Source: a virus
Direction: 5' to 3' (one strand)
Length of the DNA stretch: 40,353 bases
IMG/VR virus record: IMGVR_UViG_3300045185_000022
Notes under the pieces: model-generated
The model's input: only the letters and a program-made list of their open reading frames with translations
The model's database searches: none
Told to the model about the DNA's origin: nothing
Made by a program: the position numbers and the translations under genes
Shown here: positions 1 to 40,353 of the stretch, in pieces
How positions within the stretch are numbered: the first letter of the stretch is position 1
Layout of the letters: each line of letters opens with the position of its first letter

Positions 1-127
1 TGTCGCCCGCCGGCGTGGAGCTTCGGGAGACCGCGACTGACGTCGACCTCACCGTCGTGCAGGCGCCGCGACGTACGTCGCTCGCCGACCTGTTCGGCTC
101 CGGCAGCATCTCGGGCAACGCAATCCG
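1..127. repeat. Terminal overlap copy 1 (identical to 40227-40353)
   Basis: 127/127 identity read directly. It lies inside the capsid ORF and keeps it in frame, so it is an assembly closure overlap. Confidence 0.9.
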
Positions 128-872
128 CTACTTCATCGAGGGCGGTCTCGAGGGCACGTTCGGGACTGTGGGTGAGAACGGGCAGAAGCCGCAGTTCTCG
201 GTGACGCACCCGACGCCGCAGATCGACGCACTCACGAAGATCGCCGGCTGGTACAACGAGTCGGACGAGATCCTCGAGGACTACGCGTGGCTCGCGTCGT
301 CGATCAACAACCGCGCCCTGTACGAGCTCCTGCTCGTCGAGGAAGCGCAGCTGCTGAACGGCAACGGCACCGGCGCGAACCTGCGTGGTCTCCTCAACCG
401 CACGGGCGTGCAGACCGCTACCGCAACGACCGCGACCCTCGCGGACGAACTGTTCAAGGCGCAGACCGCGGTGCAGACCGCGTCGGGTCTCACCGCAGAC
501 GCGGTGGTGCTCAACCCGGCCGACTACCAGGTGCTGCGCCTCGCGAAGGATGCGAACGGCCAGTACTACGGCGGCGGCATGTTCCAGGGCCAGTACGGCA
601 ACGGCACGCTCACCGAGCAGCCGCCCGTGTGGGGTCTGCGTACGGTCACGACGCCCGCGATTGCGCAGGGCACGGCCGTTGTGGGTGCGTTCCGTCAGGC
701 CGCGACCATCTACCGCAAGGGCGGCGTGCGCGTCGAGGCGACGAACTCGCACGACGACGACTTCACGAACAACCGCATCACGGTGCGCATCGAGGAGCGT
801 CTCGCGCTCGCCGTGCGTCGCCCGTCGGCGTTCGTGAAGGTCACGATCTCGGACGAGCCCGCCGAGGGCTAG
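1..872 (+). CDS. Major capsid protein, HK97 fold (3' portion; same ORF as 39893-40353 through the circular junction)
   Basis: In frame with the ATG at 39893 once the 127-nt overlap is removed (1206 nt, 401 aa). Blocks NGNGTGANLRGLLN and LNPADYQVLRLAKDANGQYY are typical of HK97-family capsids. Confidence 0.9.
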   Translation, partial: SPAGVELRETATDVDLTVVQAPRRTSLADLFGSGSISGNAIRYFIEGGLEGTFGTVGENGQKPQFSVTHPTPQIDALTKIAGWYNESDEILEDYAWLASSINNRALYELLLVEEAQLLNGNGTGANLRGLLNRTGVQTATATTATLADELFKAQTAVQTASGLTADAVVLNPADYQVLRLAKDANGQYYGGGMFQGQYGNGTLTEQPPVWGLRTVTTPAIAQGTAVVGAFRQAATIYRKGGVRVEATNSHDDDFTNNRITVRIEERLALAVRRPSAFVKVTISDEPAEG

Positions 873-881
873 CCGATCCAG

Positions 882-915
882 GTGCTGTGGGCGGGTTTCG
901 GCTCGCCCACAGCAC
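882..915 (+). terminator. Stem-loop just after the capsid gene
   Basis: GTGCTGTGGGCG (882-893) pairs perfectly with CGCCCACAGCAC (904-915). There is no clear U-tract, so it may attenuate or stabilise the capsid mRNA. Confidence 0.5.
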
Positions 916-932
916 CGTATCGAGGAGTGGTC

Positions 933-1115
933 ATGAAGAACTACACGGTGATGGTGCGGGGTATCCCGCACCGCATGCAGCTGGACGAAGAGCACGCGAA
1001 GCGGCTCGGCGCGGTACCGATCGAGGAAGCCGTAGCGCATTCGGTCGCGTCGCCGAAGCCGGTGCGTAAGGGCCGGGCTCCAGCGAACAAGAACCGCACG
1101 GTGGCAGACAAGTAG
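933..1115 (+). CDS. Hypothetical protein (60 aa)
   Basis: ATG preceded by GAGGAG; high GC3; lies between the capsid and connector genes. Confidence 0.5.
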   Translation: MKNYTVMVRGIPHRMQLDEEHAKRLGAVPIEEAVAHSVASPKPVRKGRAPANKNRTVADK

Positions 1116-1127
1116 GGGGCGCGGATC

Positions 1128-1628
1128 GTGGACTATGGCGACATGCTCACGGGCACTATCGATCCGATGGAGGCCGCTCAGGCCGCGATCCGCGACTACT
1201 GCGGCTGGCACGTCGCGCCGCAAGTGCGCGAGACCATGATTCGCGACGGTAACGGCAGGCACCTGCTGAAGTTGAAGACGATGCGGATCGTCGAACTGCA
1301 TCAGGTGCTCGTTGACGGCCGCGACGTGACGGAGCGTGTGCGATGGTCTGAGGCCGGCATGCTCGAGGGCGTCCGGTTCCCGAACCGGTTCCGATCGGTC
1401 GAGATCGACCTCACTCATGGATTCGAGCCGGGCGAGGTCGGCGCGATCGCGGGTGTGCTGAGCCGGTCGGCGAAGCGGTTCGGCACAGACCCGACGTTGC
1501 GGTCGCAGGCGGTCGGTGGTGCGTCGGTGTCGTACCTCACGAGTGCCGGCGGTGGCGGTCTGTCGCATCTGCTCACTGCGGATGAGAAGGCAGACCTCGA
1601 CGGCTACCGCCTCACTTGGGGGGTCTAA
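1128..1628 (+). CDS. Head-tail adaptor/connector protein (likely)
   Basis: GTG start after GGGGG; position directly after the capsid; the N-terminus AAQAAIRDYCGWHVAP resembles gp6-type adaptors. Confidence 0.55.
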   Translation: MDYGDMLTGTIDPMEAAQAAIRDYCGWHVAPQVRETMIRDGNGRHLLKLKTMRIVELHQVLVDGRDVTERVRWSEAGMLEGVRFPNRFRSVEIDLTHGFEPGEVGAIAGVLSRSAKRFGTDPTLRSQAVGGASVSYLTSAGGGGLSHLLTADEKADLDGYRLTWGV

Positions 1629-1960
1629 TGGTCACGTATCTGCGCCCGACGAAGGCGCTTGATCCGTACTCGGGCCTACCGACCGGTCTCGATTGGATGA
1701 ACCCGCAACGGGTCGATGCGCCGGCGGCGTTCATCCTCAACTCGAGCACGTCCGAGACGACCGACGGCCAGTCGGACAGTGCAACTGTCGGATGGGTGCT
1801 CTATATCCCCGAGGGGGAGGTTGAGCCGCATCCCGGCGACAAGGTCGAGCTCGACGGCGTCACGTTCGCGCAGAACGGTCGCCCGCTGCGGGAACGAAAC
1901 CCGTTCACAGGGTGGGCGCCGTACGCGCAGGTCAGGCTCACGATGCAGGAGGGCGACTGA
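1628..1960 (+). CDS. Head closure / head-tail joining protein (likely)
   Basis: TAATG overlap with the upstream gene; 110 aa; called by synteny in the HK97-like connector set. Confidence 0.45.
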   Translation: MVTYLRPTKALDPYSGLPTGLDWMNPQRVDAPAAFILNSSTSETTDGQSDSATVGWVLYIPEGEVEPHPGDKVELDGVTFAQNGRPLRERNPFTGWAPYAQVRLTMQEGD

Positions 1961-2229
1961 TGGAGTTCAACGACGGGTTTTTCAAGGAGATCCTCGAGAG
2001 CGAGAAGGTCGGCGATCTGTGTGAGACGGCCGCGGATGCTGTGCATGGGATTGCGTACGCGAATGCGCCGGTCGAGTCTGGTGACTACCGCGACGGGTTG
2101 AAGGTGAAGCGGCAGCGCAGCGGAGACCGCGTTACCGCGCTTGTCGTCGGCGAGGACTGGAAAACTCTTCTCGTCGAGTCGCAGACCGGTAACCTCGCTC
2201 GCGCGGTGCGGGCGGTGAAGCGGCGATGA
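1960..2229 (+). CDS. HK97 gp10-like neck/tail-completion protein
   Basis: TGATG overlap; 89 aa; ANAPVESGDYRDGLKV resembles the HK97 gp10 family signature. Confidence 0.55.
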   Translation: MEFNDGFFKEILESEKVGDLCETAADAVHGIAYANAPVESGDYRDGLKVKRQRSGDRVTALVVGEDWKTLLVESQTGNLARAVRAVKRR

Positions 2230-2654
2230 TCGTCGTCCATTCTGACCTGGAGCAGTGGCTGTGCGGATGGTTGCGTGGCCGACTCCCGGCGTTCGGCATC
2301 AACCCGTCATGGGTGTCGAACGCGGAACGGTCGTCGACTGCCGGCGGCGCGCCAAACGCTCCTGGCGAGCTGCACATCATTATCCGAGTCGACGCCGGCC
2401 CAGAGGGCGACGTCGGCATGAAAGATTCCACGATCGGTGTGACCGTGATTGGCCCGAACCGTGCGGCATTGAAGCCGACCGGTGACGCCGCTCGCATGAT
2501 CGTCGCACTGATTAAGGGCGAGACACCAGAAGCGGTGTCGCCCATCGCAAACGTACAGGTCACCAGCGGCCCGTACACTGTGCCGTCGAGTAACGACGAG
2601 GCCCGCTACTATGCGGTGCTCGAAGCGACCTCGGTCGGCACACAACACCAATAA
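2226..2654 (+). CDS. Tail terminator protein (likely)
   Basis: ATGA overlap; 142 aa; immediately upstream of the major tail protein. Confidence 0.5.
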   Translation: MIVVHSDLEQWLCGWLRGRLPAFGINPSWVSNAERSSTAGGAPNAPGELHIIIRVDAGPEGDVGMKDSTIGVTVIGPNRAALKPTGDAARMIVALIKGETPEAVSPIANVQVTSGPYTVPSSNDEARYYAVLEATSVGTQHQ

Positions 2655-2671
2655 TCGGCCCCACGCGGGCT

Positions 2672-2708
2672 AAACGCCACCCACCCACGGGTGGCGTTTG
2701 TCGTTTCC
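2672..2708 (+). terminator. Intrinsic terminator
   Basis: AAACGCCACCC (2672-2682) pairs with GGGTGGCGTTT (2689-2699), followed by GTCGTTTCC. Confidence 0.7.
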
Positions 2709-2724
2709 ACAGAAAGGGAAGCAA

Positions 2725-3306
2725 ATGGCAGACGCACGGGGCCGTGATGTAAACGAGGCCCTCATCTACGTGACCGGGTTCGCGGGTATCGCGCCCGTCG
2801 AGCAGGAGAACGTGATCACTGCGGTGCAGCTCGGCGCCGACACTCTGACCGTACCCTCCGGCTTCAAGTACCTCGGTCTCCGCACCTCGGATGGCGGGCC
2901 GGAGCAGTCGCGAGAGGCGGGCGACGCGATCGAGTTCCTCGAGGATGGGTTCTCCATCAACGCGGACGGTTCGATCACGGTCGCGATGACGCTCGCGCAG
3001 TACAACGAGATCACCCGAGAACTCTCCCTCGGCAGCGCGCCCGACGCGAACGGTGTCATCAAGGTCAAGGACACCACGAACTCGAACCAGTACATCGTGC
3101 TGCTCGAGTCGGTGTACAAGTCCGGTGCGATCAAGCGTGAGCACGGTGTCGTCCGGGTCTCCGAGATCTCGAATGGCAAGGACGAGCGAGGCACAGTGAA
3201 CGGCATCGCCGTCACGTTCCAGTGGGTTCGCCATGAGCTGTTCGACAACTCCTACTACTGGGAGGCGTACGTCGAGGGCGAGACGACGGAGCCTGTCGAG
3301 CCGTAG
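2725..3306 (+). CDS. Major tail protein
   Basis: RBS GAAAGGGA; 193 aa; flanked by hairpins; located before the chaperone/tape-measure pair. Confidence 0.7.
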   Translation: MADARGRDVNEALIYVTGFAGIAPVEQENVITAVQLGADTLTVPSGFKYLGLRTSDGGPEQSREAGDAIEFLEDGFSINADGSITVAMTLAQYNEITRELSLGSAPDANGVIKVKDTTNSNQYIVLLESVYKSGAIKREHGVVRVSEISNGKDERGTVNGIAVTFQWVRHELFDNSYYWEAYVEGETTEPVEP

Positions 3307-3313
3307 CAGTACC

Positions 3314-3357
3314 GGCGCGGTCGGGAACGCTTCGGGGTCGTGCCCGGCCGCGCCTTT
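3314..3357 (+). terminator. Stem-loop after the major tail gene
   Basis: GGCGCGGTCGGG pairs with CCCGGCCGCGCC (one mismatch), then TTT. Confidence 0.5.
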
Positions 3358-3393
3358 AACCCCGCAACCCCGTCACCCTGAAAGGAAACCGTT

Positions 3394-3777
3394 ATGGCTA
3401 CTCGCAAGAATGCGCCTGCCGCCGCCGAGTTCGACGACTGGTCGGACGAGCGCGAGGCTGAGGTACTCGAATCCATCGCAGAGCAGACGCGCGTCAAGCA
3501 TGTCATCACCGCGGAGAAGCAGTTCTACGGCCGATTCGTTGACGGTGAGATCATCGGCCCGATCCCGTTGAAGCTGTCGCTCGCGACGCTCGAGGCACTC
3601 GACGAAGCGGGTGAGGCGCCCGTCGACCAGATGTCCACGCTGTTCACTCTGCTCGGCATGGAGACTGAGGCAGAGTCGGTTCGGGAGCGAGACCTCGCTG
3701 AGGTGATGAGTCTCGCGGAGAAGTATTTCGGTGCGCTCAACAAGCTTACGAACGTGGTGGTCGGCTCGGGGAAATAG
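3394..3777 (+). CDS. Tail assembly chaperone (G-like short product)
   Basis: 127 aa, acidic, directly upstream of the tape measure; ends in GGG AAA TAG. Confidence 0.75.
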   Translation: MATRKNAPAAAEFDDWSDEREAEVLESIAEQTRVKHVITAEKQFYGRFVDGEIIGPIPLKLSLATLEALDEAGEAPVDQMSTLFTLLGMETEAESVRERDLAEVMSLAEKYFGALNKLTNVVVGSGK

Positions 3778-4157
3778 CGTTCGTCGCCCAGGTCATGCAC
3801 GACTATCCGGACGAGCTCGCAGTGACGCTGCGGGGCGAGTTCGGGGTGTCGGTCTATGACGTGGGCGACGCCGTCTCCCCAGGTGAGGCGTTCTCGCTCA
3901 TCAAGGTCGCCTATCAGGACCCGTCGACGCGGCTCGGCGCCGCGGTGCAGAAGTGGGAGTATCCCGCCTCAATGGTTGACCTCGTGCAGATCGCCGCAGC
4001 GACCGGAGACAAGAGCGACGAAGTCCTGCCGTGGAGCGCACGCCAGCGACTTGATGAGTTGGCGGACCGCAAGGTCACTGAATCCGATGTGGAGGCGGGC
4101 CGGGCACGGCTCGCGCAGGTATCAGCGTTCCGGCGGATGCCGGACTTCGATGGGTAG
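3394..4157 (+). CDS. Tail assembly chaperone, -1 frameshift (GT-like) product
   Basis: The downstream ORF (ends 4157) is in the -1 frame. That frame is open from before 3720 across the stop of the first ORF. This is the conserved G/GT arrangement. Confidence 0.6.
3768..3774 (+). promoter_or_regulatory. Candidate -1 slip site GGGGAAA
   Basis: A G-run plus AAA occupies the last two sense codons before TAG. It is not a canonical XXXYYYZ heptamer. Confidence 0.4.
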
Positions 4158-4166
4158 GAGGCTGCT

Positions 4167-7100
4167 GTGGCGGATTCGATGGTCGGACATGGCTACGTGC
4201 AGATCACGCCGTCGATGCGGGGATTCCGTAAGACGGTGAATCGTGAGGTGGAGGGGACTGCCGGCGAGGCCCGGCGGTCATTCTCCGCCCGCATGAAGTC
4301 GGCTGGCCGCGAGTCCGGGCAGTCGCTCGGTACGTCTCTGAAGCAGACGCTGACGGCGTCGGCTGGGGATCTTGGCGCGGGTGCGCTGAAGGGTCTCGAG
4401 TCGAACGTCGCGAAGGCTGCCGGAGCGCTCTCTACTGCCCGCCTGAAGCAGCAGGACGAGGCCGGCAAGGTTCGTGTCGCGGAGGCGAAACTCGCGGAAG
4501 CGATGAAGAAGTACCCGGAGGGTGCCTCACAGATCGTCGCCGCTGAGGAGCGTGTTGAGACGGCACGGCGGCGGCACAAGGACGCGACCGACAAGGTCAC
4601 TGACGCCTCCGACAGACTACGCACAGCGCAGGACCGGCTCAAGACCGCGACCGACCGCGTCGCGGATTCCGTCGACAAGGTGAAGCTCGGGTCGTTCGCG
4701 CAGCAGCTGCGCGACGGATGGAAGGACGCGCGCGTCGCGAACTCCCAGTTCTCGGGCGTCGCATCCTCGATCGGTGGCATCGCTCGCGCGGTGTCGAACG
4801 CGTCTGGGCTGTCGAAGCTGGGTGGCATCGCCCGAGCTGCAGCGCAGCGTACGTCGACGGCGTTCGGTTCGCTCGCGACGATGATCGGCGGCAAGCTCTC
4901 CGCAGGATGGACGGCCGCGTCGTCGTGGCTGTCGGGCGTAGCGGGTCGTGTCGGCGGATTCCTTGCCCCGGTGGGGCAGCTGTTCTCCAACCTCGGGACG
5001 AAGCTCGCGACGCCGTTCGTGAACCTCGGCACGAAGATCGCTGGACATCTGAAGCCGGTCACGGACTCGGTGAAGGCGTTCGCGTCGAAGCTGCCTGGCC
5101 CGATGGGCAGCGCAGCTTCCGGTATCGGGTCGACCCTCGCATCTGGCCTGTCCGGCCTCGTCGGCAAGATTGGCACAGTCGGGCGGGACCTCGGCGCGCG
5201 GTTCGCTTCCTCCGTGCAGTCGGCGGCGACCGCTGGCGTCGCTGGTGTCGCTGCTGCTGTAGGCGCGGCTCTCGCGGGCGGTATGGGGCGACTCACGTCG
5301 CTCGACGAGTCGATCGCGAAGATGAAGGGCCTCGGATTCGCGTCCGAGGACATCGAGAAGGCGATGCAGATCGCCAACGATGCCGCGGTCGGCACGTCAT
5401 TCGCGATGAACGATCTCGCGTCGGCTGCGGCAATGGCGATGACGGCCGGGATTAAGCCGGGCGAGCAGCTTGTCGGCTACCTCGATTCGATCAAGGGCGC
5501 GGCGACGGCGTCGGGTGCGCCGGTGCAGGAGATCGCGTCGATCTTCGGCAAGGTTGCGACCGCTGGCACCGCGTACACGACGGAGATTCAGCAGCTCGCG
5601 GACCGTCAGATCCCGATTTGGGGCGAACTCGCCGAGGTCATGGGGGTGCCTGCGGCCGAGGTGAAGAAGCTCGCGTCGGAAGGCAAGATCGACCTCGTCA
5701 CGTTCCAGACCGCGGTCACGAACGCGACCGGCGGCATGGCCGAAGAGATGGGCAAGACTCTGCCAGCGAAGATCGCGAACACGCGGTCGGCGTTCTCCCG
5801 GCTCGGCATGGCGCTGCTCGGCACGAAGATGGAGGGCGACGAGCTCGTCGGCGGCTTGTTCCCGGCGTTCAAGTCGTTCTTCGACATGGTGCGCACGGGC
5901 GTCGACGCGGTGACCGCGCTCATTGGCCCGTTCTTTGAGAAGTGGACGACGTCGGGTGGCGGGAAGCTCGTAGAGCTGTTCGATTCGCTGACCGAGAAGT
6001 TCACGAGCTTCAAGGAAACCGTGTCGGACGGTGGCGGGCTGGATGCCCTCGGCGGGCAGGCGACGAACCTTGCTGCGGTGCTTGCGCCGGTCGGTGCGGC
6101 GCTTGCTGCAATCGGTATCGGTGGTCTAGCTCCGCTGCTGGCGCGCATCCCGGTGCTGGGTGGGATGCTCGGTGGCCTCGGCGGCGCGTTCGCGTTCCTC
6201 GGCGGCCCGATCGGGATCGCGGCGGCGGCGATCGCCGCGTTCATGGCCACGGGCGCCGACTCCAGCGCTCTCGTGTCCGGGTTGACGGGAATCATCGATT
6301 CGGTGCTCGCCATGCTCCCGGGCTTGATCGACACGGTCGTGAAGGTCATCCCCGGCATCGTCGACGGCATCCTGAAGGCTGTGCCGGAGCTGCTGACGGC
6401 GGCGACCGGCATCGTGCAGGGGCTGATCGGCGGCATCGTGAAGGCGACGCCGCTGCTCGCCAAGGGCTGGGTGCTGCTGCTGAACGGCCTGATCAACGCG
6501 GTCGTGCAGAACCTGCCAATGATCATCCAGGCCGCGGTGACGCTCGTCACGACCCTGATACAGGGGATCGTGCAGGCGCTGCCACTGTTGATCCAGGGCT
6601 CCATATCGCTCATCACTGGCCTGATTCAGGGCATCGTCACGAACCTGCCCATGATCATCGAGGCCGCGATTCAGCTGGTCATGTCGCTGATCGAGGGCAT
6701 CATCTCGATGCTGCCGACGCTGATCGAGGCGGCGATCTCGCTCGTGACCACGCTGATCACAGCGATCGCAGAGAACCTGCCTCTGATCATCGAGGCCGGT
6801 ATCGGGCTACTCCTCGCCCTCGTGACGGGCCTGCTCGACGCACTGCCTGAGCTGATAACCGCGGTGCTCGAGCTGATTCCCGCGATCGTGACGACCCTGC
6901 TGGAGAACCTGCCACAACTGGTGTCGGCGGCGTTAGAGATGATCCTGGCGATTGCTGGCGGGCTGATTCAGGCGATCCCGGAGCTGGTCGCGGCGATCCC
7001 GGAGATCATCGCGGCCGTGTTCACCGCATTCACTGAGGTCGATTGGCTGTCGCTTGGTGGCGACATCATCGCGGGCATCGTCGAAGGCATTGTGAATGCC

Positions 7101-7493
7101 GGCGGGCAAATCTGGGATGCGCTGCTCGAGATCGTCGGTGACGCCTGGCAGGGAGTCAAGGACTTCTTCGGAATCGCTTCACCGTCACGGCTCATGCGCG
7201 ACACGATCGGTAAGCAGATCCCGGCGGGTCTCGCGGTCGGTATCAAGCAGGGCGCGAGCGAGTCGACGAATGCCGCTTTGGCGATGTCGAAGCAGGTCGC
7301 GTCGGCTGCGCAGACCGCAGCCACGTATTCCTCGAGCGTGGACGTGCAACGCACCGACACGGGCCTCGCGGTCACGGATGCAGCGGGCCTCACGGTCAAC
7401 TTCACCGTGAATGGCGAGAAGGGTCAGGATGTTGACGAGCTCGTCGACATCATCATGCAACGTCTGGGTGGCGTAAGCCGGAGGTTCCGATGA
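4167..7493 (+). CDS. Tape measure protein (1108 aa)
   Basis: GTG after TAGGAGG; the largest gene; coiled-coil N-terminus, Gly/Ala-rich TM-like centre and a repeat array. Confidence 0.9.
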   Translation: MADSMVGHGYVQITPSMRGFRKTVNREVEGTAGEARRSFSARMKSAGRESGQSLGTSLKQTLTASAGDLGAGALKGLESNVAKAAGALSTARLKQQDEAGKVRVAEAKLAEAMKKYPEGASQIVAAEERVETARRRHKDATDKVTDASDRLRTAQDRLKTATDRVADSVDKVKLGSFAQQLRDGWKDARVANSQFSGVASSIGGIARAVSNASGLSKLGGIARAAAQRTSTAFGSLATMIGGKLSAGWTAASSWLSGVAGRVGGFLAPVGQLFSNLGTKLATPFVNLGTKIAGHLKPVTDSVKAFASKLPGPMGSAASGIGSTLASGLSGLVGKIGTVGRDLGARFASSVQSAATAGVAGVAAAVGAALAGGMGRLTSLDESIAKMKGLGFASEDIEKAMQIANDAAVGTSFAMNDLASAAAMAMTAGIKPGEQLVGYLDSIKGAATASGAPVQEIASIFGKVATAGTAYTTEIQQLADRQIPIWGELAEVMGVPAAEVKKLASEGKIDLVTFQTAVTNATGGMAEEMGKTLPAKIANTRSAFSRLGMALLGTKMEGDELVGGLFPAFKSFFDMVRTGVDAVTALIGPFFEKWTTSGGGKLVELFDSLTEKFTSFKETVSDGGGLDALGGQATNLAAVLAPVGAALAAIGIGGLAPLLARIPVLGGMLGGLGGAFAFLGGPIGIAAAAIAAFMATGADSSALVSGLTGIIDSVLAMLPGLIDTVVKVIPGIVDGILKAVPELLTAATGIVQGLIGGIVKATPLLAKGWVLLLNGLINAVVQNLPMIIQAAVTLVTTLIQGIVQALPLLIQGSISLITGLIQGIVTNLPMIIEAAIQLVMSLIEGIISMLPTLIEAAISLVTTLITAIAENLPLIIEAGIGLLLALVTGLLDALPELITAVLELIPAIVTTLLENLPQLVSAALEMILAIAGGLIQAIPELVAAIPEIIAAVFTAFTEVDWLSLGGDIIAGIVEGIVNAGGQIWDALLEIVGDAWQGVKDFFGIASPSRLMRDTIGKQIPAGLAVGIKQGASESTNAALAMSKQVASAAQTAATYSSSVDVQRTDTGLAVTDAAGLTVNFTVNGEKGQDVDELVDIIMQRLGGVSRRFR
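6312..7037 (+). repeat. About 11 tandem 66-bp (22-aa) repeats inside the tape measure
   Basis: Units such as NLPMIIQAAVTLVTTLIQGIVQ / ALPLLIQGSISLITGLIQGIVT / NLPMIIEAAIQLVMSLIEGIIS follow one another without gaps. Confidence 0.8.
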
Positions 7494-8257
7494 GCAGTGG
7501 TGTGCGGGTCGAGTACGGCGGGATCATGTTCCGGGGGAAGGGCTACACAGCAGTCCCTGGGGACAAAACGTTCGGTATTGCTCGTAGTGGCCTGCAGGGG
7601 TTTGATGCTCCTGCAGGCCGCCGCGGCGAGGACATCGCACGACCGGGGGACGGAAGCTTCGCGCTGGCGACTCATGCGGGCGCCGCGATCCGCTCGATCT
7701 CGGGTATCGCCGTCGCCAACTCGCATCGCGAATTGATGGTGATGCGTGACGATTTCGCGGGGCTCGCGTCGGCCGATCTGCGACCGATGGTCTACTGGGT
7801 TGAGGGCATCCCTCGGAGCACGGACGCTCAGGTGTGGGACCAGCCAACATGGGAGTGGGACCCGCGGGATCGCCACGCGAAGTTCCAGCTGATGCTGCGC
7901 TGCCCGTGGCCGTTCTGGCTTGGTGACGCGCACGCGCAGGAGCTCTCGACGGGGCTCGAGTTGGTGAATCGTGGGACGGCGAATGCGTGGCCCGTGATCA
8001 GGATTACGGGCCCGGTATCGACGGCGTTTTCGATCACGGTCGGGGGCCGGAAGGTTCGCGTGGATCGCACGCTCACCGCGACACAGTGGGTTGAGATTAC
8101 GACTCGTACGGGTGTCGCTCGGACGAACGCGGGGGAGCTGTTGCTGTCGGAAGTGACGGGGCTGATGCCGTACCTGCCGCCCGGAGTTTCGACGGTGGTG
8201 TTGTCGAACATTACCGCGCCGCGCGTCAAGTTTTCGTGGTCTGACACATACGTGTAG
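7490..8257 (+). CDS. Distal tail protein (Dit-like) / minor tail protein
   Basis: ATGA overlap with the tape measure; 255 aa; called by synteny. Confidence 0.6.
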   Translation: MSSGVRVEYGGIMFRGKGYTAVPGDKTFGIARSGLQGFDAPAGRRGEDIARPGDGSFALATHAGAAIRSISGIAVANSHRELMVMRDDFAGLASADLRPMVYWVEGIPRSTDAQVWDQPTWEWDPRDRHAKFQLMLRCPWPFWLGDAHAQELSTGLELVNRGTANAWPVIRITGPVSTAFSITVGGRKVRVDRTLTATQWVEITTRTGVARTNAGELLLSEVTGLMPYLPPGVSTVVLSNITAPRVKFSWSDTYV

Positions 8258-8265
8258 GGGGATGC

Positions 8266-9450
8266 ATGGCTTGGCGAATCGTGGCCGCTGACGCAGTGAC
8301 TCGGAAAGTGTTTTATGACCTGACGAACGTCGCCACCGCGTCGTACTCGGCGGTGCTGAACGGCGCCGGGTCGGTGGACGTGACGATCCAAACCCGGGAT
8401 GCGCTCACGCCCGTACCGGTGGAAGTGCTGCAGCTGTTGCGGCGTCGACAGAAGGCGACCGTGATCATCGTCGGATGGGTGCAGTCGTCTGGTGAGACGT
8501 ACGCGGTCGCGGACGCACTGATCGACACGTCATCGTGGAATCCTGGCACGGGCGTGCTGACGGTCTCGGGGGAGTCCGTGTGGTCTCTCATGGGCGAACG
8601 GATGATGTATCCGATGTGGGCGCGCGAGGTGATCGCGGGCGGCGGCACCGGAACGTTCTTCGTGGACTCCACGATCGAGGATGCGATGTGGTGGATCGTG
8701 GCCGCGTCGATCGGGCTCGGCAAAGAGATCTACCGCAACGGCGAGCTGATTTACGCGCCGACCGGGAATCATCACCGGCATCAGGATTTTCGGTGGTCGT
8801 CATCGACGGCGACGCAGTCTCGCCGGTGGGAGTTCCCGTACCGTGAACGCACCGCGCTCGAGATCCTCGAGGAGTTCCTCGGCTATGACGGTGCACCGGA
8901 TGTCGCGCTCCAGCCACGCATCGTGGATGAGGAGATCTATTGGCTGGTGCACACGAAGGTGGACATGCTGCGGTGGGAATCCGAGCTCGTGCATGATCGC
9001 GCTCCTGGTTTTCAGTCGCGGGTGACCGACCTGCAGATCGTGAAGGACGGCGTGCGCGGAACCACGTCACTGCTGAAAGTCGGCGGCGGTTCGGGCAAGT
9101 CGATGCAGTCCACGGCCGCCGTGTTCCAAGACATCGGCATCTCGGTGGAGGATCTTGACGGTCTCACTCGCGAGCGGATCACGTCAGCGAAGCAAGCGGA
9201 CGATAATCCGCGGTTGCGGCGTCTCGCGGTCGCGGAACTCCGCGAAAACTATTCCGACATTGAGCAATGGTCGTTCGGTGTGCGCTGCGACGGCGAAGTT
9301 CCCCCGTCGCTGTTTATGCCTGGGGCTGGGGTGCGGTTGCAGTACGGCGGCGACGAACTCTATTCCGCGAAAGAGCACCTGTTTCAGATCCTCGGGGTGA
9401 GCGGTTCGACCGATTCCACGCAGCTCAGATTGGACATCCAGAATGCCTAA
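8266..9450 (+). CDS. Minor tail protein (Tal-like baseplate hub)
   Basis: 394 aa; second gene after the tape measure; RBS AGGGGGA. Confidence 0.55.
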   Translation: MAWRIVAADAVTRKVFYDLTNVATASYSAVLNGAGSVDVTIQTRDALTPVPVEVLQLLRRRQKATVIIVGWVQSSGETYAVADALIDTSSWNPGTGVLTVSGESVWSLMGERMMYPMWAREVIAGGGTGTFFVDSTIEDAMWWIVAASIGLGKEIYRNGELIYAPTGNHHRHQDFRWSSSTATQSRRWEFPYRERTALEILEEFLGYDGAPDVALQPRIVDEEIYWLVHTKVDMLRWESELVHDRAPGFQSRVTDLQIVKDGVRGTTSLLKVGGGSGKSMQSTAAVFQDIGISVEDLDGLTRERITSAKQADDNPRLRRLAVAELRENYSDIEQWSFGVRCDGEVPPSLFMPGAGVRLQYGGDELYSAKEHLFQILGVSGSTDSTQLRLDIQNA

Positions 9451-10477
9451 AGAGAACCTGCGCCGAGATGATGATGGCGGGATTGGTGACCTGTCGAAAC
9501 AGATCAAAGACCTCCAGACCGCGAACCCGCTCGAGAACGGATCAGTCGACACTGGCACGCTCACGATCCGTTCAAGCCAGGACGGGCTCGTGATCGAGGC
9601 GGGCGGGCAATTCCTCGCGAAGGACGGCGCGACCATCCTCATTGAGGCGCTGCTGCGAGTGACGGGGCAAACCCAACTCGGGGACACATGGACCAATCAA
9701 CTCATCTCGAACGGCAACCTGTTCGCGAACGGCCAGCTTGCGGTCGAGGGCAAAACCTATTTGAACGACATCCTCGACGTGGATGGGACCACCGACCTCC
9801 GTGGCCGAGTGAATTTTCGCAACGATCTGTACGCACTCGAGCTTCCAGAGGCGTCGTCTCCAACGTCGATGAACATCGTGCTGGTCGATGATGGCGGAAA
9901 GTTCTATCGGGGCCCGAAGTATTCGTCTGGTGGTACGGGTGGCTCGGATAACCCGACTTCGCCTGGCGGGTTGGGTGAGGGCCCGGCTGCGCCGTTTTCG
10001 TATCAGGCGTTTTCGATTGGAAATGGGTCGGGCGAGGCAGACTTCGGGACTCGGAACACCGCGAAGGGCTGGCATGACGGGCTCGACTTCGCGTATGACG
10101 GCGCCGGGTACGGTGCTGCGGTGAGGTCGGTCGCGACTGGCACGGTCGTGAACTCGTCCTATGCGAATCATTCTGATGCCGGCCCCTACCCTGTGTGCAT
10201 TGATCATGGGCCGCTCGAGGCTGGATCGCACGCGGGGAGGCGACTCTATTCGGTGTATTGGCACATGCTGGACCGCACGGTGTCGGTCGGCGATTCGGTG
10301 ACGGCAGACACGGTGATCGGGCATGTCGGCGCGTACGGCAATGTCACGGGGCCGCACCTGCACCTCGAGCTGCATCTGGATTCGCTGCACTCGAATTGGC
10401 CGGTGCTTGGCCTTGATTCGTCGACTGGTGCGCAGGATCCTGTTCCGATTTTTAATGAGTATGGGGGCTGGCGGTAA
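9443..10477 (+). CDS. Tail-associated peptidoglycan hydrolase with C-terminal M23 peptidase domain
   Basis: HxxxD (WHDGLDF) and HxH (GPHLHLELH) motifs with YSVYWHM between them; N-terminal fibre-like region. Confidence 0.75.
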   Translation: MPKENLRRDDDGGIGDLSKQIKDLQTANPLENGSVDTGTLTIRSSQDGLVIEAGGQFLAKDGATILIEALLRVTGQTQLGDTWTNQLISNGNLFANGQLAVEGKTYLNDILDVDGTTDLRGRVNFRNDLYALELPEASSPTSMNIVLVDDGGKFYRGPKYSSGGTGGSDNPTSPGGLGEGPAAPFSYQAFSIGNGSGEADFGTRNTAKGWHDGLDFAYDGAGYGAAVRSVATGTVVNSSYANHSDAGPYPVCIDHGPLEAGSHAGRRLYSVYWHMLDRTVSVGDSVTADTVIGHVGAYGNVTGPHLHLELHLDSLHSNWPVLGLDSSTGAQDPVPIFNEYGGWR

Positions 10478-10947
10478 TGGCGAAATATAGCGGTACGGTT
10501 GTGCGGCCGTCGAGTGTGGCGCATGTGGCGTCGGCTCGGGCGCAGTTGCAAGTAAAGCTGGCGGAGCCGGGGACGCGTTCGGGATCGCTGGTGAATGACG
10601 ACACCATCGTTGTTGACGTGCCGTCATCGGGCGCGTTCGAGGTCGATTTAATCCCGTCTCCGCAGATTCTCTCCCGGTCTGGTCGGCCCGCAGTGTATAG
10701 CGTCGCGGAGTCGTGGCTGGACCCTGACGGCGTGCAGATCCCCGGCGGGTACTCCGAGTGGGGGACGTTCTACCTTGGCGCGTCTGGCGGCACGCTCTCG
10801 CAATATAAGGTGGCGCCGCCTGGCACGCCGGTCATCGAATGGGTGTCGACCCTCGCGGAAGCGCAGGCCCTCGAACCGACCCTCGCGAAGGGCTCAATCA
10901 TCATCGTCGCCGGTAGCACGGCCTGGAATGTTTACGAGGTGTCGTAA
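10477..10947 (+). CDS. Minor tail protein / hypothetical
   Basis: TAATG overlap; 156 aa; inside the tail-tip module. Confidence 0.5.
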   Translation: MAKYSGTVVRPSSVAHVASARAQLQVKLAEPGTRSGSLVNDDTIVVDVPSSGAFEVDLIPSPQILSRSGRPAVYSVAESWLDPDGVQIPGGYSEWGTFYLGASGGTLSQYKVAPPGTPVIEWVSTLAEAQALEPTLAKGSIIIVAGSTAWNVYEVS

Positions 10948-12503
10948 TGGCTCTAACACTGATTGGCAGTATCGCCGCAATTACTGACGCGGTGGCTGCG
11001 AACCTCGTATCCGGCCCGACGCAGACTCGTGCCGCGGTTGACGCGCGCGTGCGCGGCATTGTGCCGGCTGAGGTGTCGTCGCAGATCGCGAACTCTACGA
11101 CGTTGCAGGCTGCGTTGGCGGCGATGATCGGCAATCTCGGTGATGCGAACCTCGCGGCGGAGTATGCGCGCACGATTACGCCGACTGCGGATTGGAACAC
11201 GCTCACTCAGCGTGGTGTGTGGCGGCGCGCGTCAGCGACTCCGAACGGGTCGAACGTGCCGCCGACGCAGGCGTCGGGCACGCTGTATGTGACGAAGTCG
11301 AACGAGCAGACTGACCAGGCTGGCGGGCAACTGTTCATGGCCGCTGACGGTATTTGGTACCGCAGCGTTTCTGATGCGGGCGTGTGGTCGGAGTGGCGTG
11401 CGCTCGATTCCGACTATCGCGGGCTGATGCCGGATGGACAGTCGATCGATGACATGACCGGCCAGCAGTGGACTGGGCAATGGTATGTGCCGTCTACTGC
11501 TGCGGCGGACGCGCTGGTGGGTGCGAAACCGCCGATGAGCGGGCCGGGCACGTTCACGGTCGTGTCGTCGCGCACGTCGGGCTATTCGCACACGGTGCAG
11601 TGGTGGTCGATGCACCTGCTGTCAGGCTCGAAGCTGTTTATGCGGCTCACGGTCGCGTCGGGCGCGTTCAATGACTGGATTGAGGTTGGCGGTGCCGGGA
11701 GTAGTGCTGGCGCGCGTGACCTGCGCCTGCAACTGTTTGAGGAGGCGTACCCGCTCGTTTCGACAGGGAATAAGGGCGTCGTCGTGCTTCGGTATGACCA
11801 CGGCCTCACGAATTTCAAGTCGACGATCCTGCCGTTGCATCAGCAATACAATCTGCCTGCCTATATCGCGATGAATTCCCGCAACTGGTCGCTCGATGAG
11901 AACTCGGGCGCAACGCAGGAGGAAGCCCGGTCGTGGGCGAACGTCGAATGGGGCAACCATTCCGCCGACCACGAAGACAAGTCGGGTGGGGCCGCGATCT
12001 ACGACAACATCGTGAACGGCCGCATCGAGCTCGAAGCCCAGTTGGAACGCACGATCCACGGCTACACCGCGCCGGGGTTGACGGGCGGCCAGTTCGACGG
12101 GTTCAACACCGGCTGGGTCGACGGCTACTCCAACACGCCCGCGGGTGCGATGATCCTCGACCATCACGCGATCGCGTCCGGCGGGATCGGCGACACGAAC
12201 TTCCGCCCCCTGGACGGGAAGATCCGCATCGGTGGCCGGCATTACACGTGGGAGCAGCGCACGTACGCACAAATCAAGGCCGAGATCGATACTGCGATCT
12301 CGACCAAGACCGCGCTGACGATTATGGCGCACCCGCGCACGATGAACCAGTCCGGGTATTGGACGCCGGCACTGTTGGAGCAGGTGCTGGCCTATATTCG
12401 GTCGCAGATCGATGCGGGGAACCTCGCTGATCTGACCTACTACCAGTCGCAGCATGCGGTGTTGCGGACGCCGGTCGAGGCATTCCAGGCCGCACTCGCC
12501 TAA
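10947..12503 (+). CDS. Tail fibre/spike protein with CE4 (NodB, polysaccharide deacetylase)-like C-terminal domain, paralogue 1
   Basis: Contains LRYDHGLTNF, GNHSADH (H-S-x-x-H), YTAPG and TIMAHP in NodB motif order. The N-terminal half has two knob-like W-rich repeats. Confidence 0.6.
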   Translation: MALTLIGSIAAITDAVAANLVSGPTQTRAAVDARVRGIVPAEVSSQIANSTTLQAALAAMIGNLGDANLAAEYARTITPTADWNTLTQRGVWRRASATPNGSNVPPTQASGTLYVTKSNEQTDQAGGQLFMAADGIWYRSVSDAGVWSEWRALDSDYRGLMPDGQSIDDMTGQQWTGQWYVPSTAAADALVGAKPPMSGPGTFTVVSSRTSGYSHTVQWWSMHLLSGSKLFMRLTVASGAFNDWIEVGGAGSSAGARDLRLQLFEEAYPLVSTGNKGVVVLRYDHGLTNFKSTILPLHQQYNLPAYIAMNSRNWSLDENSGATQEEARSWANVEWGNHSADHEDKSGGAAIYDNIVNGRIELEAQLERTIHGYTAPGLTGGQFDGFNTGWVDGYSNTPAGAMILDHHAIASGGIGDTNFRPLDGKIRIGGRHYTWEQRTYAQIKAEIDTAISTKTALTIMAHPRTMNQSGYWTPALLEQVLAYIRSQIDAGNLADLTYYQSQHAVLRTPVEAFQAALA

Positions 12504-12520
12504 CCACACTCTCTCACTCA

Positions 12521-12546
12521 AGCCACCCCTGCGGGTGGCTTTTTTG
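12521..12546 (+). terminator. Intrinsic terminator between the fibre paralogues
   Basis: AGCCACCC-ctgc-GGGTGGCT followed by TTTTTG. Confidence 0.8.
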
Positions 12547-12579
12547 TTGCACCCACACGGTGCGGAAAGGGGCAGACCG

Positions 12580-14019
12580 GTGGATGACGACCTGGTGCAG
12601 CTCGCAACCCTGATCGGTGTTGAACTCAAAACCCGTGGCACGATCCGTGCACTCATCCCCGCCGACACGGACGTGAACACGCTCCGCACCCCCGGCGTGT
12701 ATGCAGTCGCATCGACCACGATCGCTGCCTCACTCATCAACTGGCCGGAACCGGTCACGGGGCTTCTCGTGGTCGAAAAAACGCCCCAGAACCAGATGAC
12801 GACGCAGAACGTGTACCTGTACAAGTCAACATCGCAGCCACCGAAGAAATACTCGCGCGTGAACCGTCTCGCATCGAACGATGCGTGGACGGCGTGGGGT
12901 TCCCCGGAATGGGCGCAGGCCGTGTTCGGCGGCACGTCCGAGACTCCCGCGAACGTTGACATGCATGTCGAGGCGGGCGCGTGGCTCGTCACCGCACCGG
13001 CCACGGTGACTGGTTTGCCGGCGGTGACGGCGACCGGATGGATTATCGAGAATCTGCGGTTCCGTGACTCGACAGTGATGCTGCAGCGTGCGACGGCTCG
13101 CACGTCGGGTGCGCCTCGCGTGTTCACTCGGGTCGGTGCGGTGCCTGCCGCGACGGGTTGGAATGGTGCCGCCTGGCATGAACTCGCGGCCGGTGGTGGA
13201 ACCACGCCGGTTGTGGCGGAGGACGCGGGGCTCGCGAACGCGATGCTGCTGCAGGACTTCGTGCGCCGGCGCGGTGGCCGCAAGAAAGTGACGACCGGGG
13301 TTATTTCGTTCCGTTTCGATCATGGCCTCGCGAACTTCGACACGAAGATCCGGCCACTGCTCGAGGCCCGCAACATCCCGTACAGTCTCGCGCTCTGCTC
13401 CGGCCAATGGTCACGTTCGGAGAACGTCGGTGTGACTGCGGCGATGGTCAACGGCTGGGTTGAGGGTGGTCTCGCGGAGGTCTGGAACCATTCGAAGGAT
13501 CATGGCTCGGGCGACAACTCGACTGCGCAATGGCAGGCCGCGATCCAGGACGGTCTCACCGAACTGCAGGCGCAAATTCCGGCCGCGCAGATAGACGGCT
13601 GGGCACCCCCAGGTTCCTCTGGTACGGACTTTGGCGGGTTCACGAACGGTGGCACGATCCCGCAACTGTTGACCGAGGGGGGCCGCTATATCCTCGCGCG
13701 GCACGCGATCACTGCCGGCTACCTGTCTGGCACCGTGTATCGGCTGTTGGATGGGAACCCGCGTAACGCGCTCACGCATGTGACGGGGGATAAGCAGACG
13801 CAGGCGCAGCTCGAGGCGTACCTGAATGGCGCGGTCTCGCAACGCAAGGGCGTGCAGATCATGATTCATCCGTCGCTGGTCGACTCGGAGGGGTATATCA
13901 CGACGGCGGAGATCGAGGGGTTCCTGGATGCGGTAGTGACCGCTCGCGACGCTGGCCAGGTGGCGGTGATGGGGCCGTACGACGCGCTCCTCGCTGACGC
14001 GACCGACGCTGCGATCTAA
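12580..14019 (+). CDS. Tail fibre/spike protein with CE4-like C-terminal domain, paralogue 2
   Basis: GTG after GGAAAGGGG. FRFDHGLANF, WNHSKDH, WAPPG and IMIHP are collinear with 10947-12503. The track start at 12454 lies upstream of the terminator. Confidence 0.6.
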   Translation: MDDDLVQLATLIGVELKTRGTIRALIPADTDVNTLRTPGVYAVASTTIAASLINWPEPVTGLLVVEKTPQNQMTTQNVYLYKSTSQPPKKYSRVNRLASNDAWTAWGSPEWAQAVFGGTSETPANVDMHVEAGAWLVTAPATVTGLPAVTATGWIIENLRFRDSTVMLQRATARTSGAPRVFTRVGAVPAATGWNGAAWHELAAGGGTTPVVAEDAGLANAMLLQDFVRRRGGRKKVTTGVISFRFDHGLANFDTKIRPLLEARNIPYSLALCSGQWSRSENVGVTAAMVNGWVEGGLAEVWNHSKDHGSGDNSTAQWQAAIQDGLTELQAQIPAAQIDGWAPPGSSGTDFGGFTNGGTIPQLLTEGGRYILARHAITAGYLSGTVYRLLDGNPRNALTHVTGDKQTQAQLEAYLNGAVSQRKGVQIMIHPSLVDSEGYITTAEIEGFLDAVVTARDAGQVAVMGPYDALLADATDAAI

Positions 14020-14038
14020 CCGCGCCCCAAACGTTGAT

Positions 14039-14059
14039 CCCCGTTACGGGGCCATTTTT
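14039..14059 (+). terminator. Weak stem-loop plus T-run
   Basis: CCCCG-tta-CGGGG, then CCATTTTT. Confidence 0.35.
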
Positions 14060-14079
14060 CATGCCTGAAAGGGGCAGCA

Positions 14080-14973
14080 ATGACTCATTCGAAGCTCACG
14101 AACAAGATCAGTCTCAGCAGCCAGTCGAGTTCGCGTGACGGCACGAAGATCGATCGGTTCCTCGTTCACCACGCAGCAAGCACCTCGCAGTCCGGCGTGG
14201 TCGACATGATGGTGCGCGCGACCCGCACAGTCTCGGCGAACTATGTCATCGGCGACACAATCACCTGTGTCGTTGACGAGGATCGCCGCGCCTGGACTTC
14301 TGGCGCGTCGGGTGACGGCGGCCGCGGCGCAGCGTTCGACACGCGCTCAATCACCGTCGAAACCATCAATGACTCGACGGACGGTTGGACGGTCAGCGAC
14401 AAGACGTTCGACAACCTCGCGCGCCTCATCGCCGATTGCGCCACCCGCTACGACTTCGACATCACCGATGACACCGTGCTCACGCACCAGGAACTCTGGT
14501 CGCGGTTCCGTGCTTCGTACGCAACCGCGTGCCCTGGGGATTTGCAGCGCCGTAAGGCCGAGCTGTTGAAGCTCGCGAAGTCCTACCAGGACGGCAAGGC
14601 CACCGGGGGTGGTACTGCCGCGTCGAAGCCTGCGACGTCGACGCCGGCGCGCGCCTCGTGGGAGGCGACCGCGTTCGGCATCGGCACCACCGCCACCGCC
14701 GCGCAGTGGAAGACGATTCAGAGCTGGCTCAAGAAGCTGGTCCGCTATGACGGCCCCGTTGATGGTGTGCCCGGCCAGAACACCTGGAAGGGCATTCAGC
14801 GCACCGTCGCCAAGTACGGCTACTACGACGGCCCCATCGACGGTGTTCCCGGCACGAACACCGCGAAGGGAATGCAGTCCTACGCACGCAACGGCGGCGG
14901 CTACACCGGCCCCACCGACGGCGTGCTCGGCGCGAACTCGTGGGCCGGGTTCGTCAAGCGGCTTTCGAGCTAG
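14080..14973 (+). CDS. Endolysin: N-acetylmuramoyl-L-alanine amidase (Amidase_2/PGRP type) with three PG-binding repeats
   Basis: FLVHHAAS ... THQELW ... ATACPG. The C-terminus has three copies of Y(D/T)GPxDGVxGxN(T/S)xxG. Confidence 0.85.
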   Translation: MTHSKLTNKISLSSQSSSRDGTKIDRFLVHHAASTSQSGVVDMMVRATRTVSANYVIGDTITCVVDEDRRAWTSGASGDGGRGAAFDTRSITVETINDSTDGWTVSDKTFDNLARLIADCATRYDFDITDDTVLTHQELWSRFRASYATACPGDLQRRKAELLKLAKSYQDGKATGGGTAASKPATSTPARASWEATAFGIGTTATAAQWKTIQSWLKKLVRYDGPVDGVPGQNTWKGIQRTVAKYGYYDGPIDGVPGTNTAKGMQSYARNGGGYTGPTDGVLGANSWAGFVKRLSS

Positions 14974-14981
14974 GAGCGATC

Positions 14982-15398
14982 ATGCCGAAGCGTCTCGTGA
15001 CCTGGATGCATGACCCGCCCGAGTGGCGGCCGGTGTGGCTTGGAGGGCATCTGTGGGGTGCGCTCATGGGCGCCGTCACGCTCACCGCGCCGCCGCTCAC
15101 GATCAAGGGCGAGCTCGGGCCTGTCCTCACCACCGTGTGGGGAATCCTCGCATTGGTCGGTTCGCTCATCGCCGCCGCGAACGTCTACTCGCGGCATGCA
15201 TGGGCGGAACGCCTCGGTATCCAGATCGCGGCGCTCGGCACCGGCCTCTACTCCGCAACAATCCTCTACCTGTGGGTTTCCACGGGGGAGAACCGCGGCA
15301 CACAATTCTTCGCCGTGTCGCTCGGCCTGTTCTTCTTCCTGGCGCGGTTCCTCACGGTCGAGCACTGGGACGACCGCGACCTCGCACGGGAGATCTGA
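14982..15398 (+). CDS. Holin-like membrane protein (4 predicted TM segments)
   Basis: RBS AGGAG; 138 aa with four hydrophobic stretches; directly after the endolysin. Confidence 0.65.
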   Translation: MPKRLVTWMHDPPEWRPVWLGGHLWGALMGAVTLTAPPLTIKGELGPVLTTVWGILALVGSLIAAANVYSRHAWAERLGIQIAALGTGLYSATILYLWVSTGENRGTQFFAVSLGLFFFLARFLTVEHWDDRDLAREI

Positions 15399-15736
15399 TG
15401 CCGCTCTGGGAATACATCGTCTCGCTCGCGACGGCACTCGGTGTCGGCACGATCGTTCCCAAGATATTCGACAAGCTGGCCGCGAACATGACCGAGCGAG
15501 GGCAGCGCCGCAGGAAGGACGCGGAGCGCCTCGCGCAGCTCGTGGACGAAGCGAAGCGCGAGCGAGACGAAGCGATCGCGCACCGCGACGTTGAAGCGTC
15601 CCGTCGTCGCCGCCTCGAGGAACATGCGTCGCGGCTGCGCCGAATCCTCGCGGAAGCACCGTGCGTCGACTTCGACACGATCCCGCCCTGGCCTGGAGGC
15701 ACGGGGCCAACACCTACGCAAGGAGACTACAAGTGA
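15398..15736 (+). CDS. Membrane-anchored coiled-coil protein (lysis accessory, possibly holin/spanin-like)
   Basis: TGATG overlap; N-terminal TM segment (IVSLATALGVGTIVP), then an Arg/Glu-rich helix. Confidence 0.5.
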   Translation: MPLWEYIVSLATALGVGTIVPKIFDKLAANMTERGQRRRKDAERLAQLVDEAKRERDEAIAHRDVEASRRRRLEEHASRLRRILAEAPCVDFDTIPPWPGGTGPTPTQGDYK

Positions 15737-15975
15737 CCTCTACCCCGAACCTCGGCGCTGTGATTCAGTCGCCCACCGCCCGCCGTTGGATTTACGGCGT
15801 CTACATCATCGCTGTGTTCATCATCGGATGTGTTCAGGTCGGCTTCGCTGCGGTGGATGCTGGCCAGCCTGACTGGCTGACGGTCGCTCTCGCGGTCGCC
15901 GCGTACGCGGGTGTCCCTGTTGGCGCGCTCGCCGCAGCGAACACGTCAACCTCTACCGGCAAGCACACCGAATAA
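15733..15975 (+). CDS. Small membrane protein (2 TM)
   Basis: GTG after AAGGAGA; 80 aa; two hydrophobic segments; last gene of the late operon. Confidence 0.5.
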   Translation: MTSTPNLGAVIQSPTARRWIYGVYIIAVFIIGCVQVGFAAVDAGQPDWLTVALAVAAYAGVPVGALAAANTSTSTGKHTE

Positions 15976-15996
15976 CCTTCATCCCCAACGATTGAA

Positions 15997-16048
15997 GCCC
16001 CCACCTTCACGCTGAGCGCGTGCGGGTGGGGGCGCTTTCGTCGTTTCC
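15997..16048. terminator. Terminator between convergent transcription units
   Basis: GCCCCCACC (15997-16005) pairs with GGTGGGGGC (16025-16033), then GCTTTCGTCGTTTCC. Confidence 0.6.
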
Positions 16049-16051
16049 GGG

Positions 16052-16237
16052 CTACGACCGCACCCAGGCGATGACTTCACCCTCGCCAAGCTCGACCAGC
16101 CCACGCGCCTCCTCAAGCGTCGACGCCGCGATCTCGACCTCGCGCGGCGCATCCACCTCCGGTCGATCGCCGAGCGCGTCACGCTCCGTCTCCGAGAGAG
16201 CAGCAGCAGTATTGACGGTCTTGATCATCACGTGCAT
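16052..16237 (-). CDS. Small acidic hypothetical protein (about 58-61 aa)
   Basis: High GC3; MHVMIKTVNTAAALSETERDAL...; net charge about -7; the start could be 16237 or 16228. Confidence 0.45.
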   Translation of the reverse strand: MHVMIKTVNTAAALSETERDALGDRPEVDAPREVEIAASTLEEARGLVELGEGEVIAWVRS

Positions 16238-16274
16238 GGCATTGAGCTTAGGCCGCGGGCAGCCTTGCAACGGA

Positions 16275-16318
16275 GGGAATAATATTCCCAACTCACTTGA
16301 ATCGGGCATATTATTCCC
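16275..16318. promoter_or_regulatory. Twin 15-bp AT-rich palindromic operator-like sites in a divergent promoter region
   Basis: GGGAATAATATTCCC (16275-16289) and GGGCATATTATTCCC (16304-16318), 14/15 related after inversion. Each contains a TATTAT -10-like hexamer facing outward. Confidence 0.6.
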
Positions 16319-16359
16319 TCGCTTGCAAGAGTGTCGGCGGCGGGAGCTACCCTCTGCGC

Positions 16360-16656
16360 ATGAGCAAGCAGCATCTAGAGGGTGCCGACGCGATCGTCGC
16401 CGCGATCGAGGCGCAGGCGCGCCAATCCCATCCGCTCGCCGAGACGATCCACCCAGGTCAGGTGTGGCGCGTGCACGGCCACAGCACCGCGACGATCGGC
16501 TGGGTGCGGTACCTCGTGCCAGAGCGTGGCACCGGGCCCGCCTATCACGCCTACGCTGACCGGCGTGAGGATGGTGTACGGCCGTGGCTCAAGAGCTTCG
16601 CGACACTCGACTCAGCCGTGGCATGGGTCTACCAGCACCGCGGGGAGCTCAGCTGA
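16360..16656 (+). CDS. Hypothetical protein (98 aa)
   Basis: ATG downstream of the palindromes (MSKQHLEGADAIV...); His/Trp-rich; no family recognised. Confidence 0.5.
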   Translation: MSKQHLEGADAIVAAIEAQARQSHPLAETIHPGQVWRVHGHSTATIGWVRYLVPERGTGPAYHAYADRREDGVRPWLKSFATLDSAVAWVYQHRGELS

Positions 16657-16831
16657 GATCGTCCACGATGCTCTCGATCGTGCCCTGACGTCCGCGGAAC
16701 TCGATCACATCCGGCAACTCGGCATACTCGTGCAGCACCGCCACGCAGGCATTCACGGCCTCAAGCTGACGGTCCGCAGGCACCTGCTCAATGAGAGCAC
16801 CGAGCACGTCCAGGGCTTCCTCAAGATCCAT
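16649..16831 (-). CDS. Small strongly acidic hypothetical protein (60 aa)
   Basis: MDLEEALDVLGALIEQVPADRQLEAV...; net charge about -11; convergent with 16360-16656 and overlaps it by 8 nt; no SD sequence. Confidence 0.45.
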   Translation of the reverse strand: MDLEEALDVLGALIEQVPADRQLEAVNACVAVLHEYAELPDVIEFRGRQGTIESIVDDLS

Positions 16832-17025
16832 GCGGGGGAGTCTACGCGGCGTAGTTTCGTGCCCACTTTTTGCCCACATTTTGCCCACGAAACTCACGCT
16901 TTGCCCACATTTGCCCACACTTTCCACCGCTCTCAGCATCCCGCCACATCCACCGCACCCCGCCGACTTACCAGGTAAACACTGGGCACGCGGCGAAAAC
17001 ACGGCGGAGACAACAACCTCGGCAC

Positions 17026-17053
17026 GCGGGTTCGATTCCCGTCATCCCCTCGC
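17026..17053 (+). other. tRNA 3'-end fragment (T-arm plus acceptor 3' strand), probable attP core
   Basis: GCGGG-TTCGATT-CCCGT, then CATCCCC. No matching 5' acceptor strand or D-arm lies upstream, so it is not a complete tRNA. Confidence 0.65.
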
Positions 17054-17060
17054 AGTACAT

Positions 17061-17111
17061 CGCCCCGCCTTGCCAGTAGAACACTGGGGAGGCGGGGCGT
17101 TTCTCGTTTCC
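17061..17111 (+). terminator. Terminator following the tRNA fragment
   Basis: CGCCCCGCC (17061-17069) pairs with GGCGGGGCG (17091-17099), then TTTCTCGTTTCC. Confidence 0.6.
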
Positions 17112-17114
17112 CCA

Positions 17115-18194
17115 CTAGCCTTCTGCCCACATTTTGCCCACACTTTCGGACAGTGCCGACGCGACCGCATCAAGATCCGTGTCGAAAAGATCCGCATACA
17201 CATCGAGCGTCACCGCGGCCGAAGCATGCCCGAGCATCCGCTGAACCGCCTTCACGTTCGCGCCAGACTGCACCGCGAGCGACGCCGCAGTATGCCGCAG
17301 ATCGTGCGGAGTCACACGAGGGAACCGCTTATCTGTGGCGCGGCAGCGGTTCACCGCACCCGCAAACCAGCCATGGTCAGCATTGGGGCGCTTCACCCGG
17401 TCGCCGTCGACCTGCCAGACCGGCACTCCCGGCATCGCCCGCGGCACGAGCTTGAGGATGAAGTCAGGGATGGGGACTTCTCTGGACTCCCACGTCTTCA
17501 CGGCCTCGGTGATCCACTCGCCTCCGCGGTACGTCATTGACTTCGTGACGAGGATTCGCCGGCGCCGCCAGTCAATGTCATCCCCGTCGAGCGCGACCGC
17601 CTCGCCCCAGCGCAGGCCGGTGAGTGCGAGGAATCGGACGAGCGCGCCGTACCGAGACTCGCGCGCGAGGGCATCGACCTGCGCTGCGGTTAGGTAGGCG
17701 TGGCGCCCTTTCTGTTTGCGGGGGAGCTCTACGGTCGCATCGCGGGCAGGGTTCGAGCGGATGAGCTTGTCACTCACCGCGAGGTCGAGGATGCCGGCGA
17801 GCACGCCACGAGCCCGGTGCACGACGGTGGGGGACTTGTCGATGCTGTTTGCCCACTCGTGGACCTCGGACGGCAGGATGCCACCGATCGGGGTGGCCGA
17901 CCAGTAGGGCTGAACGTGGATGCGCCACGCCGATTCGAGGTCGCGTTGATAGCTCGCCTTCTTCTTGCTCTTGAGCGCGAGCCAACGTTCAGCGAGCGAG
18001 CCGACGGTGACCTTGCCCTTCGCTGGGTCGATGTAGTCGCCGGTGAGTTTGGCGACCTCGACGGTCGCGGCGAACGCCTCGGCGTCCTTCTTGCGAGCGA
18101 ACCCGCGCTTGTCGGTCTGCGCGCCGTCAGGCTTGCGGTAGCGCACACGGTAGCGAGGGCCAGCGTTGGTCTCGTACTTCGTGATCGTCGCCAT
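17115..18194 (-). CDS. int: Tyrosine integrase
   Basis: MATITKYETNAGPRYRVRYRKPDG (arm-binding N-terminus) ... HDLRHTAAS ... LGHASAAVTLDVYADLF (R, HxxR and Y catalytic blocks). Confidence 0.9.
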   Translation of the reverse strand: MATITKYETNAGPRYRVRYRKPDGAQTDKRGFARKKDAEAFAATVEVAKLTGDYIDPAKGKVTVGSLAERWLALKSKKKASYQRDLESAWRIHVQPYWSATPIGGILPSEVHEWANSIDKSPTVVHRARGVLAGILDLAVSDKLIRSNPARDATVELPRKQKGRHAYLTAAQVDALARESRYGALVRFLALTGLRWGEAVALDGDDIDWRRRRILVTKSMTYRGGEWITEAVKTWESREVPIPDFILKLVPRAMPGVPVWQVDGDRVKRPNADHGWFAGAVNRCRATDKRFPRVTPHDLRHTAASLAVQSGANVKAVQRMLGHASAAVTLDVYADLFDTDLDAVASALSESVGKMWAEG

Positions 18195-18204
18195 GATTTT
18201 TCTT

Positions 18205-18627
18205 TCATTCGGTGCCGCGCCACAGTAAGTCAGCGCGCCGGTAATTTGAAGCGGAGGAAAGCCACACGCGCAGCATGTGAGGAGTGACGGCGAGTTCGTC
18301 ACACCACCGCTCTGGGTGGTCTGGATGGCTACGGGCGCACGCGACGACAAGTTCGGCGGTGATCAGCATGTCGGCTGCCCATCGATCAGCACGGGCCTCG
18401 CTCTTGCGAGTGGTGGTGGTGTCGCCGTAGTGGTGGTGCCCGAGCTCGTGCGCGAGTGCGCTTCGCCTGGACATGTAGGTGATGCCTCTACGAACGACGA
18501 TGAGGTCGTGGCGATGGTAGTAGCGGCCCATCTCGGGGATATCTGCTTCGACCACCTCGAGTGCGTGCTCTGCAGCGTGCAAGTCTGGGTCCCACATGGG
18601 ACAGATCATGCGCTGAGCCTGCGACAT
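18205..18627 (-). CDS. ImmA/IrrE-family zinc metallopeptidase
   Basis: HEXXH motif in SALAHELGHHHYGD; 140 aa; its start lies 1 nt after the stop of the XRE repressor. Confidence 0.7.
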   Translation of the reverse strand: MSQAQRMICPMWDPDLHAAEHALEVVEADIPEMGRYYHRHDLIVVRRGITYMSRRSALAHELGHHHYGDTTTTRKSEARADRWAADMLITAELVVACARSHPDHPERWCDELAVTPHMLRVWLSSASNYRRADLLWRGTE

Positions 18628-18628
18628 A

Positions 18629-19264
18629 TCAGTCTTTGTCGAGTTCGTCCTCGCTCTCGTCATTGCCTGCGACATATCCGAGTTCGGGGATTTCCCTTGG
18701 CGCGGTGAACCGTGAACCGAATCGGTCGTCCGCATCGATGACGTTGCCCGGCGCGTCGGTCTCGATGTGCTTTTCGAGTTGCTTGACACGGATGTTGATT
18801 TCGTTGAGGAGTTGCTCGGTCGTAAACGAAGACAATGCTGAGCGTCGGTCATTCGTCTCCCGGAGATTCATGTCCCAGACCTCGGCGTCGTAAGCCTCCT
18901 GTGCTTCCCAGTTCGCCGGCATGTCGATGAGATCGGAGGACTCGCTGCCCTCTTCCTGGGCGAGCAACCAGGCTTGCCGGTCGCGCATGTCTTGTTTCCA
19001 CTCATCAAAGTTCGGGATGTCGAGATCGTCCGGGAAGTTCGAGATGAAGTGCGAGTACCTGAGTTCGTCGCCAAGCGCGCGTTCGATCTTGCGTGTGCTG
19101 CGGCTCGGCACACCGGTCGTTTCCCAGTTGACGATCGTGCGGACGCTGACTCCTACGGCGTCCGCTAGATCTTGCTGCGTCCACCCTTTGAGCGCGCGTG
19201 CGTCTTTGAGGACTGTCCAATCAATGTTCACAAATGGCAGTTTAGGCAAGAACTGAAGAATCAC
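18629..19264 (-). CDS. XRE-family HTH repressor (CI/ImmR-like) with long acidic C-terminal extension
   Basis: LKGWTQQDLADAVGVSVRTIVNWETTG; divergent from the cro-like gene. The start is uncertain (GTG 19264 or GTG 19231; no SD, possibly leaderless). Confidence 0.8.
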   Translation of the reverse strand: MILQFLPKLPFVNIDWTVLKDARALKGWTQQDLADAVGVSVRTIVNWETTGVPSRSTRKIERALGDELRYSHFISNFPDDLDIPNFDEWKQDMRDRQAWLLAQEEGSESSDLIDMPANWEAQEAYDAEVWDMNLRETNDRRSALSSFTTEQLLNEINIRVKQLEKHIETDAPGNVIDADDRFGSRFTAPREIPELGYVAGNDESEDELDKD

Positions 19265-19309
19265 ACAAGGCGTGTTGCCCGAAACTTCGGGAAAGTCAGG
19301 AAAGTTTTG

Positions 19310-19338
19310 TTGCCTAAGTTGCTTAACTTGCGTATGTT
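19310..19338 (+). promoter_or_regulatory. Candidate early rightward promoter
   Basis: TTGCCT (19310-19315), a 17-nt spacer, then TATGTT (19333-19338), 16 nt before the cro ATG. Confidence 0.4.
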
Positions 19339-19353
19339 GCCTACTCTTGCCTT

Positions 19354-19599
19354 ATGGCAGCAACCAGGAAACTCAACGGCACAGCAGTCCGGGTAATCCG
19401 TGAACTGCTTGGCGTCCGAAACGGAGACCTTGCTCTCCGGATCCAAGTCACACCATCCACTGTGACTCACATTGAACGTGCAGATCGGCAAGTTTCGGCA
19501 GAAACGCAGCGTCGACTCGCTGACGCACTCGGTGTCCCTCTCGAAGCGATTACATACCCGACTGAACCGGCCCTCGAGCAGGTCAGCATCGCCGCGTAG
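19354..19599 (+). CDS. Cro-like XRE HTH protein
   Basis: 81 aa; VIRELLGVRNGDLALRIQVTPSTVTHIE; divergent from the repressor. Confidence 0.8.
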   Translation: MAATRKLNGTAVRVIRELLGVRNGDLALRIQVTPSTVTHIERADRQVSAETQRRLADALGVPLEAITYPTEPALEQVSIAA

Positions 19600-19866
19600 T
19601 CGCGGCCCCATCCTCTTCCTGCCCTACTCAGCGGCAGGGACACCGGAGCCTCTAGCGCTCCCTGACTCTCGCCCGTCCACTTACGGCGGCGCGATCGAGC
19701 CTTTGAGAACTCAATAGCGGAAATCGCTCCCGGTGTGGAGAGAGATACGGGCACCCCTTCGACGTGGCTACGGGGGAGCCCACACTACGCGCGGCGTCAG
19801 GCCACGGTTCTCGGACGCGCGTAAGGCACCGGCCCCACACAAGGGAGCGAACACCAAACAAGAAAC

Positions 19867-19902
19867 GGCCCCGGCGCAGTTGCACCTGCGGATGCCGGGG
19901 CC
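19867..19902 (+). promoter_or_regulatory. GC-clamped stem-loop 22 nt upstream of the ParB-like gene
   Basis: GGCCCCGGC pairs with GCCGGGGCC, with an inner GCAG/CTGC stem. Related to the hairpins at 25981 and 35033. Confidence 0.5.
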
Positions 19903-19923
19903 TTACGAGATCAGGAGGTCTCG

Positions 19924-20892
19924 ATGATCAGTGTAGATGACTACCAGCGGGGAGTGCGAGAAGATCTCGCCCCCATCAAGCTCCCCGCACATCCTTTAGC
20001 CGACCGGTTCCCGATGCTGCCCGCCGACGAGCTGCAGCGCCTCGCAGATGACATTCGTGAGAACGGCCAGCGGCACCCCGTCATCGTCGATGACGAAGGC
20101 CTCATCCTGGACGGCCGCAACCGCGCCGCCGCATGCAAGATGATCGGCGTTGAGCCGACCACCGCGTTGTACGAAGGCGACGATCCGGCGGCGTTCGTGC
20201 TCTCGCAGAACGTCGCTCGGCGTCACATGACGACCGGGCAGCAGGCGATGAGCACGGCGCTCGTGCTCGCAGATTCCGGCAAGCGCGAGAACGGCCGTTG
20301 GAAGCGCGGCGCAATCCCTAATCAGGAATCCCTGAATAGCGATTGGAAGAACAAGCTCACTCAGGCGGGGCAGATTCTCGACTCTGCCCCGCACCTCGCG
20401 GAAAAGGTCATCGACGGAGATCTCGCCCTTGACGCCGCGGTGAAAGAGGCCGAACGCATCCGAGAGTCGGAGCGACAGCAGCTCGAAGAGCAGCAGCGCA
20501 TGGAGGCCGAGGAAGCCGACCGGCTCACGCACCTGCAAGAGGCCGCGCCCGAGTACGCCGCCGCGATCGGTTCCACCTACCGCACGGCACGTCAAGCCTT
20601 CGCCGCGTGGGAAGACGACAACCGGCGCGAAGCCGCACGCCTACGACAGGAACGGCGCGAAGCCGAACAGACAGCGAAGGCCGAGTGGGAGTCGAACCGC
20701 GACCTCTACGACGACGTCGCCTCGAGCCTGTCGAGCCTCGCCCGCTACGGCGACACCGACATTGACGAGTTCATGAAGGCCTACGAACCGTCAATGCTCA
20801 CCCCGAACATTCAGCGGCGGTTCAACGCCGAAGTGATGCGCGCAGCAGCGAAGGCTGCGACCGCATTCGCGGTCTGGAAGGAACAGAACTGA
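19924..20892 (+). CDS. ParB-like nuclease domain protein with coiled-coil C-terminus
   Basis: RHPVIVDDEGLILDGRNRAAACKMIG (ParB N-terminal/Srx fold motif); RBS AGGAGG. Confidence 0.7.
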   Translation: MISVDDYQRGVREDLAPIKLPAHPLADRFPMLPADELQRLADDIRENGQRHPVIVDDEGLILDGRNRAAACKMIGVEPTTALYEGDDPAAFVLSQNVARRHMTTGQQAMSTALVLADSGKRENGRWKRGAIPNQESLNSDWKNKLTQAGQILDSAPHLAEKVIDGDLALDAAVKEAERIRESERQQLEEQQRMEAEEADRLTHLQEAAPEYAAAIGSTYRTARQAFAAWEDDNRREAARLRQERREAEQTAKAEWESNRDLYDDVASSLSSLARYGDTDIDEFMKAYEPSMLTPNIQRRFNAEVMRAAAKAATAFAVWKEQN

Positions 20893-21416
20893 TGCAGGTC
20901 GAAGACTATTACTCGAAGTTCATCATCGAGTCCTATGACGCCGTGGTTGGCGAGCATGGCGACGACCCGACGGTCGTGGCGGAGGTGTTCGGTGACGTCG
21001 AGGCTCGTGTGAGTCGCGCAATCATGAGCGGCGAGATTGCGCCGATCGAGTTGACGCAGCGTGACGCGATCTTGCTGCGCATGCAGCTCGTCTTGCCGAA
21101 GGAGCGCAAGCGTCGGCGGAGCAGCTTCCCGAAGGACCTCGAATACCTCGGCGACGCGATCGCGAATCCGCTCGAGGCCGCGAACATGGACGCGATTCTG
21201 TCGCGGGCGATGCCGCTGGGCGACGGCACCGACAAGGTGCTCGCGTTCTGGAACGGCCGCGACTACGAGCGTGCCGTGAAGGTGCGCTACCGCAACGCGG
21301 CCGACGCTACGGCGAAGGCGGCGCAGTTCGACAACCTCACGATGCCGATTCTCGATGCCCTCGACTCACGTCACGCGCACACGACTCGTGACCTGTTCTG
21401 GAAGGACGCTGCCTGA
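20892..21416 (+). CDS. Hypothetical protein (174 aa)
   Basis: ATGA-type overlap; high GC3. Confidence 0.6.
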   Translation: MQVEDYYSKFIIESYDAVVGEHGDDPTVVAEVFGDVEARVSRAIMSGEIAPIELTQRDAILLRMQLVLPKERKRRRSSFPKDLEYLGDAIANPLEAANMDAILSRAMPLGDGTDKVLAFWNGRDYERAVKVRYRNAADATAKAAQFDNLTMPILDALDSRHAHTTRDLFWKDAA

Positions 21417-21727
21417 TGTTGAGCGATCGCGTGAAAGAGACCTGCATGAAGGCCGTCGAGCACCTCGAGTTCTCAATCGACCAGATCAGCGGGTCCATGT
21501 GCGACACCTCGCACGAGGATGCCCTGGAAGTGCTCGACCTCGTGGTCGAGGCGCTGCGGGAGTTGCACGGCGAGACGAACGACCCGATGCGGTATGAGGA
21601 CGGCACTCCGGTTGCGCAGCGCGTCCGAGTCGCGGAGGGCGTGTCTGGCACCTACTACCACCGCCACGACGGCGACTTCGACGAGTGGCTGGCAAAGTTC
21701 CGTCCCAACCTGCAGGCGGTGAAGTGA
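21416..21727 (+). CDS. Hypothetical protein (103 aa)
   Basis: TGATG overlap; acidic. Confidence 0.6.
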   Translation: MLSDRVKETCMKAVEHLEFSIDQISGSMCDTSHEDALEVLDLVVEALRELHGETNDPMRYEDGTPVAQRVRVAEGVSGTYYHRHDGDFDEWLAKFRPNLQAVK

Positions 21728-21924
21728 TGCCTGACTGCTGGTTGACACCTGCGATGGTCGCGGACTCGTACCGGCTCCCTGTCCCCACGTTGAAGGAGAT
21801 GCGCGCTCGTCGCGCGAATGACCGTGCGGGGGAGAAGGGACCGGTGTTTTACAAGATCGGGCGGGCTGTCCGGTACCGGGCCTCTGATGTTGAGGCATGG
21901 CTGAACGAAAAGAAGGTGGCCTGA
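21727..21924 (+). CDS. Excisionase-like / MerR-type HTH DNA-binding protein
   Basis: 65 aa; LTPAMVADSYRLPVPTLKEMR ... YKIGRAVRYRASDVEAWL, a typical Xis/HTH_17 pattern. Confidence 0.6.
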   Translation: MPDCWLTPAMVADSYRLPVPTLKEMRARRANDRAGEKGPVFYKIGRAVRYRASDVEAWLNEKKVA

Positions 21925-22244
21925 TGACTGTTCAGGAGCTGCGGGCTCGTGGCCGGAGTGTGGCCGTGCGCTTGATCGCGAGGAAGGGCAAGTACGGGGC
22001 GCGGCCGATCTTCGTGTCGGTCGACCTCGGTGACCTCGGTGAGGCGCGTCGTGATTTCAAACCGTCGGAGGCGCTCGAGTTCGTGCAGACGTTGGATGCG
22101 GCGCTTGAGGGCGAGACGGATCCGGTGACGTTCTCGCTGCCTGGCCTGTCGTGGGCGGTGCAGGTGACGGCGCCGGCGGCGTCGGTGCGGGCGTTCGCAG
22201 AGCAGATCGCCGACCTCTGCGACGAGTTGGAGGCCGTCTCGTGA
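21924..22244 (+). CDS. Hypothetical protein (106 aa)
   Basis: TGATG overlap. Confidence 0.55.
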   Translation: MTVQELRARGRSVAVRLIARKGKYGARPIFVSVDLGDLGEARRDFKPSEALEFVQTLDAALEGETDPVTFSLPGLSWAVQVTAPAASVRAFAEQIADLCDELEAVS

Positions 22245-22381
22245 CCGTGCTGGACGTGATTTGTCTCGACGGTGACTGGCCGGAGCTCGGGCCGATCTCG
22301 GGTGATGGTCTCGCCCGTCACCACCACATGGAGCCGGTCGACTACCCGCTTCTGTGGAGCCTGCCGGGGGTGACCGCCTGA
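22241..22381 (+). CDS. Hypothetical small protein (46 aa)
   Basis: GTGA overlap start; fills the gap in operon phase. Confidence 0.35.
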   Translation: MTVLDVICLDGDWPELGPISGDGLARHHHMEPVDYPLLWSLPGVTA

Positions 22382-22470
22382 TGTTTGAGCGATTGAAAGC
22401 GTTCGTGGAGTACCTCGCGGCGCAGCGTGACGAAGCGCTGGATGACGAGAACGGAGAAACCAATGAATGA
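22381..22470 (+). CDS. Hypothetical small protein (29 aa)
   Basis: TGATG overlap; MFERLKAFVEYLAAQRDEALDDENGETNE; below the ORF-track cutoff. Confidence 0.3.
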   Translation: MFERLKAFVEYLAAQRDEALDDENGETNE

Positions 22471-22651
22471 CCTCAGCCGTGCGCAGCTCGCACAGTTTCA
22501 GCCGCAGGATTTGCGCGATGGTCACGCGGTCCTCGCGCTCATCGGCGTCATCGGGCTCACCCAAACCCCCTCGAATCTCGTCTGCTCAGGCATGGCCATG
22601 AGCCTGCCGCTCTACCTCGCATTGCGGGCATGGCGGAAGGAGACGCGATGA
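22463..22651 (+). CDS. Small membrane protein (62 aa)
   Basis: RBS GGAGA; hydrophobic segments AVLALIGVIGL and MSLPLYLAL. Confidence 0.45.
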   Translation: MNDLSRAQLAQFQPQDLRDGHAVLALIGVIGLTQTPSNLVCSGMAMSLPLYLALRAWRKETR

Positions 22652-23037
22652 CCTGCCCGCCCGAGCATCGGCATGGCGAAACCGCGCACTGCTACCAGGC
22701 GCATTCGTGCAGGTGTGAGCGTTGCGTGGATGCGTACAGCGAGCGGCGCCGGGGCGTACAACCCACGAATGCGCTGCAGTCGAGCCGACGCCACGGCCTC
22801 TGCAATGTCTGCAAACGCGAGCCCGTCGAAGCGCCGCGCGTCACCTGCGAGGGCTGTGTCGCTTACATGATGGCGCTGCCGCGAACCCCGGAGGCGTTCG
22901 ATTCCTGCCATCGCGGGCATCCGTGGACGCCGGAGAACACTCGCAAGGTTCGCGACGGTCGCGAGTGCCGCGAATGTTCCCGCATCCGCTCACGCGCGAG
23001 GAGCGCCCGTCTTAGAGCGATGAGGGAGAAAGCATGA
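22648..23037 (+). CDS. Cys/His-rich zinc-binding, probably DNA-binding protein
   Basis: HGETAHCYQAHSCRCERC ... CNVC ... CEGC ... CHRGHPWTPENTRKVRDGRECRECS. Confidence 0.5.
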   Translation: MTCPPEHRHGETAHCYQAHSCRCERCVDAYSERRRGVQPTNALQSSRRHGLCNVCKREPVEAPRVTCEGCVAYMMALPRTPEAFDSCHRGHPWTPENTRKVRDGRECRECSRIRSRARSARLRAMREKA

Positions 23038-23486
23038 ACACGTTGACGTTCTTCGTCGCCGGCATGCCAGCACCTCAGGGCAGCAAAACGTATCTCGGGC
23101 ATGGGCGGATGAAGGAATCCTCGGAGAAGGTGAAGCCGTGGCGTGCTGATGTGCGTCATGAGGCGCAGCGCGCGATGGACGACCAGCACTGGTCGACGTG
23201 GGAAGACGGGGACCAGCCGCTGTCGATCGACGTCACGTTTTGGATGCCTCGCCCGAAGTCGCATCCGAAGACGCGCCGCACTCTGCCCGACCGGATGCCT
23301 GACCTCGACAAGTTGCTGAGGTCAACGTTCGACGCGCTCAAGTCAGCCGGCGTGTGCGCCGATGATGCACGGTTCGTGCGCATCCTCGCCACGAAGCGCT
23401 ACGTCCATCCTGCCGGTCTTCGGCATCCATCCGAGCCCGAAACGACCGGCGCTCGCATCCACATCAGACCAGAAAGCGTGTCATGA
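23034..23486 (+). CDS. rusA: RusA-like Holliday junction resolvase
   Basis: FVAGMPAPQGSK ... WMPRPKSH ... PDLDKLLRSTFDAL ... DDARF. Confidence 0.8.
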   Translation: MNTLTFFVAGMPAPQGSKTYLGHGRMKESSEKVKPWRADVRHEAQRAMDDQHWSTWEDGDQPLSIDVTFWMPRPKSHPKTRRTLPDRMPDLDKLLRSTFDALKSAGVCADDARFVRILATKRYVHPAGLRHPSEPETTGARIHIRPESVS

Positions 23487-24388
23487 ACGTCCTAGAAGAA
23501 CTGGCGACTCGTGAGGTCGCGGATGAGTCGATCGACCGTGAAGCGTGGCTTGCGGCACGCCGTGAGGGTGTGACGGCAACGCAGGTTGCGAAGCTCGCGG
23601 CGTCGCCGGCGTACGCGCTCGAGCTGCGTCGAGAGAAGGCGACCGGCGTGCAGACCTTCACCGGGAACGCAGCGACGGAGTGGGGGAAGCTGCGCGAGCC
23701 GATCATCGCGGAATGGTATGCGGGGTCGGGGCTGGAGCCGACCTCGAAACTGTACCGGTCGAAGGAAGATCCGCGGTTCCTCGCGTCGCCGGACATGATC
23801 GGTGAGGACTTCTCCGAGCACCTGTTCCTGGGCGAAATCAAAACCTCGAAGCACAACCTCTCGCCCGAGGGTGAGCACTTCGCGCGAACGACGTACGCGG
23901 ACCAGATGCAGTGGCAGATGTTCGTGACGGGCGCGACCTGGTGTTCGTTCATCTGGGAACAGCACGACGGCACCTGGGTCGAGCAGTTCGACGGCACGTT
24001 CGGTCCGACACCATTCGACCCGCGCACGGCGACGATCGAGCGCGACGACGACCGCATCGAGCACCTCGTTGGGGTTGCTGAACGGTTCCTGTCGGCCGAT
24101 GCGGAGGCCGCTGGCGCGGAGGCGTGGATCGTCGAGTATCTCGACGCGAAGGAAGCGGAAGCCGCAGCGAAGGCGCGTGTCGAGGCTGCGGCGGATGCGT
24201 TCCGTGACCTGTTCGCGGACGGTGGCGCGGTCGAGACGCCCGCTGGCCGCGTGTCGGTGTCGATCCCGAAGCCAGTGAAGCGGTTCGACTCAACGAAGTT
24301 CAAGGCCGAGCACGGCGATCTGTACAAGCAATTTCAGGTGGAGGGCGAGCCGGGGAAGGCTCGCGTCACCGTGACAGGAGTGAAGTAA
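23483..24388 (+). CDS. YqaJ/lambda-Exo-like recombination exonuclease (PD-(D/E)XK)
   Basis: GVTATQVAKL ... WGKLREPIIAEWY ... ASPDMI ... LGEIKTSK. Confidence 0.75.
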   Translation: MNVLEELATREVADESIDREAWLAARREGVTATQVAKLAASPAYALELRREKATGVQTFTGNAATEWGKLREPIIAEWYAGSGLEPTSKLYRSKEDPRFLASPDMIGEDFSEHLFLGEIKTSKHNLSPEGEHFARTTYADQMQWQMFVTGATWCSFIWEQHDGTWVEQFDGTFGPTPFDPRTATIERDDDRIEHLVGVAERFLSADAEAAGAEAWIVEYLDAKEAEAAAKARVEAAADAFRDLFADGGAVETPAGRVSVSIPKPVKRFDSTKFKAEHGDLYKQFQVEGEPGKARVTVTGVK

Positions 24389-24978
24389 TGGGCAAGTGGG
24401 ATAAGGGGCCGCTCGACTACATCGATGTCGCGGCCCGCATCGTCGAATTCCGCGCGAAGCATCCCGAGGGGTCGCTGTCGAGCATCGCGCCAAATGGTGA
24501 AGTGCAGCGGCCGTTCCTAATGGAGATCGGCGGCGCAACATTCCTCGCCTACTGCGCATTCGCGTACCGGTCACCGGATGACCGCAACCCGGGCGTGGGA
24601 TGGGCGTACGAGCCCGTACCCGGCAAGACGAACTTCACCCGCGACTCCGAGTTGCAAAACGCGGAGACGGCGGCGTGGGGCCGCGCGATGGTCGCCGCAC
24701 TCGCCGTAGACACGAAGAAGGGCGTCGCATCGGCAGAGGAGGTTCGGAACCGGCAGACGGTCGGGAACGAACCGTCAGGGCAGCAGCCACGCGCGACGCC
24801 TGAGCAGTGGCTCGCGGTCACCGAGGGCATCGCGAAGGCGAAGGATCTCGACGCACTGAAGAAGGTGTGGGAGGCCGCGCAGGCGGGCGAATACTCACAC
24901 AAGTGGGGCCCAGACGGTCGCTCGGTGTCGCAGGCCGTGAATGAGGCCAAGAAGGCGTTCGCGGGGGCTGTCCAGTGA
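24388..24978 (+). CDS. Putative single-strand annealing protein (partner of the exonuclease)
   Basis: TAATG overlap with the exonuclease; AARIVEFRAKHPEG ... ELQNAETAAWGRAMVA. The family was not confirmed. Confidence 0.4.
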   Translation: MGKWDKGPLDYIDVAARIVEFRAKHPEGSLSSIAPNGEVQRPFLMEIGGATFLAYCAFAYRSPDDRNPGVGWAYEPVPGKTNFTRDSELQNAETAAWGRAMVAALAVDTKKGVASAEEVRNRQTVGNEPSGQQPRATPEQWLAVTEGIAKAKDLDALKKVWEAAQAGEYSHKWGPDGRSVSQAVNEAKKAFAGAVQ

Positions 24979-25346
24979 CCACGCAGGGACAGGTGCTCGC
25001 GGCCTGGGATAAGGCCGCGGACGACTTCAAGGACGCCTGCATGCGGGAGGCTCGCGCTGACGTGGCGTGGACGAAGTTCGCGGCGAAGCGTCGGATCGAG
25101 CTGCGCGCTGAGGCGGATCGTGTCGGACGAAAGGTGACGATCCCCGACCTCGAGGCGGAGATCGTGAACGACGACGCCGACGGCCTGCTGCTGGAGAAGG
25201 TGCTGTCGGCGGCGGTCGTGACGGGCCTGCGGAAGCGTCTCGATGTGTTCGAGGCGCAGGCGGGCGCGGCGCGTTCGGAGTTCGCTGCGGATCGTGCTCG
25301 CGAGAAGGCGTGGATGTCTTCTCCGTCTGTGCCGGAGGTGCGGTAA
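24975..25346 (+). CDS. Hypothetical protein (123 aa)
   Basis: GTGA overlap; helical and charged. Confidence 0.5.
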   Translation: MTTQGQVLAAWDKAADDFKDACMREARADVAWTKFAAKRRIELRAEADRVGRKVTIPDLEAEIVNDDADGLLLEKVLSAAVVTGLRKRLDVFEAQAGAARSEFAADRAREKAWMSSPSVPEVR

Positions 25347-25720
25347 TGGCGATCCCTACGAAGATCAGCGACCTCGTGCTTGAGCGTGACGGCTGGGCCT
25401 GTGTCATCGGCCTGCCGGGATGCTCGGGGCGGGCGCAGTACTGCGACCACCGCGCGAACCGCGGCATGGGGGGATCGAAAGCGCTCGATGTGCCGTCGAA
25501 CCTCATCGCGACGTGCTTCACCTGCAACCACCTCAAAGAGGACTCGACCGGAGCGACCCGGCGCGAACTCGAGATCCGCGGTATCCGACTCCGCAACCGG
25601 GGCTGGCCGGAGGACACGATCGCGCACGCCGAAGCGACGCAGGTCGGCTACCCGGACGGGTCGTGGTGGCTGCTCGATCGGGCTGGTGGGCGGTCGGCAG
25701 CTTCGCCTCCGTCCACATAG
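25346..25720 (+). CDS. HNH endonuclease
   Basis: RDGWACV ... CSGRAQYCDHRANRGMGG ... NLIATCFTCNHLKE. Confidence 0.7.
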   Translation: MAIPTKISDLVLERDGWACVIGLPGCSGRAQYCDHRANRGMGGSKALDVPSNLIATCFTCNHLKEDSTGATRRELEIRGIRLRNRGWPEDTIAHAEATQVGYPDGSWWLLDRAGGRSAASPPST

Positions 25721-25918
25721 CACCTGTGGATAGATGTGTGCAAGCAAACACGCTTCAAGTTGAGGTTGAAGGTTGTTTTGTCCAGGGGTGTGGGATCGCC
25801 ACTTGCCAGTGTTTAGTAGGCCTGTTCGATTCGAGAACACATCGAGTGTTCGATTCATCCACAGGTCTATTCACAACGCATCGGTGCGTCGTCCACACAA
25901 TTCCACAAATAATCCACA
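25709..25918. promoter_or_regulatory. Putative replication origin: cluster of DnaA-box-like 9-mers
   Basis: CCGTCCACA 25709, CTATCCACA (minus strand) 25725-25733, ATCCCACA (minus strand) 25789-25796, TCATCCACA 25855, CTATTCACA 25867, TCGTCCACA 25889, AATTCCACA 25899, TAATCCACA 25910. The stretch is ORF-free and lower in GC. Confidence 0.55.
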
Positions 25919-25980
25919 GGCGATATTCCCGGTATCTGCAGAGGCCGAAAGGTTCTGCATAGCCTAGGAATTACGCAAAC

Positions 25981-26013
25981 GGCCCGGCAGGAATTGCAGT
26001 TCCGTACCGGGCC
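25981..26013 (+). promoter_or_regulatory. GC-clamped stem-loop 27 nt upstream of the replication module
   Basis: GGCCCGG pairs with CCGGGCC, with an inner GGAA/TTCC stem. The 3' flank TACCGGGCCTAACC is identical to that at 35057-35070. Confidence 0.55.
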
Positions 26014-26039
26014 TAACCAAATATTCGGAAGGAACGAAA

Positions 26040-26255
26040 TTGGCTACTGACGAGTTTACCCAGCGGCGCAGGCAGCAGCTCGCGCGCAAGTTCCTCGAGA
26101 TCGCGCGTGACGAACTCGAGCAGAAGATCCACACACGCGACTACTACATCGAGCGGGCCGCGTTCTACGGCCTCGAGGTCGATGATATTGCGGAGCACAT
26201 CGGCATGACCCAGGAGGAAGTGCTGGAGGTGCTGCAAGTCGGTGATGCCGCATGA
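26040..26255 (+). CDS. Small HTH-containing protein (71 aa)
   Basis: TTG start 6 nt after GGAAGGA; the C-terminal DDIAEHIGMTQEEVLEVL is HTH-like. Confidence 0.5.
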   Translation: MATDEFTQRRRQQLARKFLEIARDELEQKIHTRDYYIERAAFYGLEVDDIAEHIGMTQEEVLEVLQVGDAA

Positions 26256-26881
26256 CTGGCTGGTCATCAGTGCCGAACTGGGTGATCCGGGATGCGCCTC
26301 TCGACAACGCTGAGAAGCTCCTCTACATCGCGCTGTTGAACCGTGCGAACGCTAAGGGTGAGTCGTGGCCGTCGCTCCCGACTCTCGCGTCCGACACGGG
26401 GTTGAGCGAGTCCACGGTGAAGCGGCGCTTGGCGAAGCTTGAGGACGCCGGGTTGCTCAGCCGCGTTCACCGTGCGAACGCCGATGGGAAGCAGATCAAC
26501 AACCTCTACAAGGTGGCGGTGTGGAGCCCAAATCAGGGTGGTCACAGTGACCAGGGTGGGGTGGTCACAGTGACCGGGGGAGGTGGTCACAGTGACCTAC
26601 GAAGTACTACCCAGAGAAGTACTACCCATAGGGGGCGCAAACCTGAAACGACTCTCCCGGATGGTTGGTCACCGAACGAGAAACATCGAGCGTATGCGAA
26701 CGAGCAGCGACTGAACCTCGAGCATGAGGCAGGGCAGTTCGTCGCGTGGGTGCAGTCGAAGGACATGCGCTATCGCGATTGGGATGCGGCGTTCCGTACA
26801 TGGTTGGGGAAGGCAAAAGCGTTCGGTCGTGCGATGCCGCCGCAGCAAGAGCGGAAGGTGATCACTGACTATGACGATTGA
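26252..26881 (+). CDS. Replication initiator / replisome organiser with N-terminal winged HTH
   Basis: LLYIALLNRANAKGESWPSLPTLASDTGLSESTVKRRLAKLEDAGLL; lies upstream of DnaB; carries internal iterons. Confidence 0.65.
   Translation: MTGWSSVPNWVIRDAPLDNAEKLLYIALLNRANAKGESWPSLPTLASDTGLSESTVKRRLAKLEDAGLLSRVHRANADGKQINNLYKVAVWSPNQGGHSDQGGVVTVTGGGGHSDLRSTTQRSTTHRGRKPETTLPDGWSPNEKHRAYANEQRLNLEHEAGQFVAWVQSKDMRYRDWDAAFRTWLGKAKAFGRAMPPQQERKVITDYDD
26537..26628 (+). repeat. Iteron-like repeats inside the initiator gene
   Basis: GGTGGTCACAGTGACC three times (26537, 26560, 26582), each containing the palindrome GGTCACAGTGACC, plus GAAGTACTACCCA twice (26601, 26616). Confidence 0.8.
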
Positions 26882-28118
26882 TGCGGTCCGTGAGGCAGAG
26901 CTCGCGGTGCTCGGCGCGGTCGTCGGCACGCAGGGCAGGGCACTGGATGATGTTGCGCTTGAAGAGCGTGACTTCCTCCAGCCCTTGCACGGGGAACTGT
27001 TCGCGGCAGCTCGATCGATCTACAACGGCGGCGGGCATGTTGATGTGCTGACGCTCGCAGACGAGTTCCCTCGTGACGCTGCGTTCGTGCATTCGCTCAC
27101 GGACCACACGCCGTTCGCGGCCGCGGTCGAGTACTACGCGCAGATCGTGTCGAAGCATGCGCTGCGGCGCCGGCTCGCAGCAGTCGGTACGGGGCTAGCG
27201 CACCTGGACGAGTCCCTCACCGAGGGTGAGCTGTCAGACGCTGCCGTGCGAATGGTGGATGACGCGGTGGGCGAGGGCAAAGCGCCAGTCAGGTTCGTGG
27301 GTGACTACCTGCCCGATGTCGTGGCGTCGCTGCAGTCCGAGGATGTGTTCGTTCGTTCCCCGTGGGAGTCGCTGGACAAGGTGATTGGTGGGTTTCGTCC
27401 TGGCGCGGTGTATGTCGTGGCGGCGCGTCCTGGTGTCGGTAAGACCGTGGTTGCGGGGCAGATCGCGGTGCAGCTCGCACAGCATGGGATGGTCGCGTTT
27501 TCCAGTCTGGAGATGACCGGGCAGGAACTGACGTCTCGGCTCATGTCGGAGCGGCTGAACATTCGGGTCGGCAGGATCAAGAATGCCCGGCTCCAGGCCG
27601 ACGATTGGCAGCGCCTGGAATCTCACCGTGCTCGGCTCGAGGGCTTGAACATCGCGATCGATGACAGGTCGGGTGTTGGTCCTTCTGATGTGCGCGCGTT
27701 CGCACGCTCGGTGTCGAAGCGGGGGCAGCTGTCCGGTGTCGTGGTCGACTACCTACAGCTGATGACGGCGCCGGGAAAGCAAGACCGGCATGTTCAGGTT
27801 GCGGAGTTTTCGCGGCAGTTGAAGATTCTCGCGAAGGATTTGCAGGTGCCGGTGATTGCGCTATCGCAGTTGAACCGAAATTCGGAGCAGTCAGAGATGC
27901 GGGTGCCGCGATTGTCGGACTTGCGTGAGTCTGGCGCGATCGAGCAGGACGCGGATTGCGTCATGTTGTTGCGCCGTGAAGAGGGGCACACGTTCGAGAC
28001 GATGTGGATTGACGTGGCAAAGAACCGCCACGGACGTACCGGCGAGATTGGTTTGCGCTGGGACGGGACGTATTCGCGGGCGGTTGATGATTTCCCGCCC
28101 GACCAATTTATGCACTAG
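26871..28118 (+). CDS. dnaB: DnaB-family replicative helicase
   Basis: ARPGVGKT (Walker A), FSLEMT, VVVDYLQLM, SQLNRNSEQ, LSDLRESGAIEQDAD. Confidence 0.9.
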   Translation: MTIDAVREAELAVLGAVVGTQGRALDDVALEERDFLQPLHGELFAAARSIYNGGGHVDVLTLADEFPRDAAFVHSLTDHTPFAAAVEYYAQIVSKHALRRRLAAVGTGLAHLDESLTEGELSDAAVRMVDDAVGEGKAPVRFVGDYLPDVVASLQSEDVFVRSPWESLDKVIGGFRPGAVYVVAARPGVGKTVVAGQIAVQLAQHGMVAFSSLEMTGQELTSRLMSERLNIRVGRIKNARLQADDWQRLESHRARLEGLNIAIDDRSGVGPSDVRAFARSVSKRGQLSGVVVDYLQLMTAPGKQDRHVQVAEFSRQLKILAKDLQVPVIALSQLNRNSEQSEMRVPRLSDLRESGAIEQDADCVMLLRREEGHTFETMWIDVAKNRHGRTGEIGLRWDGTYSRAVDDFPPDQFMH

Positions 28119-28128
28119 GAGAAAGTAA

Positions 28129-28578
28129 ATGTCGAAAGCAACGGTGATTGTCGAGGGGTACCTGTCGCAGGACCCTCGCGTGAATGTCACGCAGTCGGGC
28201 CGGAAGGTCGCGAATGTGACGGTGCCGCACACGCCGCAGCGGAAGAGCCAGTCGGGGCAGTGGGAGGACGCGGGCCCGACGACGTGGTTCGAGGCGACAG
28301 TGTGGGAAGACGCCGCCGAAGCCGTCGAGGGCCTGCGCAAGGGCGACAAGGTGCAACTCGTCGGGCAGCTGCAGGTGGAGACGTACGAGAAGCGCGATGG
28401 GTCGCAGGGTGTGAAGGCGGTCGTGAAGAACGGCACCGTCGGTCTCCTGGAACGCGGCAAGGGCGGCCAGGGCGGCTCGCAGGGCGGTTGGGCTACTCCC
28501 GGTGGTTCGAACAATTTCGGGCCGTCACGCGGACAGCAGACGCCGCAGGCGTGGGACGAGTCGGAGGTCCCGTTTTGA
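28129..28578 (+). CDS. ssb: Single-stranded DNA-binding protein
   Basis: OB-fold N-terminus (TVIVEGYLSQDPRV ... TTWFEATVWEDAAE), Gly/Gln-rich linker and acidic tip DESEVPF. Confidence 0.85.
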   Translation: MSKATVIVEGYLSQDPRVNVTQSGRKVANVTVPHTPQRKSQSGQWEDAGPTTWFEATVWEDAAEAVEGLRKGDKVQLVGQLQVETYEKRDGSQGVKAVVKNGTVGLLERGKGGQGGSQGGWATPGGSNNFGPSRGQQTPQAWDESEVPF

Positions 28579-28580
28579 CC

Positions 28581-28635
28581 GGCGCGGTTGCTCTGGGTTA
28601 TGCCCCAGCGACACGGTCGCGTCCTGAACCGCGCC
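28581..28635 (+). promoter_or_regulatory. Branched stem structure after ssb
   Basis: Outer stem GGCGCGGTT/AACCGCGCC encloses two hairpins, CTGGG/CCCAG and CGAC/GTCG. Confidence 0.4.
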
Positions 28636-28711
28636 CTCGTTGCTGCGCGCAATGCCGCACCCCGTATGGGTGTGCGACGTCCGGGTGTGGCTGTCATCGG
28701 AGGAAGTCGTG

Positions 28712-28975
28712 ATGGACGTGTGGGACCGCGCGGACGCAGCGAATGACCAGAGGTGGATCGATGACCGACTCCACGAAGAACAACTACGGAGGGAAACCGA
28801 GATGACAGAGAAGACGGTGACGGTAGTGCTGTCCGGTTGCGATGACGAGACGGAAGTCGAGGTGCCGGTGACTGGTGCGGAGTTCGAGTTCCTGAACAGG
28901 CTCTCGGGCATCGTGAACGCGGCCTCCGAGTATCAGTGCCAGCCAAAGCTACTCGTTGGTGATCGCAGTGAGTGA
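28712..28975 (+). CDS. Hypothetical protein (87 aa)
   Basis: RBS GGAGGAAG. Confidence 0.5.
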   Translation: MDVWDRADAANDQRWIDDRLHEEQLRRETEMTEKTVTVVLSGCDDETEVEVPVTGAEFEFLNRLSGIVNAASEYQCQPKLLVGDRSE

Positions 28976-29291
28976 CCGTATCGACCATGCCGCGGAGGCG
29001 TGGGAGTTTCAGCAGGCGTCGCAGCTTGTGGCTGGGGACTCGATGGAGGCGGCGACGTTGGCGGTGCGCCACGCACACGTGCATGCCGTCCTGGCCCTCG
29101 TGGAGCAGACCCGGATCGCCAACCTCATCGCCCTGTCGCAGGCGGAGGACGGCAACGGATGGATCTCGGAGCAGGCTATTGCCTCCGTGTTCCGAGAGCA
29201 CTGGAACGACGAGACCGGGCAAGGGCACTGCACGATTGCGCCGGAGGTTGCGGCAGCGCTCGGGATCAAGACAGGAGAAGACGATGAGTAA
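28956..29291 (+). CDS. Hypothetical protein (111 aa)
   Basis: GTG start (alternative 28965); ends in the GATGAGTAA junction. Confidence 0.5.
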   Translation: MVIAVSDRIDHAAEAWEFQQASQLVAGDSMEAATLAVRHAHVHAVLALVEQTRIANLIALSQAEDGNGWISEQAIASVFREHWNDETGQGHCTIAPEVAAALGIKTGEDDE

Positions 29292-29502
29292 GCCGGTAGG
29301 ACACATCCGGGGCAAGCTTCTGTTTCAGATCGAAGGCGGTGAGCCGATCGAGATGGGGACAGTGAGCCTGCCGCTGGTCGCGACCCGAGTGTCACCGCCG
29401 AAGTCAGGCGTGATGACGTTCGGTCTCGGCGTGGATTTGGAAGGCGTTTCCCGCGACATCGCCGCGATATTCGATTCGAACGAGGTGACCGGAGATGAGT
29501 AA
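29284..29502 (+). CDS. Hypothetical protein (72 aa)
   Basis: ATG within the GATGAGTAAGC junction; RBS GGAGAAG. Confidence 0.5.
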   Translation: MSKPVGHIRGKLLFQIEGGEPIEMGTVSLPLVATRVSPPKSGVMTFGLGVDLEGVSRDIAAIFDSNEVTGDE

Positions 29503-29689
29503 GCATATTGATTTCCGCATCTACGACGATGCGTCCAAGGTGCAAATCAAGATGACCGAGCGTGACGTGTACGGCCGGATTAGGAGCCACCGTACTCGCC
29601 AGTTCACGGTCTCTCGTGTCGAGTTCGAGGCTGCGCTTGCAGCGGCGAGCATCGAGATGCCGTGGAAGGCGGTGACCGGCGATGAGTGA
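29495..29689 (+). CDS. Hypothetical protein (64 aa)
   Basis: Same junction motif at both ends. Confidence 0.5.
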   Translation: MSKHIDFRIYDDASKVQIKMTERDVYGRIRSHRTRQFTVSRVEFEAALAAASIEMPWKAVTGDE

Positions 29690-30128
29690 GCAGAGTGTGC
29701 GTGACCTGATCGCGGAGGCCATCTACAAGTCGGACATCGAGGGGCTCCAGGACTTTGCGGTTGAGTGGAGCGTGCTGGCTACGCAGTCTCCGAGCATCGC
29801 GAAGTCGCGATACAGGGAGGCTGACGCGGTGCTTGCGGTGCTCGCTGACCCGCCCTCCGACGTGATCGAGGCCGGGGCGCGGGCACTGGCCGAGCTTGAG
29901 CCGGGCGAGGCGTGGCCCTCGAACTATGAGCTCGGAGGTGGCCCGACTGGCACTCGCGACGACGAGTATCGCAGCGAGATGCTCGACCAGGCTCGAATGG
30001 TGCTCCAAGCCGTGTTTGCCGTGGCGCCGAATGTCTCTGAAAAGACCTCGAATCAGGGTAAAACCCCTGGTCAGTCCACGGCGCCGAATATCGGCGAAAA
30101 GGCTGTGTTCGGGGGCGACCGTGACTGA
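29682..30128 (+). CDS. Hypothetical protein (148 aa)
   Basis: ATG within the GATGAGTGAGC junction. Confidence 0.55.
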   Translation: MSEQSVRDLIAEAIYKSDIEGLQDFAVEWSVLATQSPSIAKSRYREADAVLAVLADPPSDVIEAGARALAELEPGEAWPSNYELGGGPTGTRDDEYRSEMLDQARMVLQAVFAVAPNVSEKTSNQGKTPGQSTAPNIGEKAVFGGDRD

Positions 30129-30390
30129 GTACACGCCGACTGTTGATGAGGCGCGCACGAAATACGCCACCGGGGCGACCTGGCAGCACCAAAGTTTCTC
30201 GACGGCGGCCGAAGAGTTCGACCGCATGATCGCGGGGGTGCGTGCTGATGAGCGTGAGCGTTGCGCGCAGATCGCGGAATCGTCCACTCGACCGTTGCCT
30301 GGTCATGGCAGTTTCGGTGCGGGTTCGCGTTCGCAGTGGTATGCGAACGGTGTCACGGATGCGGCGGCCCGGATCCGAGGTGCGTCATGA
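30121..30390 (+). CDS. Hypothetical protein (89 aa)
   Basis: GTGACTGA overlap start. Confidence 0.45.
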   Translation: MTEYTPTVDEARTKYATGATWQHQSFSTAAEEFDRMIAGVRADERERCAQIAESSTRPLPGHGSFGAGSRSQWYANGVTDAAARIRGAS

Positions 30391-30572
30391 CTCGGGCACG
30401 CAAGAACGGCAAGGGCGAAGAAGCTTTCGGGCATGTGTCGCGGGCACACGTCCGCCAGTTCGGCTTTCGGTGGCGCGCGTACCGGGCTGGAAGCCACCAG
30501 GGCATGTGGTTCGGTACGCATGCTGAGGCGCTCGCGTACGCACTCGGAGAGGACAAGAACGATGAGGCGTGA
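30387..30572 (+). CDS. Small protein with possible AP2-like DNA-binding fold (61 aa)
   Basis: ATGA overlap; GFRWRAYRAGSHQGMWFGTHAEALAYA resembles an AP2/integrase-type beta-sheet plus helix. Confidence 0.35.
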   Translation: MTRARKNGKGEEAFGHVSRAHVRQFGFRWRAYRAGSHQGMWFGTHAEALAYALGEDKNDEA

Positions 30573-30747
30573 TGACCTACAGATCGCAGTCGAGGAAGCG
30601 CGGCGGTTCCTGGCACGTGCGGAGCTGCTGCTGAGCGCAGACCGCGATCCTGCCTATCCGTGGCTGTACGGGGAGCAGGCGGCGTCCGTGAAGCGGGCGT
30701 CAATGGATTTGACGAAGGCGCTACCGAATCTCAGGAGGAACCGATGA
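30562..30747 (+). CDS. Hypothetical protein (61 aa)
   Basis: In operon phase; overlaps the upstream gene by 11 nt. Confidence 0.45.
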   Translation: MRRDDLQIAVEEARRFLARAELLLSADRDPAYPWLYGEQAASVKRASMDLTKALPNLRRNR

Positions 30748-31112
30748 CGAAGAGCAGTGACGAACGTCTCGTGGAGTTGCGGGCGGAGGCTGGAAGCCGA
30801 GCGACTCAGTACGCGCACTCGCTGGCGTCGGGCGAGTCCCGAGACGACGGCGGTGAAGACGTGCTGGACATGTCGATGCTGTGGTCGGGGCTCGCGGCCG
30901 CGTTGGACGAGATGGCCCGGTGGCGTGGCATGGCTGAGAACGATGCCGCGGTCGAGGCTGCGGCGCGTGGTAGGCGTGAAGCCGATATGGCCCAGTACGG
31001 CCACGAAATCTCGTGGGACGGCATGTTAGAGCGTTTCCGTGAGGCGTACCGCCGTGAATGCCGTACGGTGCTTGCCGCTGCGGTCGAGACGATCAAGGAG
31101 CAGGGCGCGTGA
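30744..31112 (+). CDS. Hypothetical protein (122 aa)
   Basis: RBS AGGAGGAA; ATGA overlap. Confidence 0.55.
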   Translation: MTKSSDERLVELRAEAGSRATQYAHSLASGESRDDGGEDVLDMSMLWSGLAAALDEMARWRGMAENDAAVEAAARGRREADMAQYGHEISWDGMLERFREAYRRECRTVLAAAVETIKEQGA

Positions 31113-31294
31113 GCCGGAAGATCACTAGGTGGGAGAAGTTTCGAGACCGGCTCGCGAACCGGATCGCAAACTGGGCGCTCGTTCACATCGCGACGTGGGA
31201 GTACCAGAAGGCCGTGTGGTGGACAATGCGACTCGGTGACGAAGTGCTTAGAGAGAAGAGCTCCGTGAACAAGAAGGGGCAGGGCGGTGAGTAA
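31109..31294 (+). CDS. Hypothetical protein (61 aa)
   Basis: GTGA overlap start. Confidence 0.45.
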   Translation: MSRKITRWEKFRDRLANRIANWALVHIATWEYQKAVWWTMRLGDEVLREKSSVNKKGQGGE

Positions 31295-31508
31295 GCGTGT
31301 GCAGAGCAACAGTGTGCAGCATCGTCAGGTCGCGCTCGACAAGCTCAACCAGGACGCGGTGATCTTGGATCAGCACGGACATGCGTGGCAGAACGGCGGC
31401 ATCTACTGGTATCGCGCGTTCGACAGTGACCGGCATGAATCGAGTTTCAATCTGGCGCAGTTCGCGGGCGACTTCAAGGTGATCCACGGAGGGCAGGCCG
31501 GTGATTGA
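31287..31508 (+). CDS. Hypothetical protein (73 aa)
   Basis: GTG within the GGTGAGTAAGC junction. Confidence 0.45.
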   Translation: MSKRVQSNSVQHRQVALDKLNQDAVILDQHGHAWQNGGIYWYRAFDSDRHESSFNLAQFAGDFKVIHGGQAGD

Positions 31509-31605
31509 GCCGGTTGAGCCGCAGGAGGTATGGCCCTGGGCTATCTCCGAGGGCTGTGTCTGCCCGTGGTGCACGGAACGAGAGGAAGAAGACGATGGAT
31601 CTTGA
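31501..31605 (+). CDS. Possible small Cys/Trp-rich protein (34 aa)
   Basis: GTGATTGA overlap start and ATGGATCTTGA overlap end; VIEPVEPQEVWPWAISEGCVCPWCTEREEEDDGS; high GC3; below the track cutoff. Confidence 0.3.
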   Translation: MIEPVEPQEVWPWAISEGCVCPWCTEREEEDDGS

Positions 31606-31957
31606 TCAGGTACGCAGTGAGGGCGAGCGGCAGGCCGCGGGGTTGCATATCTCTGGGTGGCCGCGTCGGTATGAGGCGAAGTATCGGGCCGGGTTCTCGC
31701 TTGGGTTCGAGTGTGGCGCGCGCTGGCAGGCGGAGCGTGACGCCGAGCGCATCCGCGAACTGGAAGCCGAGGTGGAGCGGCAGCGACGCGAGTTCGATTG
31801 GCTGCATGAGAAAGCCGCACGAGCCGGGGCGAAGCTCACGTTGATTCAGCGCGAGGCGGAGAGATGGGCACACAATGACATGCGGGGCACGTCAGTGGGC
31901 TTCGTAAACCGACTGGATGGGCAACGCATCCTCACGATCCTGAACGGAGACGAGTGA
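31595..31957 (+). CDS. Hypothetical protein (120 aa)
   Basis: ATG after GAGAGGAAGAAG. The track's TTG 31505 start would add an Arg-rich, non-protein-like N-terminus. Confidence 0.5.
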   Translation: MDLDQVRSEGERQAAGLHISGWPRRYEAKYRAGFSLGFECGARWQAERDAERIRELEAEVERQRREFDWLHEKAARAGAKLTLIQREAERWAHNDMRGTSVGFVNRLDGQRILTILNGDE

Positions 31958-32196
31958 TGAACAGCCGAATCGTTTGGAGCGCCCCTAAGACAATGCCGAA
32001 CTTGGGGGCGCTCTGTCGTTGGAGGCACGGGAAATCGCATCGGTGGAACTACGGCTATCTGGTGACGGATTCTCGCGGGATCACCTGGACGTTCAGCCAC
32101 GAGGCGGGTGGAGTCGCGTCCGTGTGGATGGTCGCCCTCCCACGCTTTTTCGAGGTCGCTGTTATCGAGCAAACAACGGACGGAGACAACACATGA
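31954..32196 (+). CDS. Hypothetical protein (80 aa)
   Basis: ATGA overlap. Confidence 0.5.
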   Translation: MMNSRIVWSAPKTMPNLGALCRWRHGKSHRWNYGYLVTDSRGITWTFSHEAGGVASVWMVALPRFFEVAVIEQTTDGDNT

Positions 32197-32348
32197 GGCT
32201 GCGCATCGAACTGGTTATCGAGACCGGCGACCCCGAGGTCGTGGAGTCCCGAGAGACCGACGTGTACACCGCGGCAGAACTCGCTGGTGATGCCCGTGAC
32301 GAGACCGGAGCCGTACCGCTCGGCTTCCAGGCAGGAGGGGCAGCATGA
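32193..32348 (+). CDS. Hypothetical small acidic protein (51 aa)
   Basis: ATGA overlaps at both ends. Confidence 0.4.
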   Translation: MRLRIELVIETGDPEVVESRETDVYTAAELAGDARDETGAVPLGFQAGGAA

Positions 32349-32971
32349 CCCTCGCTAGCTTCGTGCATGTCCTCGCGTTCCCTCACCAGGAGGAGGTGAA
32401 GGTCATTGACCGGGAGACGAACCGGCCAGAGACCCGCACCATCACCCGCAGGGCACTGCTGGACGACCTCGAAGACACCACGGGAGTCTCGACCGGCGGC
32501 GGGGGAAGTTCGGGCGGGAGTCGCGTCCTCGTCGACTCCGACGTCGTGAAGCTGAAAGCCGCGATCGCCGGCGACTTGCAACGCGACCTGCTGCGCCTCG
32601 GCGTCACGGCATTCAAGTTCGGGCCGCTCGCGAATCAACTCACCGCCTGGTATGCGAACTTCCAAGCGTCATTCCCGAACGGTGCCGAAGAGTATGCGTG
32701 GGCAGGGCAGCTCGAACGGTGGGAGGCGCAGATCCGGGCAGTGACGGAGCCGGTGAAGAAACGCGAAGTGCTCACCGCCTGCCCGATCTGCGGTGCCGCC
32801 GAAACGTATGTCGAGGATGAGCGTCGATCCATGCTCACGATCACGTACAGCGAGGATTCGCCGGCCGCGTCGACCGAGCTCGAATGCCAACGTTGCGGGG
32901 TGCTCGCGCAGGGTGTTGCGGCGGTCGCGGCGACACTCAAAATTGAGAAGGTTCGCAACACCCTCACGTGA
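32345..32971 (+). CDS. Zn-ribbon protein, last gene of the early operon (candidate late-gene regulator)
   Basis: 208 aa; CPICG ... 32 aa ... CQRCG near the C-terminus; followed by a strong terminator and a long non-coding region. Confidence 0.55.
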   Translation: MTLASFVHVLAFPHQEEVKVIDRETNRPETRTITRRALLDDLEDTTGVSTGGGGSSGGSRVLVDSDVVKLKAAIAGDLQRDLLRLGVTAFKFGPLANQLTAWYANFQASFPNGAEEYAWAGQLERWEAQIRAVTEPVKKREVLTACPICGAAETYVEDERRSMLTITYSEDSPAASTELECQRCGVLAQGVAAVAATLKIEKVRNTLT

Positions 32972-33017
32972 TCGTTTTCTGCTATCCTGTTCTCGACGGG
33001 CATTATTGTGTCCAGAT

Positions 33018-33060
33018 CCAGAAGCCCCAGCCATTGCGGTTGGGGCTTCTGGCATTTTCC
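33018..33060 (+). terminator. Strong intrinsic terminator ending the early operon
   Basis: CCAGAAGCCCCA (33018-33029) pairs perfectly with TGGGGCTTCTGG (33041-33052), then CATTTTCC. Confidence 0.8.
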
Positions 33061-33241
33061 AGGCTTGGCGGCATCGGGTGGAACCGGTGGTCGAAGCACA
33101 CGCGAGCGCAGCGTGGCCAAGGAAGCGCGCAACAACCGAACATGTGCACGTGGCCCCGGTGACGCATACGGGGCAAACACCGCTTCACTACCCTTCTCGA
33201 AGCACCTACCCCTCGAGGGGCGCGACTCGACAACGCGCACT

Positions 33242-33309
33242 GTCTCTCAGCACAGGGTGCATGCCGGTCTCCAAAACCGGCCGGCCGGGCTCGATACCTG
33301 GGAGAGGCG
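33242..33309 (+). tRNA. tRNA-like element, possible tRNA-Trp (anticodon CCA) with an abnormally short D-arm
   Basis: Acceptor GTCTCTC/GAGAGGC; anticodon arm CCGGT-CTCCAAA-ACCGG; T-arm CCGGG-CTCGATA-CCTGG. Only 15 nt are available for the D-arm region, no CCA is encoded, and the total is 68 nt. Confidence 0.3.
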
Positions 33310-33514
33310 CAATGATCTGCGATGGGGCTGGAACTCCGGCCCTAGTCTCGGCCGAGCGCGCAGATCAGAAGACCAGGCGATAGCAGACATCCGCGACATC
33401 CTGACGACCTCCCCACTAGGCATAGGGTGCCAAGTGTGGGGTGAGGGTAGCGGCGCACGTAACAGCCCGAGTGGGGCGGCCTGGCACATCTTCCAAGACC
33501 GCAGGGAGCTCAGA

Positions 33515-33745
33515 ATGCAGCGCAAAGAACTACCCGAGCCCGACGAGCACTGGGTGCGGGTCGGCCGTCGAATGTCGCGCTTCCTCTACGCGCTCGGCTA
33601 CGAGACCATGTCGATTTCACCGGCCCGCGAACCGACCACCCCAGACATCACGGTGAACGTGCCAACCAAAGCAGTGTCGGACGAGACTGTCGCCAAGGCA
33701 CTGACCCGCCTCGCCACCGTGCCCGATGGGGCATCAGGCCATTAG
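33515..33745 (+). CDS. Hypothetical protein (76 aa)
   Basis: ATG 6 nt after AGGGAG; MQRKELPEPDEHWVRVGRRMSRFLYALGYE... Confidence 0.55.
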   Translation: MQRKELPEPDEHWVRVGRRMSRFLYALGYETMSISPAREPTTPDITVNVPTKAVSDETVAKALTRLATVPDGASGH

Positions 33746-33821
33746 ACCGCCCCGGCGTCAGGCCGTTGACAGCGCAACCGCCAGTACAGAGCGAGCCGAC
33801 CGGGGCGCCTACACGCACTAC

Positions 33822-34082
33822 ATGTCGCAAGCCTCGGCTATATTCCGAAGCATGAGCCAGCACCTGAACATGTACAACCAGAAGGTTTGCCACGGATGCA
33901 AACCCTGCCAAGGCGGCGGCGCCAACATCGGCCGCACCTGGACCCTCATCGCCATCGGCCTCTGCACCGCAGGCATCGGCCTACTCTTCCTCCCGTTCTT
34001 CAAGAAATGTGTGTACTGCGGGCACAACAGTTGGTGGAACAAACACGCCGGCCCCGTACCGGCGACCCCTACCGGCAACTAG
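33822..34082 (+). CDS. LITAF-like zinc-ribbon membrane protein (86 aa)
   Basis: CHGCKPC, then the hydrophobic TWTLIAIGLCTAGIGLLFLPFF, then KKCVYCGH. The start is uncertain (33726, 33822 or 33852). Confidence 0.5.
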   Translation: MSQASAIFRSMSQHLNMYNQKVCHGCKPCQGGGANIGRTWTLIAIGLCTAGIGLLFLPFFKKCVYCGHNSWWNKHAGPVPATPTGN

Positions 34083-34095
34083 CCCCACCCTCCAC

Positions 34096-34130
34096 AAACC
34101 CCACCCCTCACCCGAGGGCGTGGGGTTTCT
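34096..34130 (+). terminator. Strong stem-loop / terminator
   Basis: AAACCCCAC-CCCTC-accc-GAGGG-c-GTGGGGTTT, then CT. Confidence 0.65.
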
Positions 34131-34149
34131 CCACCCAGGGAGGCACGCG

Positions 34150-34464
34150 ATGGCACGCGAATCCACACGCGAGTTCAAGCGACTCAGAGCAGCATTCAAA
34201 TACGAATGCGCCCAAGCTGACGCCCCATGCTGGATGTGCGGCCTCCCAATCGACTACACCGCAGCGCACGACGCATACTCCAACGACGACAGGTTCGAGC
34301 TCGACCACTACTACCCGGTATCGGCCAGGCCAGAACTACAAGCCGACCGCGCAAACTTCCGCGCCTCGCACGCAGGATGCAACCGACAACGCGGCGACTC
34401 GACCGTCACCTCAACACTCATCGGCACACTCTCACGCGACTGGACAACACCACCGCGCCGCTGA
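34150..34464 (+). CDS. HNH endonuclease (104 aa)
   Basis: CWMCG ... FELDHYYPVS ... NFRASHAGCNRQRG; RBS GGGAGG. Confidence 0.7.
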   Translation: MARESTREFKRLRAAFKYECAQADAPCWMCGLPIDYTAAHDAYSNDDRFELDHYYPVSARPELQADRANFRASHAGCNRQRGDSTVTSTLIGTLSRDWTTPPRR

Positions 34465-34704
34465 CACAGCGACGGTCAGAGCAGTCAACGCGAGCAGCGC
34501 GAACAATCACACAAGCGAGACGCGCAAACGTCACAGCAACGCGCACAACACCCAACAGCATCAAGCCAGCGCGATCACCGACGGCCGCCGGGGGTAGGGG
34601 AGTCTCGCGAATCGAACGAGATCGCCCGGCCCTCACCCCGCCGCCCTTCGGCCGCCGCGCGCTGATGTTTAAGGGGGGGGTCGCGCGCGGATAAGGAGTA
34701 TGCC
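34465..34704 (+). other. Candidate cos / terminase-recognition region
   Basis: ORF-free 240 nt upstream of TerS. Contains a T-depleted tract (about 6 T in 116 nt, 34465-34580) with CGCG(C)A-type repeats, a G8 run at 34673-34680, then TCGCGCGCGG. Confidence 0.4.
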
Positions 34705-35022
34705 ATGTCGCAGTTTCAAAAGTTGTCGGTCGTGGATGCGCTTGAGCGGTCGATCGCGAACGCGACGCATCTCCGCGCCGTGCATTCCGCGCATGTGGCT
34801 GCTGCTCGGGTGCTCGCGAAGCGCATTGACGACCTGAGCGATAACGGTTTCGTTGATGAGAACGGGAAGCTTGACAATGTGTCATTGCCTTCGTTCCTGA
34901 AGTACTTGGATGCGATGGGGATTAGTGCTGATCCTCCGGTGGCAATGAAGGCGGAGAAGACGCCGGCGACGCCGAAGGATCAGATCGCCGCAATGCGCAA
35001 GAAGTTGCAGGGCGCCGGATAG
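34705..35022 (+). CDS. Terminase small subunit (likely)
   Basis: RBS AAGGAG; 105 aa; helical; LPSFLKYLDAMGISADPP resembles P27-type TerS; called also by position. Confidence 0.5.
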   Translation: MSQFQKLSVVDALERSIANATHLRAVHSAHVAAARVLAKRIDDLSDNGFVDENGKLDNVSLPSFLKYLDAMGISADPPVAMKAEKTPATPKDQIAAMRKKLQGAG

Positions 35023-35032
35023 AATTAGAAGC

Positions 35033-35065
35033 GGCCCGAATAAGTGCGCCAACACTTACCGGGCC
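35033..35065 (+). promoter_or_regulatory. GC-clamped stem-loop 33 nt upstream of the HNH/TerL genes
   Basis: GGCCCG pairs with CGGGCC, with an inner AAGTG/CACTT stem. Flanks CGGCCCG and TACCGGGCCTAACC are shared with the 25981 hairpin. Confidence 0.55.
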
Positions 35066-35097
35066 TAACCCAAACCTAAGTGAGTAGGAGGGCTGCG

Positions 35098-35853
35098 ATG
35101 CAGTCTACGCGAACCTGTTCAGTCGATGGATGTGCCGGTGACGTTATCGCGCGCGGGTGGTGCAGCAAGCACTATCAGAAGTGGCGAAAGTACGGCGATC
35201 CGATGGAAGGCCGCGGTCAAGATTTTCGTAAGGCGGTTGATTTCGAGGACGGCACACGTCTTTGCAGTGGGTGCTACGAAAGACAGCCGCTCGAGGTATT
35301 CGACAAGGACCCAGGTGGCACACTTGGCAGAAAGTCTCGGTGCAAGGCTTGTAGGTCGGCTCAGATGAGAGCTTTGTACGCATCGAACCGCGAGGAGAAG
35401 CTTGCATCGGTTCGAGAGTATCGCAATGCGAATCGCGATGTTGTCCGCGAGTCTGACAGTCGTCGTTATGCCAGGCATCGCGAGAAACGAATTGCGCTTG
35501 CCACCGAGAGCGCGCATCTGCGCCGCTCTCGAATCTTGCAGAAAAGTAATGACCGGGGAATATCACGGCATTCACTGCGTAAGAGGCATGGCGATAATTG
35601 TTGCTATTGCGGCAGATCGATGTCTTTTAGGGCTGGCACGCGTGGCGTTTATAACCCTGGGCTGGCGACTATTGAACACATCGTTCCAATCAGCAAGGGC
35701 GGCTCTCACACATGGGGCAACGTGACACTGGCGTGCTGGGAATGCAATATTCGGCGCGGGAACAGGGATGCCCCTGCAACTTCAGGGGGTGCGCATGGCG
35801 GAGCCGACGCATGGCTTCACGGTGCCTCGGATTTGGACGAAGCCGCTTCGTGA
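35098..35853 (+). CDS. HNH endonuclease (terminase-associated)
   Basis: CSVDGC ... ARGWCSKHYQKWRKYGDP in the N-terminus; CCYCG ... ATIEHIVPISKGGSHTWGNVTLACWECNIRRGN in the C-terminus; RBS TAGGAGGG. Confidence 0.8.
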   Translation: MQSTRTCSVDGCAGDVIARGWCSKHYQKWRKYGDPMEGRGQDFRKAVDFEDGTRLCSGCYERQPLEVFDKDPGGTLGRKSRCKACRSAQMRALYASNREEKLASVREYRNANRDVVRESDSRRYARHREKRIALATESAHLRRSRILQKSNDRGISRHSLRKRHGDNCCYCGRSMSFRAGTRGVYNPGLATIEHIVPISKGGSHTWGNVTLACWECNIRRGNRDAPATSGGAHGGADAWLHGASDLDEAAS

Positions 35854-37342
35854 TCTGAACCGTTCGACCTCGCGTGGTTTCGAGGTGATCACGTTCGCCA
35901 AGGATGTTCTCGGCGTGACGTTGTTCCCGTGGCAAGAGTGGCTGCTCATCCACATGCTTGAGCTGAACGAGGACGGCACGCTGCGGTTTCCTCGCGTGCT
36001 GGTCATCGTTGGCCGACAGGCGGGCAAGACGTTGATGGCGGCGGTGCTCGCCGCGTTTTGGCTGTATGTCGATTCCGCGCGGTGGCCTGGGCAGCTTCGC
36101 GAAATGGACTTCACGATTGTTGGGTCTGCGCAGAAGCTCGACATTGCGATGAAGCCTTGGGAGAAGGTGCGCGCTTGGGCGTGCCCTGACGATCCGAAGG
36201 TGGGTGTGTTCCCTGAGCGGGTGCCGCTATTGCAGTCGGTGACGTATCCGCCGCGGATGATGTCGAGCGAGGTGTACATCCGCACGCATGGTGGTGCACG
36301 CTATCTGCCGCGCACGTTCAGCGCTGCTCGTGGCCAGTCTGCGGCTCGGTTGATTCTCGATGAGTTGCGGGAGCAGTACGACTTCACCGGATGGTCAGCG
36401 ATTGAGAAGTCAGCGAATGCGATGTTTGATTCGCAGCTGGTGGCGTTCTCGAATGCTGGGACGGCGAAGTCGAAGGTGCTCGAGTCAGTGCGTTCGATCG
36501 CGCATCAAGGTGTGGATGACCCTGACACGGTGTGGTTTGTGGCGGAGTGGTCGGCGGAGCCGGATGCCGCGCTCGACGATCCGATTGCGTTTGCGCAGGC
36601 GAACCCGTCCGCCGGCTATTTGCCTGGGCAGACGATCCAGGGATTGATTTCGGCTGCTGCTGAGGCACCGGATGAGTCGGTTGAGCGCATCGAGGTACTC
36701 GGTCAGTGGATTACTGCTCAGACGCACCCGCTCATTCCTACTGGCGCGTGGCTCGATTGCACCGATGAGGGGTCGCAGATCATGCCAGGTAGTGAGATGG
36801 CGCTCGCGGTCGATGTCGACTGGGATCGTAAGTATGCGGCCGTAGCGGTTGCAGGCTGGCGGGCTGATGGTCTCCCTCACGTGGAGGCGATCGCGCATCG
36901 GGCCGGGATCATGTGGACGGTGCCGTTTATTCGTGAGGTCGCTGAAGCGCAGGGTATTCGCCGGGTTGCGGTGAGGTCTCGGGGTGCGGCGGCGTCCGAG
37001 CTCGTCGGGCCGCTCCGGGATGCTGGCCTCGAGGTTGTGGAGGTTGCGGGGCCGGCTGATGGTCAAGCGGCTGGGCAGCTTCGTGACGATGTTCTAGCGG
37101 GCAAGGTAAGGCATCGCGGGCAGCAGCCGGTGAATGATGCGTTTGCGGCGTGTGAGCCGTCGACCGTGGGCGGTGTTGAGGTGTTTGAGCGGCGTGGTGC
37201 CGCGCTCTCGACGTCGCCGGGTATCGCCTGCGCGTACGCGCTGTGGGCGTTACGGAATCAGAGCGGCGCTCCGCCGCTATCGGCGTACGAACCGGACGAG
37301 CCGGACGGTGAACCTGGCGTGCCGTGGTGGCGGAAGGGGTGA
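35795..37342 (+). CDS. Terminase large subunit
   Basis: LFPWQEWLLIHM, Walker A VGRQAGKT, LILDELRE. The ATG follows AGGGGG. The start is uncertain (35768, 35795 or 35822). Confidence 0.85.
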   Translation: MAEPTHGFTVPRIWTKPLRDLNRSTSRGFEVITFAKDVLGVTLFPWQEWLLIHMLELNEDGTLRFPRVLVIVGRQAGKTLMAAVLAAFWLYVDSARWPGQLREMDFTIVGSAQKLDIAMKPWEKVRAWACPDDPKVGVFPERVPLLQSVTYPPRMMSSEVYIRTHGGARYLPRTFSAARGQSAARLILDELREQYDFTGWSAIEKSANAMFDSQLVAFSNAGTAKSKVLESVRSIAHQGVDDPDTVWFVAEWSAEPDAALDDPIAFAQANPSAGYLPGQTIQGLISAAAEAPDESVERIEVLGQWITAQTHPLIPTGAWLDCTDEGSQIMPGSEMALAVDVDWDRKYAAVAVAGWRADGLPHVEAIAHRAGIMWTVPFIREVAEAQGIRRVAVRSRGAAASELVGPLRDAGLEVVEVAGPADGQAAGQLRDDVLAGKVRHRGQQPVNDAFAACEPSTVGGVEVFERRGAALSTSPGIACAYALWALRNQSGAPPLSAYEPDEPDGEPGVPWWRKG

Positions 37343-37344
37343 GC

Positions 37345-38793
37345 GTGAACATCATCGAACGATTCGGGCGTATGCTCTCGACTCGCACAGCAGGCAAGAT
37401 TGAGGGAGTCTCGCCGTATGGGCAGCAGCTGCAGCTGGTGTCGTATATGCGCGGTGAGGGCGAAGTTGAGTCGGTCGGCTCATGGCCGGTGGCGCGCCTG
37501 TGGCGTACGCAACCGCATCTGCGCACGGTCGTGGATCTGATCTCGCAGCAGGTCGCTGCGCTCGGCCTTCACGTGTACCGATTCGATGGTGACGGTGGCC
37601 GTGAGCGGGTCCGCGACTCGGCGCTGCAGTCGCTGCTGGAGATGCCGAACCGGGAACAGACCGGCGTCGAGTTCATTTACTCGCTCGTGACGCAGCTGTC
37701 GCTTTATGACGATGCGTTCGTGTACGTCGCATTCAACGGTGACGGAAAGCTGCAGGCTCGGGTTGTGCCCGCGACGTGGGTGACGCTCGAGGTCAACGAG
37801 TCCAAGACCGAGGTGCTCGGCTACATCGTGAACGGTGTCCGGTTGAACCGGAACGACATCGTCCGATTCCCTGGCGGCACGCCGGATGAGCCGACGCAGT
37901 CGGCGTCGCCTGTGGAGACGCTGCGCACGATCCTCGACTCGGAGAACGCGACGCATGCGCGCCGCCGCAACATCCTCACTCGCGGGCCTCGCGTCGGTGG
38001 CGTGATCCAACGCCCGAAGGACGCGCCCCGCTGGACGGATGCGGCCCGTCGCACGTTCGACGAGACGTGGGAAGCGTTCCAGCCGGGCGGGGAACGCGCC
38101 GGTGACGCGGTGCTGCTCGAGGACGGCATGTCGTACACGGCTCCCGAGTTCGATGCGTCCGCGACTGGCTATAAGGACGGTTCCGTGCTGTCGCTGTCGA
38201 CTGTCGCGCAGGTGTTCCATATCCATCCGGCGATCCTCGGCATCTCTGGTGCGGTCGGTTATCAGGGTGTGAAGGAGATCCGGCAGGCGCTCATCGGCGA
38301 CTCGCTCGCGTGGACGTTGAAGCGTATCGAGGCACGGTTCACGCAGGTGTTCCTGCAGCTCGTTGGAGAGACCGGCATGTACGTCGAGTTCAATCGTGAG
38401 GCGCGCCTGCAGGGGTCGTTCGAGGAGCAGGCTGTGATCATCCGCCAGTCGGTCGGCGCTCCGTTCATGACCGTGAATGAGGCGCGGGCGATGCGGAACA
38501 TGCCCGCGGTCGACGGCGGTGACGAACTCATCGTGCCGCTGAATGTCACGACCGAGGGTGGTTCGAACCGCTCCCCGGAGGATGACACCGCGCAGCAGGA
38601 CGGCATGAAGCACCTCATTGACGGCGTCGTCTCACGGGCACGGAATGCGATCACCGCGAAGCGGGGTGCTGGCGACACCAGCATCGATTGGGCGCGCTGG
38701 ACTCGCGAGCTTCTCGAGGATGCCGCCAAGTCGGGGGTCGAACTCGACGATGCCGCGATCGGTCGCGCGCTCGCGGAGATCGGGAGGCTGTGA
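37345..38793 (+). CDS. Portal protein (HK97 family)
   Basis: GTG after GGAAGGGG; 482 aa between TerL and the protease; RTVVDLISQQVAALGLHVY ... NGVRLNRNDIVRF. Confidence 0.85.
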   Translation: MNIIERFGRMLSTRTAGKIEGVSPYGQQLQLVSYMRGEGEVESVGSWPVARLWRTQPHLRTVVDLISQQVAALGLHVYRFDGDGGRERVRDSALQSLLEMPNREQTGVEFIYSLVTQLSLYDDAFVYVAFNGDGKLQARVVPATWVTLEVNESKTEVLGYIVNGVRLNRNDIVRFPGGTPDEPTQSASPVETLRTILDSENATHARRRNILTRGPRVGGVIQRPKDAPRWTDAARRTFDETWEAFQPGGERAGDAVLLEDGMSYTAPEFDASATGYKDGSVLSLSTVAQVFHIHPAILGISGAVGYQGVKEIRQALIGDSLAWTLKRIEARFTQVFLQLVGETGMYVEFNREARLQGSFEEQAVIIRQSVGAPFMTVNEARAMRNMPAVDGGDELIVPLNVTTEGGSNRSPEDDTAQQDGMKHLIDGVVSRARNAITAKRGAGDTSIDWARWTRELLEDAAKSGVELDDAAIGRALAEIGRL

Positions 38794-39896
38794 TGCAGGT
38801 AACTGTCGTGATGGGGCCGCCGGGTGCCGGGAAGTCCACGTATGTGCAGGAGCAGCGGAAGCCGGGCGACGCGGTCGTCGACTTCGATGTACTCGCGCAG
38901 GCGCTCGGCTCGCAGACAGCGCATGATGCGCCGCCGGCGGTCGCGAAGCTGACGTTCGCGGCCCGACAGGCGGCGATCGCGCGGGCACTCGACGGCCTGT
39001 CTGGTGCTGATGACGAGCTCCCGGCGGACGTGTGGGTTATCGCCTGGGATCTGAGCGAGGAAACCTACAAGCGCTGGGAGGGCCTCGGCGCCAACTTCGT
39101 GCTGCTCGATCCCGGTGAAGAAACCGTCATGGAGCGGCTCCGGGCTGAGGGGCGACCTCAATCATCCATCGATGCTGCGACCGACTGGTACGCGCGGCGA
39201 GCGAAAGGGCAGAGCATGCTGAAGTACAAGAGCGCCGCGATCGATCTCGGCGCTGCAGAGATCGACGACGGCCAGTTCATCGGCTACGCCTCGGTGTTCG
39301 GGAACGTGGACTCGTACGGCGATGTCGTCGTGAAGGGCGCGTTCGCCGAATCCCTCGCGGAGCACGGCGAGCAGGGCGCAGGCATCCCCTGCTATTGGTC
39401 GCACCGCATGGACGACCCGACGATGAACATCGGCTCCACAGTGTCGGCGATCGAGGACGAGCACGGACTCAAGGTGACCGTGCAGCTCGACACCGAGTCC
39501 GCCACGGGCGCATACGTGCACCGGCTGATCAAACAGGGCCGCGTGAAGCAGATGAGTTTCGCGTACGACATTCTCGACGCGGCCGAGGTCAAGGTCGACG
39601 GCGAGTGGGCGTACGAGCTGCGAAAGCTCAGGATTCACGAGGTGTCGGTCGTGCCGGTTGGCGCGAACCAGGCTACTGAACTGCTCGCCGTGAAGCGCGG
39701 CGAGCCCAAGACTTCCGTCGAACCGGCGGGGGATGACGAGCAAGACGACGTCGAGGAGCCCGCGGAGGAGCCGAACTCGGAGGAACCGGAAACGGTCAAC
39801 GAGGAAGCCAACGCCGAGGCCAAGGCGAAGCGCGCTCGCGCACTCATCAAGATCGCCCTCACATCGGGGGCAACGAACCGAAAGGATTCGGAATGA
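38793..39896 (+). CDS. P-loop NTPase/kinase-like domain fused in frame to an HK97-type (S78/U35) prohead protease with a charged C-terminal tail
   Basis: The ATG overlaps the portal stop. GPPGAGKST and VWVIAWD lie in aa 1-140. The protease part has GYASVFGNVDSYGDVVVKGAF, CYWSHRMDDP, QMSFAYD and HEVSVVPVGANQA. An alternative internal start is at 39216. Confidence 0.75.
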   Translation: MQVTVVMGPPGAGKSTYVQEQRKPGDAVVDFDVLAQALGSQTAHDAPPAVAKLTFAARQAAIARALDGLSGADDELPADVWVIAWDLSEETYKRWEGLGANFVLLDPGEETVMERLRAEGRPQSSIDAATDWYARRAKGQSMLKYKSAAIDLGAAEIDDGQFIGYASVFGNVDSYGDVVVKGAFAESLAEHGEQGAGIPCYWSHRMDDPTMNIGSTVSAIEDEHGLKVTVQLDTESATGAYVHRLIKQGRVKQMSFAYDILDAAEVKVDGEWAYELRKLRIHEVSVVPVGANQATELLAVKRGEPKTSVEPAGDDEQDDVEEPAEEPNSEEPETVNEEANAEAKAKRARALIKIALTSGATNRKDSE

Positions 39897-40353
39897 ATCT
39901 CAAGGCACAGCGCGAGGCCGCTCAGAAGGAGCTCCTCGCCATCAAGAGCAAGATCGACGACGGCACGGTGACGGACGACGACTACACGGCCGTCGACACG
40001 CTCACGAAGACCATCGAGGGGCTCGACGTGAAGATCGCTTCGGCGGCACGCATGGAGCAGTTCCTCGGCGCGAAGGCCCCCGAGCCGGACGCAGGCAAGA
40101 AAGCGCCGGCGTCGCTCGGCGACCACTTCATCGCGGAGTCGGGCGTGAAGTCGGGCCGCGCGCCCGGCCAGCGTGCGACGTTCGCTGCTCCCGAGATCGG
40201 CGTGAAGGCGGCGACAGACACCATCGTGTCGCCCGCCGGCGTGGAGCTTCGGGAGACCGCGACTGACGTCGACCTCACCGTCGTGCAGGCGCCGCGACGT
40301 ACGTCGCTCGCCGACCTGTTCGGCTCCGGCAGCATCTCGGGCAACGCAATCCG
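39893..40353 (+). CDS. Major capsid protein, 5' portion including the N-terminal delta (scaffolding-like) domain; continues at position 128 via the overlap
   Basis: ATGA overlap with the protease; coiled-coil N-terminus MNLKAQREAAQKELLAIKSKIDD; no separate scaffold gene is present. Confidence 0.9.
   Translation, partial: MNLKAQREAAQKELLAIKSKIDDGTVTDDDYTAVDTLTKTIEGLDVKIASAARMEQFLGAKAPEPDAGKKAPASLGDHFIAESGVKSGRAPGQRATFAAPEIGVKAATDTIVSPAGVELRETATDVDLTVVQAPRRTSLADLFGSGSISGNAI
40227..40353. repeat. Terminal overlap copy 2 (identical to 1-127)
   Basis: Same as copy 1. Confidence 0.9.

Follow-up and report, generated by a model that had tools for sequence, protein, structure and literature searches.

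A variable slot of small genes that separates lysis genes from attP in a temperate Microbacteriaceae phage

Three small genes, here called A, B and C, lie between the lysis genes and attP in a stretch of phage DNA of 40,353 nucleotides, referred to below as the window. They raise the question of whether such short frames encode proteins at all and, if they do, whether the products form one functional module or act independently of each other. A sequence-only reading of the locus had taken the three for an accessory cassette in which two acidic peptides might serve as antitoxin-like or DNA-mimic-like partners of the third protein. The ORF list and the sequence agree with its coordinates, strands and lengths: gene A (16052–16237, minus strand) encodes 61 aa from an ATG at 16237, gene B (16360–16656, plus strand) encodes 98 aa, seven of them histidines, and gene C (16649–16831, minus strand) encodes 60 aa. 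Two of the products are indeed acidic, with recomputed net charges of –7 for A (pI 4.4) and –11 for C (pI 4.05), compared to 0 for B (pI 7.1).

Position of the block and the integration site

The gene order in this part of the genome is amidase and other late genes, A-B-C, attP, the integrase gene int, an ImmA-like protease gene and an XRE repressor gene. Upstream of the block, the amidase endolysin gene is accompanied by small ORFs that look membrane- or holin-like by eye. The last late gene is trailed by a G+C-rich, terminator-like hairpin at 15997–16033 (16-nt arms, 5-nt loop, T-run on the plus strand), and the 3′ end of the minus-strand gene A adjoins it. A second terminator-like hairpin, at 17061–17099 (I13; 17-nt arms, T-run on the plus strand), lies between the attP core and the end of int and bounds the block on the other side. 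The 3′ half of the first hairpin resembles a hairpin at 17087–17111 (direct repeat D6). An Rfam scan of 15800–17300 gave no match near any gathering score. The G+C content is 0.63–0.65 over 16001–17000 compared to about 0.64 for the genome, with no composition shift from the neighbours and hence no hint of foreign origin in base composition.

The attP common core was set from both junctions of an integrated prophage, namely attR (L008) and attL with an intact tRNA-Gly gene (L139). It occupies 17021–17052 on the plus strand and is identical to the 3′ end of the host tRNA-Gly(TCC). The window is 100% identical to the integrated prophage up to position 17052 at attR, and the exact integrase protein is found at its attL. 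This tyrosine integrase (17115–18194, minus strand, 359 aa) has an arm-DNA-binding domain recognized by Pfam. Candidate arm-type sites are four to five direct repeats of TTTGCCCACA (D1) at 16860–16919 on the plus strand, in the C-proximal attP arm, and two further repeats lie at 17122–17142, in the last integrase codons; seven matches to the repeat compare with 1.4 expected. The hairpin at 17061–17099 would end the rebuilt tRNA gene and part int from the cassette. This gives precise positions for attP, its arm repeats and the integration site. The phage is a temperate phage of Microbacteriaceae, and its host is a Gulosibacter- or Microbacterium-like actinobacterium. A DNA search with the region and 25 kb of the window found no related phage among 50,697 phage genomes, and to our knowledge almost no temperate phages of Microbacteriaceae have been characterized.

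Coding constraint and protein families

Reading frames of 60 aa are frequent in DNA of 64% G+C, so open frames by themselves prove nothing, and 58 ORFs of at least 30 aa overlap a 4.5-kb stretch. These counts, together with the weak constraint on A described below, are what speaks for chance open frames in G+C-rich non-coding DNA beside attP. Comparison of the window with locus L002 gives dN/dS values of 0.18 for B and 0.09 for C (Fisher p about 1e-10), and the variable sites are concentrated at codon position 3 (p = 0.004 for B and 5e-8 for C). Among the homologues, dN/dS ranges over 0.11–0.30 for B and 0.08–0.22 for C, which is very conserved, with homologues 70–80% identical. These substitution patterns place both genes under strong purifying selection (dN/dS 0.08–0.30), and dN/dS already excludes chance frames for B and C. 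Start codons and upstream boxes are conserved as well, the fold of B is predicted with confidence, and about 18 small proteins belong to its family; the chance of spurious frames is close to nil.

Gene A is a different case. Its homologues in L002, L006 and L011 are 53–68% identical, dN/dS is 0.27–0.70 (Fisher p 0.02–0.3), position-3 enrichment has p = 0.1, and A in L014 carries a nonsense codon (an in-frame TAG). The G+C content by codon position is 0.74/0.46/0.77. A longer ORF of 85 aa extends A to 16309, with an added N-terminus that is unconserved. On these sequence measures A is a weakly constrained ORFan. Purifying selection across related phages, which the sequence-only reading had set as a test, is thus present for B and C and weak for A.

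That reading recognized no family for the three proteins, and database searches bear it out. Neither A, B, C nor the neighbour gene D of some relatives has a significant match in Pfam, PHROGs, PADLOC or NCBIfam, and a tblastn search of 50,697 phage records with the three proteins gave nothing significant. No match to a known toxin, antitoxin, defence or DNA-mimic family was found for the A, B and C sequences or for the B and C models. Scans of metagenomes and viral contigs for more B/C loci made almost no additions.

The homologues of B, of which five are close, all begin with MSKQ or MNKQ, and NCBI annotates a 96-aa protein from that same start in the Gulosibacter homologue. Residues His24-Pro25, Trp36, Trp76 and Gln92-His93 of B are invariant or nearly so. 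A profile search of 1.84 billion cluster representatives returned 23 matches, of which about 18 are genuine small proteins; the large multi-repeat proteins P0018, P0021, P0023, P0025 and P0034 were rejected as artefacts of summed repeat scores. In their sources the homologues are all named “hypothetical protein” and come from Gulosibacter and Pseudoclavibacter, and Pfam has no significant match to any of the 21 B-family members. The AlphaFold2 model of B has an alpha-beta5-alpha arrangement (pLDDT 88.6). Foldseek finds no match to it in the PDB at E < 1, and in BFVD the best match, none being significant, is an uncharacterized protein with an E-value of 0.08. A sequence-profile search of the PDB yielded just low-complexity-like partial matches to CylK repeats. 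B is the founding member of a small alpha/beta family that lacks annotation and occurs in Gulosibacter and Pseudoclavibacter. Distant homologues of B occur elsewhere, in an early or immunity-type operon (L017) and beside a GmrSD-like gene (L018), which implies that the position at the attR end is typical just of the closer relatives.

The AlphaFold2 model of C is a helix-helix-beta-hairpin-helix (pLDDT 81.6), with a best Foldseek E-value of 2.5 against the PDB and no significant match. Of the searches that had been proposed for the proteins, the structure comparison was run with the B and C models, and nothing significant was found. The earlier description of the acidic peptides as helical is borne out for C alone, by its model.

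DNA-mimic anti-restriction and anti-CRISPR proteins such as Ocr, ArdA and AcrIIA4 can be small and acidic, but high negative charge alone defines no family. The suggestion that the acidic peptides are DNA-mimic-like partners of B finds no support, as neither sequence (Pfam, A–C) nor fold (Foldseek, C) matches known mimics. In a broader form, A, B and C could be early-infection anti-defence or host-takeover genes on host-type promoters, with C, and perhaps A, as DNA- or protein-mimic inhibitors. The small size and very negative charge of the proteins, the high conservation of C (dN/dS about 0.1) and a slot content that differs between relatives would all suit such a role, and the candidate promoters described below would need no phage factors. 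Known anti-defence proteins, however, give no more of a fold or sequence match than the mimics do, no HTH regulator of the kind usual at anti-CRISPR loci is adjacent, the genes are absent from the 50,697 sequenced phage genomes, and the attR-end position resembles that of lysogenic-conversion genes. We regard this role as unlikely, while granting it a small real chance.

Gene content of the slot among relatives

The three genes come in several combinations. All three are found in the window and its integrated copy (L008), in L002-5 and in L011; B and C occur in L012/13, where different genes take the place of A; A and B occur without C in L006, a second prophage on the same host contig; B stands alone after a DUF3800 gene in L001/L007/L016 (Gulosibacter faecalis) and next to the nonsense-mutated A in L014; and C is found with gene D, without A or B, in L009/10/19, from a Microbacterium-type phage. 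The slot in relatives also holds DUF3800, Pyr_excise, DUF6932 and acetyltransferase genes and other ORFans. In L012, two genes of 66 aa and 165 aa stand in the place of A and resemble HicA/HicB by eye, a likeness unconfirmed by Pfam. As the sequence-only reading had supposed, the position is an accessory one, a variable slot separating the lysis genes from the integration cassette, with contents that differ in relatives. On gene content, A, B and C are separable and form no obligate module. A and B are nevertheless divergently paired in five of the seven B lineages, and given this recurrence there may be some functional A-B link; C converges on B in four.

The convergent 8-nt overlap of B and C at 16649–16656 was confirmed. 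It sits inside a perfect palindrome, CTCAGCTGAG (16648–16657), and B and C consequently both end in Leu-Ser-stop. The 3′ overlap is kept at 20 nt in L002, and no terminator lies between the two genes.

These arrangements bear on whether the block is a toxin-antitoxin-like or effector-inhibitor triad, in which B is checked by the acidic A and/or C and the B/C overlap allows antisense control. In type II toxin-antitoxin systems the genes are adjacent, co-directional and co-transcribed, the toxin arrests growth and the antitoxin relieves this arrest, and the toxin is not kept without its antitoxin. The block shares with them the small size of its genes, two strongly acidic products and a location on a mobile element, and the recurrent A-B pairing, the convergence of C in four lineages and the conserved overlap could be taken as signs of such a triad. 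In contrast to type II systems, A and B are divergent and B and C convergent, with no co-directional operon, and members occur apart: B alone or with a broken A, A and B without C, and C without B (L009/10). The persistence of B without either acidic protein argues against A or C as an essential antitoxin of B, A is weakly constrained, and no toxin or antitoxin family matches in Pfam, PADLOC or NCBIfam. The proposal of antitoxin-like partners is therefore not upheld; since A, B and C are real but separable, a triad of this kind seems quite improbable.

Proximity to attP suggests another role, that of an accessory module for integration or excision, with B or C acting on attP or the integrase as a directionality factor or as a sensor of the integration state. 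C is always the first gene across attP from int and on the same strand, which would allow co-transcription with int just in the circular form, and the order int, attP (or tRNA and D), C on one strand recurs in the window, L009, L011 and L012. A scan of window ORFs revealed no canonical HTH_17 excisionase, and B gave recurrent, non-significant BFVD matches, about 50 aa long, to domains of the AP2 type or associated with integrases. This last likeness was rejected, because hhalign matched the B profile to the window integrase's arm-binding domain with a probability of 0.3%. Recombination directionality factors are small basic DNA-binding proteins, typically of the winged-helix HTH_17/Xis type; C is extremely acidic, A acidic and B neutral, none has an HTH_17/Xis match, and the alpha-beta5-alpha B is of another build. 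Nor is there a fixed integrase or attP partner: C occurs with three integrase types, B lies beside different tRNA-type att sites and also away from any integrase, and L006 has the same arm repeats as the window but no C. L009 has its own HTH_17 protein beside the repressor, and the constitutive-looking candidate promoter of B would be unexpected for an excision factor. Linkage to int reportedly matters in lambda sib retroregulation and in the integration-dependent immunity of Broussard et al. 2013. As in those systems, the linkage of C to int differs between the circular and the integrated form, as C lies just across attP; unlike in them, a conserved promoter-like box belongs to C itself, int and attP are parted by a hairpin, and attP lies outside genes. 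Taken together, a part in integration or excision is improbable.

Candidate promoters and the reading of the block

Leaderless genes, whose transcripts begin at the start codon, occur in Actinobacteria, and many actinophage repressor genes are of this kind. Like these, A, B and C each have a putative, conserved TANNNT box 6–7 nt ahead of the start codon (ATG/GTG) and no Shine-Dalgarno sequence. The candidate –10 box of A is TAAGCT at 16245–16250 (minus strand), 7 nt ahead of the ATG, and a box of TAAGCT, TACACT or TATGCT followed by 6–7 nt and the start codon is kept in the window, L002, L006 and L011. That of B is TACCCT at 16348–16353 (plus strand), 6 nt ahead of the ATG and preceded by the conserved motif GTCGGCGGC; TACCCT, TACGCT, TATCCT, TACGAT, TACTCT, TACATT or TAGACT with 6–7 nt and an ATG is kept in eight B loci, including some where protein identity falls to 43%. 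That of C is TAGACT at 16839–16844 (minus strand), 7 nt ahead of the ATG, within the motif CGCGTAGACTC....GCATGGA, which is kept in the window, L002, L009, L011 (as TAGGCT) and L012 (as TAAACT). The stop codon of gene D overlaps the C box in L009, L011 and L012, and the window retains a 12-nt remnant of the 3′ end of gene D (ACGAAACTACG).

Boxes, spacers and starts persist between loci with almost saturated synonymous sites (dS about 1). A motif scan of the whole 40-kb window finds the box, spacer and start signature at just seven coding-like ORF starts; A, B and C account for three of these, and another may be an internal start of the XRE repressor. None of the three genes has a suitably spaced Shine-Dalgarno-like sequence, compared to 15 of 32 other gene starts checked. 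Each of the three genes appears to be a leaderless transcription unit, and the proposed transcription independent of the late and integrase operons is plausible in view of the flanking hairpins and a conserved –10-like box per gene. Host RNA polymerase with the housekeeping sigma factor would read TANNNT boxes without phage activators. Boxes of this kind, and the same layout at the possible repressor start, suggest that the lysogen probably expresses all three genes; judged by promoter layout, lysogenic expression of the block is plausible.

The explanation that we favour, at about an even chance, sees the block as a variable slot for accessory (“moron”) genes at the attR end of a tRNA-Gly prophage, with three separable, putatively leaderless lysogen genes acting singly in conflict as its contents. 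B would be the anchor of the slot, usually following the lysis genes and in many cases with no further gene between it and attR, with A and C as independent acidic small proteins coming and going around it. Back-to-back A and B promoters and the terminator-less convergence of B and C make it likely that expression of B competes with that of A and C. The products would most likely act in prophage-host or phage-phage conflict, that is in exclusion, defence or counter-defence, and each probably works singly, not as a toxin plus antitoxins.

Morons, in the concept of Hendrix and Juhala (e.g. lambda bor and lom), are extra genes between conserved modules, with their own promoter and terminator, a distinct composition and expression from the repressed prophage. 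The block is like them in being variably present between conserved modules, flanked by hairpins, at the prophage end and provided with a promoter-like element per gene. It is unlike them in that its composition equals that of the genome, only a 66-bp insert being AT-rich, and in that its products belong to no known moron family. In cluster N and Sbash mycobacteriophages, genes of the equivalent central region are expressed in the lysogen and provide defence (PMC6426596), and the prophage defence loci of actinobacteriophages (cluster N; Sbash gp30/31; CarolAnn gp44) are small variable ORFans that defend against heterotypic phages (PMC6426596, PMC6426606). A, B and C likewise are small, variably present ORFans, placed after the lysis cassette and before the integration/immunity cassette, but they have no homology to those proteins or to PADLOC models, and their host belongs to Microbacteriaceae, not to Mycobacterium or Gordonia. 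No similarity to a known defence, exclusion or anti-defence protein was found with PADLOC or with Foldseek against PDB and BFVD for B and against PDB for C.

A more specific version, which we consider rather unlikely, makes B the founder of a new family of prophage effectors that exclude or defend as single genes and whose fold neither PDB nor BFVD contains. The output of B would be gated by a compact symmetric bidirectional leaderless A/B promoter and the convergent C, with A and C as transcriptional, or also protein-level, brakes. Should the leaderless promoters prove real and be active in the lysogen, B would represent a tractable new lysogen-expressed family from Microbacteriaceae prophages and the back-to-back A/B promoter a neat minimal example of promoter competition. 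As the evidence stands, the block adds another conserved set of ORFans to a familiar type of variable slot.

The AT-rich region between A and B had been taken for their shared promoter. It is instead a lineage-specific insertion, unique to the window phage and absent from its relatives (L002, L006, L011, L012 and L001), and the conserved boxes lie outside it. The insertion (16264–16329) is a 66-bp palindromic element of 45% G+C with 22-bp terminal inverted repeats (CTTGCAACGGAGGGAATAATAT), two 15-bp palindromes, GGGAATAATATTCCC (16275–16289) and GGGCATATTATTCCC (16304–16318), and sigma-70-like TATTAT boxes on both strands; two promoter-like matches compare with 0.3 expected. Its palindrome is found nowhere else in the window, and a scan of viral contigs for the 15-bp palindrome gave random matches alone, in unrelated AT-rich phages. 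The whole A-B intergenic region forms 51-nt inverted arms (16245–16295 and 16298–16348; I1), and its predicted single-strand fold has an energy of –30.5 kcal/mol (z = –5.7). In this phage an operator-like element would lie between the back-to-back promoters of A and B: the –10 boxes of the two genes are about 27 nt apart in relatives, and the 66-bp insert parts them here.

Coding status and families of genes A, B and C

Three small genes lie between the lysis genes and attP: A (16052-16237, minus strand, 61 aa, net charge -7), B (16360-16656, plus strand, 98 aa, net charge 0) and C (16649-16831, minus strand, 60 aa, net charge -11). These coordinates agree with those of the sequence-only reading, as does the 8-nt overlap of B and C (16649-16656). 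The overlap sits within a perfect palindrome, CTCAGCTGAG (16648-16657), and therefore both genes finish in Leu-Ser-stop. Because small ORFs are plentiful in this G+C-rich DNA, we relied on comparative tests. Homologues in metagenomic and genomic prophages are 66-99% identical for B, 70-80% for C and 53-68% for A, with pairwise dN/dS of 0.11-0.30, 0.08-0.22 and 0.27-0.70, respectively. The surplus of synonymous changes reaches high significance in Fisher tests of B and C (p ~1e-10), whereas for A it is borderline (p 0.02-0.3). Codon position 3 holds an excess of the variable sites in B (p = 0.004) and C (p = 5e-8), the tendency being only weak in A (p = 0.1), and the A homologue of one relative (L014) contains an in-frame TAG. 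By the dN/dS and codon-position tests, B and C are under purifying selection in relatives and clearly protein-coding, and A is likely to be a gene with relaxed constraint. That the three are chance ORFs is scarcely credible, and for B and C it is excluded.

Searches of Pfam, PHROGs, PADLOC and NCBIfam give no significant match for A, B or C, which upholds their description as ORFs of no recognisable family. An exhaustive search of the B profile against 1.84 billion cluster representatives gave 23 matches, ~18 of them genuine small proteins (68-144 aa); the remainder were rejected as repeat-protein artefacts. The named B-family members, all annotated 'hypothetical protein', come from Gulosibacter faecalis (also on record as [Zimmermannella] faecalis), Gulosibacter sp. 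and Pseudoclavibacter endophyticus, and one C homologue comes from Microbacterium sp. Pro25, Trp36 and Ala86 are invariant in the B family, and His24, Trp76, Gln92 and His93 nearly so. The confident AlphaFold2 model of B (pLDDT 88.6) consists of a helix, five β-strands and a helix, for which Foldseek finds no significant match in the PDB (best E-value 1.4) or BFVD (best E-value 0.08, uncharacterised). A recurrent, non-significant likeness to AP2-type/integrase-arm-type domains was rejected (hhalign probability 0.3%). The C model, helix-helix-β-hairpin-helix (pLDDT 81.6), has no significant PDB match. The profile and structure searches proposed earlier have thus returned no family, and no significant fold match for the B and C models. 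As ORFans, A, B and C lack annotated relatives, and nothing detectable matches the B fold, yet temperate actinophages are already familiar for carrying conserved ORFans between the lysis genes and attP.

Gene order in relatives

The sequence-only reading suggested a three-gene module in which the acidic A and C could be antitoxin-like or DNA-mimic-like partners of B. Neither an obligate module nor antitoxin partners are borne out, as the genes occur in six different arrangements. A-B-C is found in the window and the matching prophage end (L008), in L002-L005 and in L011; B-C with other genes replacing A in L012 and L013; A-B followed by attR in L006, which is another prophage of the contig that carries L008; B alone, with a DUF3800 gene on one side and an att site on the other, in L001, L007 and L016; B with a nonsense-mutated A in L014; and C without A or B in L009, L010 and L019, where int is followed by tRNA-Arg, D, C and other ORFans. 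These arrangements make B the anchor and A and C separable companions, and since B is kept without either acidic protein, neither is its essential antitoxin. A toxin-antitoxin-like triad of A, B and C is contradicted by this co-occurrence pattern, by gene orientation and by the absence of family matches, and is highly improbable. Other slot contents in relatives are Pyr_excise, DUF6932 and an acetyltransferase; distant B homologues lie elsewhere, in an early/immunity-type operon (L017) and beside a GmrSD-like gene (L018).

The usual neighbour ahead of C is a further small gene, D. In the window, D is reduced to a 12-nt remnant of its 3′ end, ACGAAACTACG (16848-16858; compared with L009 ~7915-7930), immediately upstream of the candidate promoter box of C. 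Because this remnant persists, the sequence implies that D was replaced by the attP arm through deletion or recombination. C-bearing relatives have a complete tRNA-Arg(TCT) between a short (~280 aa) integrase and D-C (L009 7685-7758, L011 7191-7264, L012 7742-7815), which may be a case of the tRNA-dependent lysogeny described in PMC10865867. The host contig, Ga0485478_00017, carries two related prophages, L006 (424-441 kb) and L008/L139 (208-262 kb), which adjoin different tRNA-type att sites and each have their own B allele by attR (68% identical).

Putative promoters and expression

Upstream alignments reveal a TANNNT hexamer conserved 6-7 nt ahead of each start codon: TAAGCT, TACACT and TATGCT for A; TACCCT, TACGCT, TATCCT, TACGAT, TACTCT, TACATT and TAGACT for B (in eight loci whose proteins are as little as 43% identical); and TAGACT, TAGGCT and TAAACT for C. 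A Shine-Dalgarno-like sequence at the right distance is found at none of these three starts and at 15 of the 32 other starts checked. A hexamer directly before the start codon with no Shine-Dalgarno sequence is the classic leaderless layout of Actinobacteria, and the predicted layout of A, B and C matches it. Only seven coding-like ORF starts in the whole window carry the hexamer signature, namely A, B, C and four others, one being a possible start of the XRE repressor. In the repressor gene (18629-19264, minus strand), partnered by an ImmA/IrrE-type M78 peptidase (18205-18852), a TAAACT box and a 7-nt spacer precede a GTG that lies 11 codons into the longest ORF (possible start 19231), which suggests a leaderless transcript.

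The candidate -10 boxes of A and B mirror each other in relatives, only ~27 nt apart, and would there form a compact bidirectional promoter. The window has them parted by a 66-bp AT-rich (45% G+C) insertion (16264-16329), which carries two 15-bp palindromes and, at its ends, 22-bp inverted repeats. With it, the whole A-B intergenic region becomes a 104-bp near-palindrome (z = -5.7) and gains sigma-70-like TATTAT boxes on both strands. The AT-rich DNA of the proposed shared promoter region is therefore present, but it is a lineage-specific addition, since the insertion is absent from all relatives compared. Its role might be to insulate, to supply extra promoters or to serve as a pair of operators. 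B and C have no terminator between them, and their convergent transcripts would therefore overlap.

We see about an even chance that the region is a variable slot for accessory genes, occupied by three autonomous leaderless genes, probably constitutively promoted and likely lysogen-expressed. Expression in the lysogen would be as for a leaderless repressor, with B opposed to A through promoter competition and to C through convergent transcription. From actinobacteriophage loci in an equivalent position (PMC6426596) we infer, by analogy, a role in phage-phage or phage-host conflict. That the products are early anti-defence mimics is unlikely, and that B is a new exclusion/defence effector gated by the arrangement of A and C is quite unlikely.

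The attP region and neighbouring elements

With ~64% G+C, the window represents the complete genome of a temperate, siphovirus-type phage; a DNA search of 50,697 sequenced phages found none closely related to it. On the 5′ side of A-B-C are an amidase endolysin gene and small ORFs that are membrane-/holin-like by eye, and a hairpin with a T-run (15997-16033) appears to mark the end of the late operon. Positions 6649-17052 are 100% identical to one integrated-prophage end (L008, on a 653-kb metagenomic contig), and at the opposite end (L139) the window's integrase adjoins an intact tRNA-Gly(TCC). Comparison of both junctions places the attP common core at 17021-17052; in the lysogen, A-B-C are the final genes ahead of attR. 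Past attP lie an integrase with an arm-DNA-binding domain, the ImmA/IrrE-like M78 peptidase, the XRE repressor and a divergent Cro-like HTH gene.

The genes adjoin attP, and the early-region ORFs scanned (19264-26000) include no canonical excisionase (HTH_17/Xis); both points would fit an accessory of integration or excision. Such a role is nevertheless improbable, given the unfavourable protein charge, the promiscuous pairing with different integrases and the predicted autonomous promoters.

Direct repeats of TTTGCCCACA on both arms of the attP core (7 matches versus 1.4 expected; 16860-16919 and 17122-17142, also 17848-17857) are candidate arm-type integrase sites. The right-hand pair falls within the final codons of int, and comparable repeats adjoin attR of the second prophage (L006 8300-8335). 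Terminator hairpins in these phages have a conserved 3′ half in common, GGGGCG(C)TTTC.CGTTTCC (window 16024-16048 and 17087-17111; L001 ~8030-8060; L014 ~5750-5790). Just past attR on Ga0485478_00017, an 8-kb satellite-like integrative element (L008 1822-9795) stands in tandem with the prophage and encodes a 389-aa integrase, an HTH_17 protein, an AAA_25 protein and small ORFs. A 15-bp direct repeat, GAGGGGATGACGGGA, which belongs to the same tRNA-Gly core, bounds the element; close to both ends the element also has a repeated motif of its own, GTGCCAC.T.CGTGCCATAAG, and its integrase is only 27% identical to that of the phage over the catalytic domain. In the window, two neighbouring ~520-aa proteins (10947-12503 and 12454-14019), apparently tail-associated, each contain a polysaccharide deacetylase domain.

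Follow-up and report, generated by a model that had tools for sequence, protein, structure and literature searches.

The widest gap in its 10-kb stretch of the window (the whole 40,353-nt viral DNA analysed here, IMG/VR record IMGVR_UViG_3300045185_000022) spans 543 nt (32972-33514), from the stop codon of a 208-aa early gene (32971) to an ATG at 33515, and is probably a cassette of plus-strand non-coding RNA modules (A, B, C, D1 and D2) behind the early-operon terminator, neither a junk spacer nor a hidden gene. Sequence comparison showed that each module was conserved as a unit and that its helices were kept by compensatory substitutions. Given this string of conserved folded RNA elements, the gap is, as far as sequence can establish, a real, non-coding locus. 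The initial annotation had suggested one or more structured non-coding RNAs here, and at least four modules with compensatory changes on the plus strand were recovered; every stem that it had listed was found in place. Phage annotation pipelines leave such gaps blank, and this type of locus has been overlooked; the present one holds a tRNA missed by standard detectors and at least two structured RNA motifs without an Rfam family.

Upstream hairpin and module A

The early operon was closed by what reads as a terminator-like, GC-rich hairpin followed by the T-run CATTTTCC (33018..33052, plus strand), and in Rfam it weakly matched the sar and RybB terminator hairpins. A comparable hairpin with TTTCC preceded module A in L004, L005 (first copy), L008, L010, L226 and L239. 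Alignments placed a conserved junction motif, TTTCCAGG, directly behind it (33056..33063, plus strand), the UUCCA of which is complementary to the loop UGGAA of module A hairpin H1, making a tertiary pairing possible. The motif was also a recombination joint: L004 and L005 carried a DUF4145 gene exactly behind it, and both had the terminator and motif in duplicate. A sigma-70-type promoter scan of 32500-35200 gave no sites; on reading, the window, L004 and L008 showed TANNNT-like hexamers ahead of the hairpin. Rightward transcription of the cassette would occur by read-through of a leaky terminator-like hairpin, or from a promoter that was not recognised. The last early gene encoded a Zn-ribbon protein both in the window (208 aa) and in L010. 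For the 208-aa protein, the best Foldseek match of an AF2 model (pLDDT 63.6) in the PDB had E = 0.09, and a PDB sequence search gave nothing relevant; its candidacy as a Q-like antiterminator was unsupported by any structure or sequence match to Q, N or Nun.

Module A (33064-33174, plus strand), delimited by comparison with relatives, consisted of a three-way junction and a hairpin. The junction (33064..33121), resolved from pair counts in alignment A6, was formed by P1 (33064-33069 with 33116-33121), H1 (33072-33077 with 33084-33089, loop GUGGAA), the joining strand GUCGAAGCA (33090-33098) and H2 (33099-33103 with 33111-33115, loop GAGCGCA). It was followed by a linker with the conserved CGCGCAACAACC (33122..33152) and by hairpin H3 (33153..33174; GCCCCG, loop GUGACGCAUA, CGGGGC). 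The GCGC of CGCGCAACAACC could pair with the invariant GCGC of the H2 loop, neither side of which varied. In a hand-curated alignment of only eight copies from six phage contexts, made with the structure in mind, 96.9% of cells were paired and compensatory double changes were present at 19 of 27 pairs (P1 4/6, H1 3/7, H2 6/7, H3 6/7), a count that none of 500 shuffles equalled; slid controls gave at most six pairs. The GCCCCG/CGGGGC stem of the initial annotation thus gained comparative support in H3, where 100% of cells were paired and the ACGCAUA-type loop was kept while the stem varied. The covariance model built from this module (R1) recovered L226 (56 bits) and L239 (41.8 bits), both of which lay outside the training set. 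Module A had no Rfam match, was retained only in part in L237, and had a weakened P1 in L005a. Judged by these comparisons it is specific to this phage group, with a narrow distribution in Microbacteriaceae prophages, and it may be a protein- or RNA-binding structural RNA tied to the 3' end of the early unit.

Known RNA types were also considered for module A. A degenerate or armless tRNA and a hammerhead-type ribozyme were both ruled out by the loop and junction sequences and by the lack of an Rfam match. A T-box leader precedes an aminoacyl-tRNA-related gene and carries a Stem I with a specifier loop and an antiterminator with a GGGUGGNACCGCG-type bulge; it was considered because of GGGUGGAACC and because the H1 loop contains the Trp codon UGG. 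This idea was discarded: GGGUGGAACCGG at 33076-33087 was part of the H1 stem and loop and not a T-box element, the Rfam T-box model gave nothing in the gap at E ≤ 10, and there was no aminoacyl-tRNA-related gene nearby.

Pseudoknot, tRNA and module D

Module B was a 26-nt H-type pseudoknot, CGAGGGGCGCGACUCGACAACGCGCA (33214..33239, plus strand), recognised by its recurrence in IMG/VR and in cultured phages. It was composed of S1 (33214-33217 with 33226-33229, from pair counts in alignment A8), S2 (33220-33224 with 33234-33238, from the sequence pattern) and, as read from the sequence, loops L1 (GG), L2 (A) and L3 (ACAA). The GCGCG/CGCGC stem previously listed at 33220-33238 was therefore stem 2 of a widespread pseudoknot, while the palindrome CCCCTCGAGGGG (33209-33220), also listed, was not conserved as a hairpin, its CGAG being the 5' strand of S1. 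The exact 23-nt core was present in 45 IMG/VR contigs of 43-70% GC with unrelated flanks. Six cultured Mycobacterium and Corynebacterium phages, read at sequence level, carried the pseudoknot, always in intergenic position and on the sense strand; carriers included the Rosebush-like cluster, the Fishburne/Donovan mycobacteriophages and Corynebacterium phage BFK20, with the gaps gp84|gp83 (Rosebush), 68|69 (Fishburne) and ORF33|ORF32 (BFK20) among its locations. S1 occurred as CGAG/CUCG, CCAG/CUGG, CCGG/CCGG, GCAG/CUGC and CAAG/CUUG, with double changes at three of its four pairs in A8, while the invariance of S2 and the loops was partly circular because these had been fixed by the search pattern. 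A search of 33200-33245 (46 nt) against Rfam left the pseudoknot without a match even at E ≤ 10, and no paper on it was found in the literature.

The pseudoknot was situated 7-102 nt (mostly 7-35 nt) ahead of start codons, next to genes with an SSB-like C-terminal tip, RecT/Bet, helicase or MazG-like genes, or tRNAs, and in many other phages it lay within early replication modules. At the 45 IMG/VR loci module A was absent and no tRNA was called by ARAGORN, and module A was also absent at five cultured-phage loci, so that the two motifs are independent. The pseudoknot would act in cis on whatever adjoins it downstream and, as this neighbour may be a tRNA or an ORF, it would more likely affect transcription, RNA processing or stability than translation. 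Its near-invariance over phages of 43-70% GC suggests that its partner, a ligand or a host machine, is itself conserved. Tentatively, the pseudoknot might represent an undescribed cis-acting RNA class of actinobacteriophages that sets the expression of the downstream unit via a host component (RNA polymerase, RNase or ribosome) or a small molecule, and module A might be another new class of phage RNA, one that moves together with tRNA cargo. If so, the pseudoknot class would be among the smallest known, and its presence in well-studied, tractable phages makes its function directly testable.

The tRNA-like cloverleaf reported in the initial annotation (33242-33309) proved to be homologous to phage tRNA-Trp. 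Module C (33242..33312, plus strand), supported by ARAGORN, homology and folding, is by its sequence a structurally intact, non-canonical tRNA-Trp(CCA) homologue with a short D arm. Its acceptor stem (33242-33248 with 33302-33308) was established by pair comparison, and its anticodon loop CUCCAAA (33269-33275) had the expected 7 nt, U33, anticodon CCA and a purine at 37. The cloverleaf (7-bp acceptor, D, anticodon and 5-bp T stems) was the MFE fold, and all 22 pairs were kept relative to L008 and L010, with five double changes. The D loop AGG measured 3 nt (5 nt as drawn by ARAGORN), compared with about 7-11 nt and G18G19 in the canonical form, and the T loop CUCGAUA had C at position 54, compared with the canonical U54-U55-C56-R-A58. 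The discriminator G33309 was followed by CAA in place of CCA, which the window does not encode; the tRNA would be excised by RNase P and 3' processing, with CCA added later.

ARAGORN at default settings called no tRNA in the window and found module C only with lowered thresholds (-ps), and the best match in the Rfam tRNA clan was tRNA-Sec, scoring 19.6 bits where gathering requires 47. With its C54 and 3-5-nt D loop, module C may not be chargeable. The L008 homologue, with an equally short D loop and a canonical T loop (UUCGAUC), was called as tRNA-Trp by ARAGORN at default settings, reached only 24.7 bits in Rfam and, over 40 nt, shared 87.5% identity with the Hendrix (Microbacterium phage) tRNA-Trp. 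The L010 copy had a changed anticodon-stem base and was not called by ARAGORN, and the same slot held a tRNA-Leu(CAA) in L227.

Module D (33313-33495, plus strand), a second three-way junction followed by a long hairpin, was common to the window and one relative, L227. The junction, D1 (33313..33367; MFE z = -3.36), was closed by UGAUCUGCG/CGCAGAUCA and contained, in the predicted fold, a hairpin GGGCUGG/CCGGCCC and a mini-hairpin CUC-GGCC-GAG. The same architecture was found at positions 120-176 of L227, with GGUCUGCG/CGCAGACC, GCGCUGG/CCGGCGC and CCA-UGCA-UGG, so the GATCTGC/GCAGATC junction noted earlier was kept there, its pairing maintained by compensatory changes. D2 (33368..33495), a long hairpin whose closing strands are GAAGACCAGGC and GCCUGGCACAUCUUC according to the L227 alignment and the fold, held a 71-nt insertion (33379-33449) seen only in the window and for which no homologue was found. 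The CCCCAC...GTGGGG stem of the initial annotation was present inside this insertion, together with a GACATCC direct repeat, and had no comparative evidence for that reason.

Relatives of the locus and overall folding

In Microbacteriaceae prophage relatives the gap was occupied by a chain of plus-strand RNA modules recombining as units, variably present or absent from relative to relative. The G-U pairs of the helices fell on the plus strand, as did the tRNA (modules A and C). Modules A and C of L010 were approximately 91% identical to those of L008, and none of 12 window proteins tested against L010 was found there; on sequence evidence, phages that are otherwise unrelated exchange these modules. 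Since the modules and their tRNA cargo (Trp or Leu) are swapped in this way, such RNA 'morons' appear to move like protein-coding morons. In the window, L008 and L010 the gap had the last early gene on one side and the HNH/TerS/TerL/portal block on the other. Modules A and B of L004 and L005 closed a rightward unit, behind which the genes were convergent. Relatives identified by TerL, including Microbacterium phage Min1, were without the element, and those identified by the LITAF-like membrane protein had unrelated tail-module contexts, because that gene is itself a moron. A pattern scan of genomes gave 76 matches, only one of which was genuine, to a Microbacterium sp. MAG with the same sequence as L010. 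A metagenome scan gave at least 120 matches, those listed being due to chance, and two further IMG/VR scans gave chance matches only.

No known RNA family had been recognised by eye in the initial annotation, and a scan of the whole window with Rfam 15 (4227 models) agreed, giving nothing at or above the gathering threshold and, within the gap, sub-threshold terminator-like matches only. Four relatives scanned with Rfam, by gathering threshold and by E-value, likewise yielded no relevant match. When the gap was compared by BLAST with 50,697 cultured phages, neither the near nor the distant mode produced a match, and queries taken from relatives produced tRNA matches only. The region had also been described as hairpin-dense, a description that did not hold thermodynamically: the MFE of the whole gap was no better than that of shuffled sequence (z = -0.08 on the plus strand and +1.17 on the minus strand), and among sub-elements it was clearly low for 33313-33367 only. 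The case for structure therefore rests on the comparison with relatives. Together with the terminator-like look of the upstream hairpin and the empty promoter scan, the whole-gap MFE is an observation that speaks against the cassette reading.

Alternative explanations and known systems

A protein-coding region or a recently inactivated gene is scarcely credible, even though an open frame of 245 codons (33008-33745) crosses the gap in frame with the 76-aa gene that closes it. The earlier statement that the stretch lacks an ORF accordingly failed in the literal sense, while its substance stood: gene calling on a public contig of identical sequence placed no gene inside the gap, codon-position GC (GC3) was flat across 33100-33460, and the translated frame had no Pfam or PHROG match. 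Coding in relatives, named in the initial annotation as an argument against non-coding RNA, was not seen, no gene being called in the homologous gaps of L008, L226, L010 and L239, and relatives differed by 1-2-nt indels inside stems. Homology of the 76-aa gene to its one relative, L001, began at 33497, 18 nt ahead of its start; the Shine-Dalgarno sequence GGGAG and ATG of this gene (33504..33517, plus strand) were indicated by sequence reading, by this homology and by the gene call on the identical contig. Long chance ORFs are, moreover, common in this 63% GC sequence. It is very improbable that the inverted repeats act as DNA (as operators bound by a late regulator, as a cos/pac or replication signal, or by forming structures in single-stranded DNA). 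Several elements, CCCCTCGAGGGG and CTCGGCCGAG among them, are palindromic, the pseudoknot often lies behind genes with an SSB-like C-terminal tip and ahead of RecT and helicase genes, and covariation alone cannot separate RNA from single-stranded DNA structures (PMC5737381). However, the loops were conserved while the stems varied, the opposite of protein-bound palindromes, G-T pairs were tolerated on one strand only, the elements were always sense relative to flanking genes, CCCCTCGAGGGG was not conserved, and one module is a tRNA. A cos site would also be expected elsewhere, more likely in the HNH-TerS gap (34465-34704).

Improbable too is a decaying remnant of a phage tRNA array and moron boundaries, carried along by mosaic recombination without present function. 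The sub-threshold window tRNA, the uncalled L010 copy, the partial module A of L237, the weakened P1 of L005a and the coming and going of modules among relatives would fit such decay, but pair-preserving substitutions occurred in each of the helices that make up A, C and D1, as well as in S1 of the pseudoknot, the window tRNA has kept all its pairs, and at least 23 identical pseudoknot bases over phages of such different GC content are inexplicable by neutral decay. A regulatory leader of the late operon, the second alternative of the initial annotation, is unlikely. In this reading a promoter just upstream of the hairpin, with the terminator, would act as in lambda pR'-tR', and module A or the pseudoknot, as a structured RNA, would either confer resistance to terminators on RNA polymerase, as HK022 put does, or be recognised by a phage antiterminator, for which the 208-aa Zn-ribbon protein would be a candidate. 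Three observations fit such a leader: in L008 and L010, as in the window, the gap precedes the HNH/TerS/TerL/portal block; the last early product is a Zn-ribbon protein in the window and L010; and the window, L004 and L008 have TANNNT-like hexamers ahead of the hairpin. Nevertheless, module A lies downstream of the hairpin and not upstream, the 208-aa protein gave no match in structure or sequence to Q proteins or anything else, no sigma-70 site was detected in 32500-35200, and the pseudoknot occurs elsewhere inside early replication modules; the leader is further weakened by L004 and L005, in which modules A and B end a transcription unit that is followed by convergent genes.

The cassette of RNA modules, the reading preferred here, shares features with several known systems. 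Like HK022 put and the lambda nut/Q elements, it comprises short stem-loop RNAs where an operon ends, close to a terminator, with covarying stems and conserved loops, but module A is behind the terminator-like hairpin and no homologue of Q, N or Nun was identified. Module B resembles the guanidine-III/ykkC-III and preQ1-I aptamers in its compact H-type fold, its covarying 4-bp S1, its GC-rich S2, an ACAA within loop 3, its near-invariant loop bases and its position 7-102 nt ahead of start codons, and it is similar to the guanidine-III pattern CCGG..GCGC..CCGG..ACAA..CGC. It differs from these aptamers in its length of only 26 nt, in having no Rfam match at E ≤ 10, and in its neighbours, which are phage replication/recombination genes or tRNAs and not guanidine or queuosine genes; its position ahead of tRNAs is unexplained by a translational switch. 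The cloverleaf and CUCCAAA anticodon loop of module C are like those of actinobacteriophage tRNA genes (for example, the tRNA-Trp of Hendrix), whereas its 3-5-nt D loop, C54, lack of an encoded CCA and sub-threshold scores, and its embedding among other conserved structured modules, set it apart from ordinary phage tRNAs. In lambdoid Stx phages, tRNA genes are found in the late leader downstream of Q/pR', and module C likewise lies between early and late gene blocks. GOLLD and ROOL are large structured RNAs of unknown function, often found in prophages and beside tRNA genes (PMC5737381). The Rfam models of these two RNAs had no match in the window or gap, and module A, at about 110 nt and with its narrow range in Microbacteriaceae prophages, is far shorter than either (roughly 580-800 nt); like them, it is found in a prophage next to a tRNA, with which it is possibly co-transcribed, and it has conserved multistem junctions.

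Genome setting and coding status of the gap

With 63% GC, the window is the genome of a temperate phage of siphovirus type, or such a prophage, from a high-GC actinobacterium. The nearest match to its large terminase is the enzyme of Microbacterium phage Min1 (59% amino-acid identity). The 543-nt gap (32972-33514) separates the last early gene, encoding a 208-aa Zn-ribbon protein (32345-32971), from a 76-aa gene with a good Shine-Dalgarno sequence (33515-33745), and contains a GC-rich hairpin followed by CATTTTCC (33018-33052). Identical sequences of the two flanking genes were found on a 652-kb metagenomic contig, and are indexed in 343 blocks of a public collection. Further to the right are genes for a small LITAF-like membrane protein (33852-34082), a first HNH endonuclease (about 34150-34464), the small terminase (34705-35022), a second HNH endonuclease (35080-35853), the large terminase (35768-37342) and the portal (37324-38793).

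Three features of this late block were observed in passing. A 240-nt gene-free gap (34465-34704) separates the first HNH endonuclease from the small terminase, the place where the cos site of HNH-dependent cos phages usually sits, and an A/T-rich stretch occupies the matching position in the related locus L008. The LITAF-like gene (phrog_23410; window 33826-34082) has no Shine-Dalgarno sequence, and a TATATT stops 7 nt short of its ATG, an arrangement that suggests leaderless transcription from a promoter of its own; since Leifsonia prophages carry this gene inside their tail modules, it behaves as a moron. The second HNH endonuclease gene, between those of the two terminase subunits, has an 86-nt overlap with the large-terminase ORF, and no gene is present at its place in L008 and L227.

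The initial annotation had described most of the gap (33053-33514) as ORF-free. The gene caller, applied to the identical contig, likewise called no gene within the full 543 nt, but an open frame (33008-33745) extends through it. The codon-position GC profile of this frame was flat within the gap, differing from the flanking genes, and its translation had no Pfam or PHROG match; the only IMG/VR relative of the 76-aa gene shared window DNA only from 33497 on, 18 nt before the ATG. No genes were called in the homologous stretch of any relative checked, and a coding reading of the gap was excluded by composition and indel pattern. All stems listed in the annotation were found where it had placed them, but the unusual hairpin density it had reported was not borne out, as the whole-gap fold was no better than dinucleotide shuffles (z = -0.08 and +1.17 for the + and - strands, respectively). 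The Rfam scan it had proposed (gathering threshold or E<=10) returned only weak terminator-like matches, on the upstream hairpin, and ARAGORN at default settings called no tRNA in the window. Single-sequence evidence alone would have led to dismissal of the finding; comparison with relatives upheld the proposed structured non-coding RNA, in the form of conserved + strand secondary structures kept by compensatory change.

Module A and the exchange of modules

Related loci were found via contigs of flanking-protein homologues and by conserved-word scans of collections, and comprised L008, L004, L005/6/7, L226, L227, L239, L010 (identical to a Microbacterium sp. MAG) and L237 (a prophage of Gulosibacter massiliensis). 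DNA likeness to the window comes in blocks, which behave as modules (A to D, successively), with subsets varying by relative and with short conserved sequences, for example TTTCCAGG and AGACCGC, at the joints. Modules A plus C of L010 are about 91% identical to those of L008, yet none of 12 window proteins tested is shared by L010, which shows that the modules move between phages. In L004 and L005 (5700-6510 in each) the TTTTCCAGG junction is followed immediately by an inserted DUF4145 gene, which brings a second terminator-like hairpin plus TTTCCAGG ahead of module A; it looks as if a moron had been inserted cleanly at a conserved joint. In L237 (4773-4990) all that survives of module A is the linker and hairpin H3, which directly adjoin the end of D2 (the second part of module D) and a long hairpin, GCCCTCGACTGGC...GCCAGCGAGGGC, also present in L008 and L227.

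Module A (33064-33174) consists of helix P1, closing a three-way junction, helices H1 (loop GUGGAA) and H2 (loop ending AGCGCA), and a separate hairpin, H3 (loop ACGCAUA). In a hand-curated alignment of eight copies, a small sample aligned with the structure in view and with N padding to keep columns intact through the aligner, standard pairing held in 96.9% of 191 cells and both sides had changed in 19 of the 27 pairs. None of 500 shuffles reached any of these measures, and at most six both-side-changed pairs remained once the 3' partners were shifted by 1-3 columns. The stems vary while loops and joining strands are conserved, and G-U pairs fall on the + strand. With six copies as its training set, a covariance model picked up L226 (56 bits) and L239 (41.8 bits, E = 1.5e-8), neither of them in that set, and had no match in Min1 or other terminase relatives. 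We infer that module A is a putative protein- or RNA-binding structural RNA, and that its link is with the terminator-like hairpin and not with the late genes, because it always follows such a hairpin and sometimes ends a transcription unit. L005 holds two diverged copies about 780 nt apart (6500-6622, with P1 weakened, and 7286-7407, followed by the pseudoknot described below). By complementarity, the H1 loop UGGAA may form a tertiary contact with a conserved UUCCA just upstream (33057-33061); the same loop is complementary to the tRNA-Trp anticodon loop (UCCA), a second putative pairing. Module A also contains GGGUGGAACCGG (33076-33087), which resembles the T-box consensus.

A pseudoknot, a tRNA slot and module D

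The GCGCG/CGCGC stem of the initial annotation belongs to a 26-nt block (module B, 33214-33239), of which the window, L226 and L227 have identical copies and L005 a copy with one base changed. The block folds as an H-type pseudoknot, with stem S1 pairing bases 1-4 with 13-16, stem S2 pairing bases 7-11 with 21-25, and loops L1 (GG), L2 (a single purine) and L3 (NCAA). Scanning IMG/VR for GGGGCGCGRCTCGACAACGCGCA gave 45 contigs (43-70% GC) with unrelated flanks, in which all copies were intergenic and, in all but one contig, single; L253 has copies at 4168 and 4546 (378 nt apart), with different S1 sequences, CGAG/CUCG and CAAG/CUUG. S1 was seen as CGAG/CUCG, CCAG/CUGG, CCGG/CCGG, GCAG/CUGC and CAAG/CUUG, giving double changes in three of four pairs (at most one in slid controls); S2 and the loops were invariant, though the search pattern required them. 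The pseudoknot is always in sense orientation; it follows a stop codon by a few to about 65 nt, and the next start comes 7-102 nt (mostly 7-35 nt) after it. Among the IMG/VR loci (L240-L284), 20 of 43 upstream ORFs have an acidic end, ...D/E-x-IPF/IPW/IPY, which we infer to be the tip typical of SSB; only one of the ORFs with this tip had a PHROG SSB match, a weak one. Downstream genes include a MazG-like pyrophosphatase, RecT/Bet and a helicase.

A short BLAST search against cultured phages matched almost wholly phages of Actinobacteria, some matches lying in annotated intergenic gaps and others inside capsid-protease or portal genes, the latter probably by chance. Sequence reading confirmed the full pattern in six intergenic cases, namely Mycobacterium phages EastView9101, LilMcDreamy, Rosebush and Fishburne and Corynebacterium phages BFK20 and PSonyx; homologous intergenic matches in other Rosebush-like phages and Donovan come from the BLAST listing. 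No Rfam model matched the pseudoknot in a 46-nt search, even at E<=10, and none of the papers in the library searched contained its sequence. The 45 IMG/VR loci and five of the cultured-phage loci lack module A, and ARAGORN called no tRNA in the 45; the pseudoknot is therefore a motif in its own right, which this phage group has put before a tRNA (2 nt away in the window, 4 nt from a tRNA-Leu in L227).

What had been annotated as a tRNA-like cloverleaf (module C, 33242-33309) proved to be a homologue of phage tRNA-Trp. ARAGORN called tRNA-Trp(CCA) at default at the homologous place in L008, a copy matching the annotated tRNA-Trp of Microbacterium phage Hendrix, and called the window copy after thresholds were lowered by 5%. 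Relative to L008 and L010, none of the 22 pairs is lost in the window copy and five show double changes, so that it is under structural selection rather than decaying. It is non-canonical in its D loop (3-5 nt), T-loop position 54 (C) and 3' end (CAA instead of encoded CCA), and its best Rfam match was tRNA-Sec at 19.6 bits, far below threshold. L227 has a standard tRNA-Leu(CAA) in the equivalent slot, whose tRNA cargo is thus exchangeable.

Module D (33313-33495) begins with D1, a three-way junction whose z-score is far below zero (-3.36); its architecture recurs in L227, where each of the three helices differs by compensatory changes. The second part, D2, forms a long hairpin with a closing stem common to the window and L227; its loop in the window contains a private 71-nt insertion (33379-33449), and the annotated CCCCAC...GTGGGG stem, being inside it, is without comparative evidence. 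A direct repeat, GACATCC-GC-GACATCC (33386-33401), also lies in this insertion.

Proposed working and comparison with known systems

Transcription of the cassette would run rightward, either reading through the hairpin or starting from a promoter not recognised as such; the tRNA would be freed by RNase P together with 3' processing, and the pseudoknot would act in cis on whatever unit follows it. As this can be a tRNA, an effect on transcription, processing or stability is more likely than one on translation initiation. For this phage, a lambda-like late leader or put-like antiterminator RNA is possible, given the position of the region and the Zn-ribbon protein encoded just upstream, but the order of elements, their contexts in L004 and L005 and the failure to find a Q-like signal make it less likely. 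Neutral decay of a tRNA array is contradicted by substitutions that preserve pairs, and DNA-level sites are unlikely because the loops are conserved while the stems vary, the strands are asymmetric and the orientation is always sense.

The non-coding RNA cassette reading also bears comparison with described RNAs. The pseudoknot shares its architecture with the smallest riboswitch aptamers (guanidine-III, preQ1-I), but fails their models and gene associations. Among phage tRNAs, module C is new and aberrant. GOLLD and ROOL RNAs often occur in prophages and next to tRNAs (PMC5737381), a context in common with module A, which belongs to neither family. The locus is thus classed as a phage non-coding RNA and tRNA cassette, two of whose motifs appear undescribed so far.
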